Shown here: in pieces, positions 1 through 64,000 of the stretch
How the letters are laid out: each line of letters begins with the position of its first letter
How positions within the stretch are numbered: position 1 is the stretch's first letter
Assembly: GCA_964187785.1 (NCBI GenBank)
Contig: OZ076418.1
Location: 26,784,001-26,848,000, forward strand
Source: Amphiscolops sp. MND2022
Lineage: Eukaryota
Direction of reading: 5' to 3'
DNA length: 64,000 nt
Notes under the pieces: model-generated
The model's input: the letters and a program-made list of their open reading frames with translations, nothing else
The model's database searches: none
Told to the model about the DNA's origin: nothing
Position numbers and translations under genes: made by a program

Positions 1-3000
1 TCAAATCATTGACTCCCAGTTGTCGTACGTCTTCTTTATTCCATTTTCCTAAGAATTGAAGTTGCATCATCATTTCTTCCCATGGTACAGCCGGCCCTAT
101 GAAAGGCCCATTTTCCGAGCTTGTTGTTGTTTGTGCTTTTGAAGAACCCAATCGCCTTTCCATCACAATCTTTGCATAAAGGATGCCAGTTGTCAATTGA
201 ACACTTTCGACCATTCCATGTAATAGGTTTGAGCTATGTTCAAACTTCAATACTCGTTTCTCGAATTGCTTGCGGTGGCCATTGCTCAGTTTGGGTTTGG
301 TGTACGCATTAAGGTTAGCTTGTGCCACTGCATCCATTCCCGAATTTCCATCACCTAACCAATTGTTACAATTTTCCCTGTCGTTTGGAATGATTTTGTC
401 CAGCAGTTTTTCTTTCAACTCAACATCGTGTTTTCTCCAAAATGACATCTTTACGGCTTTTATTTCATCACTTGCGTTGTCTTTAGACGGTTGGTTGCGT
501 TTCAACAGATCACTGGAGTGTCTTCGATACATCACTACGCCACTTGGAACTTCATGAAGTTTAATTTGGCGCGTACTAATGAACCCAATTTCTCTGTCTA
601 ACTGAGAACACTTTTTTCTTTCTTCAAGTGTTAAGCTGATGGCAGCAACATTCATTGCTTGCAATTGCGTTGCATACTTCTCTTTGACAAGCTGTTGTAC
701 AGATGCGAAACCTTTACTTTGTTTCAGCAAATCAAGCGTAACACAGATTTTTTGGAATGATTTTGTCCAGCAGTTTTTCTTTCAACTCAACATCGTGTTT
801 TCTCCAAAATGACATCTTTACGGCTTTTATTTCATCACTTGCGTTGTCTTTAGACGGTTGGTTGCGTTTCAACAGATCACTGGAGTGTCTTCGATACATC
901 ACTACGCCACTTGGAACTTCATGAAGTTTAATTTGGCGCGTACTAATGAACCCAATTTCTCTGTCTAACTGAGAACACTTTTTTCTTTCTTCAAGTGTTA
1001 AGCTGATGGCAGCAACATTCATTGCTTGCAATTGCGTTGCATACTTCTCTTTGACAAGCTGTTGTACAGATGCGAAACCTTTACTTTGTTTCAGCAAATC
1101 AAGCGTAACACAGATTTTTTCCGAGGTTTGAAAGTTTGATGTAATTGCGACACGTTCATGTTCGTTCTTTTCTTCTGTAATTGAGAACTCCTTGTTCTTT
1201 TCTTGTTTGACAATATTATGATCACCTGCAACAAGTTGCATTTCTTCTTGCCAGACTTGCTCGATTTCTACGTGGAGGGTTTCGGTGCTGATTTCCTGCC
1301 AGTTGCGTTCTACAACGAAAAGGTCCGGTGAGTTCTTCTTATTTGCCTCGAACCCCGCGGAAACACTGCAGGTGGGGGGATACAACCCCATGCTCCATCG
1401 CGTTTTCATTTGACCCGCTAATGGGTCCAGTTCTGCTGCGAACAAAATTTCAGATGCGAGTTTTGCACTTTCTCGTTGAGGCAAGGGTCCACTGAGCATC
1501 CATCCTAGTTTCGTTCGCACTGCCCAAGGCTTGGCGTTTCCACACTTTCTATAGTCGATTGCTCTATGCAAGTGGTAACAATCTTGTCCCAAGATGACTT
1601 TTACATCTCCCAAGTTGATGGTAGAATCTTTCAACACTGACAGGTGAGGTTATGTTTCTTTTAATTTCTTGAGGTTGTACGTTCGATTTCCTGCATTCAC
1701 ATTGGGATGACTATAGGCCATGATTTCGTCTTTGACCTTTCCGTCTTGATCTCCAATCCTGACTCGAAGTCGTTTGCTACTAATATCTGACGTTCCATGA
1801 ATCCCTGCAACATTCAAATCCACTGGCTGTCCCGTCAGATTTAGCGTTTTCATAATCTCTCGTCCACAAAGGACAGGCTTGCTCCAGAGTCGCACAAAGC
1901 GAACGTTTTCAGGGTTTTGCTCCCACTCCCTATCGTTACTGGGATCACTGGACGCGCTCCACTGCTTTTCATTGATGACAAGTTGGAGACCTCATCGACA
2001 CTTTCAGTATTTTGCTTTTGTTCCACGTCCTTGTATGATCTGTGTAGCAGTCTGTGATGAGGTTTTCCGCAACCGTTGACGTCACAGAGTCTACCAGAGC
2101 AATTTCTCATCTGATGCGCGTCTGACAAGCACTTGAAGCACAGCTTCAGTTCTTTCGCTTTTTGTCTTCTTTCTCCGACGTTCATTTTCTTGAACTTTTC
2201 GCATTTCCAAATTGGGTGTTGACCATCTTTCAACACACACTCTCGTTGAGTTTTCGAATTGTCAATTGATGTGTTTGTTGACGATGTTGCAAACGTAGAG
2301 CCTTCGGCCTTTTCCTTGTAGCTCGTCTTCGCGCGATCACCATTTGGATTCGGATGAAATATCAATTCATCTTGAACATCTGCTATATCATTGAGCCACT
2401 CACTGAATACAGCGAGTCCCAGTTGATACAGGTTCATTTGCTTGACATAAGTGAGCCACTTCGTTTTCATGTCCAGTGTTAACTTCCTTGTGGCACTGCC
2501 CAGAACTCTTTCTGAGTTTAGGTCGCCCACGTAGTTGAATTGTGTCAGAACGTTCACACAACTCGACACTATTCTCGCAAACTTGATCAATGCGGCTCCA
2601 TCATAAGGTTTCATCGGGGGAAAGGATTATATTCGCTTCAACTGAGCATTTACAACCATCTGCGGTTTTCCAAAGTTTCGTACTAGCACGTTCCACGCCA
2701 CATTGTACATCTCAGCTGTGTATCCAAGGCCAGCAATCGCCTCTTTGACTGACAGCATCTATGACAGTCTTTGTTCTGTCCTTTCCAGTACCTCGACTAG
2801 CGGTTTCGGTGGGTATAGTCGGTTTCACTGAGGGTTTCAAGTCCCTCACGAGCGCGGAGCATCGTCTTTCATGCATCGGTTGTACTGTAATAAATGGTGC
2901 TGAGACGGACGTTTGCTGGTATACAGATGGCACGTTAACCGTCGATGCCACGTTTTCAGCTTCTTCTGTCTTGTCCATCCATCCTGAGACTTTCGTCAGA

Positions 3001-3996
3001 TCGTCATCTGGAGTCCCGACCGGTGATATACTTCGTTAACTAGACCCACAACTGCTCGACGCTTGCGCAATTTGTATTTCCTTTTCGGCAATTTTGGCTT
3101 TGCGGACCAGCTCTTCTTGCAGGTCAGCTATTTCCATTTGCTTTAGCTGCGTCAGGCGAGCTTGCAGCTCTTCTTGTTCTTTCAAAGCTTTCAGTTCCAA
3201 GTGGAGAACTCGTCTTGCACTTGATGTTTTCGGAATCACAGATGTTTTATTGCTTTTTGTTTTGTCACCTTGCGAATCTATACTCATTTCTTCTAGTTGC
3301 AGTGATCTAGCTCTATTTCTTGGCTCTCGTCTGTCATCCGCGATGTGACCATCATCGTGTCCTTTTTGCGCATCGTCTGGTTGTGTTTCTTTTTGTGACG
3401 AGGTACCATTTTTACTGAATTTGTCTGCTGCCGAGTTTACACGAGCGTCTGCTAGTCTTTGTTCAGCGTCTTCAAGTCTTCGCAAAATGGCTCCCTCGTC
3501 TCCTGAATTCAGCAGAGCTTCAATTTTTGTTTTAATGTCAGACCTTTTCTGCAGCAATTCTTGACACGCTGCAGCATAATCTTCTTCGTTGGCGTCATTG
3601 CCATTTGCGATTGAATCCTCCCGCAACTTTTCGTTGCTAACCATTAGTTTATCAATAGCACGTTTCTTTTCGTCAAGATCCAAGTAGTTTAGTATCTGAT
3701 TTTTGTCTTGCAATGCTGACATCAGTATTTTTACCCTTCCAATGCTAGAGCATTGATGCTGCAACTCAACTCTGCATTGCTTTGTTCGCTGCTGAGAACA
3801 TTTCGGGTATCTGCGGTTGGTACTTGACTTTGATTGCATTTTCGACTGCTTTAATGAACCGATCTCTCTTATTCATGGCATCTGTTCGTCCTAACAGCAA
3901 ATCTGCTATCTGCTTGTCGTCACCATTGCTAGCTAGGTTCTCATCAATTTCTTTGACAGTCTTACCGTGTTCGACAGCTGCATTCCAATAACTCAA
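1..3996 (-). pseudogene. Disrupted gag-protease-(unknown domain) polyprotein of BEL/Pao element 1
   Basis: Consecutive minus-strand ORF pieces 3766-3996, 3036-3839, 2712-2978, 1850-2614, 1650-1895, 732-1637 separated by frameshifts, stops and a deletion near 2750; the frame stays open from 384 to base 1. Confidence 0.85.
384..1117. repeat. 367-bp direct tandem duplication (384-750 and 751-1117)
   Basis: Matching landmarks at constant offset 367 (caacatcgtg at 421 and 788; aagcgtaaca at 734 and 1101); T-run at the junction. Confidence 0.95.
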
Positions 3997-4103
3997 CGTT
4001 TGGGTTTTGTCAGCAGAGTTCTTCAGGAAGTTTCAATTTTGTTGATATCGAACCGTTTTGGTTCTGTCATCTCTTCTCTTGTCGATTGAACTCAGTTCCC
4101 AAA

Positions 4104-4295
4104 GACACAATAGCCCAAACTCCCAGAGATACAATAGCCCAATCTCCCAGAGACACAGTAGCCCAATCTCCCACAGACACAGTAGCCCAATCTCCCACAG
4201 ACACAGTAGCCCAATCTCCCAGAGACACAGTTGCCCAATCTCCCAGAGACACAGTAGCCCAATCTCCCAGAGTCACAATAGCCCAATCTTCCAGA
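4104..4295. repeat. Minisatellite, 8 x 24 bp (GACACAGTAGCCCAATCTCCCAGA) in the leader of BEL element 1
   Basis: Directly visible head-to-tail units with 0-4 substitutions and no spacers. Confidence 0.95.
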
Positions 4296-4394
4296 GACAC
4301 GAAATCAGAGACTCCAAGACCCAGTTCTTGGGCAATCTTCTGTTGTCTACCAACGAGTCGTCTTCTTCTAGTCCGGGTCGTCCACCAACGAGTC

Positions 4395-4412
4395 GTCCGG
4401 GTCGGCGGACCA
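4395..4412 (-). promoter_or_regulatory. Primer-binding site, probably tRNA-Tyr
   Basis: Minus strand TGGTCCGCCGACCCGGAC directly after the LTR-terminal CA; resembles the tRNA-Tyr-type BEL PBS TGGTCCTTCGAGCCGG. Confidence 0.75.
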
Positions 4413-4414
4413 AA

Positions 4415-5002
4415 TGTAACGGCTGCTTGCCTTTATCCTGCGCTGAGGCTTGACAAACTTTACGGCGCCCTGATCCGTTGCCTAGTGCAGTGGACCGTCA
4501 CTAAACAATTCCTGGTTTTTCGGGTTTTAAAGGACTGTATCTTTTGGCTTGATGGGTCCGATGTGACCCGTGGAATCTTCTGCGATTCCTCTTTTCACTG
4601 AATTGGATCCGATGTGATCCTGCACACCTTTCCCTCACAGTATCTTCACGCGCTCCGGCTCTCCAACTATGAGAGTAGCTACTTAGTCGCTCTAACTCTA
4701 GCGAAAAGTTGTGAAGATTGAGAAGTTGATTAATTAATCTCTTGGTCCTAAAACCCAACTTGACTATAGCTATTCAGTGGAGAAAATCTCTATCTAATAA
4801 TGGTATAAATGTGGTTTACAATTCTACAGTAAATATAAGCAAATATCAGTTGAAAAATGCGGTATAAATTAATGACATTTAAGTGAATTATTAAAGTAAT
4901 TGGCTATGTAAACAAACTATGTGGTGGTTTTGGCATGTTGGTCAGGTGGGTTAGAAAGTATGTTTAAACAATGTAAACATCATTAATTGCAACGGAGTTA
5001 CA
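4415..5002 (-). repeat. 5' LTR of BEL/Pao element 1 (588 bp)
   Basis: Begins TGTAAC (4415) and ends GTTACA (5002), a 6-bp terminal inverted repeat; lies 2 nt from the PBS. Confidence 0.8.
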
Positions 5003-5959
5003 TTTCCTTCAAGGTCATAAGAGAAAACCACATAATAATTAATACATCAATTTTGGGTAATTCATAAGGTCCGACCTAGGTCACTTTGGGTGTTAATTGC
5101 TCTGAACCCAGGGGAGATACGGTGAAGGTTGGTTCGAGTGAAAAGTTAGTGTATCACCACCACTATATGTGTGCCAAGTTTCGAGATTGTTGAATGAGTG
5201 GTTCGTCCGGACGGGGGGTGGTGTTTTATTGGGATGCACCATTTCTGATGAGATGAGACTTGTAATTTTCCAACTAAAAGCTTGACAAAATTTCTAAGAG
5301 TTTTGAGTTATAAGTTTCTTCAGTCACGTTCGAACTTGAATTTTTGATCTCGCAATTGACTGGCGCCAACATAATCTGCTCCAAAGAAGTCACAGAGTGC
5401 CAAAATTCCTTTTTACTTGTTTTCCATCTCGTAGGTGATGTAAAATTTTTACAGCCTGGACAGTCAATTTGATTGACCACTCAACTAGCAAACAATTTAT
5501 GAACAGGTGATTTGCGTGATTGCGAAATACTTCTCAAATTTCTGGTTAGAAATACAGATGTTTTGTTGTACTCGCGCGTTTTTTCTCGCAAACTGATCTG
5601 ATTCGTTTTCACGGTACTGCAAATAAAACACTGGCTGCTTGTCGCGAGTTTTTCTCCCATTAACTCCTGGTCTTGATACGGCATTCTACTCCGACTAAAG
5701 GACTTTATTCCCTTTGATGAAAGGCATATTAGAACGTTATGAATGGTAATTTACAAACGATGACATTAAGTATGAAAAATTAAGAACGACAGATGCTACA
5801 AAAGCATTTAATAAACCATGAGCTAGTACATTTGAGTGATTAGTTTTGAAACTGTTTTAATATGGAGTTGAAATCAAAGATCGGGATGCCTTTGAAACTA
5901 TCGCTGTGAATCTAAGAGCAATATCTATTACCACTGAGGAAAAGCAAGCAGATTGACTC

Positions 5960-8900
5960 ATCAGTTCCAAATATCTTTTACTCAACACTCGTGGTTTTGA
6001 TACCGTCGCAAAGCAAAACAATTATTGGTTTTTGTTAATGTTTATAACATGGATATCTTACTAATAACCGAAGCATGGTGGACTGAGAATATGAGCTGTT
6101 CTCTTTTTGGCATGTTCAAATCTATTGCAAGAAGTCATAGACAAAATGGTCCTCGTGGAAGTATTGCTGTTCTCAGCAGCTTAACTTGCAGACGAAATTA
6201 ATTCAGATGATTTTGATTTTGCAGCTGCTGCTATTATTCAGTTTACTGGTGATTCAGCTCTTTTGATCATTTTGGTTTATCTACCGTATCATAGTCCTTA
6301 TCAAGTTTCTTTTAATGACATGGAACGTTTATTCGACACAATCTTAAGTTCTCTTCACAAAAAACTCACTTCAGCTCAATACTCTCACTCTGTGTGCGTC
6401 TTGGGAGATTTCAATTTTCCGTCAGCTGATTGGAATCTAATGCACAGCCACCGTAACCGAGGACAACAGTTTCCTAATATTTTTTCTGAGTGCGGATTGT
6501 CGCCGCTAATACTGAACGAAAGCACACATTGTGCTGGTAACAACCTTGATAATATCCTATGTGACCTACACGCTGTCCCTCTATCCTTTGAGATCATGGG
6601 TACAAATGACATTCGTGATCGATATCCAATATTTCTGAACTTAGAGAATGCTGTCCAACCCAACTTTTCACGTATGGTAGTACTCTACTTCACGAGTTGT
6701 GAGGAGATGGAAGTTTTCAAAAAATCGTGGACTCACTTCACATACGAGTCCTATCCAAGTAGAGCAAATGTGGTTGATTTTTACAATTATCTCCGGTATA
6801 GTATTGAAATTTCATTCAGTAAAAAGAGGAAAAAACGCTTAGCCAACCCGTTTTACTACACTTCTAATACAAAGCATACGCTCAACAAAACGAACACAGC
6901 GAGAAGAAAAACTGTAGAAATCCAAGTGAAACTATCATTGAATCTGTCGAAGAACTCCAAGTGCAGTTTAGTTCGGAATTGGACCGAATGTTATTCGTTG
7001 CTGGAGCTTCGACAAACACTCTGCTGGCTGTTTCAGTCTTATAAACAGCCTCAAGACAAATACATATCCTATGGTGATGAGCTATCTTGACGACCGCTTG
7101 AAGAAAGTTCCTCAAATAGCAAATGCTTTTAATATTTACTTCTCCAGCAATTTCAATCATGCAGAAATTCCAGCTACAGTTCATGAATCAGATAACTCAG
7201 TCGAACTCGATGATATTCTTGTATCCTTAAATCCCTCAATTATTCGTGAGATGATACTCGATATAAAAAAATCCCCGACAATTACAAATGATTTTCTCCC
7301 CCCTAAGTTATTGAAACTCTCTCCTGATGTTTGTGTAACCCTTTTTCATTTTTTTGCTCGTTAATTCTCACGAGATCTTACCCTGAAGTTTGGAAAAGTG
7401 CTTTGATACAACCAGTTTTCAAGAATAAGGCTGAAAACCTCATTTTAATTACCGTCCAATTAGTCTCCTACAGAAATGCTCGCTATTGTTTGAAAAACTG
7501 GTCTAGAGGCGCATTTAGAGCCACGTTTGGATGAAAATACACCCTAAACAATTCGGCTTTCAGTCAAGAAAAAATTCTGACTTACAGTTAATGGACTACC
7601 TAGAATATGCCCATCGAAGGAAGACCGTGGTTACTTATACTGTGTACCTAAATTATGAAAAAGCATTTGATAAGGTTCCTTACACAATTCTCTTGAGTAA
7701 GCTCCGTACGTTTGGTCTGGATGAAAGTTTCATTGAACTACTATCCAGCTATTTGAAAGATCGGATTCAGAATGTTAAAATTGATAACCATGTCTCTGGC
7801 TCAGTCAACATCGCGAGTGGAGTTCCTCAAGGCTCCGTCCTGGGCCCTTTTTTCTTTGTTTTATTCATAAATGATTTGCCTTCTCTTTTCTTAGACTGCA
7901 TAACATGGCTATTTGCTGATGACTTGAAGCATCTTTTCAACTCTCTCAATATCCATTTTGATTTGGCAAGGTTATCCAACTGGAAGGTCTCATTTGGTAT
8001 GATAGCTATTTCCAGCAAATCTAAGTGTTTACCTTTTGCTGACAAACCAGCTGTTCTTCTAAACGCATCTGAGTCGTTGAAAAATGTAAAACTTCACAAA
8101 GATGTCGGTATTTTCATAGCCAGCGATTTAAAATGGCCTAGTTATGTACAAATTCAGCTCAAAAAGCTCGAAAGGCATTTTTCTCTTTTAGGCATCAGAT
8201 TCATTTTAATACTCCCTCCAAAACGAAGCTGAATATATACACTTCTATGGTGTTATGCATTCTCCTCTATGGAATTCCTGCTTGGCATCCTGATGTGAGG
8301 AGGATGAAAGAAATGGAAAAATTTCAAAAATACTGCCTCCCTTGGGTTTTTGCTTCTATATTACGATATGAACAGCAGTTGAAAAGCTACAATATCCTGG
8401 CCGTGTGTTATCAAATTGAACTTCTTCCATTCACAATGGCATCCAAAAAGTTTTTTATTATTATTATTATTGTTAATAGGGCTTCGTGGATATGCCACTG
8501 CGAAATTTTACCCCGCTATTACAATCTAGGATTGGCACGACAGTCCACACATAAGCAAATAAATATCCAAGTTTAGGAATTGTTTTCAGTGTAATGTTTG
8601 TTAAAATACATCCACATATATTCAAGTAGTTTCTTCTTGAGATTCTCGGGTTGAAGAAATCGAGAGATCTTTGCACGACATTTATTCTGAATCCAGTTCT
8701 GTACCAAACATTCTGCCTCTGTATTTCATATCTAGTGTTTTGAAGCACAACACGTCTCCTTCTACCGCTGTTTGTGATTTTGAATTCTTTCGAGAAATCC
8801 ACATTGTATCTTCCTTCCAGTATGTTACTGAAAAGTGAAAGGTCTTTGAGCACTTTAAAGTAGAGTGGTGGTAATAAGTTTGATTGGACCAAAGCATCCT

Positions 8901-9540
8901 TAAAATCCAAGTTCCCGCAAATACACTGCAAAACTTTTTTGTTGAATGTTTCAATGATTTTGAAACTAGTTTTTCTTAGTTCCCAGCATTCGGATGCAAA
9001 AAGTACCGACGCTGTTATATTTGTTCGGTAGAGATGGGCTTTACTTTGGGTACAAATGATCGGGGACGTACTTCTTCTTAGCAGAAAGAAAGATTTTGCT
9101 GCCTTCCCAACTCTAACTTTGACGTGCTCGGTCCAGTTTAGTGATTCGTCTATCATCAGGCCGACGTCACGAACAAGGCTTTTGTGGTTTAAACTTCGAC
9201 CCTTCATATTGAAACAAACTTCTTCGAGAGTGTTCTTATTTCTGCCGAACTGAAATTCGCTGATTGAACAACGTTTGTTCAATTGTTTAGTGGGCGGTAT
9301 CTGTATGACTTTGCTACCCATATTGACTTTCGTGTTTATCATCGAACCTTAAGAACTCAAGCCATTAGTTTGATTAAATGTAACTACCACTCACTGGCTC
9401 ATCAAAAATCCCTTTTCTCCAGAGCTGCTGAAATGATCAATTTTCTTTACAGACATAAAGTCATTATTGGGCTGGATACTATGAATTTCAAGCTGTTAAA
9501 AAACAGCAGTTAGAAAACAGCAATATTTGATGCTAAAAAA
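5960..9540 (+). mobile_element. Decayed non-LTR retrotransposon (CR1/L2-like) ORF2: APE endonuclease plus RT, interrupted by a second LINE
   Basis: APE motifs ITEAW, VLGDFNFP, GNNLD; RT motifs QFGFQ, YEKAFDKVP, GVPQGSVLGP, FADDLK; the RT C-terminus resumes near 9300 (SGRYLYDF...FSRAAEMIN). Confidence 0.85.
8452..9300 (-). mobile_element. 5'-truncated LINE (RT C-terminal region) inserted in the opposite orientation into the first LINE
   Basis: ORF 8473-9342 with VRDVGLMIDESLNWTEHV, typical of the CR1/L2 RT C-terminus; (TAA)n tail seen as ttattattattatt at about 8455-8470. Confidence 0.8.
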
Positions 9541-10661
9541 TTTCTGTTCTGATCTTGTTTGCTCTCATTACATATGTTGTGCTTGCAACTCTTGTAAGTT
9601 TATTAAGAGTGTCAGTTGAAATTTTGTTTTCTCGGAATGGGAATTAAGTCTTTCTCTCTCTACAAGACTTGAAAATAGAAAATGAGCAGTGCCGTCAACA
9701 GTTTTACAATGAGGACACATCGATTTTTACAGTTATTCATTTCTGAAGAATACTTTCGCTGGTGACTTCCCAAAGCTCCAAATATCCATAGCTCCGAAAA
9801 CAAAATCGAGTGCCATTACTCCAAAAATTAATTCTAGTTGACAAAATAAACAAATCAAGCAAATTGGGCTAGTGGCTTGAATGAGTAGTTTGTTGGTAGT
9901 TTTTTTGATACTGGTCTACTGAGATAGAGGTTGGTATGGGGTTTCCTACTTTCGTTGCAGACCACGGGTGTGTGTCTTCTCCCCTAACATGATGACACAC
10001 AACGCGTTTGGTTGATGACGAAGATCCATGGTATCTGATAGAGAAAGAAAGAAAATCAAGCAAAGAATGAAAGTTCAACTGGTGCTCTCGTTCCGCTCCG
10101 CCCCACAATTTGAAAATCCTAAAATGGCTCTTTATTTTCAAATGTGGTCCGTTGAAGCGGCGGATTCCCAAAGCGTCGAAATTTTGCAAGCTATTCATCG
10201 CGCCGAAAAATAAATATTGAACGCTTCTGATTGGTTGAAAATTGAAATAGGAAAGAATTAAATTTGTAGAATTTGTGTGCTACACAGCATCGAACTAATT
10301 ATGATAACGTAGTCAGCTATGTTCACATACTCCTAGTGCCAAAAATGCAGGAGCGGAGCAAATCGGAGCTACGTGCCAATGGCCATGCCTCAATGTTGCT
10401 ACTTGGCGAAGGGAGCGAAGCGACCGAGCCATACAACGAATATGCTAACCTTTTCGAATAATAACCTGAAAATAGTCGCTGATCTGGAGTTTTTCGACGC
10501 GATGAATACCTAACTTTAATTTCGACGCTCTGAATACTTTTGTTTAATTTCGACTCAATTAATAGCCTCCCGTTGATGCCGCCTGTCTCTAATGATTTAC
10601 TGGAAAGCTGTTTCATTTGTTTGTAAATCAAAGTAATTGAATTCAACTGGAGTGAATTCAG

Positions 10662-10760
10662 TTTTAATTTCGGAGCTGTGGCACTAGATTTTAATTTTGG
10701 AGCTATGGCACTGTGTTTTATTTCAGATATCGAACTGAATTTCTAATTCGGAGCTATGAA
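10662..10760. repeat. Short degenerate tandem repeat, about 28 bp x 3-4 (TTTTAATTTCGGAGCTRTGGCACT)
   Basis: Recurrent ttcggagct/ttggagct core at about 28-bp spacing. Confidence 0.6.
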
Positions 10761-10790
10761 TAGTCTCCGCTGTGAATAGTCACAATTTTC

Positions 10791-10929
10791 CCTATTACAA
10801 ATCCTGCATTAGAACACATTGCGTTTTAACGGCCGCTTGCCTCGGATATAGGGCTAAGATATTCATGATGATATTTCTCACTTTTAGCCCTGAATAGGAG
10901 TTAGCGGGCGTTTTGTTTAAAAATAAAGT
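10791..10929. repeat. Copy of a dispersed repeat of about 140 bp, also found at 30365-30383 plus 31252-31376
   Basis: cctattacaaatcctgcattagaacacattgc...ttagccctgaata shared with 31271-31376; gttagcggg..tgtttaaaaataaagt shared with 30365/31252. Confidence 0.8.
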
Positions 10930-11005
10930 GAGGCATCATCTGGCTCAGCTCTAATAGTTTCAGTTCTGTTGGTCTAATTGGAGTCTGGTCTTCTCACTAA
11001 CATGG

Positions 11006-12847
11006 TGTCTGAAATGGATATTTGGCTATTTCTCGGGACCCAGAAATCGGATTGGCATCAAACTTAGCAGGGAAACAGATAAGTTATGCATGATTCAGCG
11101 CCCCTAAAACTTTCACTTTTTATCGGGACTTAGACTATCCGACGGGCATCCGAAGTTAACCCTATCTTAATACATGGGGTTTTCCCACTCTCCACACTAA
11201 AAATCGTCCCCCAGAAAAACTCAAGGAGCAAACCTCCTGGTTTTTTGGCCGTATAACTTTTGGACTTCACACTCTACTAATTCACAGTACTTTGGAACCC
11301 TTGCTGTTATTGGATGGAATTTTATGACAATAACAAAAATGAAGTTACTCACTGAATTGACGTGATAGGAACCGTTTCTCCTATTATTTGCAAACCGAGA
11401 GTTTATCCAGGCTTCTCTGGCTAGCCAATCGGTCTCTGTACCATTAATCACGTACGAAATCATCGATGTAGTCGCTGTACCCATTCTGTCTGACATTGTC
11501 AGGACGCAATGGGCTAATCCCCAAGGCAAGATTATACTGTCGCCGGTCTTCTGGATCGCCCAGTGAATATGTTTCAATCGCTCTCCGCCGCCCTCAAGCA
11601 GCTTCAACAGATCCACTAGGCGTCCACTGTCACGGCGAAGCTCACGGGCTAGCTCCGTGTGAGTGCACACCAGTCACAACTTCCATCCGGAGATGACTGT
11701 TGTAACTGATGGGAATGCTGGATCGAAGTCGACGTGCCACAGCGTCCATGATCGTCCAACAGCCACGAACAGGCATTCCTCATGCAAGTCGCAGTCTTGG
11801 TGCTCTTTAACCCTCGTTACGGCCCACGATGTTCCATTATCCACTGCGTTACACCAAATCTTCTCGTAGCAGTGCTCAAAGTGAGTAGCACCAAATTCTT
11901 TGCATTTCTTGACTTTCACGACTCTTGATCGACTCTTTTACGTAAAGTGGCTTCATTGCCAGAACATTTGGCCAAGAGTCTACCCCAGTTTTTGTCTACC
12001 AATCTAATAAGTGGCTCACGAACAAGTTTGGGAATTGGCAGATCGGGAGTATCAGGCAGCTCGCCTTTATTAATTTCCTTCATTGGTGTCACCAAATTGA
12101 CGCAAGTGATCAATGACACTATGTGATCGGCGAGATTATTGGCATCAATCTGGAAAACAAAACAGTGCATACATCTTCATATCAACTTGGAAATCAATCA
12201 TAGACATCAGGAATTCCAGAAAACATCAAAGAGACCAAACTCCTGGATTGAAACATGACGGAAATGATCCATTTGATGTATTCCTGTCTTCATTGCGACT
12301 AATTTGCATCAGCAAGACGTTCGGTAGTGAATTTCGTCATTTTAGGCTTTTTCGACTATTTTGTGCGAAACAGCCATATCGTGACTTGAGCAGAAGAGGG
12401 TGTCGACAACGAAATTTTCACCAGCAATTATATAACATGTAAAAGTCATATTAGCGAAGACAGGCCTAAATTGAGTTTGTTTTAACACTTTTAAACTCTA
12501 CTAAAGACTATTACTACAAATTGAATGCATATTTGTCGAGATTGCGTATATTGGTAAACGTGCTTTTTTGCCGAATTCAAATCAGCCAATCAAATTGCGC
12601 CATTTGTCAGTACTGACATGCTTCATTTCTCCATTATATATGTTCAGTTTTTTGCTTTGTTTTGACTTCTTATAGTTGCTTTTCGCGCTATTTGTCTGAA
12701 AAATTTCACCGCTTTATATTAAAGGACCTGTTTTACCTCGAACATTTCGGAGGACAATCCATCGGTGGACCGCCATCGGACGACAATCAAGGACGTAAAT
12801 TACTTCTGCAACTGTTGTTAATCCTACGAAGAGTGTCGGTGCGTACA
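11006..12847 (+). repeat. LTR1 (complete 5' LTR, 1842 bp)
   Basis: TGTCTGAAATGG ... GCGTACA followed by TTT and the PBS; colinear with 27998-29852. Confidence 0.93.
11221..12149 (-). pseudogene. Antisense JmjC-domain ORF in LTR1 (frameshift near 11918, TGG>TGA at 11674-11676)
   Basis: SWTLWHVDFD...ISGWKL*LV...IQKTGDSIILPWGLAHCVLT: HxD...K...H JmjC signature. Confidence 0.85.
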
Positions 12848-12850
12848 TTT

Positions 12851-12868
12851 TGGTCCGCCGACCCGGAC
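12851..12868 (+). promoter_or_regulatory. Primer-binding site (tRNA-Tyr-like), repeated after LTR2 and LTR3
   Basis: TGGTCCGCCGACCCGGAC, identical to the PBS of BEL element 1. Confidence 0.85.
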
Positions 12869-12921
12869 ACACTAAAATTCTTCAGTACTCCACTTCAAAT
12901 CGACAAGTTACTCACAAGAAA

Positions 12922-15900
12922 ATGACTACTGAAAAAGCAACAAAGGACATCATGAAGCTGAAGCGAGTGCACGGTGGACACAAGGCGGCTTTTACCCGTC
13001 TGACAACAAGTGTTGAAGATCTTCTCAGAGCTTCAATTGAAGATGATGAAAAGCTATGTGAAGCTGAAGGACTTTTGACCAGCTTAAACAGAAAAATGCT
13101 AGACATTTACAGATGGGATACAGACATTCAGCTGGAAAGAGAAGGCGAGGCTAAATTAGAAGACGATACAGAAGCTTCAACAACATTCGACGTCTCCTCT
13201 GGTATCACAATTGCTCGTCTAACTGCACTAAGTCACAATTACAAGAAACGAACTGCAGCACGAACAATTTCATTACACGAAGTAGTTCTTCTCCATCAAG
13301 TACAAGTAGCCTTAAACTACCCTAGCTACAATTACCCAGTTTCAGTGGTTTATATACAGAATGGAATTCCTTCAGAGATCTCTTCAACGCATCAGGAGAC
13401 TCCAACACACAGCTCAGTAACTCAGAGAAATTGAATTACTTGCGTGCCTGCGTCAAAGGTGATGCAGCAAAATTATTCAGCTCGCTCACCATCACAGATG
13501 CTAATTACAGTATCGCCGAGCGTTTGCTGACTGAAAGGTATGAAAATAAGCGTAGTATTGTTAACGCTCATCACAAAACCATCTGGTCCCAACCTTCTAT
13601 CAAGACAGAATCAGGAAGTGCGCTAAGAAAATTGTTAGAAACTACCAATGAAAATTTGTGAGCACTCCAAGAGCAGGTTCAAGGTACCGAGTATTGGGAC
13701 CCTCTTTTAGTCTTCTGGTTATGCGACTAGATGGACCCGGAATCCAGAAAGCAGTGGGAATTGGATAATACCGCTGGTACGGAGCTATTAACATGGAAAC
13801 AGCTGTCAAAGTTCCTTGACACTAGAAGTAGAGCACTTGAAACCAGCAGAACCAAGATGGTATCCAATACCAATCAATCACAGCCACCTCGTGAAAAGCG
13901 AGTTCAATTCTATACTGATTCAACAGTGTGTAGCCAAAATTGCACTGAAGAACACAAACTTCATGCTTGTCCCCAATTCAAGCAAATGTCAATTCCAGAT
14001 AGATATAACTGCGTGAAGACCAATCGGGCATGCTTCAGTTGTCTCCAATCTGGTCACAGCGCTTCCAAATGCCCATCCAAGTTTACTTGTCGCGAATGCA
14101 AACAAAGACATCGTACACTTCTACGCCGAACCCTCAAAGGCAATCAGGATAAAAAAGAAAATGCAGCAGGATTATTCAGTAATCTTCCAGACACAGCTTC
14201 AGAAGATACTTCAGAACTTGAGTAGACAGCAGATCAAGTTACATCGGGACATTGCAATGCCAGTGTACCAATCAACAATGTGTTGTTATCTAATGCTCTC
14301 GTATCAATCAAAGACTACTGGCAAGACTGTGAAGCTTCGAGCATTGCTTGATTTGGGTTCTCAAGCCAGTTTCATTACGGAAAAAAAGGCAGCAGCTCTG
14401 ATGCTCAAAGTGAAAAGAAGTCAAGTCGCAATCACCACTTTGGGAGCATCAGCTACTGAAAAGACGAAAGTGATATTAGCAACGAAGCTTAACAACACTG
14501 TGCCTGTTAATCTTCACGTCATCCCGAAAATAACAAATCAAGTGCCCACGAGTAAAGTCGATGTCTCTCAATTGCATCATATTCGCAATCTGAAACTTGC
14601 TGATCCAGCATTCAATACACCTGGAAAAAATGATGTACTACTTGGAGCTGATGTTCTCGAGGATGTGATGATGGAAGCCAAACTCAAGGATGGTGGTCTA
14701 TCAGTTCGTGACTCGATCTTCGGTTGGGTAGTGTCAGGCCCAGTGAAACCTCTTCAAGGAATGTGTATCACCTCTCATCATATTGCATTTGAACCCAACC
14801 ACGATACTGATCAATTGCTGTCTCGTCTATCGGAATTGGAGAATATGCCTGAGAAAAGACATATATCTTCAGAAGAAAAACGATGTGAAGAGCATTTTGA
14901 TCGCACTACCAAAAGAAAGGATGACGGACGTTTCATTGTGGAAATGCCCTTCAAGGAAGACTGTTCACAGCTTGGGCACAGCAAAACCTTAGCTATGCGG
15001 CGCTTTCTAAACCTTGAACGAAAGCTAATTCGTGACCAGTCCCTCCATGAACGTTACTCTGCATTCATCAAGGTATTCATCGACATGGGTCATCTCGAAA
15101 AGGTACCCATTTATGAACTGGAATTATCTCGCAATTGCTACCTTCCTCATCACTGTGTCACGAAGGAAAGCAGTTCAACAACAAAACTTCGAGTTGTCTT
15201 TGACGCTAGCGCAAAAACCACAAGCGGACTGTCTCTTAAAGATTGTTTGCTATTGGGGCCGAAATTGCAAGCTGACTTATTTCACATTCTAATACGATTT
15301 CGCTTCTTCAAGGTGGCAATGTCTGCTGACGTTGCTAAGATGTACAGGCAAGTGGAGCTATGCCCAAGGGATAAAGATTTACATAGACTTTTATGGCGAT
15401 TCCATCAAACAGAGTCAATTGGCACGTACAGAATGACACGAGTAACGTACGGCGTGGCTAGCTCTTCATACCACTCTATTTGCAGCCTCATGGAGAGTGC
15501 GCCAATTTTGAAGACACGCAGGAGTCTGTGCGTGATGCACTCACAAGGGACTTCTATGTGGACGACATCCTGACTGGTGCTAGCTCGGAGACGGAAGCAG
15601 TGGAGCTGCAAGACTGACTCATCAAGACACTGAAGAAGGGCCAACTTGACTTGCGAACATGGACCTGTTATCTGCCAGAACTCGTATTGAGGCTTCCACC
15701 AGAAAACCGTGAAGCGAATGAAGAATTCAAGTTTCGTGATGAGACACACACCATCAAGACGTTAGGCGTTGTCTGGAATCCTTCTAGCGACAAATTTACC
15801 TTCACAGTATCTCATCCTTCAAATGATCTCGATGAAGCAACCATCACTAAAAGAAAGATGTTAAGTGACATCGCCAAAATCTTCGATCCTCTCGGTTGGC

Positions 15901-16461
15901 TGTCACCTGTTTCACTAGAGCTAAAACACTTGTAGAACAGGTGTGGCAATGTCGAGTTGATTGGGATCAAAAACTTCCGACCGAATTAAAAACAGCCTAT
16001 CTTGATTGGAGAAGGAAACTCGAAGCCTTGAAGGACATTCAATTGCAAAGATTCTGCCTTCCAAGGAACAATCTGACAAAGTTGCACTACATGTATTCTG
16101 CGATGCATCAGAGAAAGGCTATGCTGCGTGCATCTACGTGGTAGCTGAAAATGATGATGGAGAAAGGACATCAAGGCTCCTAGCTGCCAAGTCTAGAGTG
16201 GCTCCCCTCAAAGTGCAATCAATACCTCGATTGGAGCTATGTGGTGCATTCTTGGGACAACGACTGCTCTCTTCAGTACTCCGAGAACTCTCCAAACTGA
16301 AGTTGGCAATTGTTCAGAGATTTGCCTGTTTTGCCTGGACCGATTCGACCATTGTATTGAGCTGGCTGAAGCAGGAACCCAATCACTGAACAACGTTTGC
16401 TACAAATCGAGTGGCGGAAATCCAGCAGGATAGCGAATTATACTGGCGACATGTCCCAACG
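12922..16461 (+). pseudogene. gag-pol copy 1 (gag, PR, RT, RNase H), truncated at the duplication junction
   Basis: NYLRACVKGDA (DUF1759-like), CFSCLQSGHSASKC, RALLDLGSQASFI, YLPHHCV...[40 protein letters not shown]; several frameshifts. Confidence 0.92.
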
Positions 16462-18210
16462 TTATGCCTGATTCAGCGCCCCTAAAACTTTCACTTTTTA
16501 TCGGGACTTAGACTATCCGACGGGCATCCGAAGTTAACCCTATCTTAATACATGGGGTTTTCCCACTCTCCACACTAAAAATCGTCCCCCAGAAAAACTC
16601 AAGGAGCAAACCTCCTGGTTTTTTGGCCGTATAACTTTTGGACTTCACACTCTACTAATTCACAGTACTTTGGAACCCTTGCTGTTATTGGATGGAATTT
16701 TATGACAATAACAAAAATGAAGTTACTCACTGAATTGACGTGATAGGAACCGTTTCTCCTATTATTTGCAAACCGAGAGTTTATCCAGGCTTCTCTGGCT
16801 AGCCAATCGGTCTCTGTACCATTAATCACGTACGAAATCATCGATGTAGTCGCTGTACCCATTCTGTCTGACATTGTCAGGACGCAATGGGCTAATCCCC
16901 AAGGCAAGATTATACTGTCGCCGGTCTTCTGGATCGCCCAGTGAATATGTTTCAATCGCTCTCCGCCGCCCTCAAGCAGCTTCAACAGATCCACTAGGCG
17001 TCCACTGTCACGGCGAAGCTCACGGGCTAGCTCCGTGTGGGTGCACACCAGTCACAACTTCCATCCGGAGATGACTGTTGTAACTGATGGGAATGCTGGA
17101 TCGAAGTCGACGTGCCACAGCGTCCATGATCGTCCAACAGCCACGAACAGGCATGCCTCATGCAAGTCGCAGTCTTGGTGCTCTTTAACCCTCGTTACGG
17201 CCCACGATGTTCCATTATCCACTGCGTTACACCAAATCTTCTCGTAGCAGTGCTCAAAGTGAGTAGCACCAAATTCTTTGCATTTCTTGACTTTCACGAC
17301 TCTTGATCGACTCTTTTACGTAAAGTGGCTTCATTGCCAGAACATTTGGCCAAGAGTCTACCCAGTTTTTGTCTACCAATCTAATAAGTGGCTCACGAAC
17401 AAGTTGGGGAATTGGCAGATCGGGAGTATCAGGCAGCTCGCCTTTATTAATTTCCTTCATTGGTGTCACCAAATTGACGCAAGTGATCAATGACACTATG
17501 TGATCGGCGAGATTATTGGCATCAATCTGGAAAACAAAACAGTGCATACATCTTCATATCAACTTGGAAATCAATCATAGACATCAGGAATTCCAGAAAA
17601 CATCAAAGAGACCAAACTCCTGGATCGAAACATGACGGAAATGATCCATTTGATGTATTCCTGTCTTCATTGCGACTAATTTGCATCAGCAAGACGTTCG
17701 GTAGTGAATCTCGTCATTTTAGGCTTTTTCGACTATTTTGTGTGAAACAGCCATATCGTGACTTGAGCAGAAGAGGGTGTCGACAACGAAATTTTCACCA
17801 GCAATTATATAACATGTAAAAGTCATATTAGCGAAGACAGGCCTAAATTGAGTTTGTTTTAACACTTTTAAACTCTACTAAAGTCTATTACTACAAATTG
17901 AATGCATATTTGTCGAGATTGCGTATATTGGTAAACGTGCTTTTTTGCCGAATTCAAATCAGCCAATCAAATTGCGCCATTTGTCAGTACTGACATGCTT
18001 CATTTCTCCATTATATATGTTCAGTTTTTTGCTTTGTTTTGACTTCTTATAGTTGCTTTTCGCGCTATTTGTCTGAAAAATTTCACCGCTTTATATTAAA
18101 GGACCTGTTTTACCTCGAACATTTCGAGTGGTCCGCCATCGGACGACAATCAAGGACGTAAATCACTTCTGCAACTGTTGTTAATCCTACGAAGAGTGTC
18201 GGTGCGTACA
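16462..18210 (+). repeat. LTR2 (lacks the first 78 bp)
   Basis: Starts at ttatgc, equivalent to 11084; ends GCGTACA plus PBS; near-identical to LTR1. Confidence 0.93.
16599..17526 (-). pseudogene. Antisense JmjC-domain ORF in LTR2
   Basis: Same peptide as in LTR1 with the same stop and frameshift plus one extra 1-bp deletion. Confidence 0.85.
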
Positions 18211-18284
18211 TTTTGGTCCGCCGACCCGGACACACTAAAATTCTTCAGTACTCCACTTCAAATCGACAAGTTACTCACAAGAAA

Positions 18285-20829
18285 ATGACTACTGAAAAAG
18301 CAACAATGGACATCATGAAGCTGAAGCGAGTGCACGGTGGACACAAGGCGGCTTTTACCCGTCTGACAACAAGTGTTGAAGATCTTCTCAGAGCTTCAAT
18401 TGAAGATGATGAAAAGCTATGTGAAGCTGAAGGACTTTTGACCAGCTTAAACAGAAAAATGCTAGACATTTACAGATGGGATACAGAAATTCAGCTGGAA
18501 AGAGAAGGCGAGGCTAAATTAGAAGCCGATACAGAAGCTTCAACAACATTCGACGTCTCCTCTGGTATCACAATTGCTCGTCTAACTGCACTAAGTCACA
18601 ATTACAAGAAACGAACTACAGCACGAACAATTTCATTACACGAAGTAGTTCTTCTCCATCAAGTACAAGTAGCCTTAAACTACCCTAGCTACAATTACCC
18701 AGTTTCAGTGGTTTATATACAGAATGGAATTCCTTTAGAGATCTCTTCAACGCATCAGGAGACTCCAACACACAGCTCAGTAACTCAGAGAAATTGAATT
18801 ACTTGCGTGCCTGCGTCAAAGGTGATGCAGCAAAATTATTCAGCTCGCTCACCATCACAGATGCTAATTACAGTATCGCCGAGCGTTTGCTGACTGGAAG
18901 GTATGAAAATAAGCGTAGTATTGTTAACGCTCATCACAAAACCATCTGGTCCCAACCTTCTATCAAGACAGAATCAGGAAGTGCGCTAAGAAAATTGTTA
19001 GAAACTACCAATGAAAATTTGTGAGCACTCCAAGAGCAGGTTCAAGGTACCGAGTATTGGGACCCTCTTTTAGTCTTCTGGTTATGCGACTAGATGGACC
19101 CGGAATCCAGAAAGCAGTGGGAATTGGATAATACCGCTGGTACGGAGCTATTAACATGGAAACAGCTGTCAAAGTTCCTTGACACTAGAAGTAGAGCACT
19201 TGAAACCAGCAGAACCAAGATGGTATCCAATGTCAATCAATCACAGCCACCTCGTGAAAAGCGAGTTCAATTCTATACTGATTCAACAGTGTGTAGCCAA
19301 AATTGCACTGAAGAACACAAACTTCATGCTTGTCCCCAATTCAAGCAAATGTCAATTCCAGATAGATATAACTGCGTGAAGACCAATCGGGCATGCTTCA
19401 GTTGTCTCCAATCTGGTCACAGCGCTTCCAAATGCCCATCCAAGTTTACTTGTCGCGAATGCAAACAAAGACATCGTACACTTCTACGCCGAACCCTCAA
19501 AGGCAATCAGGATAAAAAAGAAAATGCAGCAGGATTATTCAGTAATCTTCCAGACACAGCTTCAGAAGATACTTCAGAACTTGAGTAGACAGCAGATCAA
19601 GTTACATCGGGACATTGCAATGCCAGTGTACCAATCAACAATGTGTTGTTATCTAATGCTCTCGTATCAATCAAAGACTACTGGCAAGACTGTGAAGCTT
19701 CGAGCATTGCTTGATTTGGGTTCTCAAGCCAGTTTCATTACGGAAAAAAAGGCAGCAGCTCTGATGCTCAAAGTGAAAAGAAGTCAAGTCGCAATCACCA
19801 CTTTGGGAGCATCAGCTACTGAAAAGACGAAAGTGATATTAGCAACGAAGCTTAACAACACTGTGCCTGTTAATCTTCACGTCATCCCGAAAATAACAAA
19901 TCAAGTGCCCACGAGTAATGTCGATGTCTCTCAATTGCATCATATTCGCAATCTGAAACTTGCTGATCCAGCATTCAATACACCTGGATAAAATGATGTA
20001 CTACTTGGAGCTGATGTTCTCGAGGATGTGATGATGGAAGCCAAACTCAAGGATGGTGGTCTATCAGTTCGTGACTCGATCTTCGGTTGGGTAGTGTCAG
20101 GCCCAGTGAAACCTCTTCAAGGAATGTGTATCACCTCTCATCATATTGCATTTGAACCCAACCACGATACTGATCAATTGCTGTCTCGTCTATCGGAATT
20201 GGAGAATGTGCCTGAGAAAAGACATATATCTTCAGAAGAAAAACGATGTGAAGAGCATTTTGATCGCACTACCAAAAGAAAGGATGACGGACGTTTCATT
20301 GTGGAAATGCCCTTCAAGGAAGACTGTTCACAGCTTGGGCACAGCAAAACCTTAGCTATGCGGGGCTTTCTAAACCTTGAACGAAAGCTAATTCGTGACC
20401 AGTCCCTCCATGAACGTTACTCTGCATTCATCAAGGTATTCATCGACATGGGTCATCTCGAAAAGGTACCCATTTATGAACTGGAATTATCTCGCAATTG
20501 CTACCTTCCTCATCACTGTGTCACGAAGGAAAGCAGTTCAACAACAAAACTTCGAGTTGTCTTTGACGCTAGCGCAAAAACCACAAGCGGACTGTCTCTT
20601 AAAGATTGTTTGCTAGTGGGGCCGAAATTGCAAGCTGACTTATTTCACATTCTAATACGATTTCGCTTCTTCAAGGTGGCAATGTCTGCTGACGTTGCTA
20701 AGATGTACAGGCAAGTGGAGCTATGCCCAAGGGATAAAGATTTACATAGACTTTTATGGCGATTCCATCAAACAGAGTCAATCGGAAATCCAGCAGGATA
20801 GCGAATTATACTGGCGACATGTCCCAACG
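18285..20829 (+). pseudogene. gag-pol copy 2, jumping from mid-RT (20782) to the RNase H tail (20783-20829)
   Basis: Junction gagtcaat|cggaaatcc joins positions equivalent to 15419 and 16415 of copy 1. Confidence 0.92.
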
Positions 20830-22578
20830 TTATGCCTGATTCAGCGCCCCTAAAACTTTCACTTTTTATCGGGACTTAGACTATCCGACGGGCATCCGAA
20901 GTTAACCCTATCTTAATACATGGGGTTTTCCCACTCTCCACACTAAAAATCGTCCCCCAGAAAAACTCAAGGAGCAAACCTCCTGGTTTTTTGGCCGTAT
21001 AACTTTTGGACTTCACACTCTACTAATTCACAGTACTTTGGAACCCTTGCTGTTATTGGATGGAATTTTATGACAATAACAAAAATGAAGTTACTCACTG
21101 AATTGACGTGATAGGAACCGTTTCTCCTATTATTTGCAAACCGAGAGTTTATCCAGGCTTCTCTGGCTAGCCAATCGGTCTCTGTACCATTAATCACGTA
21201 CGAAATCATCGATGTAGTCGCTGTACCCATTCTGTCTGACATTGTCAGGACGCAATGGGCTAATCCCCAAGGCAAGATTATACTGTCGCCGGTCTTCTGG
21301 ATCGCCCAGTGAATATGTTTCAATCGCTCTCCGCCGCCCTCAAGCAGCTTCAACAGATCCACTAGGCGTCCACTGTCACGGCGAAGCTCACGGGCTAGCT
21401 CCGTGTGGGTGCACACCAGTCACAACTTCCATCCGGAGATGACTGTTGTAACTGATGGGAATGCTGGATCGAAGTCGACGTGCCACAGCGTCCATGATCG
21501 TCCAACAGCCACGAACAGGCATGCCTCATGCAAGTCGCAGTCTTGGTGCTCTTTAACCCTCGTTACGGCCCACGATGTTCCATTATCCACTGCGTTACAC
21601 CAAATCTTCTCGTAGCAGTGCTCAAAGTGAGTAGCACCAAATTCTTTGCATTTCTTGACTTTCACGACTCTTGATCGACTCTTTTACGTAAAGTGGCTTC
21701 ATTGCCAGAACATTTGGCCAAGAGTCTACCCAGTTTTTGTCTACCAATCTAATAAGTGGCTCACGAACAAGTTGGGGAATTGGCAGATCGGGAGTATCAG
21801 GCAGCTCGCCTTTATTAATTTCCTTCATTGGTGTCACCAAATTGACGCAAGTGATCAATGACACTATGTGATCGGCGAGATTATTGGCATCAATCTGGAA
21901 AACAAAACAGTGCATACATCTTCATATCAACTTGGAAATCAATCATAGACATCAGGAATTCCAGAAAACATCAAAGAGACCAAACTCCTGGATCGAAACA
22001 TGACGGAAATGATCCATTTGATGTATTCTTGTCTTCATTGCGACTAATTTGCATCAGCAAGACGTTCGGTAGTGAATCTCGTCATTTTAGGCTTTTTCGA
22101 CTATTTTGTGTGAAACAGCCATATCGTGACTTGAGCAGAAGAGGGTGTCGACAACGAAATTTTCACCAGCAATTATATAACATGTAAAAGTCATATTAGC
22201 GAAGACAGGCCTAAATTGAGTTTGTTTTAACACTTTTAAACTCTACTAAAGTCTATTACTACAAATTGAATGCATATTTGTCGAGATTGCGTATATTGGT
22301 AAACGTGCTTTTTTGCCGAATTCAAATCAGCCAATCAAATTGCGCCATTTGTCAGTACTGACATGCTTCATTTCTCCATTATATATGTTCAGTTTTTTGC
22401 TTTGTTTTGACTTCTTATAGTTGCTTTTCGCGCTATTTGTCTGAAAAATTTCACCGCTTTATATTAAAGGACCTGTTTTACCTCGAACATTTCGAGTGGT
22501 CCGCCATCGGACGACAATCAAGGACGTAAATCACTTCTGCAACTGTTGTTAATCCTACGAAGAGTGTCGGTGCGTACA
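20830..22578 (+). repeat. LTR3 (lacks the first 78 bp)
   Basis: Offset 4368 from LTR2 and almost identical to it, same gtcccaacg|ttatgcc junction. Confidence 0.93.
20967..21894 (-). pseudogene. Antisense JmjC-domain ORF in LTR3
   Basis: Translated ORF pieces identical to those of LTR2. Confidence 0.85.
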
Positions 22579-22651
22579 TTTTGGTCCGCCGACCCGGACA
22601 CACTAAAATTCTTCAGTATTCACTTCAAATCGACAAGTTACTCACAAGAAA

Positions 22652-25600
22652 ATGACTACTGAAAAAGCAACAAAGGACATCATGAAGCTGAAGCGAGTGC
22701 ACGGTGGACACAAGGCGGCTTTTACCCGTCTGACAACAAGTGTTGAAGATCTTCTCAGAGCTTCAATTGAAGATGATGAAAAGCTATGTGAAGCTGAAGG
22801 ACTTTTGACCAGCTTAAACAGAAAAATGCTAGACATTTACAGATGGGATACAGAAATTCAGCTGGAAAGAGAAGGCGAGGCTAAATTAGAAGCCGATACA
22901 GAAGCTTCAACAACATTCGACGTCTCCTCTGGTATCACAATTGCTCGTCTAACTGCACTAAGTCACAATTACAAGAAACGAACTACAGCACGAACAATTT
23001 CATTACACGAAGTAGTTCTTCTCCATCAAGTACAAGTAGCCTTAAACTACCCTAGCTATAATTACCCAGTTTCAGTGGTTTATATACAGAATGGAATTCC
23101 TTTAGAGATCTCTTCAACGCATCAGGAGACTCCAACACACAGCTCAGTAACTCAGAGAAATTGAATTACTTGCGTGCCTGCGTCAAAGGTGATGCAGCAA
23201 AATTATTCAGCTCGCTCACCATCACAGATGCTAATTACAGTATCGCCGAGCGTTTGCTGACTGGAAGGTATGAAAATAAGCGTAGTATTGTTAACGCTCA
23301 TCACAAAACCATCTGGTCCCAACCTTCTATCAAGACAGAATCAGGAAGTGCGCTAAGAAAATTGTTAGAAACTACCAATGAAAATTTGTGAGCACTCCAA
23401 GAGCAGGTTCAAGGTACCGAGTATTGGGACCCTCTTTTAGTCTTCTGGTTATGCGACTAGATGGACCCGGAATCCAGAAAGCAGTGGGAATTGGATAATA
23501 CCGCTGGTACGGAGCTATTAACATGGAAACAGCTGTCAAAGTTCCTTGACACTAGAAGTAGAGCACTTGAAACCAGCAGAACCAAGATGGTATCCAATAC
23601 CAATCAATCACAGCCACCTCGTGAAAAGCGAGTTCAATTCTATACTGATTCAACAGTGTGTAGCCAAAATTGCACTGAAGAACACAAACTTCATGCTTGT
23701 CCCCAATTCAAGCAAATGTCAATTCCAGATAGATATAACTGCGTGAAGACCAATCGGGCATGCTTCAGTTGTCTCCAATCTGGTCACAGCGCTTCCAAAT
23801 GCCCATCCAAGTTTACTTGTCGCGAATGCAAACAAAGACATCGTACACTTCTACGCCGAACCCTCAAAGGCAATCAGGATAAAAAAGAAAATGCAGCAGG
23901 ATTATTCAGTAATCTTCCAGACACAGCTTCAGAAGATACTTCAGAACTTGAGTAGACAGCAGATCAAGTTACATCGGGACATTGCAATGCCAGTGTACCA
24001 ATCAACAATGTGTTGTTATCTAATGCTCTCGTATCAATCAAAGACTACTGGCAAGACTGTGAAGCTTCGAGCATTGCTTGATTTGGGTTCTCAAGCCAGT
24101 TTCATTACGGAAAAAAAGGCAGCAGCTCTGATGCTCAAAGTGAAAAGAAGTCAAGTCGCAATCACCACTTTGGGAGCATCAGCTACTGAAAAGACGAAAG
24201 TGATATTAGCAACGAAGCTTAACAACACTGTGCCTGTTAATCTTCACGTCATCCCGAAAATAACAAATCAAGTGCCCACGAGTAATGTCGATGTCTCTCA
24301 ATTGCATCATATTCGCAATCTGAAACTTGCTGATCCAGCATTCAATACACCTGGATAAAATGATGTACTACTTGGAGCTGATGTTCTCGAGGATGTGATG
24401 ATGGAAGCCAAACTCAAGGATGGTGGCCTATCAGTTCGTGACTCGATCTTCGGTTGGGTAGTGTCAGGCCCAGTGAAACCTCTTCAAGGAATGTGTATCA
24501 CCTCTCATCATATTGCATTTGAACCCAACCACGATACTGATCAATTGCTGTCTCGTCTATCGGAATTGGAGAATGTGCCTGAGAAAAGACATATATCTTC
24601 AGAAGAAAAACGATGTGAAGAGCATTTTGATCGCACTACCAAAAGAAAGGATGACGGACGTTTCATTGTGGAAATGCCCTTCAAGGAAGACTGTTCACAG
24701 CTTGGGCACAGCAAAACCTTAGCTATGCGGGGCTTTCTAAACCTTGAACGAAAGCTAATTCGTGACCAGTCCCTCCATGAACGTTACTCTGCATTCATCA
24801 AGGTATTCATCGACATGGGTCATCTCGAAAAGGTACCCATTTATGAACTGGAATTATCTCGCAATTGCTACCTTCCTCATCACTGTGTCACGAAGGAAAG
24901 CAGTTCAACAACAAAACTTCGAGTTGTCTTTGACGCTAGCGCAAAAACCACAAGCGGACTGTCTCTTAAAGATTGTTTGCTAGTGGGGCCGAAATTGCAA
25001 GCTGACTTATTTCACATTCTAATACGATTTCGCTTCTTCAAGGTGGCAATGTCTGCTGACGTTGCTAAGATGTACAGGCAAGTGGAGCTATGCCCAAGGG
25101 ATAAAGATTTACATAGACTTTTATGGCGATTCCATCAAACAGAGTCAATTGGCACGTACAGAATGACACGAGTAACGTACGGCGTGGCTAGCTCTTCATA
25201 CCACTCTATTTGCAGCCTCATGGAGAGTGCGCCAATTTTGAAGACACGCAGGAGTCTGTGCGTGATGCACTCACAAGGGACTTCTATGTGGACGACATCC
25301 TGACTGGTGCTAGCTCGGAGACGGAAGCAGTGGAGCTGCAAGACTGACTCATCAAGACACTGAAGAAGGGCCAACTTGACTTGCGAACATGGACCTGTTA
25401 TCTGCCAGAACTCGTATTGAGGCTTCCACCAGAAAACCGTGAAGCGAATGAAGAATTCAAGTTTCGTGATGAGACACACACCATCAAGACGTTAGGCGTT
25501 GTCTGGAATCCTTCTAGCGACAAATTTACCTTCACAGTATCTCATCCTTCAAATGATCTCGATGAAGCAACCATCACTAAAAGAAAGATGTTAAGTGACA

Positions 25601-27888
25601 TCGCCAAAATCTTCGATCCTCTCGGTTGGCTGTCACCTGTTTCACTAGAGCTAAAACACTTGTAGAACAGGTGTGGCAATGTCGAGTTGATTGGGATCAA
25701 AAACTTCCGACCGAATTAAAAACAGCCTATCTTGATTGGAGAAGGAAACTCGAAGCCTTGAAGGACATTCAATTGCAAAGATTCTGCCTTCCAAGGAACA
25801 ATCTGACAAAGTTGCACTACATGTATTCTGCGATGCATCAGAGAAAGGCTATGCTGCGTGCATCTACGTGGTAGCTGAAAATGATGATGCAGAAAGGACA
25901 TCAAGGCTCCTAGCTGCCAAGTCTAGAGTGGCTCCCCTCAAAGTGCAATCAATACCTCGATTGGAGCTATGTGGTGCATTCTTGGGACAACGACTGCTCT
26001 CTTCAGTACTCCGAGGACTCTCCAAACTGAAGTTGGCAATTGTTCAGAGATTTGCCTGTTTTGCCTGGACCGATTCGACCATTGTATTGAGCTGGCTGAA
26101 GCAGGAACCCAATCACTGGACAACGTTTGCTACAAATCGAGTGGCGGAAATCCAGCAGGATAGCGAATTATACTGGCGACATGTACCAACGCATGAGAAT
26201 CCAGCTGATATAGCATCTCGTGGGCTCAACCCGTCTCTTTTGGCAGAAAACGAGCTTTGGTGGTCTGGCCCCAAATGGCTCAAATTTGGACAAATTCCAG
26301 AGCCCTATCATTCATTGGAAACGAAGGAAGAATGCAAGAAGACAGCACCCTCCACACAACTTCTTCTAGCAAGGACTACTTCTGAGGGAATTTCGTCTGA
26401 AGGAGTCATCGACTTATCAAAACAGAATTCATTGATGAAGGCCATTCGAATTGTTGCCTTCATTCGGAGGTTCATCAATCGCCTGAGGAAGAATCTCAAT
26501 CAATTGCCCATGTACATCACAAGGGAAGAATCATCAGAAGCTCTCAAGATTCTCCTTCGACTAGAGCAACAGAAATTTTTTGAAGAGGAAATTAGAACAC
26601 TCGAAAAGGATGTTCAAGTGAGAAAGACTAGCAGACTTGTCAAATTATACCCTTTTCTTCATGAAGGCGTCTTGTGCGTGGGAGGACGATTAATTCACGC
26701 CACCCTGGCAGATGAAGCAAAATATCCAAGAATCGTTCCCGCCGAAAGTGATCTGGCAGAGTTAATTATCAAAAACTCTCACAGAATCACCCTACATGGG
26801 GGCACTTACCAAGTCATCGCCCACATTAGACAGCATTTTTGGATCCCTGCATTCAGGAATCTCGTCCGGAATACAATCATGAATTGTACTACATGTTCAC
26901 GATTAACATCCAAACCTTGTTATCCTCTTATGGGGGATCTCCCAAAGCAACGAGTGGACATTCCCAATCGGGCGTTTCAAGATGTAGGCTTGGTTTTTGC
27001 TGGACCTTTTTTGTGCAAGGGTCCTAATTGCACTTCAACCACAGCCTATTTGGCCATTTTTACATGCTTTGCAAGCCGTGCTGTACATCTAGAAGCTGTA
27101 TCCGATTTAACAGCACAAGCATGCATTGCTGCCTTGAGACGCTTTATGTCCCGACGAGGCGGTCCTGACACAATATACTCTGACAATGGGAGTAACTTTG
27201 TTGGAGCTCAAGCTGAGATCAAAACATTGCAACATTTGCTCCAGAGCGAACATGAGAATTCTCTACAAGCAACAGCTGCCGGATTGCAAATAAAGTGGTC
27301 TTTCATTCCCCTCGAGCGCCACACTTTGGAGGACTTTGGGCGGCAGCAGTGAAGAGTGCAAAGAAACATCTGCGTCGAACAATGGGTAATAATGTGCTCA
27401 ACTTCGAAGAACTTTCCACACTATTCTGCCACATCGAAAGTGTACTTAATTCCAGACCTTTTGGAACAATCTCAGAAGATCCAAAGGAGGAAACTCCGAT
27501 AACGCCTGCAGATTTGTGTAGTGGTGGAAAGTTGGATCTAATCCCTTCACAAAGTTGAAGCACGCCATCAAATATAGAAGATTGCTCCCCCATGAAACGT
27601 TGGTCATTCACACAAAATTTACTACATGGGTTCTGGAAACGGTGGTCTAAGGAATATGTGTCATCTCTTCAAGAACGAGGAAAATGGACATCGGGGAAGG
27701 AAAATCTTAAACTCGGGGATATTGTATATATTACAGACGACAATACACCGCCCTTGCAATGGCCCATAGGACGAGTAATACATCTTTACAGTGGACCTGA
27801 CAGATTCGTCCGTGTTGTTAAGATCAAAACAACAACTGGAATTTACAATCATGCAGTCCACAAATCACAAAGGATTCCATTAGCTTGA
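22652..27888 (+). pseudogene. gag-pol copy 3, full length (gag, PR, RT, RNase H, integrase, DUF5641-like C-terminus) but frameshifted
   Basis: All motifs of copy 1 plus the integrase HHCC region (HRITLHGG...CTTC), [32 protein letters not shown] and FWKRWSKEY. Confidence 0.93.
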
Positions 27889-27980
27889 TGCTAATCTATT
27901 GAAATTCGAATGTTGGGCCGTATACCGTATACACTTATAGCAGATAGTCTAACCCTGTAAATTATTATTCACCAATCTTC

Positions 27981-27997
27981 AAGACAGGCGGGCGGTA
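27981..27997 (+). promoter_or_regulatory. Polypurine tract
   Basis: AAGACAGGCGGGCGGTA immediately before the TGT of LTR4. Confidence 0.8.
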
Positions 27998-29852
27998 TGT
28001 CTAAAATGGATATTTGGCTATTTCTCGGGACCCAGCAATCGGATTGGCACCAAATTTGGCAGGGAAACAGATAATTTTATGCCTGATTCAGCGCCTTTGA
28101 AACCCTTACCTTTTATTGTGATTTAGACTATCCGACGGGCATCCGAAGTTATACCCTAACTTAATACATGGGGTTTTCCCACTCTCCACAATAAAAATCG
28201 TCCCCCAGAAAAACTCAAGGAGCAAACCTCCTGGTTTTTTTGGCCGTATAACTTTTGGACTTCACACTCTACTTATGCACAGTACTTTGGAATCCTTCCT
28301 GTTATTGGATGGAATTTGATGACAATAACAAAAATGAAGTTACTCACTACTCAATTGACCTGATAGGAACTCTTTCCCGTATTATTTGCAAACCGAGAGT
28401 TTATCCAGGCTTCTCTGGCTAGCCTCTTGGTCTCTGTACCATTAATCACGTACGAAATCATCGATGTAGTCGCTGTACCCATTCTGTCTGACATTGTCAG
28501 AACGCAATGGGCTAATCCCCAAGGCAAGATTATACTGTCGCCGGTCTTCTGGATCGCCCAGTGAATTTGTTTTTGTCGCTCTCCGCCGCCCTCAAGCAGC
28601 TTCAACAGATCCACTAGGCGTCCACTGTCACGGCAAAGCTCACGGGCTAGCTCCGTTTGGGTGCACACCAGCCACAACTTCCATCCGGAGATGACTGTTG
28701 TAACTGATGGGGATGCTGGATCGAAGTCGACGTGCCACAGCGTCCATGATCGTCCAACAGCCACAAACAGGCATGCCTCATGCAAATCGCAGTCTTGGTT
28801 CTCTTTACCCCTCGTTACGGCCCACGATGTTCCATCATCCACTGCGTTACACCAGTTCTTCTCGTAGCAGTGCTAAAAGCGAGTAGCACCAAATCCTTTG
28901 CATTTCTTGACTTTCATGTACTCTTGATCGACTCTTTTAAGTAAAGTGGCTTCATTGCCAAAAAATTTGGCCAAGAATCTACCCCAGTTTTTGCCCAATT
29001 TGGGGAATGGACAGATCGGGAGTATCAGGCAGCTCGCCTTTATTAATTTCCTTAGTTGGTGTCAGCAAATTGCCGCAAGTGATCAATGACACTATGTGAT
29101 CGACGAGATTATTGACATCCATCTGGAAAACAAAACAGTGCAAACATCGTCATATCAACTGGGAAATCAATCATAGACATCAGGAATTCCAAAAAACATC
29201 AAAGAGACCAAACTCCTGGCAATGACCATTTTTCATCAAATGGCAATTTCAATGACCAATGCTGGTTCGAAACATCACGGAAATGAACCATTTATTGTAT
29301 TCCTGTATTCATTGCGACTAATTTGCATCAGCAAGACGTTCGATAGTGAATTTCATCATTTTCGACATTTTCGACTAGTTTGTGTGAAACAGCCAAATCG
29401 TGACTTGAGCAGAAGAGGGTGTTGACAACGAAACTTTCACCAGCAATTATATAACATGTAAAAGTCATATTAGTGAAGACAGGCCTAAGTTGAGTTTGTT
29501 TTATCTTTTTTAAACTCTACTAAAGACTATTACTATAAATTGAATGCATATTTGTCGAGTTAGCGTATATTGGTAAAAGTGCTTTTTTGCCGAATTCAAA
29601 TCAGCCAATCAAATTGCGCCATTTGTCAGTACTGACATGCTTCATTTCTCCATTATATTTGTTCAGTTTTTTGCATTGTTTTGACTTCTTATAGTTGCTT
29701 TTCGCGCTATTTGTCTGAAGAAATTCACCGCTTTATATTAAAGCACCTATTTTACCTCGAACATTTCGAGTGGTCCGCCATCGGACGACAGTCAAGGACG
29801 TAAATTACTTCTGCAAATGTTGTTAATCCTACGAAGAGTGTCGGCGCGTTCA
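27998..29852 (+). repeat. LTR4 (complete 3' LTR, 1855 bp), clearly more diverged from LTR1-3 than they are from each other
   Basis: TGTCTAAAATGG ... GCGTTCA followed by the TSD; many substitutions and several indels relative to LTR1. Confidence 0.93.
28351..29122 (-). pseudogene. Antisense JmjC-domain ORF in LTR4; the catalytic core is uninterrupted (ORF 28351-28842)
   Basis: CLFVAVGRSWTLWHVDFDPASPSVTTVISGWKLWLV...IHWAIQKTGDSIILPWGLAHCVLT in one frame; His 28732-28734, Asp 28726-28728, Lys 28678-28680, His 28507-28509; an upstream TAG and a deletion of about 26 bp disrupt the N-terminal part. Confidence 0.9.
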
Positions 29853-30383
29853 CATGGCACCAATTTAGAAACGATTTATGTCATCTGAAAAGTGACTAAA
29901 TGAAATGACCGGCTAACGCACAAACAACTCGCCTGTTTTCACAAATTGGCTGGTTAACTAGACTTTCATCGGTCTTTGACTTTTGAGCTCCTTAATGAAG
30001 TTCATTCTGTTTTGCTGGTACACGACTTAAACTATACCAAACCTCCACTCCAAACAACACACTGAAATCTCAGTTGCATATCCTCCAAAAGTATTGATGC
30101 ACCAAGTGGGACATTACCCTACCCGCCGTAGTCAGTCTTTACCGATCTGTCATGCAAACCCAAGTTTTACATGGAGCACCAATATGGGCACAAAAGAATA
30201 TCAAATCTACAACTTCCAAAACAGTATCGTGAGATCGATGTTCAAGAACTGTTTATCGCCACCTATTAGTTCAGCTGACGCTCTCATCGGGATCCCAACA
30301 AATGACCTTTTCTGCATGAGGCCTTGATTTTCTTGGTTACATTTTTAGCGGAAAATGTGCCGGTGTTAGCGGGTGTCTTGTTT

Positions 30384-31251
30384 GTTTGTTTGTTGGAGGG
30401 CTTTCTCAGCACACGCTGACTGGTGATCCTTTGTCAAAGACCGCCATTTGCTGTCTGGTGAGCTGTCTGGGACAGGGTAACGTCTATCAAGCTGTTAGTT
30501 GAATGATTTCTCCTGCTGGTGTATCCAGGTACCAAGGGCTCATCTGGAAGCATTTCAAGAAATTGATCCAATTCTGATATAAACTACTCTAGACCGCAGT
30601 TCGTCATGTTTCTTTGGCGACATGGTTAGCAATTGAACAAGTTCGGACCATTAATGACGAAATTTGATGATTTAAGGGTTTTGACTCGATCTCTCGCATT
30701 CCCATTGATTGTAGGAACGAGGAAATGGGGACATATCCGAGGCACGTTTTATGCTTCGCATCATTCCTACATTAATGGTCTTATTCTGTTATTTTTGCTC
30801 TCAAATTAGAAGAGATTTTTAGACCTGATTATTTAGATCAATATATTTAGGTCTCACTTTTGCCCCCTCTCTTAGATCTATTTCATTAGATCTGATTCCA
30901 CGTAGCCATACATAATTATGTATCTTTCCCGTGTTCTTTCCAGGGAATATAGCCGGAATTTCTGTAGTCGCTCCCAGTAATCAAGCTTATTTGCTCCAGC
31001 GATGCGGCGGGTAAAATTCTTTCGTAGGATCTCCAGCTTGTTGATCTCACCTTTCCTCATGGGATTCCACAATTGACAACAGTAGTCTAAATGTGGGATT
31101 ACAAGAGATTTCCAAAGTTGTATCATTACTTCAGGTGTTCGGGTTTTGAAGCATCGGCATTTTGATGAAATAGTTGATTGAGCTTTTGAGACAATAGTTT
31201 CAATGTGTGCTGTGAAGGTGGCATCGTGGCTCATAGCTATTCCAAGATCTA
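30384..31251 (-). mobile_element. 5'-truncated CR1-like LINE with (AAAC)n tail
   Basis: ORF 30878-31234 (PHLDYCCQLWNP...YWERLQKFRLYSLER); tail visible as tgtttgtttgtttgtt at 30379-30394; TGTTT on both sides. Confidence 0.75.
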
Positions 31252-31502
31252 TGTTTAAAAATAAAGTTTACCTATTACAAATCCTGCATTAGAACACATT
31301 GCCTTTTAACGGACGCTTGCCTAGGATATAGGGCTAAGATTTTCAAAATGATATTTCTTACCTTTAGCCCTGAATAACTTGAGTGCATGAGGCCTTGATT
31401 TACTTGTTGTCATAAATGCTGAAGAATTTGAAGAGTTTTAAAATGCTTTGGATTTCAGATTTTGGTTTGAAAAACTTTCTCGAAAATGTAGTGGATTGAA
31501 GA

Positions 31503-34500
31503 ATGTCAGATAGCCCATACGAATCTCCTGCAAGTGGGGACGATGAATATCACTCTTTACAGGAGTTAAATTCAGTGGGTTATAGTTCATCAATTCCAGC
31601 TGCTGAAGTGTCTGAATTCATTTCCCCTATTGAAGCAGCGCTCGCTAATACTTGTAAGTAACAATCTTCGATGCGTTGTAAGTATAATGCAAATCAATTT
31701 TTGCTGGATTTTACAATCTTCAAAATATCCTGAAAATTTCCGTACATTGTCAAGTCAAAATGTGTGAATAGATTGTTCCTAGGTTGTCCTATAAATTTTT
31801 TATATTAAATATTGCATTTAACCTCTTTGTGGCTATCGCCATCTTCGAAATGCAAAGTTTTTGCATTTTTCAGCTTTGAACAAAAGCGAGTACCTGAGGT
31901 TTTTTGAAATTCAATACAACAGAAGTGACTGCTTCTGCGAGCAGAAAAAACCGTTCATCTGGAAAGGCAACCTCTGATTATCGACATTTTCACCGAAGGT
32001 CGACTGTCAATTCTAGTTTCGATGATAATCATGTCCTCATTCATGAAACCATCATCTAAGGCCTCATTCTGTTGACTATCGAAATCAGTCTTCTTCCATT
32101 TGAGAGAACTGAAAGCATGTATCATGATTGTTTTTTTTCTGAACTCAATGCGTGGTTCCTCTTGTGCCGGTTTTTTGTCAAGTTTGAAATTCCTTACTTT
32201 CTTTTCGACACTATTTGTTCAAATTTTCAAATTTATCCTCTAGTCTTCATTTCCTCCACTTACCAAGGTTTTACAATATTTATTTATATAGGACCGTTAG
32301 TGACACTGCAAGGAGGCTCTGCAGCTTGCAGCGTACACGACACCCTCTTCAACCTTTTCCTTATCGCCCTCCTTTTAACAACGGGCTTCTTTCACATTTG
32401 TCCCAACATGAAAAATGGGTTTCGGTTCGCACGGTCCCTTTTTATTTTTTTTCTAATCTTCATTTATGCCATTTTACTGTTGTTTTGATCGACTTTTGTT
32501 TGAGACAGGTCATCAGGACATTATTAAACTCTGAAGGTTTAGTTATCTCGCCTCTTGAATTACTCTCAAAAACAAACACCCAAAGTTTTGATTACCTTGT
32601 GAGAAGTCTGTTTTTGAAAACAGTCTTTTCTGGTGACATTGAATCTGCTCTTCTTGGATGTCCATTGCTATTGTCTATTCTTCCCATCTCATCTGATTGA
32701 CCAATACAGCCTCTTCCGAACTAACGGATGCACTGGGCACCAATGAGCAAGACCCCGTTGCTCTGGCGTCTGAAAAAAGCGTCTCTATTTGGCTCGCCGA
32801 CCTACAATCGAGAGGTTTCGAATTCAATTCAACCAAGATCTGTGATTGTCTCGCGTCAAGGTTCTAGTCATAATGCTGACATTTCAGCCAGTGTTTCCCA
32901 GAATCCAGTGTTGCATGATCAAACATTGAACAACAATTGTTTGACATCTTCATTTAATAGTTGATGTAAACGTGAATATGTTCCAATCGCACTTGATAAA
33001 GTCCGTTCGTTATAATCGGTTTGTTATCAGTTTTCAGGTACTTCATTAAAAGTCTGAAATAATACATTGACGGTTTGGTACCCAGGAATGATGCCGTTGG
33101 GTGGAAAATCTCTAATCCAAAAAAACTGCATATGAAATTGTTTATTGGCAACCGTCGTTTATTGACAACAATTGACGGTACCTCGACTTGACGGTACCTC
33201 GACATTAAGTATTTCGAAAATATGTTGACAAAAATTAGATAACCATCTACGGGCTTTTTAAAACCCTCAAGTTCCAATTTCAGAGGTACCAAGGGCTGTA
33301 AGAGAACCATTACATTTCTGCTGAAGGAAAGGTTGTTGGTTCGGTTTTTAGCGGAGTGCTTCGAAAGCAACTGGAAGAAACTGTTAGTTCCTAAAGTTTC
33401 TTTTCGATGACTCCCAGTTTCGTCGACAAGTCTATCGAAAGATATTGAGTCTGGCAAATCCACAAGTGGGAAATGGGCAAACGAAGTTGTAAGCGAGAGG
33501 AACTGGAAGATTTGTGAGAGGAACTGAAGATTGGCGCTTTAAATTGTTACATTTTTTTCAGAGTGGAAACGTTGTAATTACACTTGTGATAAGCAAGTGT
33601 TATGGGAAAGTGCGGGTGCTTTTTTTCCGCGCGACAACTCTCTCGTTTCAGACCGCAAGTCGCATAGTCTGAATTTGTGGCCGTGCAAGTCGCAACTTCT
33701 GGCACTTGGCATAGAGGTTAATTAGGATTTTTTGAGGTCTGCCAAGCAGAAGGACGTGGGTTCGAGTCTCACCCTTGACCGAAATTTTTTGTGCATGTTA
33801 AAGTTTTTTTTGAAAAGTTTTCAAGTCTCGCTTAATTTTTTGAAATTTTGCAACAGAATGGATGTTAAAAAAATCTCAAAGTGCCCCCTTATACAGTTTT
33901 CGGCATTGTGAGATTTTTCAAATCGAATAATTTTTGTCTTAAATTTAGGTTTTCTCAGGCCCAGCACGGTATATCCGATTTTTGTTTTTTCTATGCGACT
34001 TTTTTCTAATTTGTTTTCATCGAAGCCCCCTCAATTTTTACTAGAAACGAAACGTTTTGCGAGCATAAGGCACTGCTCAAGGTTTTCGGCACTATGCGAC
34101 TTGCCGGAGACCTTCATCAAATTTTTTTCCTCAATTTTCTGTTTTTTAAAGGTTTACGGTTGAGAAAGATGGGTTTCCTGTTGTTTCCAGTTGAAGAAGA
34201 ATTGTTTTCGAGATTTATGGGTATCCCTTCGGGATTTTTTGGCGTAAAATTGATGAAATTTTAACAATGTCCTTTTACCCTTGGCTCTCCGTATGATATT
34301 GCTTATTTGGGTTTCTTTCTGGCAACTTTCTTCGCAAGTGTTTGCGAAGCACGGCTTCGCCTCTGTGTTTTGATACTGTTGAACTTGAAGTTTTGAACCA
34401 TCAATTTCTCATGCTTCCGTTATAGTTGTTGTCCTAAATGTGAATCTGTTCGCTCTTACCTGGTGGATTGCGCGCATTATTGTTGGGTTTTTAGTCGGCG

Positions 34501-37500
34501 CTTTTATATAATAAAAGCCCGACTATTACAGTCACTCGTTTTTAGTCTACGCTTTTCGTAGAAAAACGCAGTCTATTGTAGTAACTTTTTTTTCAAGACC
34601 AACGAAGTGACAGATTTTTATAAGCTTTATAAGCTGGCTTCTTTTAACTGCCACACTAATGTAAGTTGTGCATAGAGGTTAATTAGGATTTTTTTAGGTC
34701 TGCCGAGCAGAAGGACGTGGGTTCGAGTCTCGCCTTAGTCCAAAATTTTTTCTGCATGTTATATCGGCTTTGTGAGACTTTTTTCGCAAATTTTTTAATG
34801 TCTCCAATTAAAAATGCTATGAATTAAGCGGATTCAACTCTATTTATTTTGATAAATATGGAGGAGGTTTGGAGGTAGTAAGTTCGTTCACTGGCTTCCG
34901 AAAAAAAGAGCGTTCTGTAATAGTGAACAATTTTTAAAACGAAGTCTCGACTCAAATTTGACAAGAATAATTATAATTAACCCTAAGTGGACCAGGAAAT
35001 TTCCGGATTCATCCAAAAATCTGGTGCTTAAACTTTAAACTGCAATATCTCCTAAACTAATCAAGTTCGACAAACGATTTATAGCGCGTTCGAAACAAGA
35101 CAATCAGGGCTTTCAATTTGATTTTTGAACTGCTGGGCTAGGGCCCGTTAGCACGGACCCCTTGCGCGCAAAGTCGTCCGCTGGTGTGCGGCTTCGCCGC
35201 ACTGACTCCGGACTTTCCACCCAAACTTTGCACGCCTCGTGTCTCTGACTGTATATCAGCATGTTTCAAAACATGCTAGGGCCAGTTTGACCTAATGTTA
35301 ATACCAGTGGGATAAAGTGGCCATAAACGAAAACTGAAAAAAAAACGGAACATTTGCGCTGATTTTTTTTGGATTTTTTGGTCCTGTTTTCTTGATTTTG
35401 GAGGCAACATGTCAATATTCCGTGAAAATGCATGAAATGCTATGTAATATCGTCTGAAAATCTTATTCTAGAGTTTTCTTTACCATAGGACAGCTGGTTC
35501 GTTTAGAAGTTTGCAGAAACTAACTGGTACGAATTCGTACCAATGGTCCATTTAGGGTTAACAGTTCATGTTCCCTTTCCAGTCCTACTTATCTGGATTA
35601 CCCACCCGTCTGTTTTTTAGCTGATGATGTCGACTCCTCCATCGAAGGCAGTCTTGCGGAAGGTGGATCATCAGTCAGTTTTTACAATGCCATGGAGTCA
35701 GTCGAAATTGAAGCTCTCGAGTTGGTGCGTCAGTACGCGGTGACTGCAGATGTTCCTGATAATGGACCCGAAACTCTGGGGGTTGTTAGTTCTGGAAGCT
35801 TCAGCTCAGATGAAGAGTATGACTCAACTACAGATGACAACGAAGCTGCTGCTGCTGCTGAAGAACAGGAGCCTCTTCAAGTTGAGCAGGGTTGGCTGAC
35901 TTCAACTAAGAGAGTTTAGATTCGGTTGAATTTCCATTACTTGAAGAGTAAAAAATTATTGATCATAAGTATAATTCAGATCAACGTGTGAAAGTGAAAA
36001 AGTCAAGCTGGCGTTCATGAAAAATTTTGATCGACGCTTTCTGGTAAAAAGGCAGATAATTGAAATTTTTCAAGAACCCACGAGTTGATGACTGTTTAAT
36101 TCTTAAAATATTCATGTTCAAATGTTCTAACGCATGCCAGTGTAAAAAGTGCGTTTTGCATGCCTGACTGGTCGATTGATTAGCAATGAATCTTTTTGAA
36201 GAGTTCAAGTACTGCTAGGTACGAAAATTCTCGAAGCTGAGATTTTTTGGAACTTTCTTTGCAACGGATAATTCGCATCTTCTAACAACTTTGCGCTTTT
36301 TGACTTCGAATGTTCAGTGTTTTTCTCAATTCTTGGATTTTTCGCGTTTTTGCGTTGTCTTGAGAAAGACAATTTTTTGCATTTACATTAGATGAATAAA
36401 AGTCTAGAAATTCGTTGGCAAAAACTCGACAGGCGGAAAACAATCAAGTCATAATCAACCGAATAGAGCTCTAAGGGATGGAATGAATCATTTTTGGCCG
36501 TTAACGAGGCTTCATTTTTGAATCCAAAAAAGCTGGTTCTTTATAACCAGTTTTTCTTAGATTTCATTAAATAAGTAGTTTCGACATGAGGTGGGTTTTT
36601 GCCAATCCTGGATTTGAAACCACTAACAGCAGCCAATGAGAATGAAGAGGAAGAAGACGACAGAGGTCTGCTAGCTGCCGCTCTGTACGTGGAGAGGCGA
36701 CGTCGCAATGTGAGGTGGCAGAACTTCTTCGGCTACTTTCGCAGAGACCGAGGGGGCATCCTCAGAGAGATAGACGACACAGACGTGCCTGGCCTCTCGG
36801 TCGATCAGATCAATGACATGAATTTCGATACCAGGCATGCTCACAAAATCTTTGCAAAAGTATTACAGGAAACATGCAAGGTTTTTCTGCTAGAGAACAT
36901 GCTAGATTTTTGAAATCATGTAATATTTTTGAAAATATGGTAGTTTACAAAACAGGCGTGAATTTTGTTTGTATTCTGTGAAAAAACTAACAAGAGTGAA
37001 ACCAAGCAATAGCTTGATGGATTTCGGAGCTTTGGAAAAACTACCATTTCCGCTGATAACTTTTTCACAAATAGTAGTGCAGATGAAGTAGCCTAAGGTT
37101 ATAGATGAACTGTGTGAAAGCTCACTACGGTTAAAAGAATGAAGTCTAGCCGCATAAAGTCAAATTCAACGTCTAAGATGTCAAAACGATTGCAAAATGG
37201 CATTTTTGGTTGAAAAATTTTTAGAATTGCATTTAGCTCACAAATGTCGTTGAAAGTTATAACGACAGTTATTACGATAGTGACAAGTGACCATTTTTGT
37301 CCGATTTCTATCAAAAATGACGATATTTAATCTTTCGACTTAGCAAATTTTCTTCGGATGAATTCTCTTCTCAAAGGAAAACTGAGTCTCCTGTAAAACC
37401 GTGCTACCATTCCATTTCAAAACACTCCAGATTTGAATAGAATTAGGTTTTTATTTACCGTGAAAATTGAATTTACGTTTTAAGATTGGTTAGAAATTCT

Positions 37501-40500
37501 CGAAAGGTTATGTTTTTATGCGCAATTTTTGTCGTATTTTTCGACACAAAACGTTTCTCAGAAAAACTTTCGGTATTATGCTATAACGCAGTTTACTGTG
37601 GTTTTTGGTCTCGCACCAGCCAATAACAGCAGATTTTGATCAAATGTAGCTTAATCATTTGCTGAGAAACCTTTTTCAACGTCACTTTAAAATCCATTCT
37701 TTCAAAACGCCAATGTACGTGATCACTGTGTAGAATTGATCATAGTCTGAATCAAATTCAAGGTTGCATCTGAAAGTACTTTGTATTCCAAAGTGAGCAT
37801 CTCTCTTCCTTTCTTTCTGGGTTAGTTTGCCAGAGAGGCACCAGTACTTGGGAGACGATATGGAGGTGAATTCGGGCAGAACTGTTCGTCTGGAGCGAGA
37901 CATTGCTACTCTTCCTTTCATCGCCCAAAGCTCCATCGTTCTACTTCCCAAACAGTCCATTCCAATGTTAGTTTCCATTCCAAAATCCCTTTTAATAATG
38001 TTTCTGCGTAAATTGAGATGTTACAGAAGCCGTAAATGTGATCTTTTTCAGACTTCGATCGTCTCTCACTTTCGTCGTCAATTCTGGTAGCAGCCAATTC
38101 TATTTTACTATCACAACTAGTTCAATCTGCGGCAACGATTGTCTGCTACAGTTGACTTTTTCGCAGTCACCTGTTTATTCAAATTTCCTAATGTCGAAAA
38201 ATTAAGTGCTTATGTGAAAGCTAAAAGTTTTGAAGTAGCTGTTTCTCAAATATTGTGTCATTTAATGATCTAGTTCCATTAATCCGTGTTTTGACGTATC
38301 AGTTTTTAGCCTTTATATTCATCTAGTTCTTTATATTCATCTAGTTTTCAATAATGGATAATTTTAGGCTTAATTTGTAGCCTAAGTTGGCCGCAAGACA
38401 TTAGCTTTAGGAACTCTCATTATGTATGTCGTGATCTTTGATAACCCTTCTCAAGTTGTCATTCTATCCCAGGTCCGTAAATTGATTTTAGGATTGATTT
38501 TTTTAGGATTCCTCTGGTTTTAGGTACTTTAATCGCCAGAGAGACGTGGCCCTATTTCGAAGCATACTAGCGGGTGATAAGACGTTTGTCCTGCTGCCAG
38601 TCCTAGAATCCCACCCCCATTCTTTCTATCGCAGCTCAGCCAGGGCGTACGCCAATTTCGGAACTGTGGCCGAGGTTGTCATGTCGGCCGAAGACGATGA
38701 CCAGGAAGTGTTCAAAGTCGTGGCTGAAGGCCGAGAACGTTGTGAGGTCTGTACTAATTGTTTAGGCACTTACGATTCGATTGTATTCTCTCGAATTCTA
38801 ATTTTTTCCCGGAGATACATGATACAAATGTCCGTCGCAGAGCGAAAAGAAGAAAGATTTGGTCAGAAATTTTAAATATTTAATATCTCCCTAAATACGC
38901 TCATCAGAGAAACGAACGTCCTATCGTGGGCTTGAAAGGTTTAAAATTGGGTTTTCTTTTTGATTTGGTGAGCCCTTGTCGCCTCGCGCCCGTTCTCCAA
39001 AATATTTGTTTTTGTCGTACCAAGTTGAAAAAAAATTGATGCGCTGCCTTAAAGTATTGCTGGTTTAATTCGTGATTAGAACTGTCATTGATAATGAATA
39101 GCGGTTTTCAACTCATAAAAGCCCAATAATATTTTACAGGTGTTAGAACACCTGGAAACGTCAACACCTGATGGAGTTATCAAGTCAGTGAGAGTTCGGA
39201 TCCTGCCAGATAACAATTTGCCTTACAACATGTTCCATTCTTTGGAAGAGAGCTTCTCTCTGCAAAGTGCTTCTAGTCACAAACTTCGTCAGCTGTGTCA
39301 GTCTACAAGAGTTCCTGTGTGGGTAGTCTGTCTTTACGACGTGTATCGCATTATGCGCCAAATAAGAAATGTCTTGAGCCAATTGTTCATGAATGAAAGT
39401 GGAATGGCAAAGTTGTCAGAAGATCCCAGTGATTTTTCCTTCCTAGTTGCAAGTTTTTTGCCCCTTTCGCACCGTGTGAAGTACAAGCTGCTGAGTTGTG
39501 GGTGTGCTTTGCAAAGGTTGAACTTGGAACTGCAGTTTTTGAAGCATTGTCAGTACTTGTTTTGTGTTGTGTGCAAGCACAAGATAGCATCTATCTCCGA
39601 GATCATTGTCATGTCCAACACTGGTGCCTTGGCTACTTTTGTCAACCCTGGGGGCATCATCTACGAGACACTGACGTTGAATAAAATTTGTGGCAAAGTC
39701 ACATGTGTGGGAATTCCTCAGACTGAAAACAGGTTCGATTTAGTTGTCATTAGAGCATGCACCAGATATAATTTAGCTTAATCGATTCATCGTTCAAAAT
39801 AACCGTTGAACAGGCATCATATTCGTTCACCAAAGAAAGGCGATTCTGAACAAAAAATTGTTGCCATTAATATTTCAACTGAAAGTCAATCGAATGATCA
39901 TTGCAGAAAATAGCTTCCGCGAACTTTACCAAAATATGACCGAAAGTTTACGAAATTTTGTCTGAACCGGCTGTTGTAGCCTTTCATTTGTACTTCAGTT
40001 TGTTTTTAGACCATTGTAGGGAGCATCTGCTCATTGATTGGGCTCGGGTCTAACTGTCAACTACTTATCGCTGTAATCGTTTAATTTTTAAAAATCGATT
40101 AAGATAATTTTAACCAATTAACTGGACCAGGATATCGTTGGCATTCAATCTCGGATATATCTGTAATTATGCTTTTTAAGCCAGTTAAATGAAATGTTCA
40201 GGTCAGTTTGTTAATGTCCAGTTGAATGAAATTCAACCGATCTTTCTGGAAAATCGGTGTTTGGCACGGAAACCTAATCAACATTGTTAAAACTTTTACG
40301 CTCAAAGTTCCTGAAAATGCCCTGGGACGAATACTATATAATTAGCGATGATGCTTGAATAAATTGGGTTTGAAAACAATAAAAAATGAATCATTTATCT
40401 AATCGTTTTTTGAATCGAATTGTTTCACTGATGACTGAACCCCTTATTATTTCTGCGATAGCAGGAATAATATAGAAATCTCCCGAAAGATGCAACTTTT

Positions 40501-41481
40501 TTTCAGCCGACATCTCGCGATACGAGTACCTAATGAAAAATTCAGATATTTTGTTCGGCAGTGAGTATAAGATTTAAATTTTTCAAGCTGCCGACGACAA
40601 TTCAATTTTCGTGCGAAGAAGCAAGCAAGTGTGAATTATGCATTCGTGCGCCGAATTCATTAAAATGAAGCGAATGATTGTTAATTATTCGTTCGCCGAA
40701 TGCGAAACTTCGTCTACACTTAGTGGTTATATTTGCTTTAGTCCGAGAAGAAATAAAGGCGGTGTAAACTGATACTCGATTAATTGTGCGCTATATAATG
40801 ATTAAACAGGAGTGTTGGTTTTTCCAGATGAGGACTCTATTGTTGGCACTGATCATCACTGGCGAAATGATCATCCTTTCTGGCTGTAACTAGGGGTGCG
40901 CCGGACATCAAGACCGGTCCGGTATCCGGTCTTTTGACGGAATTCGGCAGGACAAATATCTTGGCAAATGATCGCACATCTCAGATAAAACTGCTTGAAG
41001 CTGCCATAATTTTATTTTAAAAATTTCCAAGATTTTGATGTTGAACAAATATAGAATAATTTTTCCATTATTTAGGAATAAACGTTTACTTTGTTTTTCA
41101 TAATACTCCTTGTCCAATTTCAGAAAGAGTCTGTCATCGCTTATAGTTGAGGATCCGGTCCGGTCAGTATCCGGCTTCAATCAGTCCTGTCCGGCCGGGT
41201 GGAAATCTGGCTGTAACAAAATTTACTGGGTACAAAAGTAGGCGTGAAATAGTTTCTCCGAAATTGAAGTTGACGAATGTTTCAGTTGGTTCCCGGGCTA
41301 CGCTTGGACACCTGCGTCTTGTAGTGGCTGTCATTGTCACCTGGGCTGGCTCTTCACTCGAGCTCGCAGCTCTGCCAAGACCCTCAAACCCGAACGTTTT
41401 TGGGGCATCTCAAACAACGCTTTGTGTCCCGAGGGCAACGTAGAAAACTTGCTTCTAAACTTGGCTACTTCAACTTCCTAA
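31503..41481 (+). CDS. CRBN: Cereblon, 7 coding exons: 31503-31653, 35621-35890, 36630-36834, 37826-37966, 38524-38746, 39140-39732, 41286-41481 (1779 nt, 592 aa)
   Basis: Spliced product NFDTSLPERHQYLGDDME...FGTVAEV...EGRERCEVLE...ILPD...CALQRLNLEL...CVVC...FVNPGG.IYETLT...[27 protein letters not shown]...FWGI matches the cereblon LON-like plus CULT architecture; all intron phases are compatible; exons 1-2 are inferred from splice sites and phase only. Confidence 0.92.
33707..33800 (+). repeat. tRNA-derived (Pol III A/B box) SINE-like or pseudo-tRNA repeat, copy 1, in CRBN intron 1
   Basis: A-box-like TGGCATAGAGG, B box GGTTCGAGTC, T-run near 33785; no canonical cloverleaf. Confidence 0.6.
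34670..34761 (+). repeat. tRNA-derived SINE-like repeat, copy 2
   Basis: Direct repeat of 33709-33800 with the same B box. Confidence 0.6.
40891..41205. mobile_element. Possible truncated non-autonomous DNA element in the last CRBN intron
   Basis: Flanked by the 12-bp direct repeat TCTGGCTGTAAC (40879-40890, 41206-41217); starts TAGGGGTG; CCGG-rich subterminal motifs at both ends; no matching right TIR. Confidence 0.4.
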
Positions 41482-44108
41482 TGCAAACTTTTGGGACATC
41501 CAATCTATCTAGAAGCGTCACCTTGCTGTGAATGAATGAATTATAAACTTGCTTTAGCGTTTCCAAACTTTGTAGTTCTTTTAGTAGTATTGTTAGATGA
41601 CTGTTCCGAAGAAATAAACTAAAATTCAATGTAGATCCCAACTAGATTCTGTGGTGCTATAATTTTCCTTGCTGTATGTTTCTGTGGAGTAGGGGTAGAT
41701 AGAGCTTTGTTTGATGAGAATTTTTCAATAGCCTGTGTGCTCCCTACTAAATGCAGGTTTGCTACGAATTCAAAGTTTTTACTTGTTTCATTTTTTGGCT
41801 ATCTTGCAAATTGAAGCGACGTATTAGTGAGATACGAAAGGTAAAGTTAACTAGACTGATTCAATCTTAGCCTGTTGTATTTTTCAAAAAAAAGTTTTAG
41901 GTGAGAAATTTTTAAATGAAAATCAATATACTGTTCAATGGATTTCATTTTGAACTTAGTTTTGCTATTTTCCCAATTTTCAAACCCATTTCATTGCACT
42001 CTAGCTGTATTGGAAATCTAGTAAGATACACAATTTTTGAATATCTAGTACGATTGCTTTTCTTGAAGCGAAAAATGCGGCTAAATGGTCAAAAATTGGA
42101 AGATTTCAGTATTATTAGGTACCTTTGGGTCATTTTTATAGGCAATTTTTTCCGAGAAAAAGTTCAAAATTTTACCTTAATTTGTTTAAATGTTTCATTA
42201 GTCTCTAACGACGTATACTTCAGAAAAGAGGCCACTTGAAATTGCCTAGGAAGGAAGTTATGAACGTTTGTACTTTCTGATCCGCAAAGTTTATTGAAAA
42301 TTGATAAAACTAAAATTGAGAAACAAAATTGTCAAAAATTGCATAAAACTAAAAAAAAATAAAAAATACAGGACTTTGTCTTTTTGGTCATTTTGGATCA
42401 TTCTGAGATCAACCAAAAAGTCCAAAAATCTCAACAAAAGCATATTGCATGAAATTAAATTTTTGTCAGTTGAATTCTATGGATGAAACCCTTCAGTTTG
42501 GGTATTAATTTGAAACTGTACCAAATTTTGGAACAAAATGCGACTGATGTAAATATTCTCCTTTTGCATACGAAATTTGGACGGAAAATACCGACTAAAA
42601 CAGAGTCGTCTCCACTTAGTCCATTCTGAGCATCATAGTTTAAAATCTAAACTCGTCTTTAACATTTATCTGTGGTTGCAAATCCCTGCATTGAATAGAA
42701 TTAATTGAAATTCTGTTTAGAATATGGAGCGAAGAATGACCACGAAATCTCTGAACTTCCTTCGCTAGCATATGGATGTTATTGATTAACTATTCTATTC
42801 TTTATTTTTTTCAAAAATAAAGATCATACCATAGCGAAGGAGAAGAGAAAAATTGTTTGGAAAACGAGAAACGCTTGAAAGTTGACAATTTTCTAACGAG
42901 ATCGCGCCATTTTGAATCATCGAAATAGTTTTTTCCGCCCATGAGAAAAGGAAATTTTTGCCGGGTTTTTCAAATTGACATGTTCTAAATTAATACTCTT
43001 CGACAGAGTTCAACTATCATAAAATAAGGTTCGTAACATATGTATTTGTTGACCTTTTTGAACTTTTTTTAGAATAAACGCCACAAGATACCTACCTAAA
43101 GTTTCAAAACTTTGCTGTTTTTGACCATTTAGTTGCGTTTGTACAGTTTTCTTTTTTTTTAGTTTGCACAGAGTTCAACAACTTAACAATTACTACTTAG
43201 CGTACTCTTGTATACAGAGACTTTTTCAAATGTAGTTTCAAAATTAACAAAAAAGTGGCAAATTGTTTCATTTTCAGCCGTTTTTCGTATATTTTTTGAT
43301 GTTTTGTGGACATGAGTTTCCTCAGTGTCCAACAACAAAACAACTTAACTTTGCATACTTATGTTTAGAGAAAAATAAGCGTTATTTCTCAATAAAGGGA
43401 TAAATTGAACCGATACGTGACAAAGTTTTCATTTTTGTGAGCTTTTACGCTCGAGCCTCAAGATTTCAAATAGTTTTTACAATCGAAAAATGTATCATCT
43501 GCCGGACGATTCATTAAAATTTCTGAAATTGACTGTCAATGTGTTCGAGAGCTTTTTTACTTAATTGCACTAATTCTTCTACAGCTAACGCGAGCATGTT
43601 CAGTATTTTGAGCACACGTTGCAGTACGATACAAGAAAATACAAAACACTAAGGCTCAGAACGTTCAAATCAATTCATCTTCTGTGCAAAAGAAGTGAGC
43701 TATCTACTTAATTTCTCTTCTGTTGAGCTGAATTGCAGTTGACCCGAGCGTAAAATTTATTATAGTTAAGTTTGATAGATTGACAATACATTAAAGGTGC
43801 GTACCTTTCAACATATATATTTTGCTTTTAACTGCCGAAAAATGCCGGATCGCGTTAAATCTTGTTTCTCACCCCCGTAACATTGAAATTACTTTCATTT
43901 GAAAATCAACTTTTTCATGAACAAAATTACTTCGCATGGAGAGATTTCTATTATAATAAAGCGGATCGTTTACGAATTTGACGTCTTCAGCCAAAAGAAA
44001 ACGGGAAAAGCATAAACGGGAATACTGAAAAATGAGTAAGATCACAATTATGGTCGTAAAATATCCCGGTGCTTAACGGGAGTCTTCCCAGGTTTTCGAT
44101 CTTTGCGA

Positions 44109-44200
44109 ATCTGTGCAGATCTGCAGGATTTTTGCAAATCTTTACAGATATGTGCAGATCTGCAGGATTTCTGCAGATCTTTGCAGATATGTGCAGATTC
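44109..44200. repeat. 39-bp tandem repeat, about 2.3 copies
   Basis: atctgtgcagatctgcaggatttYtgcaRatctttRcag repeated; a related motif recurs at about 44325-44360. Confidence 0.7.
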
Positions 44201-44450
44201 GAAGAAAAATAACCTACTCAGCAACACAATAAAAACCCCACAGCGATGTCAAACGAATAAAAAATTGTTTAAAATTCGAGAGAAGTCTCATTTGTGTCAA
44301 ATTGATGAAACATTTTTCTGCAGCAATCTGTACAGATCTGTGGAGTTTTGCAGATCTTTAGAGAACCAATAAATTACTATAACGTATCCCGAGATACCAG
44401 CCTCTTAAGACAATTGTTTAGGTAAACGACGTGAGAAGTAAAAGATAAAC

Positions 44451-46931
44451 ATGAGCAATGGAAGTAACTCGGGCAGCTCAAAGTGTTCATCTGCTGAAAC
44501 TGAGATAGACGGCATCAGTAATGACGACATTTCAGTTTTCACTGTTTCCACTGCTATCGACACGAGGTATTATCACACTCTGTTAGCACAAGAAACGAAC
44601 GGTTAGTGTCGTCTATTGATAAAATTAAATTGAATCAGTGAAATTTTAATGCATGGAAGTCTTCCTAAACTAGTTGAGCCAGAAAAAGAGGATCACGCAA
44701 AGTAAAGTGAAGTTTATATAATTAGTCAGTTATCCAAAATGGAAAACAATTTAAAAACTAACTAGTAAGGGCAAAATACCAGCATTTCTGCTCCAACAAC
44801 CCTTACCCCCAAAGTAGTTTTTCGTCTCTCTCAATATCCTAAATATTTCTCATTTTTGCCAAAAATGTTTGCTCCAAAATCGCGTTTGGTTAGTCAATCA
44901 TTCAGGGTGACAACTTTTGACTGCAGAAAATCAATCTTCACACATTTAAAAATCTTCACACACAGTGGGAGGTAGTTTCATATGCAAAGACAACTGAAAC
45001 TGAAAAGACAGGCTGAAATTACTAGACATCGCTACCAGCCATTTCATTCTTTTTCAATGTGTGAAAGTTCTTTCGCTTCAACGGAAAGTTGTCAATTTGA
45101 ATGGATACTTTTTCAAAGTGTGAACCTAATTAAACATGAGGTTCCAAAACAAAAAGGGGTTGAGTTTTCTATATTCGACAAAATGTTGAATTTCCGCTCT
45201 GAATTTTCTTCTGTTGAATTTTCGGAGAGAGTGACAAGTGTGAGGAGTGAGTTTTTTGTATCAAAATGGTGCAGATTATGACAGGTATAGCTGAAAGTTG
45301 CAGTTGTGGTTGACATTATTCTAATATGTTTTGTTCGTCAATGCCTCCCAAAAACGTTCAGAATTTATGGCACAAAAATTATGAGGGTTTTTATGTAGCA
45401 TGAAGCCATCAAGTGTTGTAGCGAAGTCTATCATTTGTGAATCGACAGGGGTCGACAGGGGTTTTTCCTTAATCTTGTTTTTTAAAAAAATTTAGCGGAT
45501 GGAACTCAAGCTTTGCAGAACATGCTGTCGAAAGGACTATCAACGCATGACAAAATTCCATCTGATATTAGTGTTGAAGTTCTCAGCTTGACCTACAGCG
45601 AGAAAACCAAGCTTATCTATGCTACCAGCGGAAAGCAAGTTGGTTCGTTCAATTGGGACGGGAAAAGGGTAATTCTCAAGGATAGACTCAGGCAAAATAG
45701 TGAAGTTATTTTCCAATGTCTCGCTTTGGGCCCCATTGATCAGCAAAAACCTTCAGAAGATTCGTTATATCTGTCAGTCGGATACGGAGCCAATGTCGGG
45801 ATTGGATCAAAAAATATTTTCAATGCGTCTTTATCTTTTCCTAGTGTGATTTTTTCGCGCAGCTGCCGATCATTCAAAACTACATTCGAGTTGGTTTTTT
45901 TTGGAAGACTTTCACATGATCCTGCCAGGATGTCATGATTTTAGCAAGATCTTGCACAATCGTGGGAATATTTCGCGAACATTTTTTGGGGAACATTTAT
46001 CTGTTGAAATGAATTAGAATCCATTTTTGATGTTTTCATTCCAGCTGAAAATCTAGTTCCCTAGCTCCAAATAAAGTATTTCATTCGATTTTGAAACAAG
46101 AGATTTTTCCAATTTTGGCCAAATTTGAGGCATTTCTGTCAAATTGGTATCCGTCTTGAGATTTTTTGTCCTAAATGTGTCATGAAACTTAAGGGTCCGC
46201 AGTCATTTTCCAGGAACTTGTGCGCAAGTATATCAAAATAGATCCAATCTTCGGCCAAGGTCAACAAGAAGATCCTGCTGCTTACCGGTTCTAAACTGCA
46301 GAATGAGGCGTTGGTGGAAACGGAAGAAGTGAAAGAGAAATGTGATGTTTGGAAGATAGCGTCAAACTCGTCTGGAGATCTGCTCATTGTCTATCCGCAA
46401 CCCACCGATTCGTTTTATGTGTATGTCTATGGAGTTTTGAGGAAGAAGATCAAACTTGATGCTACAATTTGCAAGGGCATTTCTCAGATTCAAATAAATG
46501 GTGACAAGTTGATTCTTGCAAGCGACTGGGCGCAAAACGTCAGTGTTTATGAAATGATTGTGAGTCCCACCGAATGTTCAATCAAGACCAGTAACGCTTT
46601 TGGGCCTGTTTTGGCACATGATGGCTGTTTCGGAGCTTTGAAGCTAGATTCAAATGTGAATGACATTTTCATCATTACAAAAACGGGGGGTACAGAAGCT
46701 TCGGCGTTCAAGTACCGCAATGGCAACAAAAACGCGAGTTGTAAGATTGACTTGAAAACATACATGGCCCCTATGCATGCAGTTGCTTCACAAGACCATG
46801 CTGGTAACCCATGTGTACTTCTGATTGGTCGAAATAACTACAAGCATTTATGTGCTGTTGAGTTGAAACGCAAAAGAAAGGAAAATGAAAAAACTGGCGG
46901 AAATCCTCAGCCAGATTGTAAAGTTCTATAA
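44451..46931 (+). CDS. Uncharacterised protein, probably beta-strand rich (propeller-like), ending in polybasic stretch plus CaaX (CKVL); exons about 44451-44601, 45496-about 45795, about 46242-46931
   Basis: Exon 1 ATG...AAC G|GTTAGT and acceptor tttag|CG at 45496 are phase compatible; the frame is open from 46242 to the TAA at 46931; the exon 2 donor is not resolved. Confidence 0.6.
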
Positions 46932-48510
46932 ACTGTATACCTCATAATATCTAATAATTTGTACTCCATAAATGACGTCATCTGTTGAGCAGATGCTGTA
47001 CTGTAAATGAGGACATGTGAGCTTGAAATTCGCGAATTCAAGAAAACGTTTGCTTCTGTATTGAATTGATTTTAAATTGATTTAGCAACGTGTTTTTTCA
47101 CTAGAATATAACCAGGTTTCCCGACTAGACTGGTAATATATTTCCAATTTAAGGTCCAGACTATGTCAGCCTGAAATCATAAATCTTTGTGACCCATACT
47201 ACGATCAGTGTGGAACCATATGTGGCCCAGGGTATAGACAACCTCAAATCAATAATCCCTGGGTATGGTAAGCTTGAAATCAAATTACTTCAAAATTCTA
47301 TCAATTTAGCAGTTTTATAAAGAAAAAGCGGTCAGATCACAAAGGTGAAGGCAAAACCACCAATCAAGCCATTTCGGTTACGTGATACTTCATACTATGC
47401 AATTTCAACTGTTTAAAGTTTCAACCTATCACATTTTTATTCTCAGGCAATTTCATCCTAAACTAACGTTGGCTAATTAGTTCTAATTCGTTTGAGTTCT
47501 TCATTACAAAAGTTAACTAATTAGTACTGGATCGAACAAGTTTGATTAATGGTACCTATTCACGAAGAAGCCAAAACGTGCCAAAACTGGCGTAAAAATT
47601 ACAGCACATTTGAATTTAGAAGTGTATGAAAGATGGAAACTACCTTAAATAATTATCTAACTAATAAGTACCCATTAGCCACAACTAGTCCAGGCCGAAA
47701 TTGCAGAAAGTTGAAAATGTAAGAGGTTGAAATTGCATAGCTTGAAATTGCATAGGATGCAATGTCCTGAAACTAGCCATTCTGATCTAATATTTTGAAG
47801 ATACACTTACCGGTGAAAACGTCATTAAAAACGTAGACCGTTCAGTTATTTTAGAACGATTCAGTCACACTTTCCCCAGATAACAACTGTTTTGCTGCAG
47901 CGCCAACAACTTCAAAAAAAGTTTTTGTATAGTTCGAGATAGAAAAGTCAACATAAGATGCCAAGAGGATATACTTGTGAAATTGTTTCCAATTTTGCGG
48001 ACAGGTGTACATTGGTTGAGAATACTGTGAACAATCAACTCTGACAGTGTTAATTGGCTATGTTTTGCTAATATGTCTTTAATGGACCAAAACGGACCAT
48101 TGAATAAACCATAAATGGCCAAGATTGTGGTCAGTCTGTAACCATGTTCATCTATTACTGGTTTTTAATCAGTCTTTATGTTTCCCGAAAATATCAGACA
48201 CCTTTCAGCCTCAATTATTTAACAGGAAGGCTAGATACGACAAAAATTAACGGTATGCTGCAAAGGTTATGCTGTATTTACATGATGCAGAACTTCGGCA
48301 CACTAGATAGAACTGAACCTCCAAGTTCTTCGTGCCAAGACAGTTTATATCGAAGAAGACGCCCGCTAGCACCAGTATATTTCCCCAAACGCAAAAGAGT
48401 CTGGAGGCGGCGAGGTTCAAAACTACTTCTTTAGGAGGCAAAAAAGTGTGGCGAAGGTGAGATATACCGCCCTACTTCCTGGGAATACCAAAAAATAGCC
48501 GAAAGCTCAG

Positions 48511-48572
48511 ACTCCAGCCCCGGTTCGAACCCACGATCCCCTGTTTGCGCGAAGCACTACCAACTGCGCCAC
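48511..48572 (-). repeat. tRNA-derived SINE head or tRNA pseudogene
   Basis: Minus strand GTGGCGCAGTTGGTAG (A box) ... GGGTTCGAACC (B box). Confidence 0.6.
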
Positions 48573-48929
48573 ATACTCAGGTTTTCTAATAAGTAACTAA
48601 ATACCTAATAAGTGTCTAAATGGGATAACAAAATGGTTATTTGACTGAATTTGGAAAAAAACGCTATACAGATGGTGATTTTCTTCCCCATACACAATAA
48701 ATTGCGAGGGCAGCCTAATTGTTGTGATAAATTTATTAAATAGATAATTGGTGGTTGTGAACTGAGCCTCACGAATTGGGTAGCCAATTAAGGGATTTCA
48801 GTTGGCTCTGTCAGCAAGAAAGTATTCCTACACGAAGTTCGGGGTTCAATTTGAAAGGGTAATGGCGACGAGAACCGAGCAACCTAGCCAATGCGATTCA
48901 GAGCAACGATTTCCTCGATCAAAATATCA

Positions 48930-51900
48930 AAGAGGTTCTCCTGCTCTTGATTCAAGAGAGTGATACAAAAATCAGCAAATTGCTGTATTGGAAGCCGAAG
49001 TTCGAAACCTAAACATCAAAGTCAATGAGCTGCAAAGGTTTCAATTTAAAGACCCTCTGATTTTTAGAAATTTTCCTATAGGTGGAAACGAATCTTTGAT
49101 TGAAGATGTCGTTGCCTTCCTTCGAGATGTTAAGATGATGGATATTTGTGCTGCGAATATGAAGGCATGCCATGCTCTTGGTCCGATAAGCGTCCAACAA
49201 TCCACAAGTGTCATCGTCAAAGTCATCTGTCACGATCAGAAGGAGAGGAAGTGGTCACGAAAGAGGTTCCAGAAAAAAATTCAATCCGATTAATCATCAA
49301 CCGGTATTCATCCACGAAAGACTTATCAAGTATGACAGGGATTTGAAAGAATATGCAGAGACACAAAGTCTCTTTGTTACAACACATAATTCTGCCCCAA
49401 TGTTGCATATTCAACATGAAAACGGGAAACCTCGGCAACATGCTATGACTAGTAGAAAAGATGTCGATGAACTCAAAAGAAAGCCACAAAGAAGCGCACT
49501 TTTGGTGGAACTCGAAAAGCAAAAAACCCAACTTCCAATTGACAACTGACACCAAATCTCGGGAAGCATGTTCCTGTGATTCCCAGTACTCCCATTTCAA
49601 CAAGTCTACCAGCTCTGAAGCGCGCTCGCAGCGCAATTACTCCTCCACAGTTGCGGCTTGATGATGGCAGCGTAATCCGAGAATTCAAAGCTCGGAAAAA
49701 CAATGAAGTTGACCTACTGGACTATGTGAAAGCACTTTTGTGTGAAACCCCTATCGCGAAGCAATCAATTATGGAAGTTGAAGAAGGCACGTTTTGGACA
49801 GAAGAGCAAAGAAAAGCTGAATGAACCTGCATACTCTGCCATTTCTCGTAAAATTAATAACAGCAGTATAAACTCTCTCTTTAAAAACTGTGATGTAATT
49901 ATAAATGAAGCGCGAGGCAAGTTTCTAAGTGTCCTCAATAATAGCATAATATGTCTCAGTACTCATTTTGGCGAGTTCAAAATTGAAGCATACCTCTCAG
50001 CTAAGATAAAGCCTTCAAAAATTTAACAGAAACATGGCTAAAAGACGAAAGTAACCTGTCTCAATTTTCTTTGAAAGGTTATCACAAATTGATTGCTTGC
50101 GACCGGTCGAATGGTGAAAGAAGAGGTGTGGGCTTGTTCCTAGATGACAGTTTCAAATTTAAGGTAGTTTGAAAGACACGTTATCGGAATTTTTAGTCGT
50201 TGAGACATTCATTTCTCTTAAAACGTACTTAATTGTCACTTATCGAAGGGAATTGATGTGGTCAAAAAATGCTTATTGTGAATGGCTGACAGACGAACTG
50301 AACGATAAAGTAAATAGGAAAACAAATATAATAATCAGCGGTGACTTCAATATTGACCTTCTGGTTGCAAACAAACATCATTTTGCACTAAGTGATATTA
50401 TGCTGAGCCATAACCTGAAGCTAGTTAGTCCGCTGGAAGTAACTAGGCATGACGAAAATTCAGAGTCGTGTCTGGATCATATTTATCCTGACATGAAAAT
50501 ATCAGAGCATAAAGTTTTTCAAAGTTCTATCACCGATCATTGCATGGTTTCCACCCAATTCTCCCAAAAGTTCAGTTCAACTAAACAGTTTCTAGAAAAC
50601 ATAGAGAGTTGAATCAATTGAATAAGGATATTTTATCAATTTTTTGGAAGATATTCAATCACGGCGTTCCAGAGTTGACTGGGAGTCTGGAAATTGGACA
50701 ATGCGGTGTTCTACCTTCTTAATGCCATTAAGGAAGCTAGCGAAAAATATATTCCACTGAAACTTGTCTCAACCAAGAAAACGTTTCGGATTGACAATTC
50801 AGTCAAAAGGTCAATAAACAAAATGAATGAGCTATATATAATCTACAAGATTGACCCAACAATCCTAAAGCTAAGGAAGCCTTCGAGAGACAGAGGAGGG
50901 AAACGAAAGCCTTGCTACGTCGTAAAAAACGTGGATTCATACAAGCTAATTCCGAAAAAAAACTTTTGGCGACATGAAGATGTTCCATAGGCAATTAAAT
51001 GATATAATTGGCAAAGTTAAAGAAGAGATTCAACCATCGTTATCTGAAACGAAAACGATTCATGATTTCAATAGCTACTTCGTGAATGTTGGCCTGAATA
51101 ATCGAAGAACTATAGAGCATGTCGAATTGAAAATGAACCAATCCAGTAAACAAATGCAATCCTAAGACCCACATCAGCTGGTGAAATTCAGTCCATCATT
51201 GGAAATTTAAAAACCTAAACATCCACAGGGCCTTTTGGTATCAGTAACATATTGTTGAAAGTTTTCGAACCGGTAATTTCACCTATTTTGGCAACAATGA
51301 ATATTGGTTGGATGTCGATTGAATATTTCCCTGTGGATTGTTGAAAGAAGTCAAAGTTGTACCGCTTTACAAGGAAGGTGACCGAGACATATTCTCCAAT
51401 TACAGGCCAATTTCACTTCTCTCTCCAATTTCGAAAATTTTCGAGTATCTTTTCCTACATCGAAAAGTTCGACCTGCTGAGTGATAATCAGTTCGGTTTT
51501 AGAAAGAAAAGAAAAACAGACGATGCATTGGCTTGTGCTATAGAGCAGATCAGAACAGCAATGAATGCCCAGCACACTTCCTGTTGTGTTTTTTTTTTAG
51601 ATGTGAAGAAAGCTTTCTATACGTTAGAAAATGGTATTCTTCTAAATAAACTAGAATTTTAGGCTTCAGGGGACCAGTGTTAGATTTGTTCACTTCCTAT
51701 CGGTCGACAATATACGTCAGAAGATGGTGTTAATTCACATCTCCAGGAAATGAAATGTGGCGTACAACAAGGCTCTGTTTTGGGACCGCTATTTTTTCTG
51801 TTATACGTTAATGATATAAGTGATAATATGTAATCGTCCTTAACCTTGTTCGCTGATGACTCAAGTATTTTGGAACCTTTGAAGCCGGGAAGTCATAAAC

Positions 51901-52700
51901 TGAAGGACACTTTGATGCTTGTTGACTCATGGATGAGAAGTAAAAAGCTCAAATGTAAATTGGACAAATCGAAGGCTGTTATTTTTGGAAGGAAACCACA
52001 ACAAAAGGTGACTGGTCTACAACTTGTAAGTATTGAAAACGGTGTGCAATACTTGGGTGTAACTATTGTCGAAGATTTGAGTTTCAAAGACCATGTTCAA
52101 AGGGTCAAAAAGAAACTCCTTTTTGGCTATTATACAGTGCTTAGATCGAGACAATTTCTGAAACGGTCGCAACAAATGGTATATTATAGAACCTATGTTA
52201 AACCCATCTTACAGTATAGGGTTTTAAATTGCGGGTGTACTGTTTTTGGTAGTTTAGACCCATTTCATCAGCTACAAAAAAAGTATCATGAGATGTATTT
52301 TTTTTACCTAACTTCGCTAGCGTTGATCATCTCATGATGACTCATAAAAATGCCACAGTTTATGAGCTACATGATTTTGAATGGGTGAAATTCATTCTCT
52401 CGTCAATGACTGGTCGTCACCCGTCTAGTCTTTTAAGCTCAGTTCTCAGCTTTGCTTCCGAATGTTTATACGAGTTCCGAACCAATACTGGACTTAGGGC
52501 TGTTTACCTTTACCGAAATCCAGGGCTGGCAAACTTTCTCTCTCATATCGAGTACCCTTGTTGTACAACAAACTTTTATCTTGGGATGTGCTCCCGTGCC
52601 AGGTGACCTATCTAAATGCAGAGATGTGTCCATAAACGATTTAGGTCATCAAATCGTCGACTGTTATGTAATGGGTAGTGAAGATCTATTTGGTTCGTAT
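48930..52700 (+). mobile_element. Decayed near-full-length LINE (ORF1, APE, RT; CR1/L2-like)
   Basis: ORF1-like LIFRNFP...CHALG...VIVK...PVFIHERL; APE ISGDFNID, SCLDHI, ITDH; RT NYRPISL, NQFGFRKKR, DVKKAF, QGSVLGP, FADD; many stops and frameshifts. Confidence 0.85.
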
Positions 52701-55489
52701 ATGGACTCTCAGAATGATTTATATTGCCTAGAAATGTATAATTGCAGATGCCTTTTGTTGGTTCAGTAGGCGCCAGTAGGCGTTTTCTGTGCAGCAATCG
52801 TTGTTTCAGAGTCATTATTGCATTTTGTTCCTCTATGAATTATATTATCGGGTATTATGCTTTCGAAGTTACTATTTCCGCCTCTGATGTATTTTTCTCG
52901 CGTTAGAGTTTTCAGCAGGTCACGTCTGTGTTCCCCTGGAACACTGAGGGCTCTGGGGCCTGTAAAGTCGGGCATCAGGTGTGTGGAAGTGGTTCCAAAG
53001 AAAGGATAAAAGAGCCCACGAATTCCGAATTTTTTCGAAAATGGGAGTCGGTTTAGTTTGTCTTATGTCAATGCAGAGGTAGCTTCTACAGATATCATCA
53101 ATTGTAATCAATCCAGAACACAGTTATCAAGACAGCGGATGCATCGTTTTTTCTGGGGTTGTTTTACCTTCGTGAAATTGCGCTTTTTCTTGAATTTATT
53201 CGATTCTTAAAAATACTCCAAAAAATCTTCCTCGTAAATGCATTAGCATCAAAAACGTCCAAATTACATTGACAGGCTCTTCAAGGCTTCCAATAAACGG
53301 GCTATAGCCTACTGGAATTCTTTTCTGGCTGTTAAGCTAGATAAATTAATTTATTATTTTCAATTATATAAAAAGTGCAGTACCGTTTATCAGTGCAGCA
53401 TTTTACCTAGTAAATTGATTTTTACATTCAAATAACTAAGTTGATAAACCAGTAATCTTCTACGTTGGTGGATAACCTGAATCAGTCGTGTTGTTGAGCA
53501 CGCACATCTCCAAACTACACGCGATGATTTATTAGAGGATTGGGATATCTTTCACTATGTCACCCTTGCAGCAAAAAGGTGGTAGAAAGTGAAACAATAT
53601 TAACTACTTGTAATGCACTTTTGAATAGCAAAGATCTGCTCTTATTCAACAACGCTTCTGATTGGCTGAGTGGGGATTTTGATAAAAGGAGCCAATAGAA
53701 AGTGTCGATAGTTATGACGAGATCAGTTGAACGACAGAATAGCATGAGCGATTAGCCATTTTTATATGAATAGAAATGAGCCACTAACATTTTTTTCTCT
53801 AGGGGGACTGTTATGCAATACGCATGATTGAAAACAGTAAATAACAATCGATGCTGTTACCCACACAGCATTACCAGACAGAAACTATGAATGGAAATCA
53901 ACAAAACGCACAAGATTCACGAAGAGACGCCGCTACATGCACAACGTCACATGACTAGAGATGAAAACGAAGGATAAAACCGGGATATGGTATGATGTAG
54001 TTGATCACACAGCATTAACAAATAAACTCAAACATTTTACATGAATATATTGTGACGTGACTGTGATACAAGCATCCTTCATATACTTACGCAGAATAAC
54101 CATTCCTATTTTTACATCAAACCCATCCCCGATGTTTGACGTAGTTGTATTGAATACGTTAAATCATGTGCCAGAAGTGTTAGTAATTTTATTGCTTAGT
54201 CCATAATTTGTCATTTACCCAATGTTGGTGATACAACATCATCCTACAGTCATATGTATTATTTTCAACGTTGGTGATACAGCATCACTACACCCTCACA
54301 CAAGTGCAATTACTTCACATAGAGTATTCAAACGTATTGTTTGATGAATCATGTAACCATAGTACTGCACCATCACTGCACTCATACCAGTTGACACAAA
54401 TTGCGCTACCATACACGAGGTGCTAATTAACACCAATAAAATAACGCAATATGATTGGCTATTGAGGTCACGTGACCAACATCAGCATACCCAACAACAG
54501 GTGCCATCGCGCAACCATCAAGTTTTGCTTTCCTATAACGTGCAGTTACCGACTACATCAATTCCACACCAACCTTCATTTTCAATAATAACCAAAAAAT
54601 CATCCTTCAAACAACTCAATTAAACTTAAAGTTTGTAATATTTTCTTTATAGTCAACACGAAATCTCAATTAGCGAGAAATAATTCATTAGATATGAGCG
54701 GAATGGATAGACATAGTGTGACGCTAAAAATGAAGGCAGTTTGCCCGAGATCCTTACGAGAGATCAAATAAATGACTTCGATAATGGCGACTTGTTAACC
54801 TACCGGAATGACACTGAACGACATACAGTAAACCAACGTTTCCCTGAAATGAACGGGCAGATCAACGAACTAACAAACCTAGTATTTGCCTTAACAGAGA
54901 AGATATCCTCTAGCAATAGAGAAAAGAACGATTTAAACACTGTCTCATATGGACACGAGACACGTTCCGACAGGGACATAGTGTGACGAGTGATATAGGG
55001 GGGGGGCATAGTGAAAGAGATCCGACGATTGTGTAGTGAAATGCTATGAAGACCAAAAAGACTCCGTTTACGCAGCTGAGTGGGCTTATGCGAATCCCCG
55101 GACTTTCGCTTCCTCAAGCTGTTCTTTGAATTCCTCACTCTTTGTATATCACTATTATTTGTTGGTAACTTCATTCAGTTCTCTCACATTTTTTTCAGAC
55201 CATGGAGTAAAAAAGTTTCAGCGCGCTCACCAGCAGCTTCAAATACGGTGAAAGAAAGCTCAAGACTGCGACATAAATCTGGACTCTAGTTCCAGCGGTT
55301 TTAGGTCTTATTTTAAAGATTATTAAATAGTATTTCATTTAAATAATATTAATGATGCTTTTCCAAAGGTTGTAAAGATTATCGTGTTTCAGTAATTTTA
55401 TAGATTGGGGTGAATTTCACATTATATTCAATATACCCATCATAGTTTTTACTCTTCTTCGCCCATGTTCAATATTGAAAAGGAAAATG

Positions 55490-55662
55490 TTCAAATCAGC
55501 CGGGTTTTTCTTTAAAAACTGGCCATATTCCAATTTTAACTGGATGGTTTCACCCAAAAAACTCAGTTGACACAACTTGTGTCTACTGAGTTTTTTGGGT
55601 GAAACCATCCAGTTAAAATTGGAATATGGCCAATTTTTAAAGAAAAACCCGGCTGATTTGAA
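55490..55662. repeat. 173-bp near-perfect palindrome (86-bp arms, 1-nt spacer at 55576, 2 mismatches)
   Basis: ttcaaatcagccggg...gacacaa C ttgtgtc...cccggctgatttgaa checked base by base. Confidence 0.95.
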
Positions 55663-55737
55663 AATCTGTAAAATTGCATAGCGCATGAAATTAATTTTGA
55701 AAATTAATTTCATGCGCTATGCAATTTTACAGATTTT
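55661..55737. repeat. 77-bp perfect palindrome (38-bp arms, 1-nt spacer at 55699)
   Basis: aaaatctgtaaaattgcatagcgcatgaaattaatttt G aaaattaatttcatgcgctatgcaattttacagatttt. Confidence 0.95.
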
Positions 55738-57324
55738 TGGACTTTTTTGGTTGACCCGAAATCCGACTCCAGAATGACCCAACATAGACAAAAGTTCCAA
55801 GTTTTTCCAAATCCCATTTTTGCATTTGTGTCATCTTCTCGATAGATTTCGTTGATCAAAACGTTTCAAACGTTCAACACAGAATGAACACTTTTTTCGG
55901 TAGTATTTCGGAGATAAATAAGTTTCTGTATTAGAAATACGCCTTGATTTGGCCCCAAAAGAGTTGAAAATACACAAGTTTCCAGTCCATGTCGTTTTTC
56001 ATGCAATTTGTGTACAATTGATTGAAGGTTTTCATGAATTAGAAGGAGGTTCAAACCATTCCAAGATGAAAGAATTAGCTGTGTAGTACGCTTCGAAAAC
56101 ACTACGGAATAAATGCCCTAGTCATCCAGCAGGATTTTTGGGTGGACAGTTTTTCTGTTGAAAAATGCCGCGAATTTACCTGAAAAAATCCAAAACAAGT
56201 TCCAGTTTTTGACATTATAGTGACTTTTTGTGCAAAATTTGAAACATTCCGTAACTTGGAAGATTCAAAAAGCTCCATGCAATATGCAGTGCGCTTCAAA
56301 AAATAAGAATAGCAGTTTTCGCGTTAGGAAAATCTTTAGAATGTCGAAAAAGTCGAAGATTTCGAACAACTCCTTTTCTCACTTTTGGTTTGCGATGGCT
56401 GAAGTATTCGAAAAACAAGGCCTAGCTATGCAATTTGCTCTGTTGGTGTGAAATTTGACTTTCTTGACTTAAAAACAAAACACAATGACTCCACAAAAGT
56501 AGGAGAATCCAAGTCTTTAAAAACTTCGTCCCTTTTCACACAGTCTAGTGAATCTGCTGAAATTTCGTCGAGCGATACCTGTAGTGTGATAGAAAGTGCC
56601 TCGAAATGACCCGAAAATAATTGAAAAAAAATGAAATTTCCCATTTTTTGAAACTTTTAGTGACTTTTTGTTTGGAATGAGAAAAATTTCGTGCCGTAGA
56701 AGGTTCGAGAAGCTCCTATGTAGTATGCTTTTCGAAGAGAAGTTTTCCGTTTGTTCGGTAGAAAGACATAAAGGAGTAAACAAATCCTAAATTCTCAAGT
56801 ATGACGTTTTCATTTAACTTTTTGTGAAGTTTTTTGGCAGTTTCTTAGGTTAGAATGATATAAACAATCAACAACGCCAGAATCCAGTATCCAGTAATAA
56901 TTTTTGGAAGAGATATTTGTAATTTTTTGTTAGAAACTTTCCTACTTTCCTCAAAATAAACCCGAGTTAGTCGAAAATATCAAATTTTCAATTTCTGACA
57001 ATTTTAGTGACTTTTGAGCAAAAATTTGTAAAGCTTTAGTTTATTAGGTACAGGTGTCCACGCAGTTCATCAACAAAAAGGTGGTTACTTAGCTTGCTTT
57101 TTTAAAAATGGATAGGAATATTCAAAAGGTGTCAAAATTTGCATTTCCTCAAACTTCTTTGCATTTTCATAGTGTATTGGCTACTCCTGAGGTTGAAAAC
57201 TAAGTCGCTGCTAGAAAAAGTGGGGCGGAAGATATCCTGCTGGTCAAGAGGCGTCTTGTTCTTTTTATTGATGCTGTACTTTTTCACAAAATCAAGCAGT
57301 TATTAGCATGGGTTTTCTTGCCAT

Positions 57325-57497
57325 TTTAGGTTTCTTAGAAAGTCCATAATTATCTTGCCTAAACCTAAATGAGAAACGCAGCTGTGACAAAGTTTCAATA
57401 AAGTAGCTGTATTATTCAGATCAAACACAAAAACTAAACAAGCTGAACAAGATTACATAATAGCGTAATACTTAGCTTGCATAAGAAGAAATCAACA
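57325..57497 (-). repeat. 3' LTR of the Gypsy element
   Basis: Direct repeat of 62102-62274; starts TGTTGA on the minus strand after the PPT. Confidence 0.9.
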
Positions 57498-57633
57498 CGG
57501 CTTCCTTCCTCCAAGACGGAGTCCACATGTAGGGCGATGTGATCATCAGGTTACACTAGCTTACAACTGCGAGTTTATTGGTAAAATAAAACTTACAAAA
57601 ACGTTTTTTTTAAAAGAAGAAAGTTTAAAATGT

Positions 57634-60600
57634 TTAAGGTTTTTGTTGACGTCGGCATCGGGTGTCATTCCGTTCAGTATCTGCGGGTTCCACAATCGTT
57701 ACTCTTTTAGTTGTTGAAGTTCTGCAGCTTGACCAAAACCATGTTGTTAATGGATGTTTTCTGAGTGATACACAGTCATAAAGATACCATGCAGTTTTCT
57801 AGTTGTTGTTGCAACACTTGATCATTTTCCTGTTATAAGGTTGTTGGCAATAGCAATAAACTTCGGTGGGTACTGTGGATGACTGCAGGTGATGGTCTTT
57901 ATTCTTTTGGCGATCAAATGATATTGTGCAAGGTTTGAGGCACTGAATGCTGAGGATGATATGATCGTTGTTTTTCTTGATTGTTGCTGTAGATGATTCT
58001 CTGTTGATTTTGATAAGTTCGTGAGGTCTAGTGTAAGGTGCTTTCAAAGGTTGCTTTACTCGGTCGACGCGCAACCAACCAAATTTGCAGTTGTCTAGTG
58101 CACATGGGATGAAGGTCTTTTGTATTGAATGTTGTCTGATATTTTTTTGTGGAAGCTAGCTGTTCGAGGTTGTCCTGAAGGTTTTTGATGAAGGCGAGAG
58201 TGATGGGTGCTGTCTTTTTTGCAACTGTTGTCGGGTAAAGTACATCTAGTCCTGTGGTGGCTGCTAGTGGTGAAATGAAATTGCTGTTTGGTTTTGACCT
58301 CAATCCAAAAACAACTACGGGTAGTGCTGCTCTCCAGTCGGTCTTTGATGACATTAACGCTGCTTTGAGGGTTCGATGAAAACGTTCGACTTTTCCATTG
58401 CTCTGTGGATGATATGAAGTTGTACGGAGTCTGCAAAATCCTAGAGTTTGAGAAAATTGAGCAAACAGGTGACTTTCAAATTGTGTTCCACGGTCAGTCG
58501 TGATGTACAATGGTACTCCGAAGCGAGAAAACCAGGATGTGGGAAAAGCGTGGCAAACTTCTTCAACTGTGATGGAATGTACGGTGTGGGCTTCAATCCA
58601 ATTGGTTCTGCGGTCGATGAAGGTAACAAGGCATCGGAATGGCGAATTGTTAATTGCAGGTAGTGGTCCTACGATATCCATGTGAACGTGGGTAAAACGG
58701 GCGATGGCTTCAATGAGTTGGCGTGTTGGAGGATGTATATGGCGAGTGATTTTCATCTGTTGGCAAATGAGGCAATTGTGACACCATTCTTTGATAGTGC
58801 GTTGAGCATTGGGCCACGTGAAGCGGGCGAGGATCAAACATGACGTTGATTTCTAGTTGCTGTGGCAAAGGTTGTGGAATTGGGTGAAGATTGGATAACG
58901 GCATTGTTCGGGCAGAATAGGGCGCGGAGGAATGCTTTTATCACAGGTGAGAGTCGTGGTTCCGATGCTGATCATCTGTGTTCCATGTTGGTATGGTTCT
59001 GACATCTGTTATTGAAATGAAGTGTCTTGAAGGCTGGCAATTCTTGGTAGATCATAGGTGTCGATGGAAACTGTTGATGTTGATGCTACGGTTAATGATG
59101 TGTCGTCGGTTGGTGGTCGAGGAAGGCAGTCCGCTACAACATTTGTTGATTCTGAGATATGTTGAATTTCATCGATGTTTTCTGCTAGTAGAGAAAAGTG
59201 GCGAGACTGTCGAGGGTTGTTGGTGTAGGTTTGGCTTCGTTGAAAACAACAGGTGATGGGTTTGTGGTCTGTGAAAACAACGGTATAGCGTCCTTCAATC
59301 AGATGTTTGAACTTTAGTGTTGCTGCGAAGATAGCGAGGAGTTCCTTATCAAATGTGCAGTAATTTCTTTTGGCGGCAGTGAGTCGGCGAGAGAAAAATG
59401 CAATAGGGCGGCTGCTGTGGTCTGTTATCTCGTGTAGGGCGGCTGCCATGGTTGAATCGGAAGCATCTGTAGCAAGAGAGAGAGAGTGTGTTGAATTTTC
59501 TGTGAGGTGATGAAGAAGTGTTGCATTAGCGAGTGCGGTTTTCAAAGTAGAGAAGGCTTTTTGGTGATCTTCTAACATGACGAAAGGTGGTGGTGCTGAT
59601 TGTTGTTCGCAATTCTTCCGGCGGTAGGATTGTTTCGACTGGGTTGCGTTGAGACGTTGTTGTAGTGGTTCAACTATATGTGCGTAGTGTGGGATATGTT
59701 GTCGATAAAATGAGAACATTCCCATATAACGTCGAAGTTCTTTGTAATCTGTTGGTTCGGGTAGTTCTGCGAGCGTCTTTGTCCTTGCTGTCTGTGGTTT
59801 GATTCCTTCCGATGTTATGGTGTTTCCTAACAGGTCGATTTAATGTTGTATCCATTGGCATTTTCTGAAGTTAATGCGTAGTCCAAACTTCTCGAGGAGG
59901 GTGAAGAGTTCTGTTAGTGCGTTGATGAGATCAACCAAAATGTTGCTGGCAACGAAAATATCATTGGCGTAGGCGAACACATCTGGCAATCCGTTGGTGA
60001 CTTCGTTGATGAATCGTTGGAAATTTTTACCGGCGTTCTTGAGTCCGAAAGGCATGCGAAGAAACTCAAAGAGTCCGAAAGGAGTCGTGATAGCTGTCTT
60101 CTCAATGTCGTCGGGGTGCATGGGAATTTGGTGATAAGCTTTGACTAAGTCTAGTTTACTGAAAAAATGTTTGTCTTGAAGTGCGAACGATGAAAGCTGT
60201 GGCAGTGGGTAAGAATCGCAAACGGTGATTTGGTTGAGGGCGCGGTAGTCTCCACACGGTCTCCAGTCTCCGGGGTCTTTTTTTGGTACCATATGCGGAG
60301 GCGATGCGTATATGCTTTTCGATGGTCAGATGATTCCTAAGCGTTGCATTTCGTCGAAAGAAGATTTGGTGATAGATATCTTTTCAGGGCAAAGCTTCCT
60401 AGGCGTACAAAAAATAATTTGAGACGAAACGGCGATGCGATGAGTGGTATTGTGAGTACATGGAGTGTTGAAGTCGGCATCTCCAAAAACTGATGAATGC
60501 TGTTCCATTATCTTTCGGAGAGCTGTGTTATTTGAGACAGGTCCAGAGAAACGGCTAGAACAGAGCTGTGACTTGGCGGTGCGGGTGAATTGTTGCGTGT

Positions 60601-61720
60601 TGAAGTCAAATTTGTGACGTTGTCGGTTACTGTTAAGTTGCAACAGTTGATATTTATGTCTTTGTCTTTGAAGAAATCCAGTCCTAGAATGTTGTCATTG
60701 ACGTCGGCGATGTTGAAGGTGAAATTGTAGTTGCGTCGGAGGGAGAGTATGAAGATTGTGAGCGTCATTTTTCCGTGAACTTTGATACGGACTCCGTTAC
60801 TGTTTTGAGATTAGTTGCTGTCGGCGTGGCGTAATCGGTGTTGACGAGCGTTGACTTGATGATTGATACCTTAAATCCAGTGTCGGCGATGAAAGTAGTC
60901 TTCTGTGAGTTGATTTGGGCCGCAAGGCGGATGCAAATAGGATCCCCAATTGTTGCCGCGCACACGAGTGGGGCTATTCGTTTCCCTGTGCGGCGGGTGA
61001 TTGTGCGCGAGATGACGGTTCGATATGTGCGGGCTTTGGTCCAGGCCACTTACACCAGGGCTTACAACGTTTGGCCGAGTTGGCGAAAAACAAGTGAAAG
61101 CGGCAAATTTTCGGTCATTGTCCGGGCGAGAATGGCTGAATATTGATGTCGGCTGTGCTGTTTCTTGGCATTAGTTGCGGCTGGCGTGTATAGGACGATG
61201 ACGATGGATGCTGTGCGGCGTAAACGTGCGTGTTGTCCTGAAAAGTGTCCTTCGAGTAACTGTATATGGTGTCAACTAGTTTGGCGAATTTGTCGGGTGG
61301 CAGGTCCAAACGTGCGGAAAGTGAGGAACGCGTTCAGATTGGCATGGCTTGCATAAGGCGGTGTTTGATTACATCGTTGTCAATTGTCAGATGACATTCT
61401 GAAAGCTTGCGCTGGATGAGCAAGAGGCAAATTGAGGGCTTTTGTCCATCCAGTTAAATCATTCCTAATGCTTCTTCAATCAGTTCTGTTTTTGACTTCT
61501 GGTAGACTTGAGTGATGCTATCCTTGAGGCTGCTGCAATCTTCAATTTCCATTGGCAAGTTGATTGCGACGTCTTCTGGGATTGCTGCGAGGATGTGGTG
61601 ATATTTGGTGGTGGCGTTGGTAATTCCAGCCAAGACAAACTGGGATTCCATTTATCGAAACCAAACAGTCGGGTTCGTACGGTAAAATGGAGGTGGCTTC
61701 ATGGTGACTCTGTTGACAGG
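57634..61720 (-). pseudogene. Disrupted gag-pol of the Gypsy element with a C-terminal PHD finger (57724-57858)
   Basis: ORF pieces 61454-61651, 61115-61309, 60765-61049, 59840-60292, 59009-59725, 58028-58837, 57799-58074; the frame continues after the TAG at 57799 to a TAA at 57634. Confidence 0.88.
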
Positions 61721-62082
61721 TGCGTGTTGTAGTTCTGGCTGAGATGATGTTGAAGTTGTGGGGATTTCTGCAGATCCAAATTCGATGGTGTTCTGCATTG
61801 TGGTGGTATGGATATTTGGTTACGGATATTATTTTCGGCGGTGATTCTAGTTTATTTATACGTATTCTGGTAATGATATTCGGGTTTCGTTACTGTTTCG
61901 TTTCTCTTCTTTATGCGTAACTGTATTTTACTTCTTTTTATTAAGGGGTCTCCTTCTTTTTTTGTTTTTTTTTCATACACTTTTTTGTTTTTTTTTTACT
62001 GGAAGGAGAAAACGAAAGAGGTTTGCGAGACAATGATAAAAAGTTTGGAGAAAGTTTTTCTTTTTTTGGGGTGGGATGTTCG

Positions 62083-62100
62083 ATCACGTCGGGGTCACCA
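62083..62100 (-). promoter_or_regulatory. Primer-binding site, tRNA-Trp
   Basis: Minus strand TGGTGACCCCGACGTGAT, complementary to the tRNA-Trp 3' end. Confidence 0.9.
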
Positions 62101-62101
62101 T

Positions 62102-62274
62102 TTTAGGTTTCTTAGAAAGTCCCTAAATCTTTTGCCTAAACCTAAATAAAAATCTCAGCTGTGACAATGTTTGAATGAAGTAGCTGTATTATTCAGATCA
62201 AACACAAAAACTAAACAAGCTGAACAAGATTACATAATAGCGTAATACTTAGCTTGCATAAGAAGAAGTCAACA
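62102..62274 (-). repeat. 5' LTR of the Gypsy element
   Basis: Direct repeat of 57325-57497 with 12 mismatches. Confidence 0.9.
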
Positions 62275-62520
62275 CCATCTTGGGCTTCTTAGTAAGATTT
62301 TTCTTGGAAACATGCATGTCTTGATATGATCTTATCATGGCAAAACGCGTAACATGACGAGTTCTTTGCAAGATCTGAGACAAGGTTGTTTTAAAACTTT
62401 GGCAAGATTTTGCCAAGATCTCACTTAGATACCATTGAGGGGTCGACCCGAATTTACAACGGAAATAGCGACCTGAAAATTGATACTTTTCACGTTTTTT
62501 TGTGATGGGAATTCGCTCGA

Positions 62521-63217
62521 AAATATTAACCCCCTCAATTGATGTCTTCCTCAAAAAAATTGTGCAAGAAGGTTTCACCAGATATGAAGGAAATTTTCGA
62601 AAATAATAACCGCCTCAATTGATGGCTTCCGCAAAAAAATTGGGCAAGAAAGTTTCACCAGATATGAGGGAAATTGTCGAAAATATTAACCCCCTCAATT
62701 GATGTCTTCCTCAAAAAAATTGTGCAAGAAGGTTTCACCAGATATGAAGGAAATTTTCGAAAATAATAACCTCCTCAATTGATGGCTTCCGCAAAAAAAT
62801 TGGGCAAGAAAGTTTCACCAGATATGAGGGAAATTGTCGAAAACATTAACCACCTCAATTGATGGCTTCCGGAAAAAAATTGTTCAAGAAGGTTTCACCA
62901 GATATGAAGGAAATTTTCGAAAATATTAACCGCCTCAAGTGATGGCTTCCGCAAAAAAATTGGGCAAGAAGGTTTCACCAGATATGAGGAAAGTTGTCGA
63001 AAATATTAACCGCCTCATTTGATGGCTTCCGCAAACAAATTGGGCAAGAAGGTTTCACCAGATATGAGAGAAATTGTCAAAAATATCAACTGCCTCAATT
63101 GATTAAAACATTTGGGCAAGGTTTCACCAGATATGAGGGAAATTGTCGAAAATATCAATTGCCTCAATTGATGGCTTCCGCAAAAAAATTGTGCAAGAAG
63201 GTTTCACCAGATATGAG
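62521..63217. repeat. 80-bp tandem satellite, about 8.7 units, with alternating A/B variants
   Basis: Units start at 62521, 62601, 62681, 62761, 62841, 62921, 63001, 63081 and about 63149; unit 1 equals unit 3, unit 2 nearly equals unit 4. Confidence 0.95.
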
Positions 63218-64000
63218 TAGATACAATTAGAGAAGTTCAGTTCTTAATCTCAAGTTGATTTGAATTCACTTGAATTGATAAATTTCTGGCATCAAAAGTA
63301 ATTGAATGCTTTCAGCGCACGAGCTAATCAAGAATACCAGTGAAGAAAAACTAACGTCGCATCAATTTGTTTCATTCAAACACACTTATTGTAGCTTTCA
63401 AAATTGTGTGCACGCTAAGTTGTTTCGCGTTTCAAGTTCTTACATGAAAGACCTTTCCAAGTTATGATAAAAAAATCCGTAAAACAATTCACCTTCACAT
63501 AAAATTTATTGAAAGTGAGTTCTTTTATACTCGTTTCTATTCTCAAACATTAAAATCAAATCAGTATTCTTTGAAGTCAAATTTGAAAAACAACTTAGTC
63601 AAAAAGAGAAAAAAATAAATAGTATATTTTATTTTTCATACAAAGTATTTTCTGGTATTTACTTTGAACCTTACATATTTAGATAGTAAAAGGTACCAAA
63701 TGGATCCATTTGTTTGTTGAAGACCCTAACACTTAAAAATCACCAAAATTCAGATAAAATAGGGAAAAGTTTGTACAACCTAAAATTGAACAGTCAGTGT
63801 GCTTTGAGTTTTGAGTCCTTTTGGAAAACAAAAAGTGATGATCAAAGCGCGAGTGAAAAGTTTTTTTTACCCTGGTTGATAATAAATACAATTCTTGCAA
63901 GATCTTAACAAAAAATACAAATCTTTCTTGCAAGAACCTGACAGCAAAAATATTTCTTGCAAGAATCATGCAAGAGACCTGACAGACTAATGCATTGTCT

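What the first reader, a model, noticed from the sequence alone, without database searches (positions are those of the whole stretch)
11006..29852. A BEL/Pao retrotransposon whose LTR encodes an antisense JmjC-domain enzyme: candidate transposon-borne histone demethylase
Seen: the LTR (bounded by TSD, TGT/CA ends, PBS and PPT) is about 1.85 kb, three times the LTR of the other BEL element here. About 0.8 kb of it reads on the minus strand as CLFVAVGRSWTLWHVDFDPAFPSVTTVISGWKLWLV...IHWAIQKTGDSIILPWGLAHCVLT. Established: JmjC enzymes bind Fe(II) with HxD...H and 2-oxoglutarate with a Thr at H-3 and a Lys; in human KDM2A these are T209, H212, D214, K229, H284 (YTDFHVDF...GGKVFWL...IPSGWIHAVYT). 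Here Thr is at H-3, Lys at H+18 and the distal His at H+75, against +17 and +72 in KDM2A. HVDF and HxVxT resemble KDM2/KDM7(PHF8); QKxGD resembles JMJD6/JMJD4, so the subfamily is unresolved. Inference: because the gene sits in the LTR it is copied twice per insertion and survives in solo LTRs. If it removes H3K9/H3K27 methylation as KDM7 enzymes do, it would be an element-encoded anti-silencing factor, conceptually like VANC of Arabidopsis VANDAL transposons. I know of no described LTR-encoded JmjC but could not search.
Basis: partly seen in the sequence, partly recalled or inferred. Interest (0 to 1): 0.95.

Follow-up and report, generated by a model that had tools for sequence, protein, structure and literature searches.

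The report
Retrotransposon LTR carrying a JmjC enzyme gene
A family of animal LTR retrotransposons carries, on the strand opposite its own genes, a small conserved gene for a JmjC-type oxygenase of the kind that removes histone methyl marks. The copy in this window is an old, rearranged and broken one, and I found no published description of such a gene in an LTR retrotransposon.

Summary
Window 11006-29852 is one BEL/Pao insertion with a 5-bp target-site duplication (TSD, CATGG), 1.84-1.86 kb LTRs, a primer-binding site (PBS) and a polypurine tract (PPT).

- The element holds four LTR copies, because a 5.4-kb segment is tandemly triplicated.
- All four antisense JmjC copies are pseudogenes.
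- The quoted peptide is a composite of two copies.

At family level the gene is real:
- Intact 265-aa ORFs lie in both LTRs of complete BEL/Pao elements elsewhere.
- At least five full-length copies occur in one assembly.
- omega is about 0.04 between lineages and 0.13-0.14 between window copies and an intact copy. It is 1.2 between the two LTRs of this dead insertion.

The direct Pfam scan fails. A family profile hits KDM7/PHF8/KDM2A structures (E 5e-8 to 6e-5), distant relatives pass the Pfam JmjC threshold, and an AlphaFold model (pLDDT 83.5) matches JmjC enzymes only. The HxD...H triad, the Thr at H-3 and the Lys at H+18 are conserved.

Distant relatives sit antisense inside Ty3/gypsy-type elements. 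In both groups splice-like signals lie right at the ends of the ORF.

Histone demethylation and anti-silencing remain inference. No publication describing it was found.

The parts
11001..11005 (.). Target-site duplication, 5' copy (CATGG)
   Evidence: Same pentamer at 29853-29857. The complete relative L001 also has a 5-bp TSD, AGTCT.
11006..12847 (+). 5' LTR (LTR1), 1842 bp, TGT...ACA ends
   Evidence: Self-BLAST gives about 92% identity to 27998-29852. Ends were read.
11353..12149 (-). JmjC pseudogene, copy 1
   Evidence: tblastn with intact P0002 covers aa 1-265 in two frames. Defects: ATG changed to ATT, 1-nt deletion at nt 230, stop at codon 159, stop codon lost.
12851..12866 (+). Primer-binding-site-like sequence (TGGTCCGCCGACCCGG)
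   Evidence: It lies 3 nt after the LTR end. The same sequence adjoins the LTR in L001 and L002.
13311..16461 (+). Gag-protease-RT part of the Pao polyprotein, first copy of the triplicated unit, with frame breaks
   Evidence: tblastn with the L001 polyprotein covers aa 41-1087 at 76-92% identity. Pfam hits.
16461..18210 (+). LTR copy 2, lacking the first 77 nt and fused to integrase-derived sequence
16731..17526 (-). JmjC pseudogene, copy 2
   Evidence: ATT start, 1-nt deletions at nt 164 and 230, stop at codon 159.
18674..20777 (+). Polyprotein fragment, second copy of the unit, carrying a deletion of about 1 kb
   Evidence: tblastn covers aa 41-741. Junction at 20782/20783.
20829..22578 (+). 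LTR copy 3, lacking the first 77 nt
21099..21894 (-). JmjC pseudogene, copy 3
   Evidence: same lesions as copy 2.
23071..27885 (+). Polyprotein, third copy, continuing through the integrase and C-terminal domain, with frame breaks
   Evidence: tblastn covers aa 51-1652 in pieces. Peptidase_A17, Integrase_H2C2 and rve in ORF 25736-27352.
27981..27997 (+). Polypurine-tract-like sequence before the 3' LTR
   Evidence: The same GGCGGGCGGTA lies next to the LTR in L001.
27998..29852 (+). 3' LTR (LTR4), 1855 bp
28351..29122 (-). JmjC pseudogene, copy 4. The catalytic part survives as the 163-aa ORF 28351-28842.
   Evidence: ATG kept, 26-nt deletion at nt 128, stop at codon 92. Acceptor-like ...TTTTCCAG before the ATG and GTGAGT just after the stop.
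29853..29857 (.). Target-site duplication, 3' copy (CATGG)

Best explanation
Window 11006-29852 is an old, internally triplicated and dead copy of a BEL/Pao LTR retrotransposon. The LTR of this family carries, on the antisense strand, a complete accessory gene for a minimal (about 265 aa) JmjC-fold Fe(II)/2-oxoglutarate oxygenase with a KDM2/KDM7-like catalytic core.

Shown:
- The gene lies inside the LTR, so a full element carries two copies.
- It is kept intact in young elements and evolves under strong purifying selection while the lineage is active.
- It decays neutrally after insertion, as here.
- Distant relatives are carried antisense between pol and the 3' LTR of Ty3/gypsy-type elements.

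Inferred from sequence signals:
- It is expressed from an antisense Pol II transcript.
- A non-coding leader exon is spliced onto an acceptor 0-8 nt before the ATG.
- A donor sits 0-2 nt after the stop. Introns in antisense orientation survive passage through the element's genomic RNA.

Inferred from homology only:
- The protein removes mono- or di-methyl marks from histone lysines (H3K9, H3K27, H4K20 or H3K36, as KDM7/PHF8/KDM2 do).
- It thereby delays or reverses host chromatin silencing of the element, so it would be an element-encoded anti-silencing factor.
For: Element anatomy.

Gene inside the LTR:
- L001 has 1879-bp LTRs (99.3% identical) with the ORF at 10001-10798 and again at 17319-18116. 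They flank a 1652-aa Pao polyprotein within an AGTCT TSD.
- The TARA scaffold L002 is a second complete element. Its protein is only 67% identical.

Intact copies: five full-length 265-aa variants at 90% identity or more on different contigs, with catalytic residues invariant.

Selection:
- Codon positions 1/2 are 0.68-0.85 identical against 0.35-0.44 for position 3 (the five closer BEL-clade lineages; the outlier L008 is lower at every position). omega is 0.037.
- Window copies against L001a: dN 0.06, dS 0.45-0.50, omega 0.13-0.14.
- LTR1 against LTR4 of the same insertion: omega 1.22.
- Ty3/gypsy-borne clade: omega 0.059.

JmjC identity:
- Profile against PDB: ceKDM7A 5e-8, PHF8 1.5e-5, KDM7A 6e-5, KDM2A 6e-5, JMJD6 0.04.
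- Relatives P0030, P0033, P0040, P0043, P0046, P0049 and P0052 pass the PF02373 gathering score.
- AlphaFold model: pLDDT 83.5, pTM 0.85.
- All 50 Foldseek matches listed are JmjC oxygenases, with TM up to 0.58 to PHF8 and PHF2.
- H139, H214 and G155 are invariant. D141 and K157 are nearly invariant, and T/S136 is kept in all but one of 17 sequences.

Ty3/gypsy context: the JmjC gene is internal and antisense in L004-L006, with 443-453 bp LTRs in L005 and L006 (L004's LTRs were not resolved). hhalign between the two clades gives probability 94.6%, E 7e-8.

Splice-like signals next to the ORF occur in 9 independent loci.
Against: - No transcript, protein or activity data exist. The splice sites and the promoter are predicted from motifs only.
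- The protein has no reader or targeting domain (no PHD, CXXC, chromo or F-box). How it would find element chromatin is unknown.
- KDM2/7-type pockets take me1/me2, not the H3K9me3 typical of piRNA-guided silencing (established knowledge).
- The Tyr that contacts 2-oxoglutarate in KDM2A/PHF8 is not conserved (alignments).
- The fold search does not separate demethylases from hydroxylases: FIH, JMJD6, JMJD7 and TYW5 score almost equally.
- One otherwise intact family member (P0006) has Ala in place of the metal-binding Asp.
- The copy in this window is non-functional.
Confidence: 0.5

Rival explanations
1. The element-borne JmjC protein is a real, selected enzyme, but it is not a histone demethylase. 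It hydroxylates or demethylates another substrate, such as a host restriction or RNA-processing factor, the element's own Gag or integrase, or a nucleic acid, as JMJD6, FIH, JMJD7 and TYW5 do.
For: Foldseek ranks FIH, JMJD7, TYW5, JMJD6 and JMJD5 among the top hits with E-values like those of the KDMs. No histone-reader domain is present. The 2OG-contacting Tyr of KDM2/7 is replaced.
Against: Sequence profiles favour KDM7/PHF8/KDM2A by 3-6 orders of magnitude over JMJD6. The HxVxT motif after the distal His, and Thr at H-3 with Lys at H+18, follow the KDM2/7 pattern.
Confidence: 0.25
2. The protein opposes silencing without catalysis, as proposed for the fission-yeast JmjC protein Epe1, by binding heterochromatin proteins.
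For: Epe1 is a KDM2/7-related JmjC anti-silencing factor with reported non-enzymatic function (PMC7192584, found). P0006 keeps an intact ORF with Asp141 changed to Ala.
Against: The full HxD...H triad plus the 2OG-binding Lys and Thr/Ser are conserved across all five clades, despite saturation of silent sites. That is what selection on catalysis predicts.
Confidence: 0.1
3. Passive capture: a host JmjC exon with its intron flanks was transduced into an LTR and rides along without any function for the element.
For: The ORF is bounded by splice-site-like sequences, as a captured exon would be. All four copies in this window are dead.
Against: omega is 0.04-0.14 between element lineages but 1.2 after insertion. 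The gene is kept in elements whose silent sites are saturated, and in a second superfamily. ATG and stop coincide exactly with the exon-like borders in all clades. No close cellular donor was found among 1.84 billion representatives: 41 hits in all, none to a canonical cellular KDM (the best listed are short TE-borne-like ORFs plus two spurious repeat proteins).
Confidence: 0.03
4. The ORF is a host gene (domesticated or original) that happens to lie within LTR-derived sequence, and it serves the host rather than the element.
For: L010 has an intact 266-aa ORF with no Pao pol within 10 kb.
Against: The gene is multicopy, with many truncated copies in one assembly. It is duplicated with the LTR inside TSD-flanked full elements. 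Divergence after insertion is neutral. The same cassette occurs inside Ty3/gypsy-type elements.
Confidence: 0.05

Closest known systems
KDM7/PHF8/PHF2 and KDM2 (JHDM1) JmjC histone lysine demethylases
   Same: Best sequence-profile matches (ceKDM7A 5e-8, PHF8 1.5e-5, KDM7A and KDM2A about 6e-5). Same predicted fold. HxD...H triad, Thr at H-3, Lys at H+18 and the HxVxT motif.
   Different: Only about 265 aa, with no PHD, CXXC, F-box or LRR modules. Identity is 9-14% in structural alignments. The 2OG-contacting Tyr is not conserved. It is encoded by retrotransposons, is multicopy, and has no close cellular homologue in a search of 1.84 billion representatives.
VANC anti-silencing proteins of Arabidopsis VANDAL (Mutator-like) DNA transposons (PMC5735166, PMC10398659)
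   Same: An accessory gene carried by a transposon and proposed to counteract host epigenetic silencing of the element.
   Different: VANC is a sequence-specific DNA-binding protein of a plant DNA transposon and is not an oxygenase. Here the function is only inferred, and the carrier is an animal-type LTR retrotransposon.
TET/JBP dioxygenase genes carried by fungal DNA transposons (Kyakuja-Dileera-Zisupton and others; PMC12730594)
   Same: An Fe(II)/2OG dioxygenase that can erase an epigenetic mark, carried as an accessory gene by several transposon lineages.
   Different: A different dioxygenase family acting on DNA bases, in DNA transposons of fungi. Here it is a JmjC protein in LTR retrotransposons.
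Antisense accessory ORFs of LTR retroelements: plant Retand Ty3/gypsy antisense ORFs between pol and the 3' LTR (PMC11963269), and HTLV-1 HBZ (own knowledge)
   Same: An antisense accessory gene at the 3' side of pol or in the LTR. The Ty3/gypsy-borne relatives (L004-L006) occupy exactly the pol-3'LTR position. As with spliced HBZ, a leader exon spliced onto the coding exon is implied.
   Different: Retand antisense ORFs mostly encode the TRP28 domain, and no JmjC is listed among them. HBZ is a bZIP factor. In the BEL/Pao lineage here the whole coding exon lies inside the LTR.
Schizosaccharomyces pombe Epe1 (PMC7192584)
   Same: A JmjC protein of the KDM2/7 type whose role is to oppose H3K9me heterochromatin.
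   Different: Epe1 is a single-copy host gene, is much larger, and is reported to act partly non-enzymatically.

Membership tests
JmjC / cupin Fe(II)-2OG oxygenase superfamily | Statistically significant sequence similarity to JmjC domains | tested here: met
   The direct Pfam scan of the window ORF gives no hit. BEL-clade members reach at most 18.2 bits against the 24-bit cut-off. The family profile hits solved JmjC domains at E 5e-8. Relatives found by the family profile (E 1e-14 to 6e-4) pass the PF02373 gathering score.
JmjC / cupin Fe(II)-2OG oxygenase superfamily | Double-stranded beta-helix fold | tested here: met
   AlphaFold2 model of intact P0002 with 33 sequences: pLDDT 83.5, pTM 0.85. 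All 50 listed Foldseek PDB hits are JmjC oxygenases, probability 1.00, TM up to 0.58. This is a prediction, not a solved structure.
JmjC / cupin Fe(II)-2OG oxygenase superfamily | HxD/E...H metal-binding triad | tested here: met
   H139 and H214 are invariant in the 17-sequence alignment and at least 90% conserved across 33. D141 is at least 90% conserved. All are present in the window ORF 28351-28842.
JmjC / cupin Fe(II)-2OG oxygenase superfamily | 2-oxoglutarate-dependent catalytic activity | not testable with these tools
   Needs purified protein.
KDM2/KDM7 (JHDM1/PHF8) demethylase subfamily | 2OG-binding Thr at H-3 and Lys about 17-18 residues after the first His, with the HxVxT motif | tested here: met
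   T/S136, K157 and H214-x-V216-x-T/S are conserved and aligned to the corresponding KDM7 and PHF8 residues.
KDM2/KDM7 (JHDM1/PHF8) demethylase subfamily | Accessory chromatin-reader or targeting modules (PHD for KDM7/PHF8; CXXC, PHD, F-box and LRR for KDM2) | tested here: not met
   Apart from the JmjC/cupin core, no domain reaches a significant score in any family member, and no reader or targeting module appears at all. The protein is only about 265 aa. It is therefore described as having a KDM2/7-like core and is not filed as a KDM2 or KDM7 orthologue.
KDM2/KDM7 (JHDM1/PHF8) demethylase subfamily | Demethylation of H3K9me2/1, H3K27me2, H4K20me1 or H3K36me2 | not testable with these tools
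BEL/Pao LTR retrotransposons | Pao-type polyprotein (DUF1759 gag, Peptidase_A17 region, integrase, DUF5641) | tested here: met
   Window ORFs: Peptidase_A17 at 1.4e-25, plus rve and Integrase_H2C2. They are 84-92% identical to the L001 polyprotein, which has all five domains.
BEL/Pao LTR retrotransposons | Direct LTRs with TG...CA ends, a 4-6 bp TSD, and PBS and PPT next to the LTRs | tested here: met
   for the window and for L001.
BEL/Pao LTR retrotransposons | This copy is intact and autonomous | tested here: not met
   The polyprotein is in many pieces. There is an internal triplication, about 8% divergence between LTR1 and LTR4, and broken JmjC copies.
Transposon-encoded anti-silencing systems (VANC-like in function) | Expression of the factor de-represses its own element family | not testable with these tools
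   This rests on inference from homology and from selection acting only in active lineages.

The most novel reading that the evidence does not exclude
Animal LTR retrotransposons of two superfamilies (BEL/Pao, and Ty3/gypsy-type elements in the same genomes) share an ancient, spliced, antisense gene cassette encoding an active histone lysine demethylase. The enzyme erases host silencing marks on the elements. It would be the first retrotransposon-encoded chromatin eraser, and a counter-defence against piRNA- or H3K9me-based silencing that has been exchanged between element lineages.
Probability: 0.35. Interest if true: 0.9.

Novelty: new variant of a known kind. Interest (0 to 1): 0.8.

Why it matters
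Hosts silence retrotransposons largely through histone methylation. Known element-encoded counter-measures are few, such as VANC in plant DNA transposons and TET/JBP genes in fungal DNA transposons. I found none described for retrotransposons of animals.

This JmjC gene is kept under purifying selection only while the element lineage is active, and it is carried by two LTR-retrotransposon superfamilies. That makes a retroelement-encoded chromatin counter-defence directly testable, using natural intact genes.

It also matters for two practical reasons:
- Placing a complete spliced gene inside the LTR shows how a retroelement can carry an intron-flanked accessory gene and double its dosage.
- For annotation, these roughly 265-aa ORFs escape Pfam thresholds, so they would be missed or called orphan host genes.

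Tried and rejected
- Direct Pfam scans of the window ORFs and of BEL-clade proteins gave no significant JmjC hit. phmmer of the window ORF against PDB was only suggestive (E 0.33). A 10-sequence profile was no better.
- The first AlphaFold run, with 7 close sequences, was unusable (pLDDT 49). It was rerun with 33 diverse sequences.
- Nei-Gojobori dS between family lineages is saturated (pS 0.80-0.93). I used codon-position identities and an ML codon model instead. The omega value is therefore approximate.
- The JGI metagenome scan with the family patterns found no relative. The A4 alignment was too diverse to make patterns.
- The viral structure library gave only generic cupin/JmjC matches from giant viruses and phages.
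- Rfam found nothing in the window.
- The host organism could not be identified. Sources are ENA and TARA metagenome assemblies, Logan runs and one unannotated NCBI assembly (GCA_013332895.1). No names were attached and no paper mentions the accessions. Metazoan origin is inferred only from the BEL/Pao carrier.
- Solo-LTR status of L010 could not be settled, because many TSD candidates arise from internal repeats.
- Contexts of clades B, D and E are uninformative or lack DNA.
- Six full-text literature searches for a JmjC or histone demethylase in retrotransposons or transposons found none. The library lacks most subscription journals and Repbase reports.
- P0048 and P0053 from the representative search are spurious repeat proteins.
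- The passive-capture and host-gene readings were considered and rejected on the selection and copy-number evidence.


Full report
**1. What is in the window**

A self-comparison shows four copies of the 1.85-kb repeat, not two. Reading the junctions gives one insertion:
- The LTR begins TGTCT at 11006 and at 27998, and ends at 12847 and at 29852.
- CATGG flanks both ends (11001-11005 and 29853-29857).
- A PBS-like TGGTCCGCCGACCCGG follows LTR1 after 3 nt.
- A purine-rich tract (27981-27997) precedes LTR4.

The interior is a tandem triplication of a 5378-bp unit:
- The three copies are 11083-16460, 16461-20828 (with a deletion of about 1 kb) and 20829-26191.
- The junctions fuse integrase-coding sequence to LTR position 78.
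- LTR2 (16461-18210) and LTR3 (20829-22578) are therefore truncated duplicates, not products of LTR-LTR exchange.
- LTR1-3 are more than 99% identical to each other but only about 92% identical to LTR4. The insertion is old and the triplication is recent, or possibly an assembly effect that I cannot exclude.

Internal ORFs carry Peptidase_A17 (Pao), Integrase_H2C2 and rve. They match the polyprotein of a complete BEL/Pao element at 76-92% identity, but in many frame-broken pieces.

**2. The antisense reading**

The minus strand of LTR4 has a 163-aa ORF (28351-28842) with WHVDFD, GWKLW and AHCVLT.

tblastn with an intact relative shows that each of the four LTR copies contains the remains of a whole 265-aa gene. 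All four are broken:
- LTR1-3 have ATT instead of ATG, 1-nt deletions, a stop at codon 159 (inside GWKL*LV) and a lost stop codon.
- LTR4 keeps the ATG but has a 26-nt deletion and a stop at codon 92.

The stated spacings are correct: Thr at H-3, Lys at H+18 and His at H+75.

**3. The gene is a family feature, and it is inside the LTR**

The window ORF finds a small family of proteins of about 265 aa, at 65-90% identity.

Locus L001 is a complete element:
- Its 1879-bp LTRs are 99.3% identical.
- It has an AGTCT TSD and the same PBS and PPT as the window.
- It has an uninterrupted 1652-aa Pao polyprotein (DUF1759, Peptidase_A17, Integrase_H2C2, rve, DUF5641).
- The ORF lies wholly within each LTR, antisense to pol.

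A TARA Oceans scaffold (L002) is a second complete element with the same layout. Its protein is only 67% identical.

One 90%-identity cluster holds 18 sequences on different contigs. Five of those listed are full length, with all catalytic residues kept, and the rest are truncated.

**4. Selection**

- Between five BEL-clade lineages, codon positions 1 and 2 are 68-85% identical (leaving out the outlier L008, which is lower throughout) and position 3 is 35-44% identical, which is saturated.
- An ML codon model gives omega 0.037. This is approximate because of the saturation.
- At a shorter distance, each window copy against the intact L001 gene gives dN 0.06, dS 0.45-0.50 and omega 0.13-0.14.
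- The two LTRs of this one insertion, which have diverged only since integration, give omega 1.22.

This is the pattern expected of a gene that is needed while the element lineage is transposing and that decays neutrally afterwards. It excludes passive hitch-hiking and argues against a host function at this locus.

**5. Is it a JmjC enzyme?**

Direct scans fail or are marginal. Four lines of evidence agree that it is:
- A profile search of 1.84 billion representative proteins found only 41 relatives. The more distant full-length ones pass the curated Pfam JmjC threshold (PF02373, 24.6-31.1 bits).
- Profiles that include them hit solved structures: C. elegans KDM7A at 5e-8, PHF8 at 1.5e-5, KDM7A and KDM2A at about 6e-5, and JMJD6 only at 0.04.
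- With a 33-sequence alignment, AlphaFold2 gives a confident model (pLDDT 83.5, pTM 0.85). All 50 listed PDB matches are JmjC oxygenases: ceKDM7A, FIH, KDM2A, JMJD7, UTY, TYW5, JMJD6, JMJD5, PHF8 and PHF2.
- Across all clades the HxD...H triad, a Thr/Ser at H-3, the Lys at H+18 and the HxVxT motif are conserved.

The catalytic core is therefore KDM2/7-like. The protein has no reader or targeting module and no close cellular homologue, so I do not file it as a KDM2 or KDM7 orthologue. The fold search alone cannot separate demethylases from JmjC hydroxylases.

**6. Beyond the LTR: a shared antisense cassette**

A tree of 33 relatives resolves five clades. The largest distant clade (about 25% identity; hhalign probability 94.6%, E 7e-8) has these properties:
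- It lies in elements with RVT_1, RT_RNaseH, Integrase_H2C2 and rve, and without Peptidase_A17 (Ty3/gypsy-type).
- Two of these elements (L005, L006) have short 443-453 bp LTRs; the LTRs of L004 could not be delimited.
- The gene is internal and antisense, between pol and the 3' LTR (L004-L006).
- It is also under purifying selection (omega 0.059).

LTR residence is thus specific to the BEL/Pao lineage. Antisense orientation is the shared trait.

In both clades the ORF is closely bounded by splice-like signals:
- A pyrimidine tract plus CAG or TAG lies 0-8 nt before the ATG.
- GTRAGT lies 0-2 nt after the stop codon.
- These are conserved in nine loci whose silent sites are saturated.

I infer an antisense Pol II transcript with a non-coding leader exon, one coding exon and a 3'-UTR intron. 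Antisense introns are not removed from the sense genomic RNA, so they can persist in a retroelement. No RNA data could be consulted.

**7. Mechanism and rivals**

Most likely (0.5): an element-encoded KDM2/7-like demethylase, or at least a JmjC anti-silencing factor, that counteracts host histone-methylation silencing.

Rivals:
- A JmjC hydroxylase acting on a non-histone substrate (0.25).
- Epe1-like non-catalytic action (0.1).
- A host or domesticated gene (0.05).
- Passive capture (0.03).

Weak points:
- There is no targeting domain.
- KDM2/7 pockets do not take trimethyl-lysine.
- One family member lacks the metal-binding Asp.

**8. Novelty**

Six full-text searches found no report of a JmjC or histone demethylase encoded by an LTR retrotransposon or other transposon.

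The nearest concepts are:
- VANC of VANDAL transposons (PMC5735166).
- TET/JBP dioxygenases in fungal DNA transposons (PMC12730594).
- Antisense ORFs of plant Retand elements, which encode TRP28 and not JmjC (PMC11963269).
- Retroviral antisense genes such as HBZ (own knowledge).

The search library is incomplete, so prior description cannot be excluded.

**9. Verdict**

- The window copy itself is a fossil.
- Function is untested.
- The host organism was not identified.

Noticed in passing
window 11083-26191: Tandem triplication of a 5378-bp unit inside the element (LTR minus its first 77 nt, plus gag-protease-RT). The middle copy lacks about 1 kb. The copies are 99.2-99.8% identical, although the outer LTRs differ by about 8%. 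It could be a recent segmental duplication or an assembly effect.
   Followed up: partly
L001 10001-10798, L002 7973-8770, L004-L007, L009-L012 ORF borders; window 29123-29130 and 28345-28350: Splice-acceptor-like (Y-tract plus CAG) and donor-like (GTRAGT) motifs sit right at the start and stop of the JmjC ORF in nearly all clades. In L011 a GTGAGT overlaps the last two codons, so the stop could be intronic there.
   Followed up: partly
L001 about 9600-9620; window LTR4 and LTR1 equivalents (minus strand, about 400 nt upstream of the ATG): A conserved TGATTGGTTGATT block (an inverted CCAAT box) lies in the U5-proximal part of the LTR. It is shared by L001 and L002, whose silent sites are otherwise saturated, and by the window copies with one substitution (TGATTGGCTGATT). 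It may belong to a bidirectional or antisense promoter.
   Followed up: no
L005 6532-8736 (-) and 8787-9122 (-); L006 8203-8907 (-): The Ty3/gypsy-type carriers have extra sense ORFs between the antisense JmjC gene and the 3' LTR. The one in L005 is 734 aa and has no Pfam match. It might be an env-like or other accessory protein.
   Followed up: partly
L012 1063-1494 (-), NCBI GCA_013332895.1: A clade-E JmjC ORF lies next to an ORF with weak Tc3-type transposase HTH similarity. Some clades may therefore travel with other transposon types. The contig is only 1.8 kb.
   Followed up: no
L010 10001-10801: An intact 266-aa family member has no Pao pol within 10 kb, and its metal-binding Asp is replaced by Ala. 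It could be a solo LTR or a non-autonomous derivative. LTR-like motifs are repeated upstream (8600, 8782, 9145).
   Followed up: partly
window 6263-8232 (+): LINE remnants: ORFs hit Exo_endo_phos_2 and RVT_1.
   Followed up: no
window 58028-60349 (-), within 58-62 kb: Ty3/gypsy-type pol remnants (RT_RNaseH, Integrase_H2C2, rve) lie in a stretch with unusually strong GC skew (+0.27 to +0.33).
   Followed up: no
window 384-1120; 4097-4300; 62517-63216: A perfect 367-bp tandem duplication, a 24-bp x 8.5 array, and an 80-bp x 8.9 array with 86% matches.
   Followed up: no
window 10784-10896 and 31264-31376: A 113-bp direct repeat (91% identity) lies on either side of the BEL insertion, outside the TSD. 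The element may have landed inside or between copies of another repeat.
   Followed up: no
window 1853-2737 (-): Weak similarity (25% identity) to the gag part of the BEL/Pao polyprotein.
   Followed up: no

Follow-up and report, generated by a model that had tools for sequence, protein, structure and literature searches.

An antisense JmjC gene in the long terminal repeats of a BEL/Pao retrotransposon of Amphiscolops and its relatives in other LTR elements

The 64,000-nucleotide stretch of Amphiscolops sp. MND2022 DNA analysed here (positions 26,784,001 to 26,848,000 of contig OZ076418.1, assembly GCA_964187785.1; hereafter the window) contains one BEL/Pao (Belpaoviridae) LTR retrotransposon, extending from 11006 to 29852 and bordered by a 5-bp target-site duplication. 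Each of its 1.85-kb LTRs holds a stand-alone JmjC reading frame on the antisense strand. Comparison of these frames with copies elsewhere in the genome supports the conclusion that the JmjC gene is kept in replicating lineages by purifying selection and is lost by neutral decay after insertion. The element family almost certainly carries a functional accessory JmjC gene.

The element and its broken JmjC frames

Comparison of the window with itself reveals a repeat of 1.75-1.85 kb that is present four times (starts at 11006, 16462, 20830 and 27998). The two outer copies, LTR1 and LTR4, have TG...CA ends and identical five bases at both flanks (Table 1). These ends, the target-site duplication, the purine tract preceding the 3′ LTR and the gag-protease-RT-RNase H-integrase order are those of a BEL/Pao element, as are the Pao markers DUF1759, DUF1758, Peptidase_A17 and DUF5641. 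Pfam matches of the internal frames in the window are Peptidase_A17, DUF1758, rve and Integrase_H2C2. A primer-binding-site-like motif follows LTR1, LTR2 and LTR3. The element itself is dead: its complete gag-pol has about six frame changes and as many as six stops.

LTR2 and LTR3 both lack the first ~77 bases and each of them stands after a truncated pol. They differ from each other at 1 of 1749 bases and from LTR1 at 11-12; between LTR1 and LTR4 the count is 113 of 1802. Given these 1-12 differences per 1749 bases, LTR1 to LTR3 appear to be tandem duplicates that were made long after insertion, an assembly artefact being the alternative. We therefore rejected their use as three independent witnesses and counted them once. 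The four-way LTR comparison on which the first-pass annotation had relied is thus reduced to a two-way comparison of LTR1 with LTR4, although its observation that the lesions are unshared between the outer LTRs stands.

Table 1. Parts of the BEL/Pao element and its JmjC frames, in window coordinates
Feature	Position	Strand	Remarks
Left target-site duplication	11001-11005	+	CATGG; matched by 29853-29857
LTR1 (5′ LTR)	11006-12847	+	TG...CA; 1.84 kb; then a primer-binding-site-like motif (no tRNA match assigned)
First internal unit	12848-16461	+	gag and partial pol; stops short of integrase
LTR2	16462-18210	+	apparent tandem duplicate of the 5′ LTR without its first ~77 bases
Second internal unit	18211-20829	+	gag and a shorter part of pol
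LTR3	20830-22578	+	apparent tandem duplicate; 1 difference from LTR2 over 1749 bases
BEL/Pao gag-pol	22907-27885	+	full-length but broken
Purine-rich tract	27983-27997	+	immediately 5′ of the 3′ LTR
LTR4 (3′ LTR)	27998-29852	+	TG...CA; 1.85 kb; 6.3% different from LTR1
Right target-site duplication	29853-29857	+	CATGG
JmjC frame, LTR1	11356-12149	-	broken; start codon absent where the reference frame begins; 1 nt lost at codon 77 (~11920); in-frame stop at codon 159 (11674-11676)
JmjC frame, LTR2	16734-17526	-	broken; the two breaks of LTR1 and a 1-nt loss at codon 55 (~17363)
JmjC frame, LTR3	21102-21894	-	broken; the two breaks of LTR1 and a 1-nt loss at codon 55 (~21731)
JmjC frame, LTR4	28351-29122	-	broken; aligned to the references over 28354-29122; 26-nt loss at reference codon 43 (~28995); in-frame stop at codon 92 (28873-28875)

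Lesions were called by aligning each window copy to natural unbroken copies found elsewhere in the genome. Four of these references (L002, L003, L005 and L008) returned identical lists of breaks, and a fifth one, L021 (67% identical), returned the same stops with a noisy gap pattern. From the letters of the window, it had been proposed that LTR1 to LTR3 carry a TGA at the tryptophan of KLW and a 1-nt loss at DQE(Y)MK, and that LTR4 carries a TAG at F(E)HC and a deletion of about 26 bp near 28995. All four lesions are real and correspond to reference codons 159, 77, 92 and 43, respectively. However, the list was incomplete, as it missed the absent start codon of LTR1 to LTR3 and the loss at codon 55 in LTR2 and LTR3. 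Alignment to the natural references also found no lesion common to LTR1 and LTR4, as had been claimed. The LTR4 frame still holds the HxD (~28734-28726) and the distal His (~28509-28507), and a pyrimidine tract followed by AG lies just upstream of its start codon in the manner of a splice acceptor. Unshared breaks by themselves are ordinary and expected for any gene inside an LTR. As they are uninformative alone, the argument for maintenance is carried by the natural unbroken copies and by the contrast in selection described below.

Other repeats and gene fragments are present in the window. A second Pao-like element remnant on the minus strand (732-3872 and 384-1120) includes a perfect 370-bp tandem duplication and an array of 24-nt units, open in several frames (4073-4336). 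A 113-nt repeat occurs once on each side of the BEL/Pao element (10784-10896 and 31264-31376, 91% alike). The host exon at 39119-39781 (+) has a weak LON_substr_bdg match and may be cereblon-like. A broken Ty3/gypsy pol on the minus strand (57321-62275) is located between two 178-nt repeats that are 93% alike, and an 80-nt tandem array follows it (62437-63217).

Unbroken copies and selection on the JmjC frame

In a search of the same genome with the open 173-aa piece of LTR4, all 150 scored loci matched, among 452 candidates. A natural start-to-stop frame of exactly 265 aa is present at five of the 30 loci fetched (L002, L003, L005, L008 and L009). The frame of about 265 aa that the first-pass annotation had pieced together from complementary lesions therefore exists in natural form and its reconstruction is unnecessary. 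L015 and L021 have open frames of 266 aa. The unbroken JmjC frame of L002 lies in a solo LTR flanked by a target-site duplication of its own, and L021 is probably another solo LTR. Young copies, which had been named as something to look for, do occur in this genome: in one family-A element, which has a target-site duplication, a single open gag-pol frame of 1657 aa goes together with LTRs that are 99.3% identical, and a family-B element has LTRs 98.6% identical and a frame of 1613 aa. In the insertion L035 (L008/L015), a 225-bp duplication over the start of the JmjC frame is common to both LTRs, so that it must have been inherited through replication, with the full frame kept behind the duplication. 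Many other JmjC copies in the genome are broken. Among five other LTR pairs, the unbroken frame is in the 5′ LTR of three, in the 3′ LTR of one and in neither LTR of the fifth, which fits neutral decay.

Broken family-A JmjC fragments form a tandem array with a spacing of ~1.2 kb (L023-L028; C9:11606262-11618714), and a host RNA methyltransferase gene (Methyltrn_RNA_3; L116:4659-5804) lies ~1.5-2.5 kb from the solo LTR with an unbroken JmjC frame.

Both LTRs of a fresh insertion are identical, and the differences between them therefore date from after insertion. LTR1 and LTR4 are flanked by the same 5-bp duplication, and the whole-LTR tree groups them together with bootstrap 100, on a short branch and with near-equal branches. 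Their JmjC frames differ with a dN/dS of 1.22 (p 0.58), and the differences are spread over the three codon positions as 15/16/15. Pooled over six family-A pairs, the changes within insertions comprise 120 non-synonymous and 36 synonymous ones (pN/pS 0.98, p 0.85). Of the 12 pairs of different family-A insertions that could be measured, in contrast, 10 have a dN/dS of 0.09-0.15 (L005/L008: p 6e-17), and the differences by codon position are 11/16/66 for L005/L003. The five pairs with L021 have saturated dS and are given no ratio; L050/L076, listed among the between-insertion pairs, is one insertion and was left out of the count. Two close pairs, L003/LTR1 and L003/LTR4, have ratios of 0.45-0.46, as expected where decay after insertion dominates. 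Codon positions 1 and 2 diverge less than the upstream LTR sequence and position 3 diverges more, and this third-position excess is limited to the JmjC frame and absent in the flanking LTR sequence. Family B follows the same trend but more weakly, with 0.70 within six insertions and 0.28-0.52 in eight between-insertion pairs. Because the gene is neutral within insertions and purified between them, it is maintained in the active lineage and decays after insertion. The proposal that the frame was intact when the element inserted, had been kept in the active lineage and decayed only afterwards is thus supported by the selection contrast and by the natural unbroken copies.

This conclusion has to be weighed against two other readings of the same copies. 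If LTR1 and LTR4 came from different insertions or had been gene-converted, their unshared breaks would be uninformative on the state at insertion. The 6.3% divergence between them is only slightly lower than that of LTR4 from L003/L004 (6.7-6.9%), and a tree of the ORF only groups them with a support of just 0.42, the branch of LTR1 being twice as long as that of LTR4. However, the matching 5-bp duplications, the whole-LTR tree and differences that lack the synonymous excess typical of two active lineages make such an origin highly improbable. The broken state of all four window copies and of many others could also suggest that the frame is a passenger of host origin that does nothing for the element, or that the apparent selection reflects some other constraint on the LTR. 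We find this barely credible, as it is largely refuted by a third-position excess that stops at the limits of the frame and by a dN/dS of ~0.1 between insertions versus ~1 within them; moreover, the JmjC frame does not overlap pol, and its catalytic residues are kept in nine element families.

The predicted protein and its distribution

By fold and motif, the protein is predicted to be a JmjC iron/2-oxoglutarate oxygenase, and the JmjC label given to it at first sight holds in the alignment, the profile match, the predicted structure and the structural matches. In our alignment of 23 family proteins, in which identity between element families is 18-25%, both His are invariant (23/23) and the Asp and the Lys are each present in 22 of 23. 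The family-A relative L021 lacks the Asp, yet its frame of 266 aa is open. The HxD...K...H of the family aligns to that of PHF8/KDM7A, where the Thr three residues before HxD and the Lys correspond too. A tyrosine located seven residues before the Lys in KDM7A/PHF8, which we take to bind 2-oxoglutarate, is replaced in the family. The profile search of the PDB yields seven sequences, all of them PHF8 or KDM7A of the KDM7 group (best E 9e-06). Single-sequence searches find KDM7A at just E 0.39-0.58 for family A and unrelated matches for family B. The Pfam JmjC model (PF02373) scores 24.2-24.4 bits in family B members against a curated cut-off of 24 and matches 13 of the 23 aligned members at E up to 0.1; on the broken pieces of the window and on unbroken family-A copies, Pfam gives no JmjC match. 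It also finds no PHD, CXXC, zinc finger or other reader domain in the 265-aa frame, and no codon periodicity indicative of an upstream coding exon within the LTR is present over the 729 bases upstream of the frame.

The predicted structure of a natural copy (pLDDT 82, pTM 0.83) has its best match among 48,161 chains in PHF2 (Z 14.7, rmsd 3.9, 220 aligned), followed by KDM2A (13.6), ceKDM7A (13.5), JMJD6 (13.4), FIH (13.2), JMJD5 (13.1) and TYW5 (13.0), and the top 17 matches are all JmjC proteins. Foldseek ranks TYW5 and JMJD5 first. Demethylases and hydroxylases are hardly separated by the structural scores, those of the hydroxylases lying within ~1.5 Z of the best match. The JmjC/cupin proteins returned by a search of a viral structure library come from giant viruses and phages and are 9-14% identical, with no sign in that library of a close viral donor. 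Several families end with a basic tail that would suit nuclear import or chromatin. Judged by the sequence profile, the nearest relatives are predicted to be the KDM2/7 proteins, to which we do not assign the protein as a member.

Related antisense JmjC genes are found in six more Pao families and in two env-bearing Ty3/gypsy families. Twenty further loci, a non-random sample picked for long open frames or divergence, include 12 in Pao elements, 5 in env-bearing Ty3/gypsy elements and 3 with no nearby pol, namely L002, L021 and L099; the JmjC frame is antisense in all 17 loci with pol. Families A, B and B2 carry it within long LTRs. Its place in A3, C, D and E is between pol and a short 3′ LTR (210-325 bp, 97-100% identical), the frame found in family E being a back part of 157 aa. 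In the two gypsy families it lies between pol and an env-like gene with a signal-like start, a furin-like site and a late hydrophobic stretch, and the LTRs are 444-504 bp long, one pair being 100% identical. The start Met of families A, A2, C, F and G has a pyrimidine tract and AG directly or a few bases upstream. At L099 (4278-8909), a relative of the JmjC frame of family F, which gypsy elements carry, stands beside zinc-finger-like and other frames, with no reverse transcriptase, and this locus is possibly a DNA element.

In the pol tree, A, B and B2 form one group (100/99), and a grouping of A with A3 is rejected (p-AU 6e-06). In the JmjC tree it is A and A3 that belong together, and a grouping of A with B and B2 is rejected (p-AU 0.023). 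The groups to be compared were chosen once the similarities had already been seen, and some of the branches are long. The in-LTR position of the gene tracks the pol lineage. The conflict between the two trees suggests, but does not prove, that the JmjC cargo has been exchanged between element families.

The family is also present outside this assembly. A protein search with a natural copy retrieved 19 proteins, of which three are full-length and 64-69% identical; for one of these three, the Amphiscolops assembly has no match above 68%, so that the family must occur in one further genome at least. When 1.8 billion representatives were searched with the profile, 314 clusters reached an E of 0.001 or lower and 93 an E of 1e-10. 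Out of 149 outside proteins examined, 80 span the four key sites, with HxD/E...H present in 62 of these and the Lys in addition in 58. Pfam detected no reader domain among the 31 outside proteins scanned. In one outside protein (P0016), the back half is a family-A JmjC and the front half, to judge from its motif, may be SGNH hydrolase-like.

Possible role and comparison with known systems

The protein is very likely an active oxygenase. Whether it acts as a histone demethylase against silencing is a closer call, to which we give slightly less than an even chance. Histone methylation is a main route of retrotransposon silencing in eukaryotes, and a protein that removes a repressive histone methyl mark would help transcription of the element. 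Expression would rely on an antisense transcript that begins in or close to the LTR and is probably spliced. The pyrimidine tract and AG at the start Met suggest such splicing, and an intron on the antisense strand would survive reverse transcription of the sense RNA. At ~29735-29745 in LTR4, ~110 bases from its end, a sense polyadenylation-like signal overlaps an antisense TATA-like word; the latter is a candidate start of the antisense transcript. The older place of the gene was probably between pol and a short 3′ LTR, and a later shift of the LTR boundary would have engulfed it in the A/B pol lineage. If the purine tract moved from after the 5′ end of the gene to a position right behind pol, the in-LTR layout would arise from the internal one. 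If the frame lies in U3, the inherited copy would be that of the 3′ LTR. The gene may moreover have been exchanged between element families.

Several observations do not sit easily with a histone demethylase. Specificity and targeting are unexplained in a protein with no PHD, zinc finger or other reader domain, the structural ranking barely splits demethylases from hydroxylases, the KDM7A/PHF8 tyrosine is replaced, the window's own family has no Pfam JmjC match, family-A relative L021 lacks the Asp, and purification is weaker in family B and in the close family-A pairs. The main rival is an active JmjC oxygenase with a non-histone substrate. Like JMJD5, JMJD6, FIH or TYW5, it would hydroxylate or demethylate RNA/tRNA, a protein of the host defence or a protein of the element. 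The stand-alone architecture resembles that of small hydroxylases, whose Z scores of 13.0-13.4 are within ~1.5 of the best match and two of which, TYW5 and JMJD5, are placed first by Foldseek; an orchid gypsy lineage has an AlkB-type RNA demethylase that is active in vitro (PMC9289625). On the other hand, the profile matches solely KDM7-group proteins, the HxD, the preceding Thr and the Lys align to PHF8/KDM7A, and the basic tails of several families suit nuclear import or chromatin, so we consider a non-histone substrate unlikely, though a serious contender. The missing KDM2/7-type tyrosine and the open frame of L021 would also be compatible with a non-catalytic protein that binds methyl marks or silencing proteins or acts as their decoy. 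A non-enzymatic role of this kind is reportedly played by fission-yeast Epe1. For the present family it seems quite improbable, since three metal ligands and the Lys are kept across families at ~20% identity and in 58 of the 80 outside proteins that span the four sites.

Our broader proposal is that the LTR retroelements of this host lineage share an ancient, stand-alone anti-silencing JmjC histone demethylase. BEL/Pao elements and gypsy elements with env would trade it, invariably in antisense orientation, and one Pao lineage would have moved it into its LTR. We put it forward tentatively, as something less probable than its opposite. If it is true, each insertion carries two copies, and wherever a solo LTR remains, the host is left with a whole gene for a chromatin eraser. 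Solo LTRs that contain the full gene would seed the host genome with enzyme genes, and a JmjC gene under selection in nine or more families of a single genome would open histone-level counter-silencing to direct tests with a small enzyme. The LTR pair also provides a built-in neutral control, which separates selection at the level of the element from decay in the host.

Element-borne erasers of DNA and RNA marks are already known, and it is the JmjC cargo that is unusual. No JmjC in an LTR retrotransposon was found in the mostly openly accessible literature searched, and a word search for Jumonji, demethylase and dioxygenase found none of them in a survey of metazoan elements with env (PMC13524379). 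The present protein resembles the KDM2/KDM7 group (PHF8, KDM7A/KIAA1718, PHF2 and KDM2A) in its predicted fold (Z 13.5-14.7), in HxD...H and in the Thr and Lys positions, and the KDM7 group provides the sole PDB matches of the family profile. In contrast to that group, it is only 265 aa long and 11-14% identical, neither a PHD nor a CXXC nor a C-terminal helical domain was found in it, and one active-site tyrosine is replaced; it is also multi-copy and element-borne, and its activity is predicted.

In the plant Ty3/gypsy elements Grande, RIRE2 and Retand, the stretch from pol to the 3′ LTR holds additional ORFs in antisense orientation (PMC7264820, PMC11963269). These are lineage-conserved accessory genes downstream of pol, as in our families A3, C, D and E, but they encode TRP28 or proteins of no assigned function, whereas here the gene is JmjC, is carried by BEL/Pao elements and lies entirely within both LTRs in three families. 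Antisense promoters have been described in or near the 3′ LTRs of HTLV and several retrotransposons (PMC7264820). TET/JBP dioxygenases in fungal DNA transposons, for which escape from silencing has been proposed (PMC12730594), are likewise mark-erasing enzymes of the iron/2-oxoglutarate type that occur in many element lineages and have passed between them; they differ in concerning DNA transposons, fungi and DNA methylation rather than LTR retroelements and a JmjC domain. Orchid Ty3/gypsy elements with an AlkB m6A demethylase ORF (PMC9289625) are also LTR retrotransposons with an extra 2-oxoglutarate oxygenase gene. However, that gene is a recent capture close to host genes with an RNA substrate shown, whereas ours is JmjC and far from any cellular gene found. 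The endogenized giant viruses of Amoebidium contain KDM4-like JmjC genes proposed to counter silencing (PMC11244446), which are similarly stand-alone, free of reader domains and carried by a genomic parasite, but these are multi-exon genes of KDM4 type in insertions of giant DNA viruses. Finally, rotifer retroelements share enzymatic ORF3s (GDSL esterase, DEDDy exonuclease) and also env (PMC5408684). Although these are not JmjC, they are reminiscent of the present case in that unrelated lineages of retroelements within a single invertebrate genome carry accessory enzymes of the same types.
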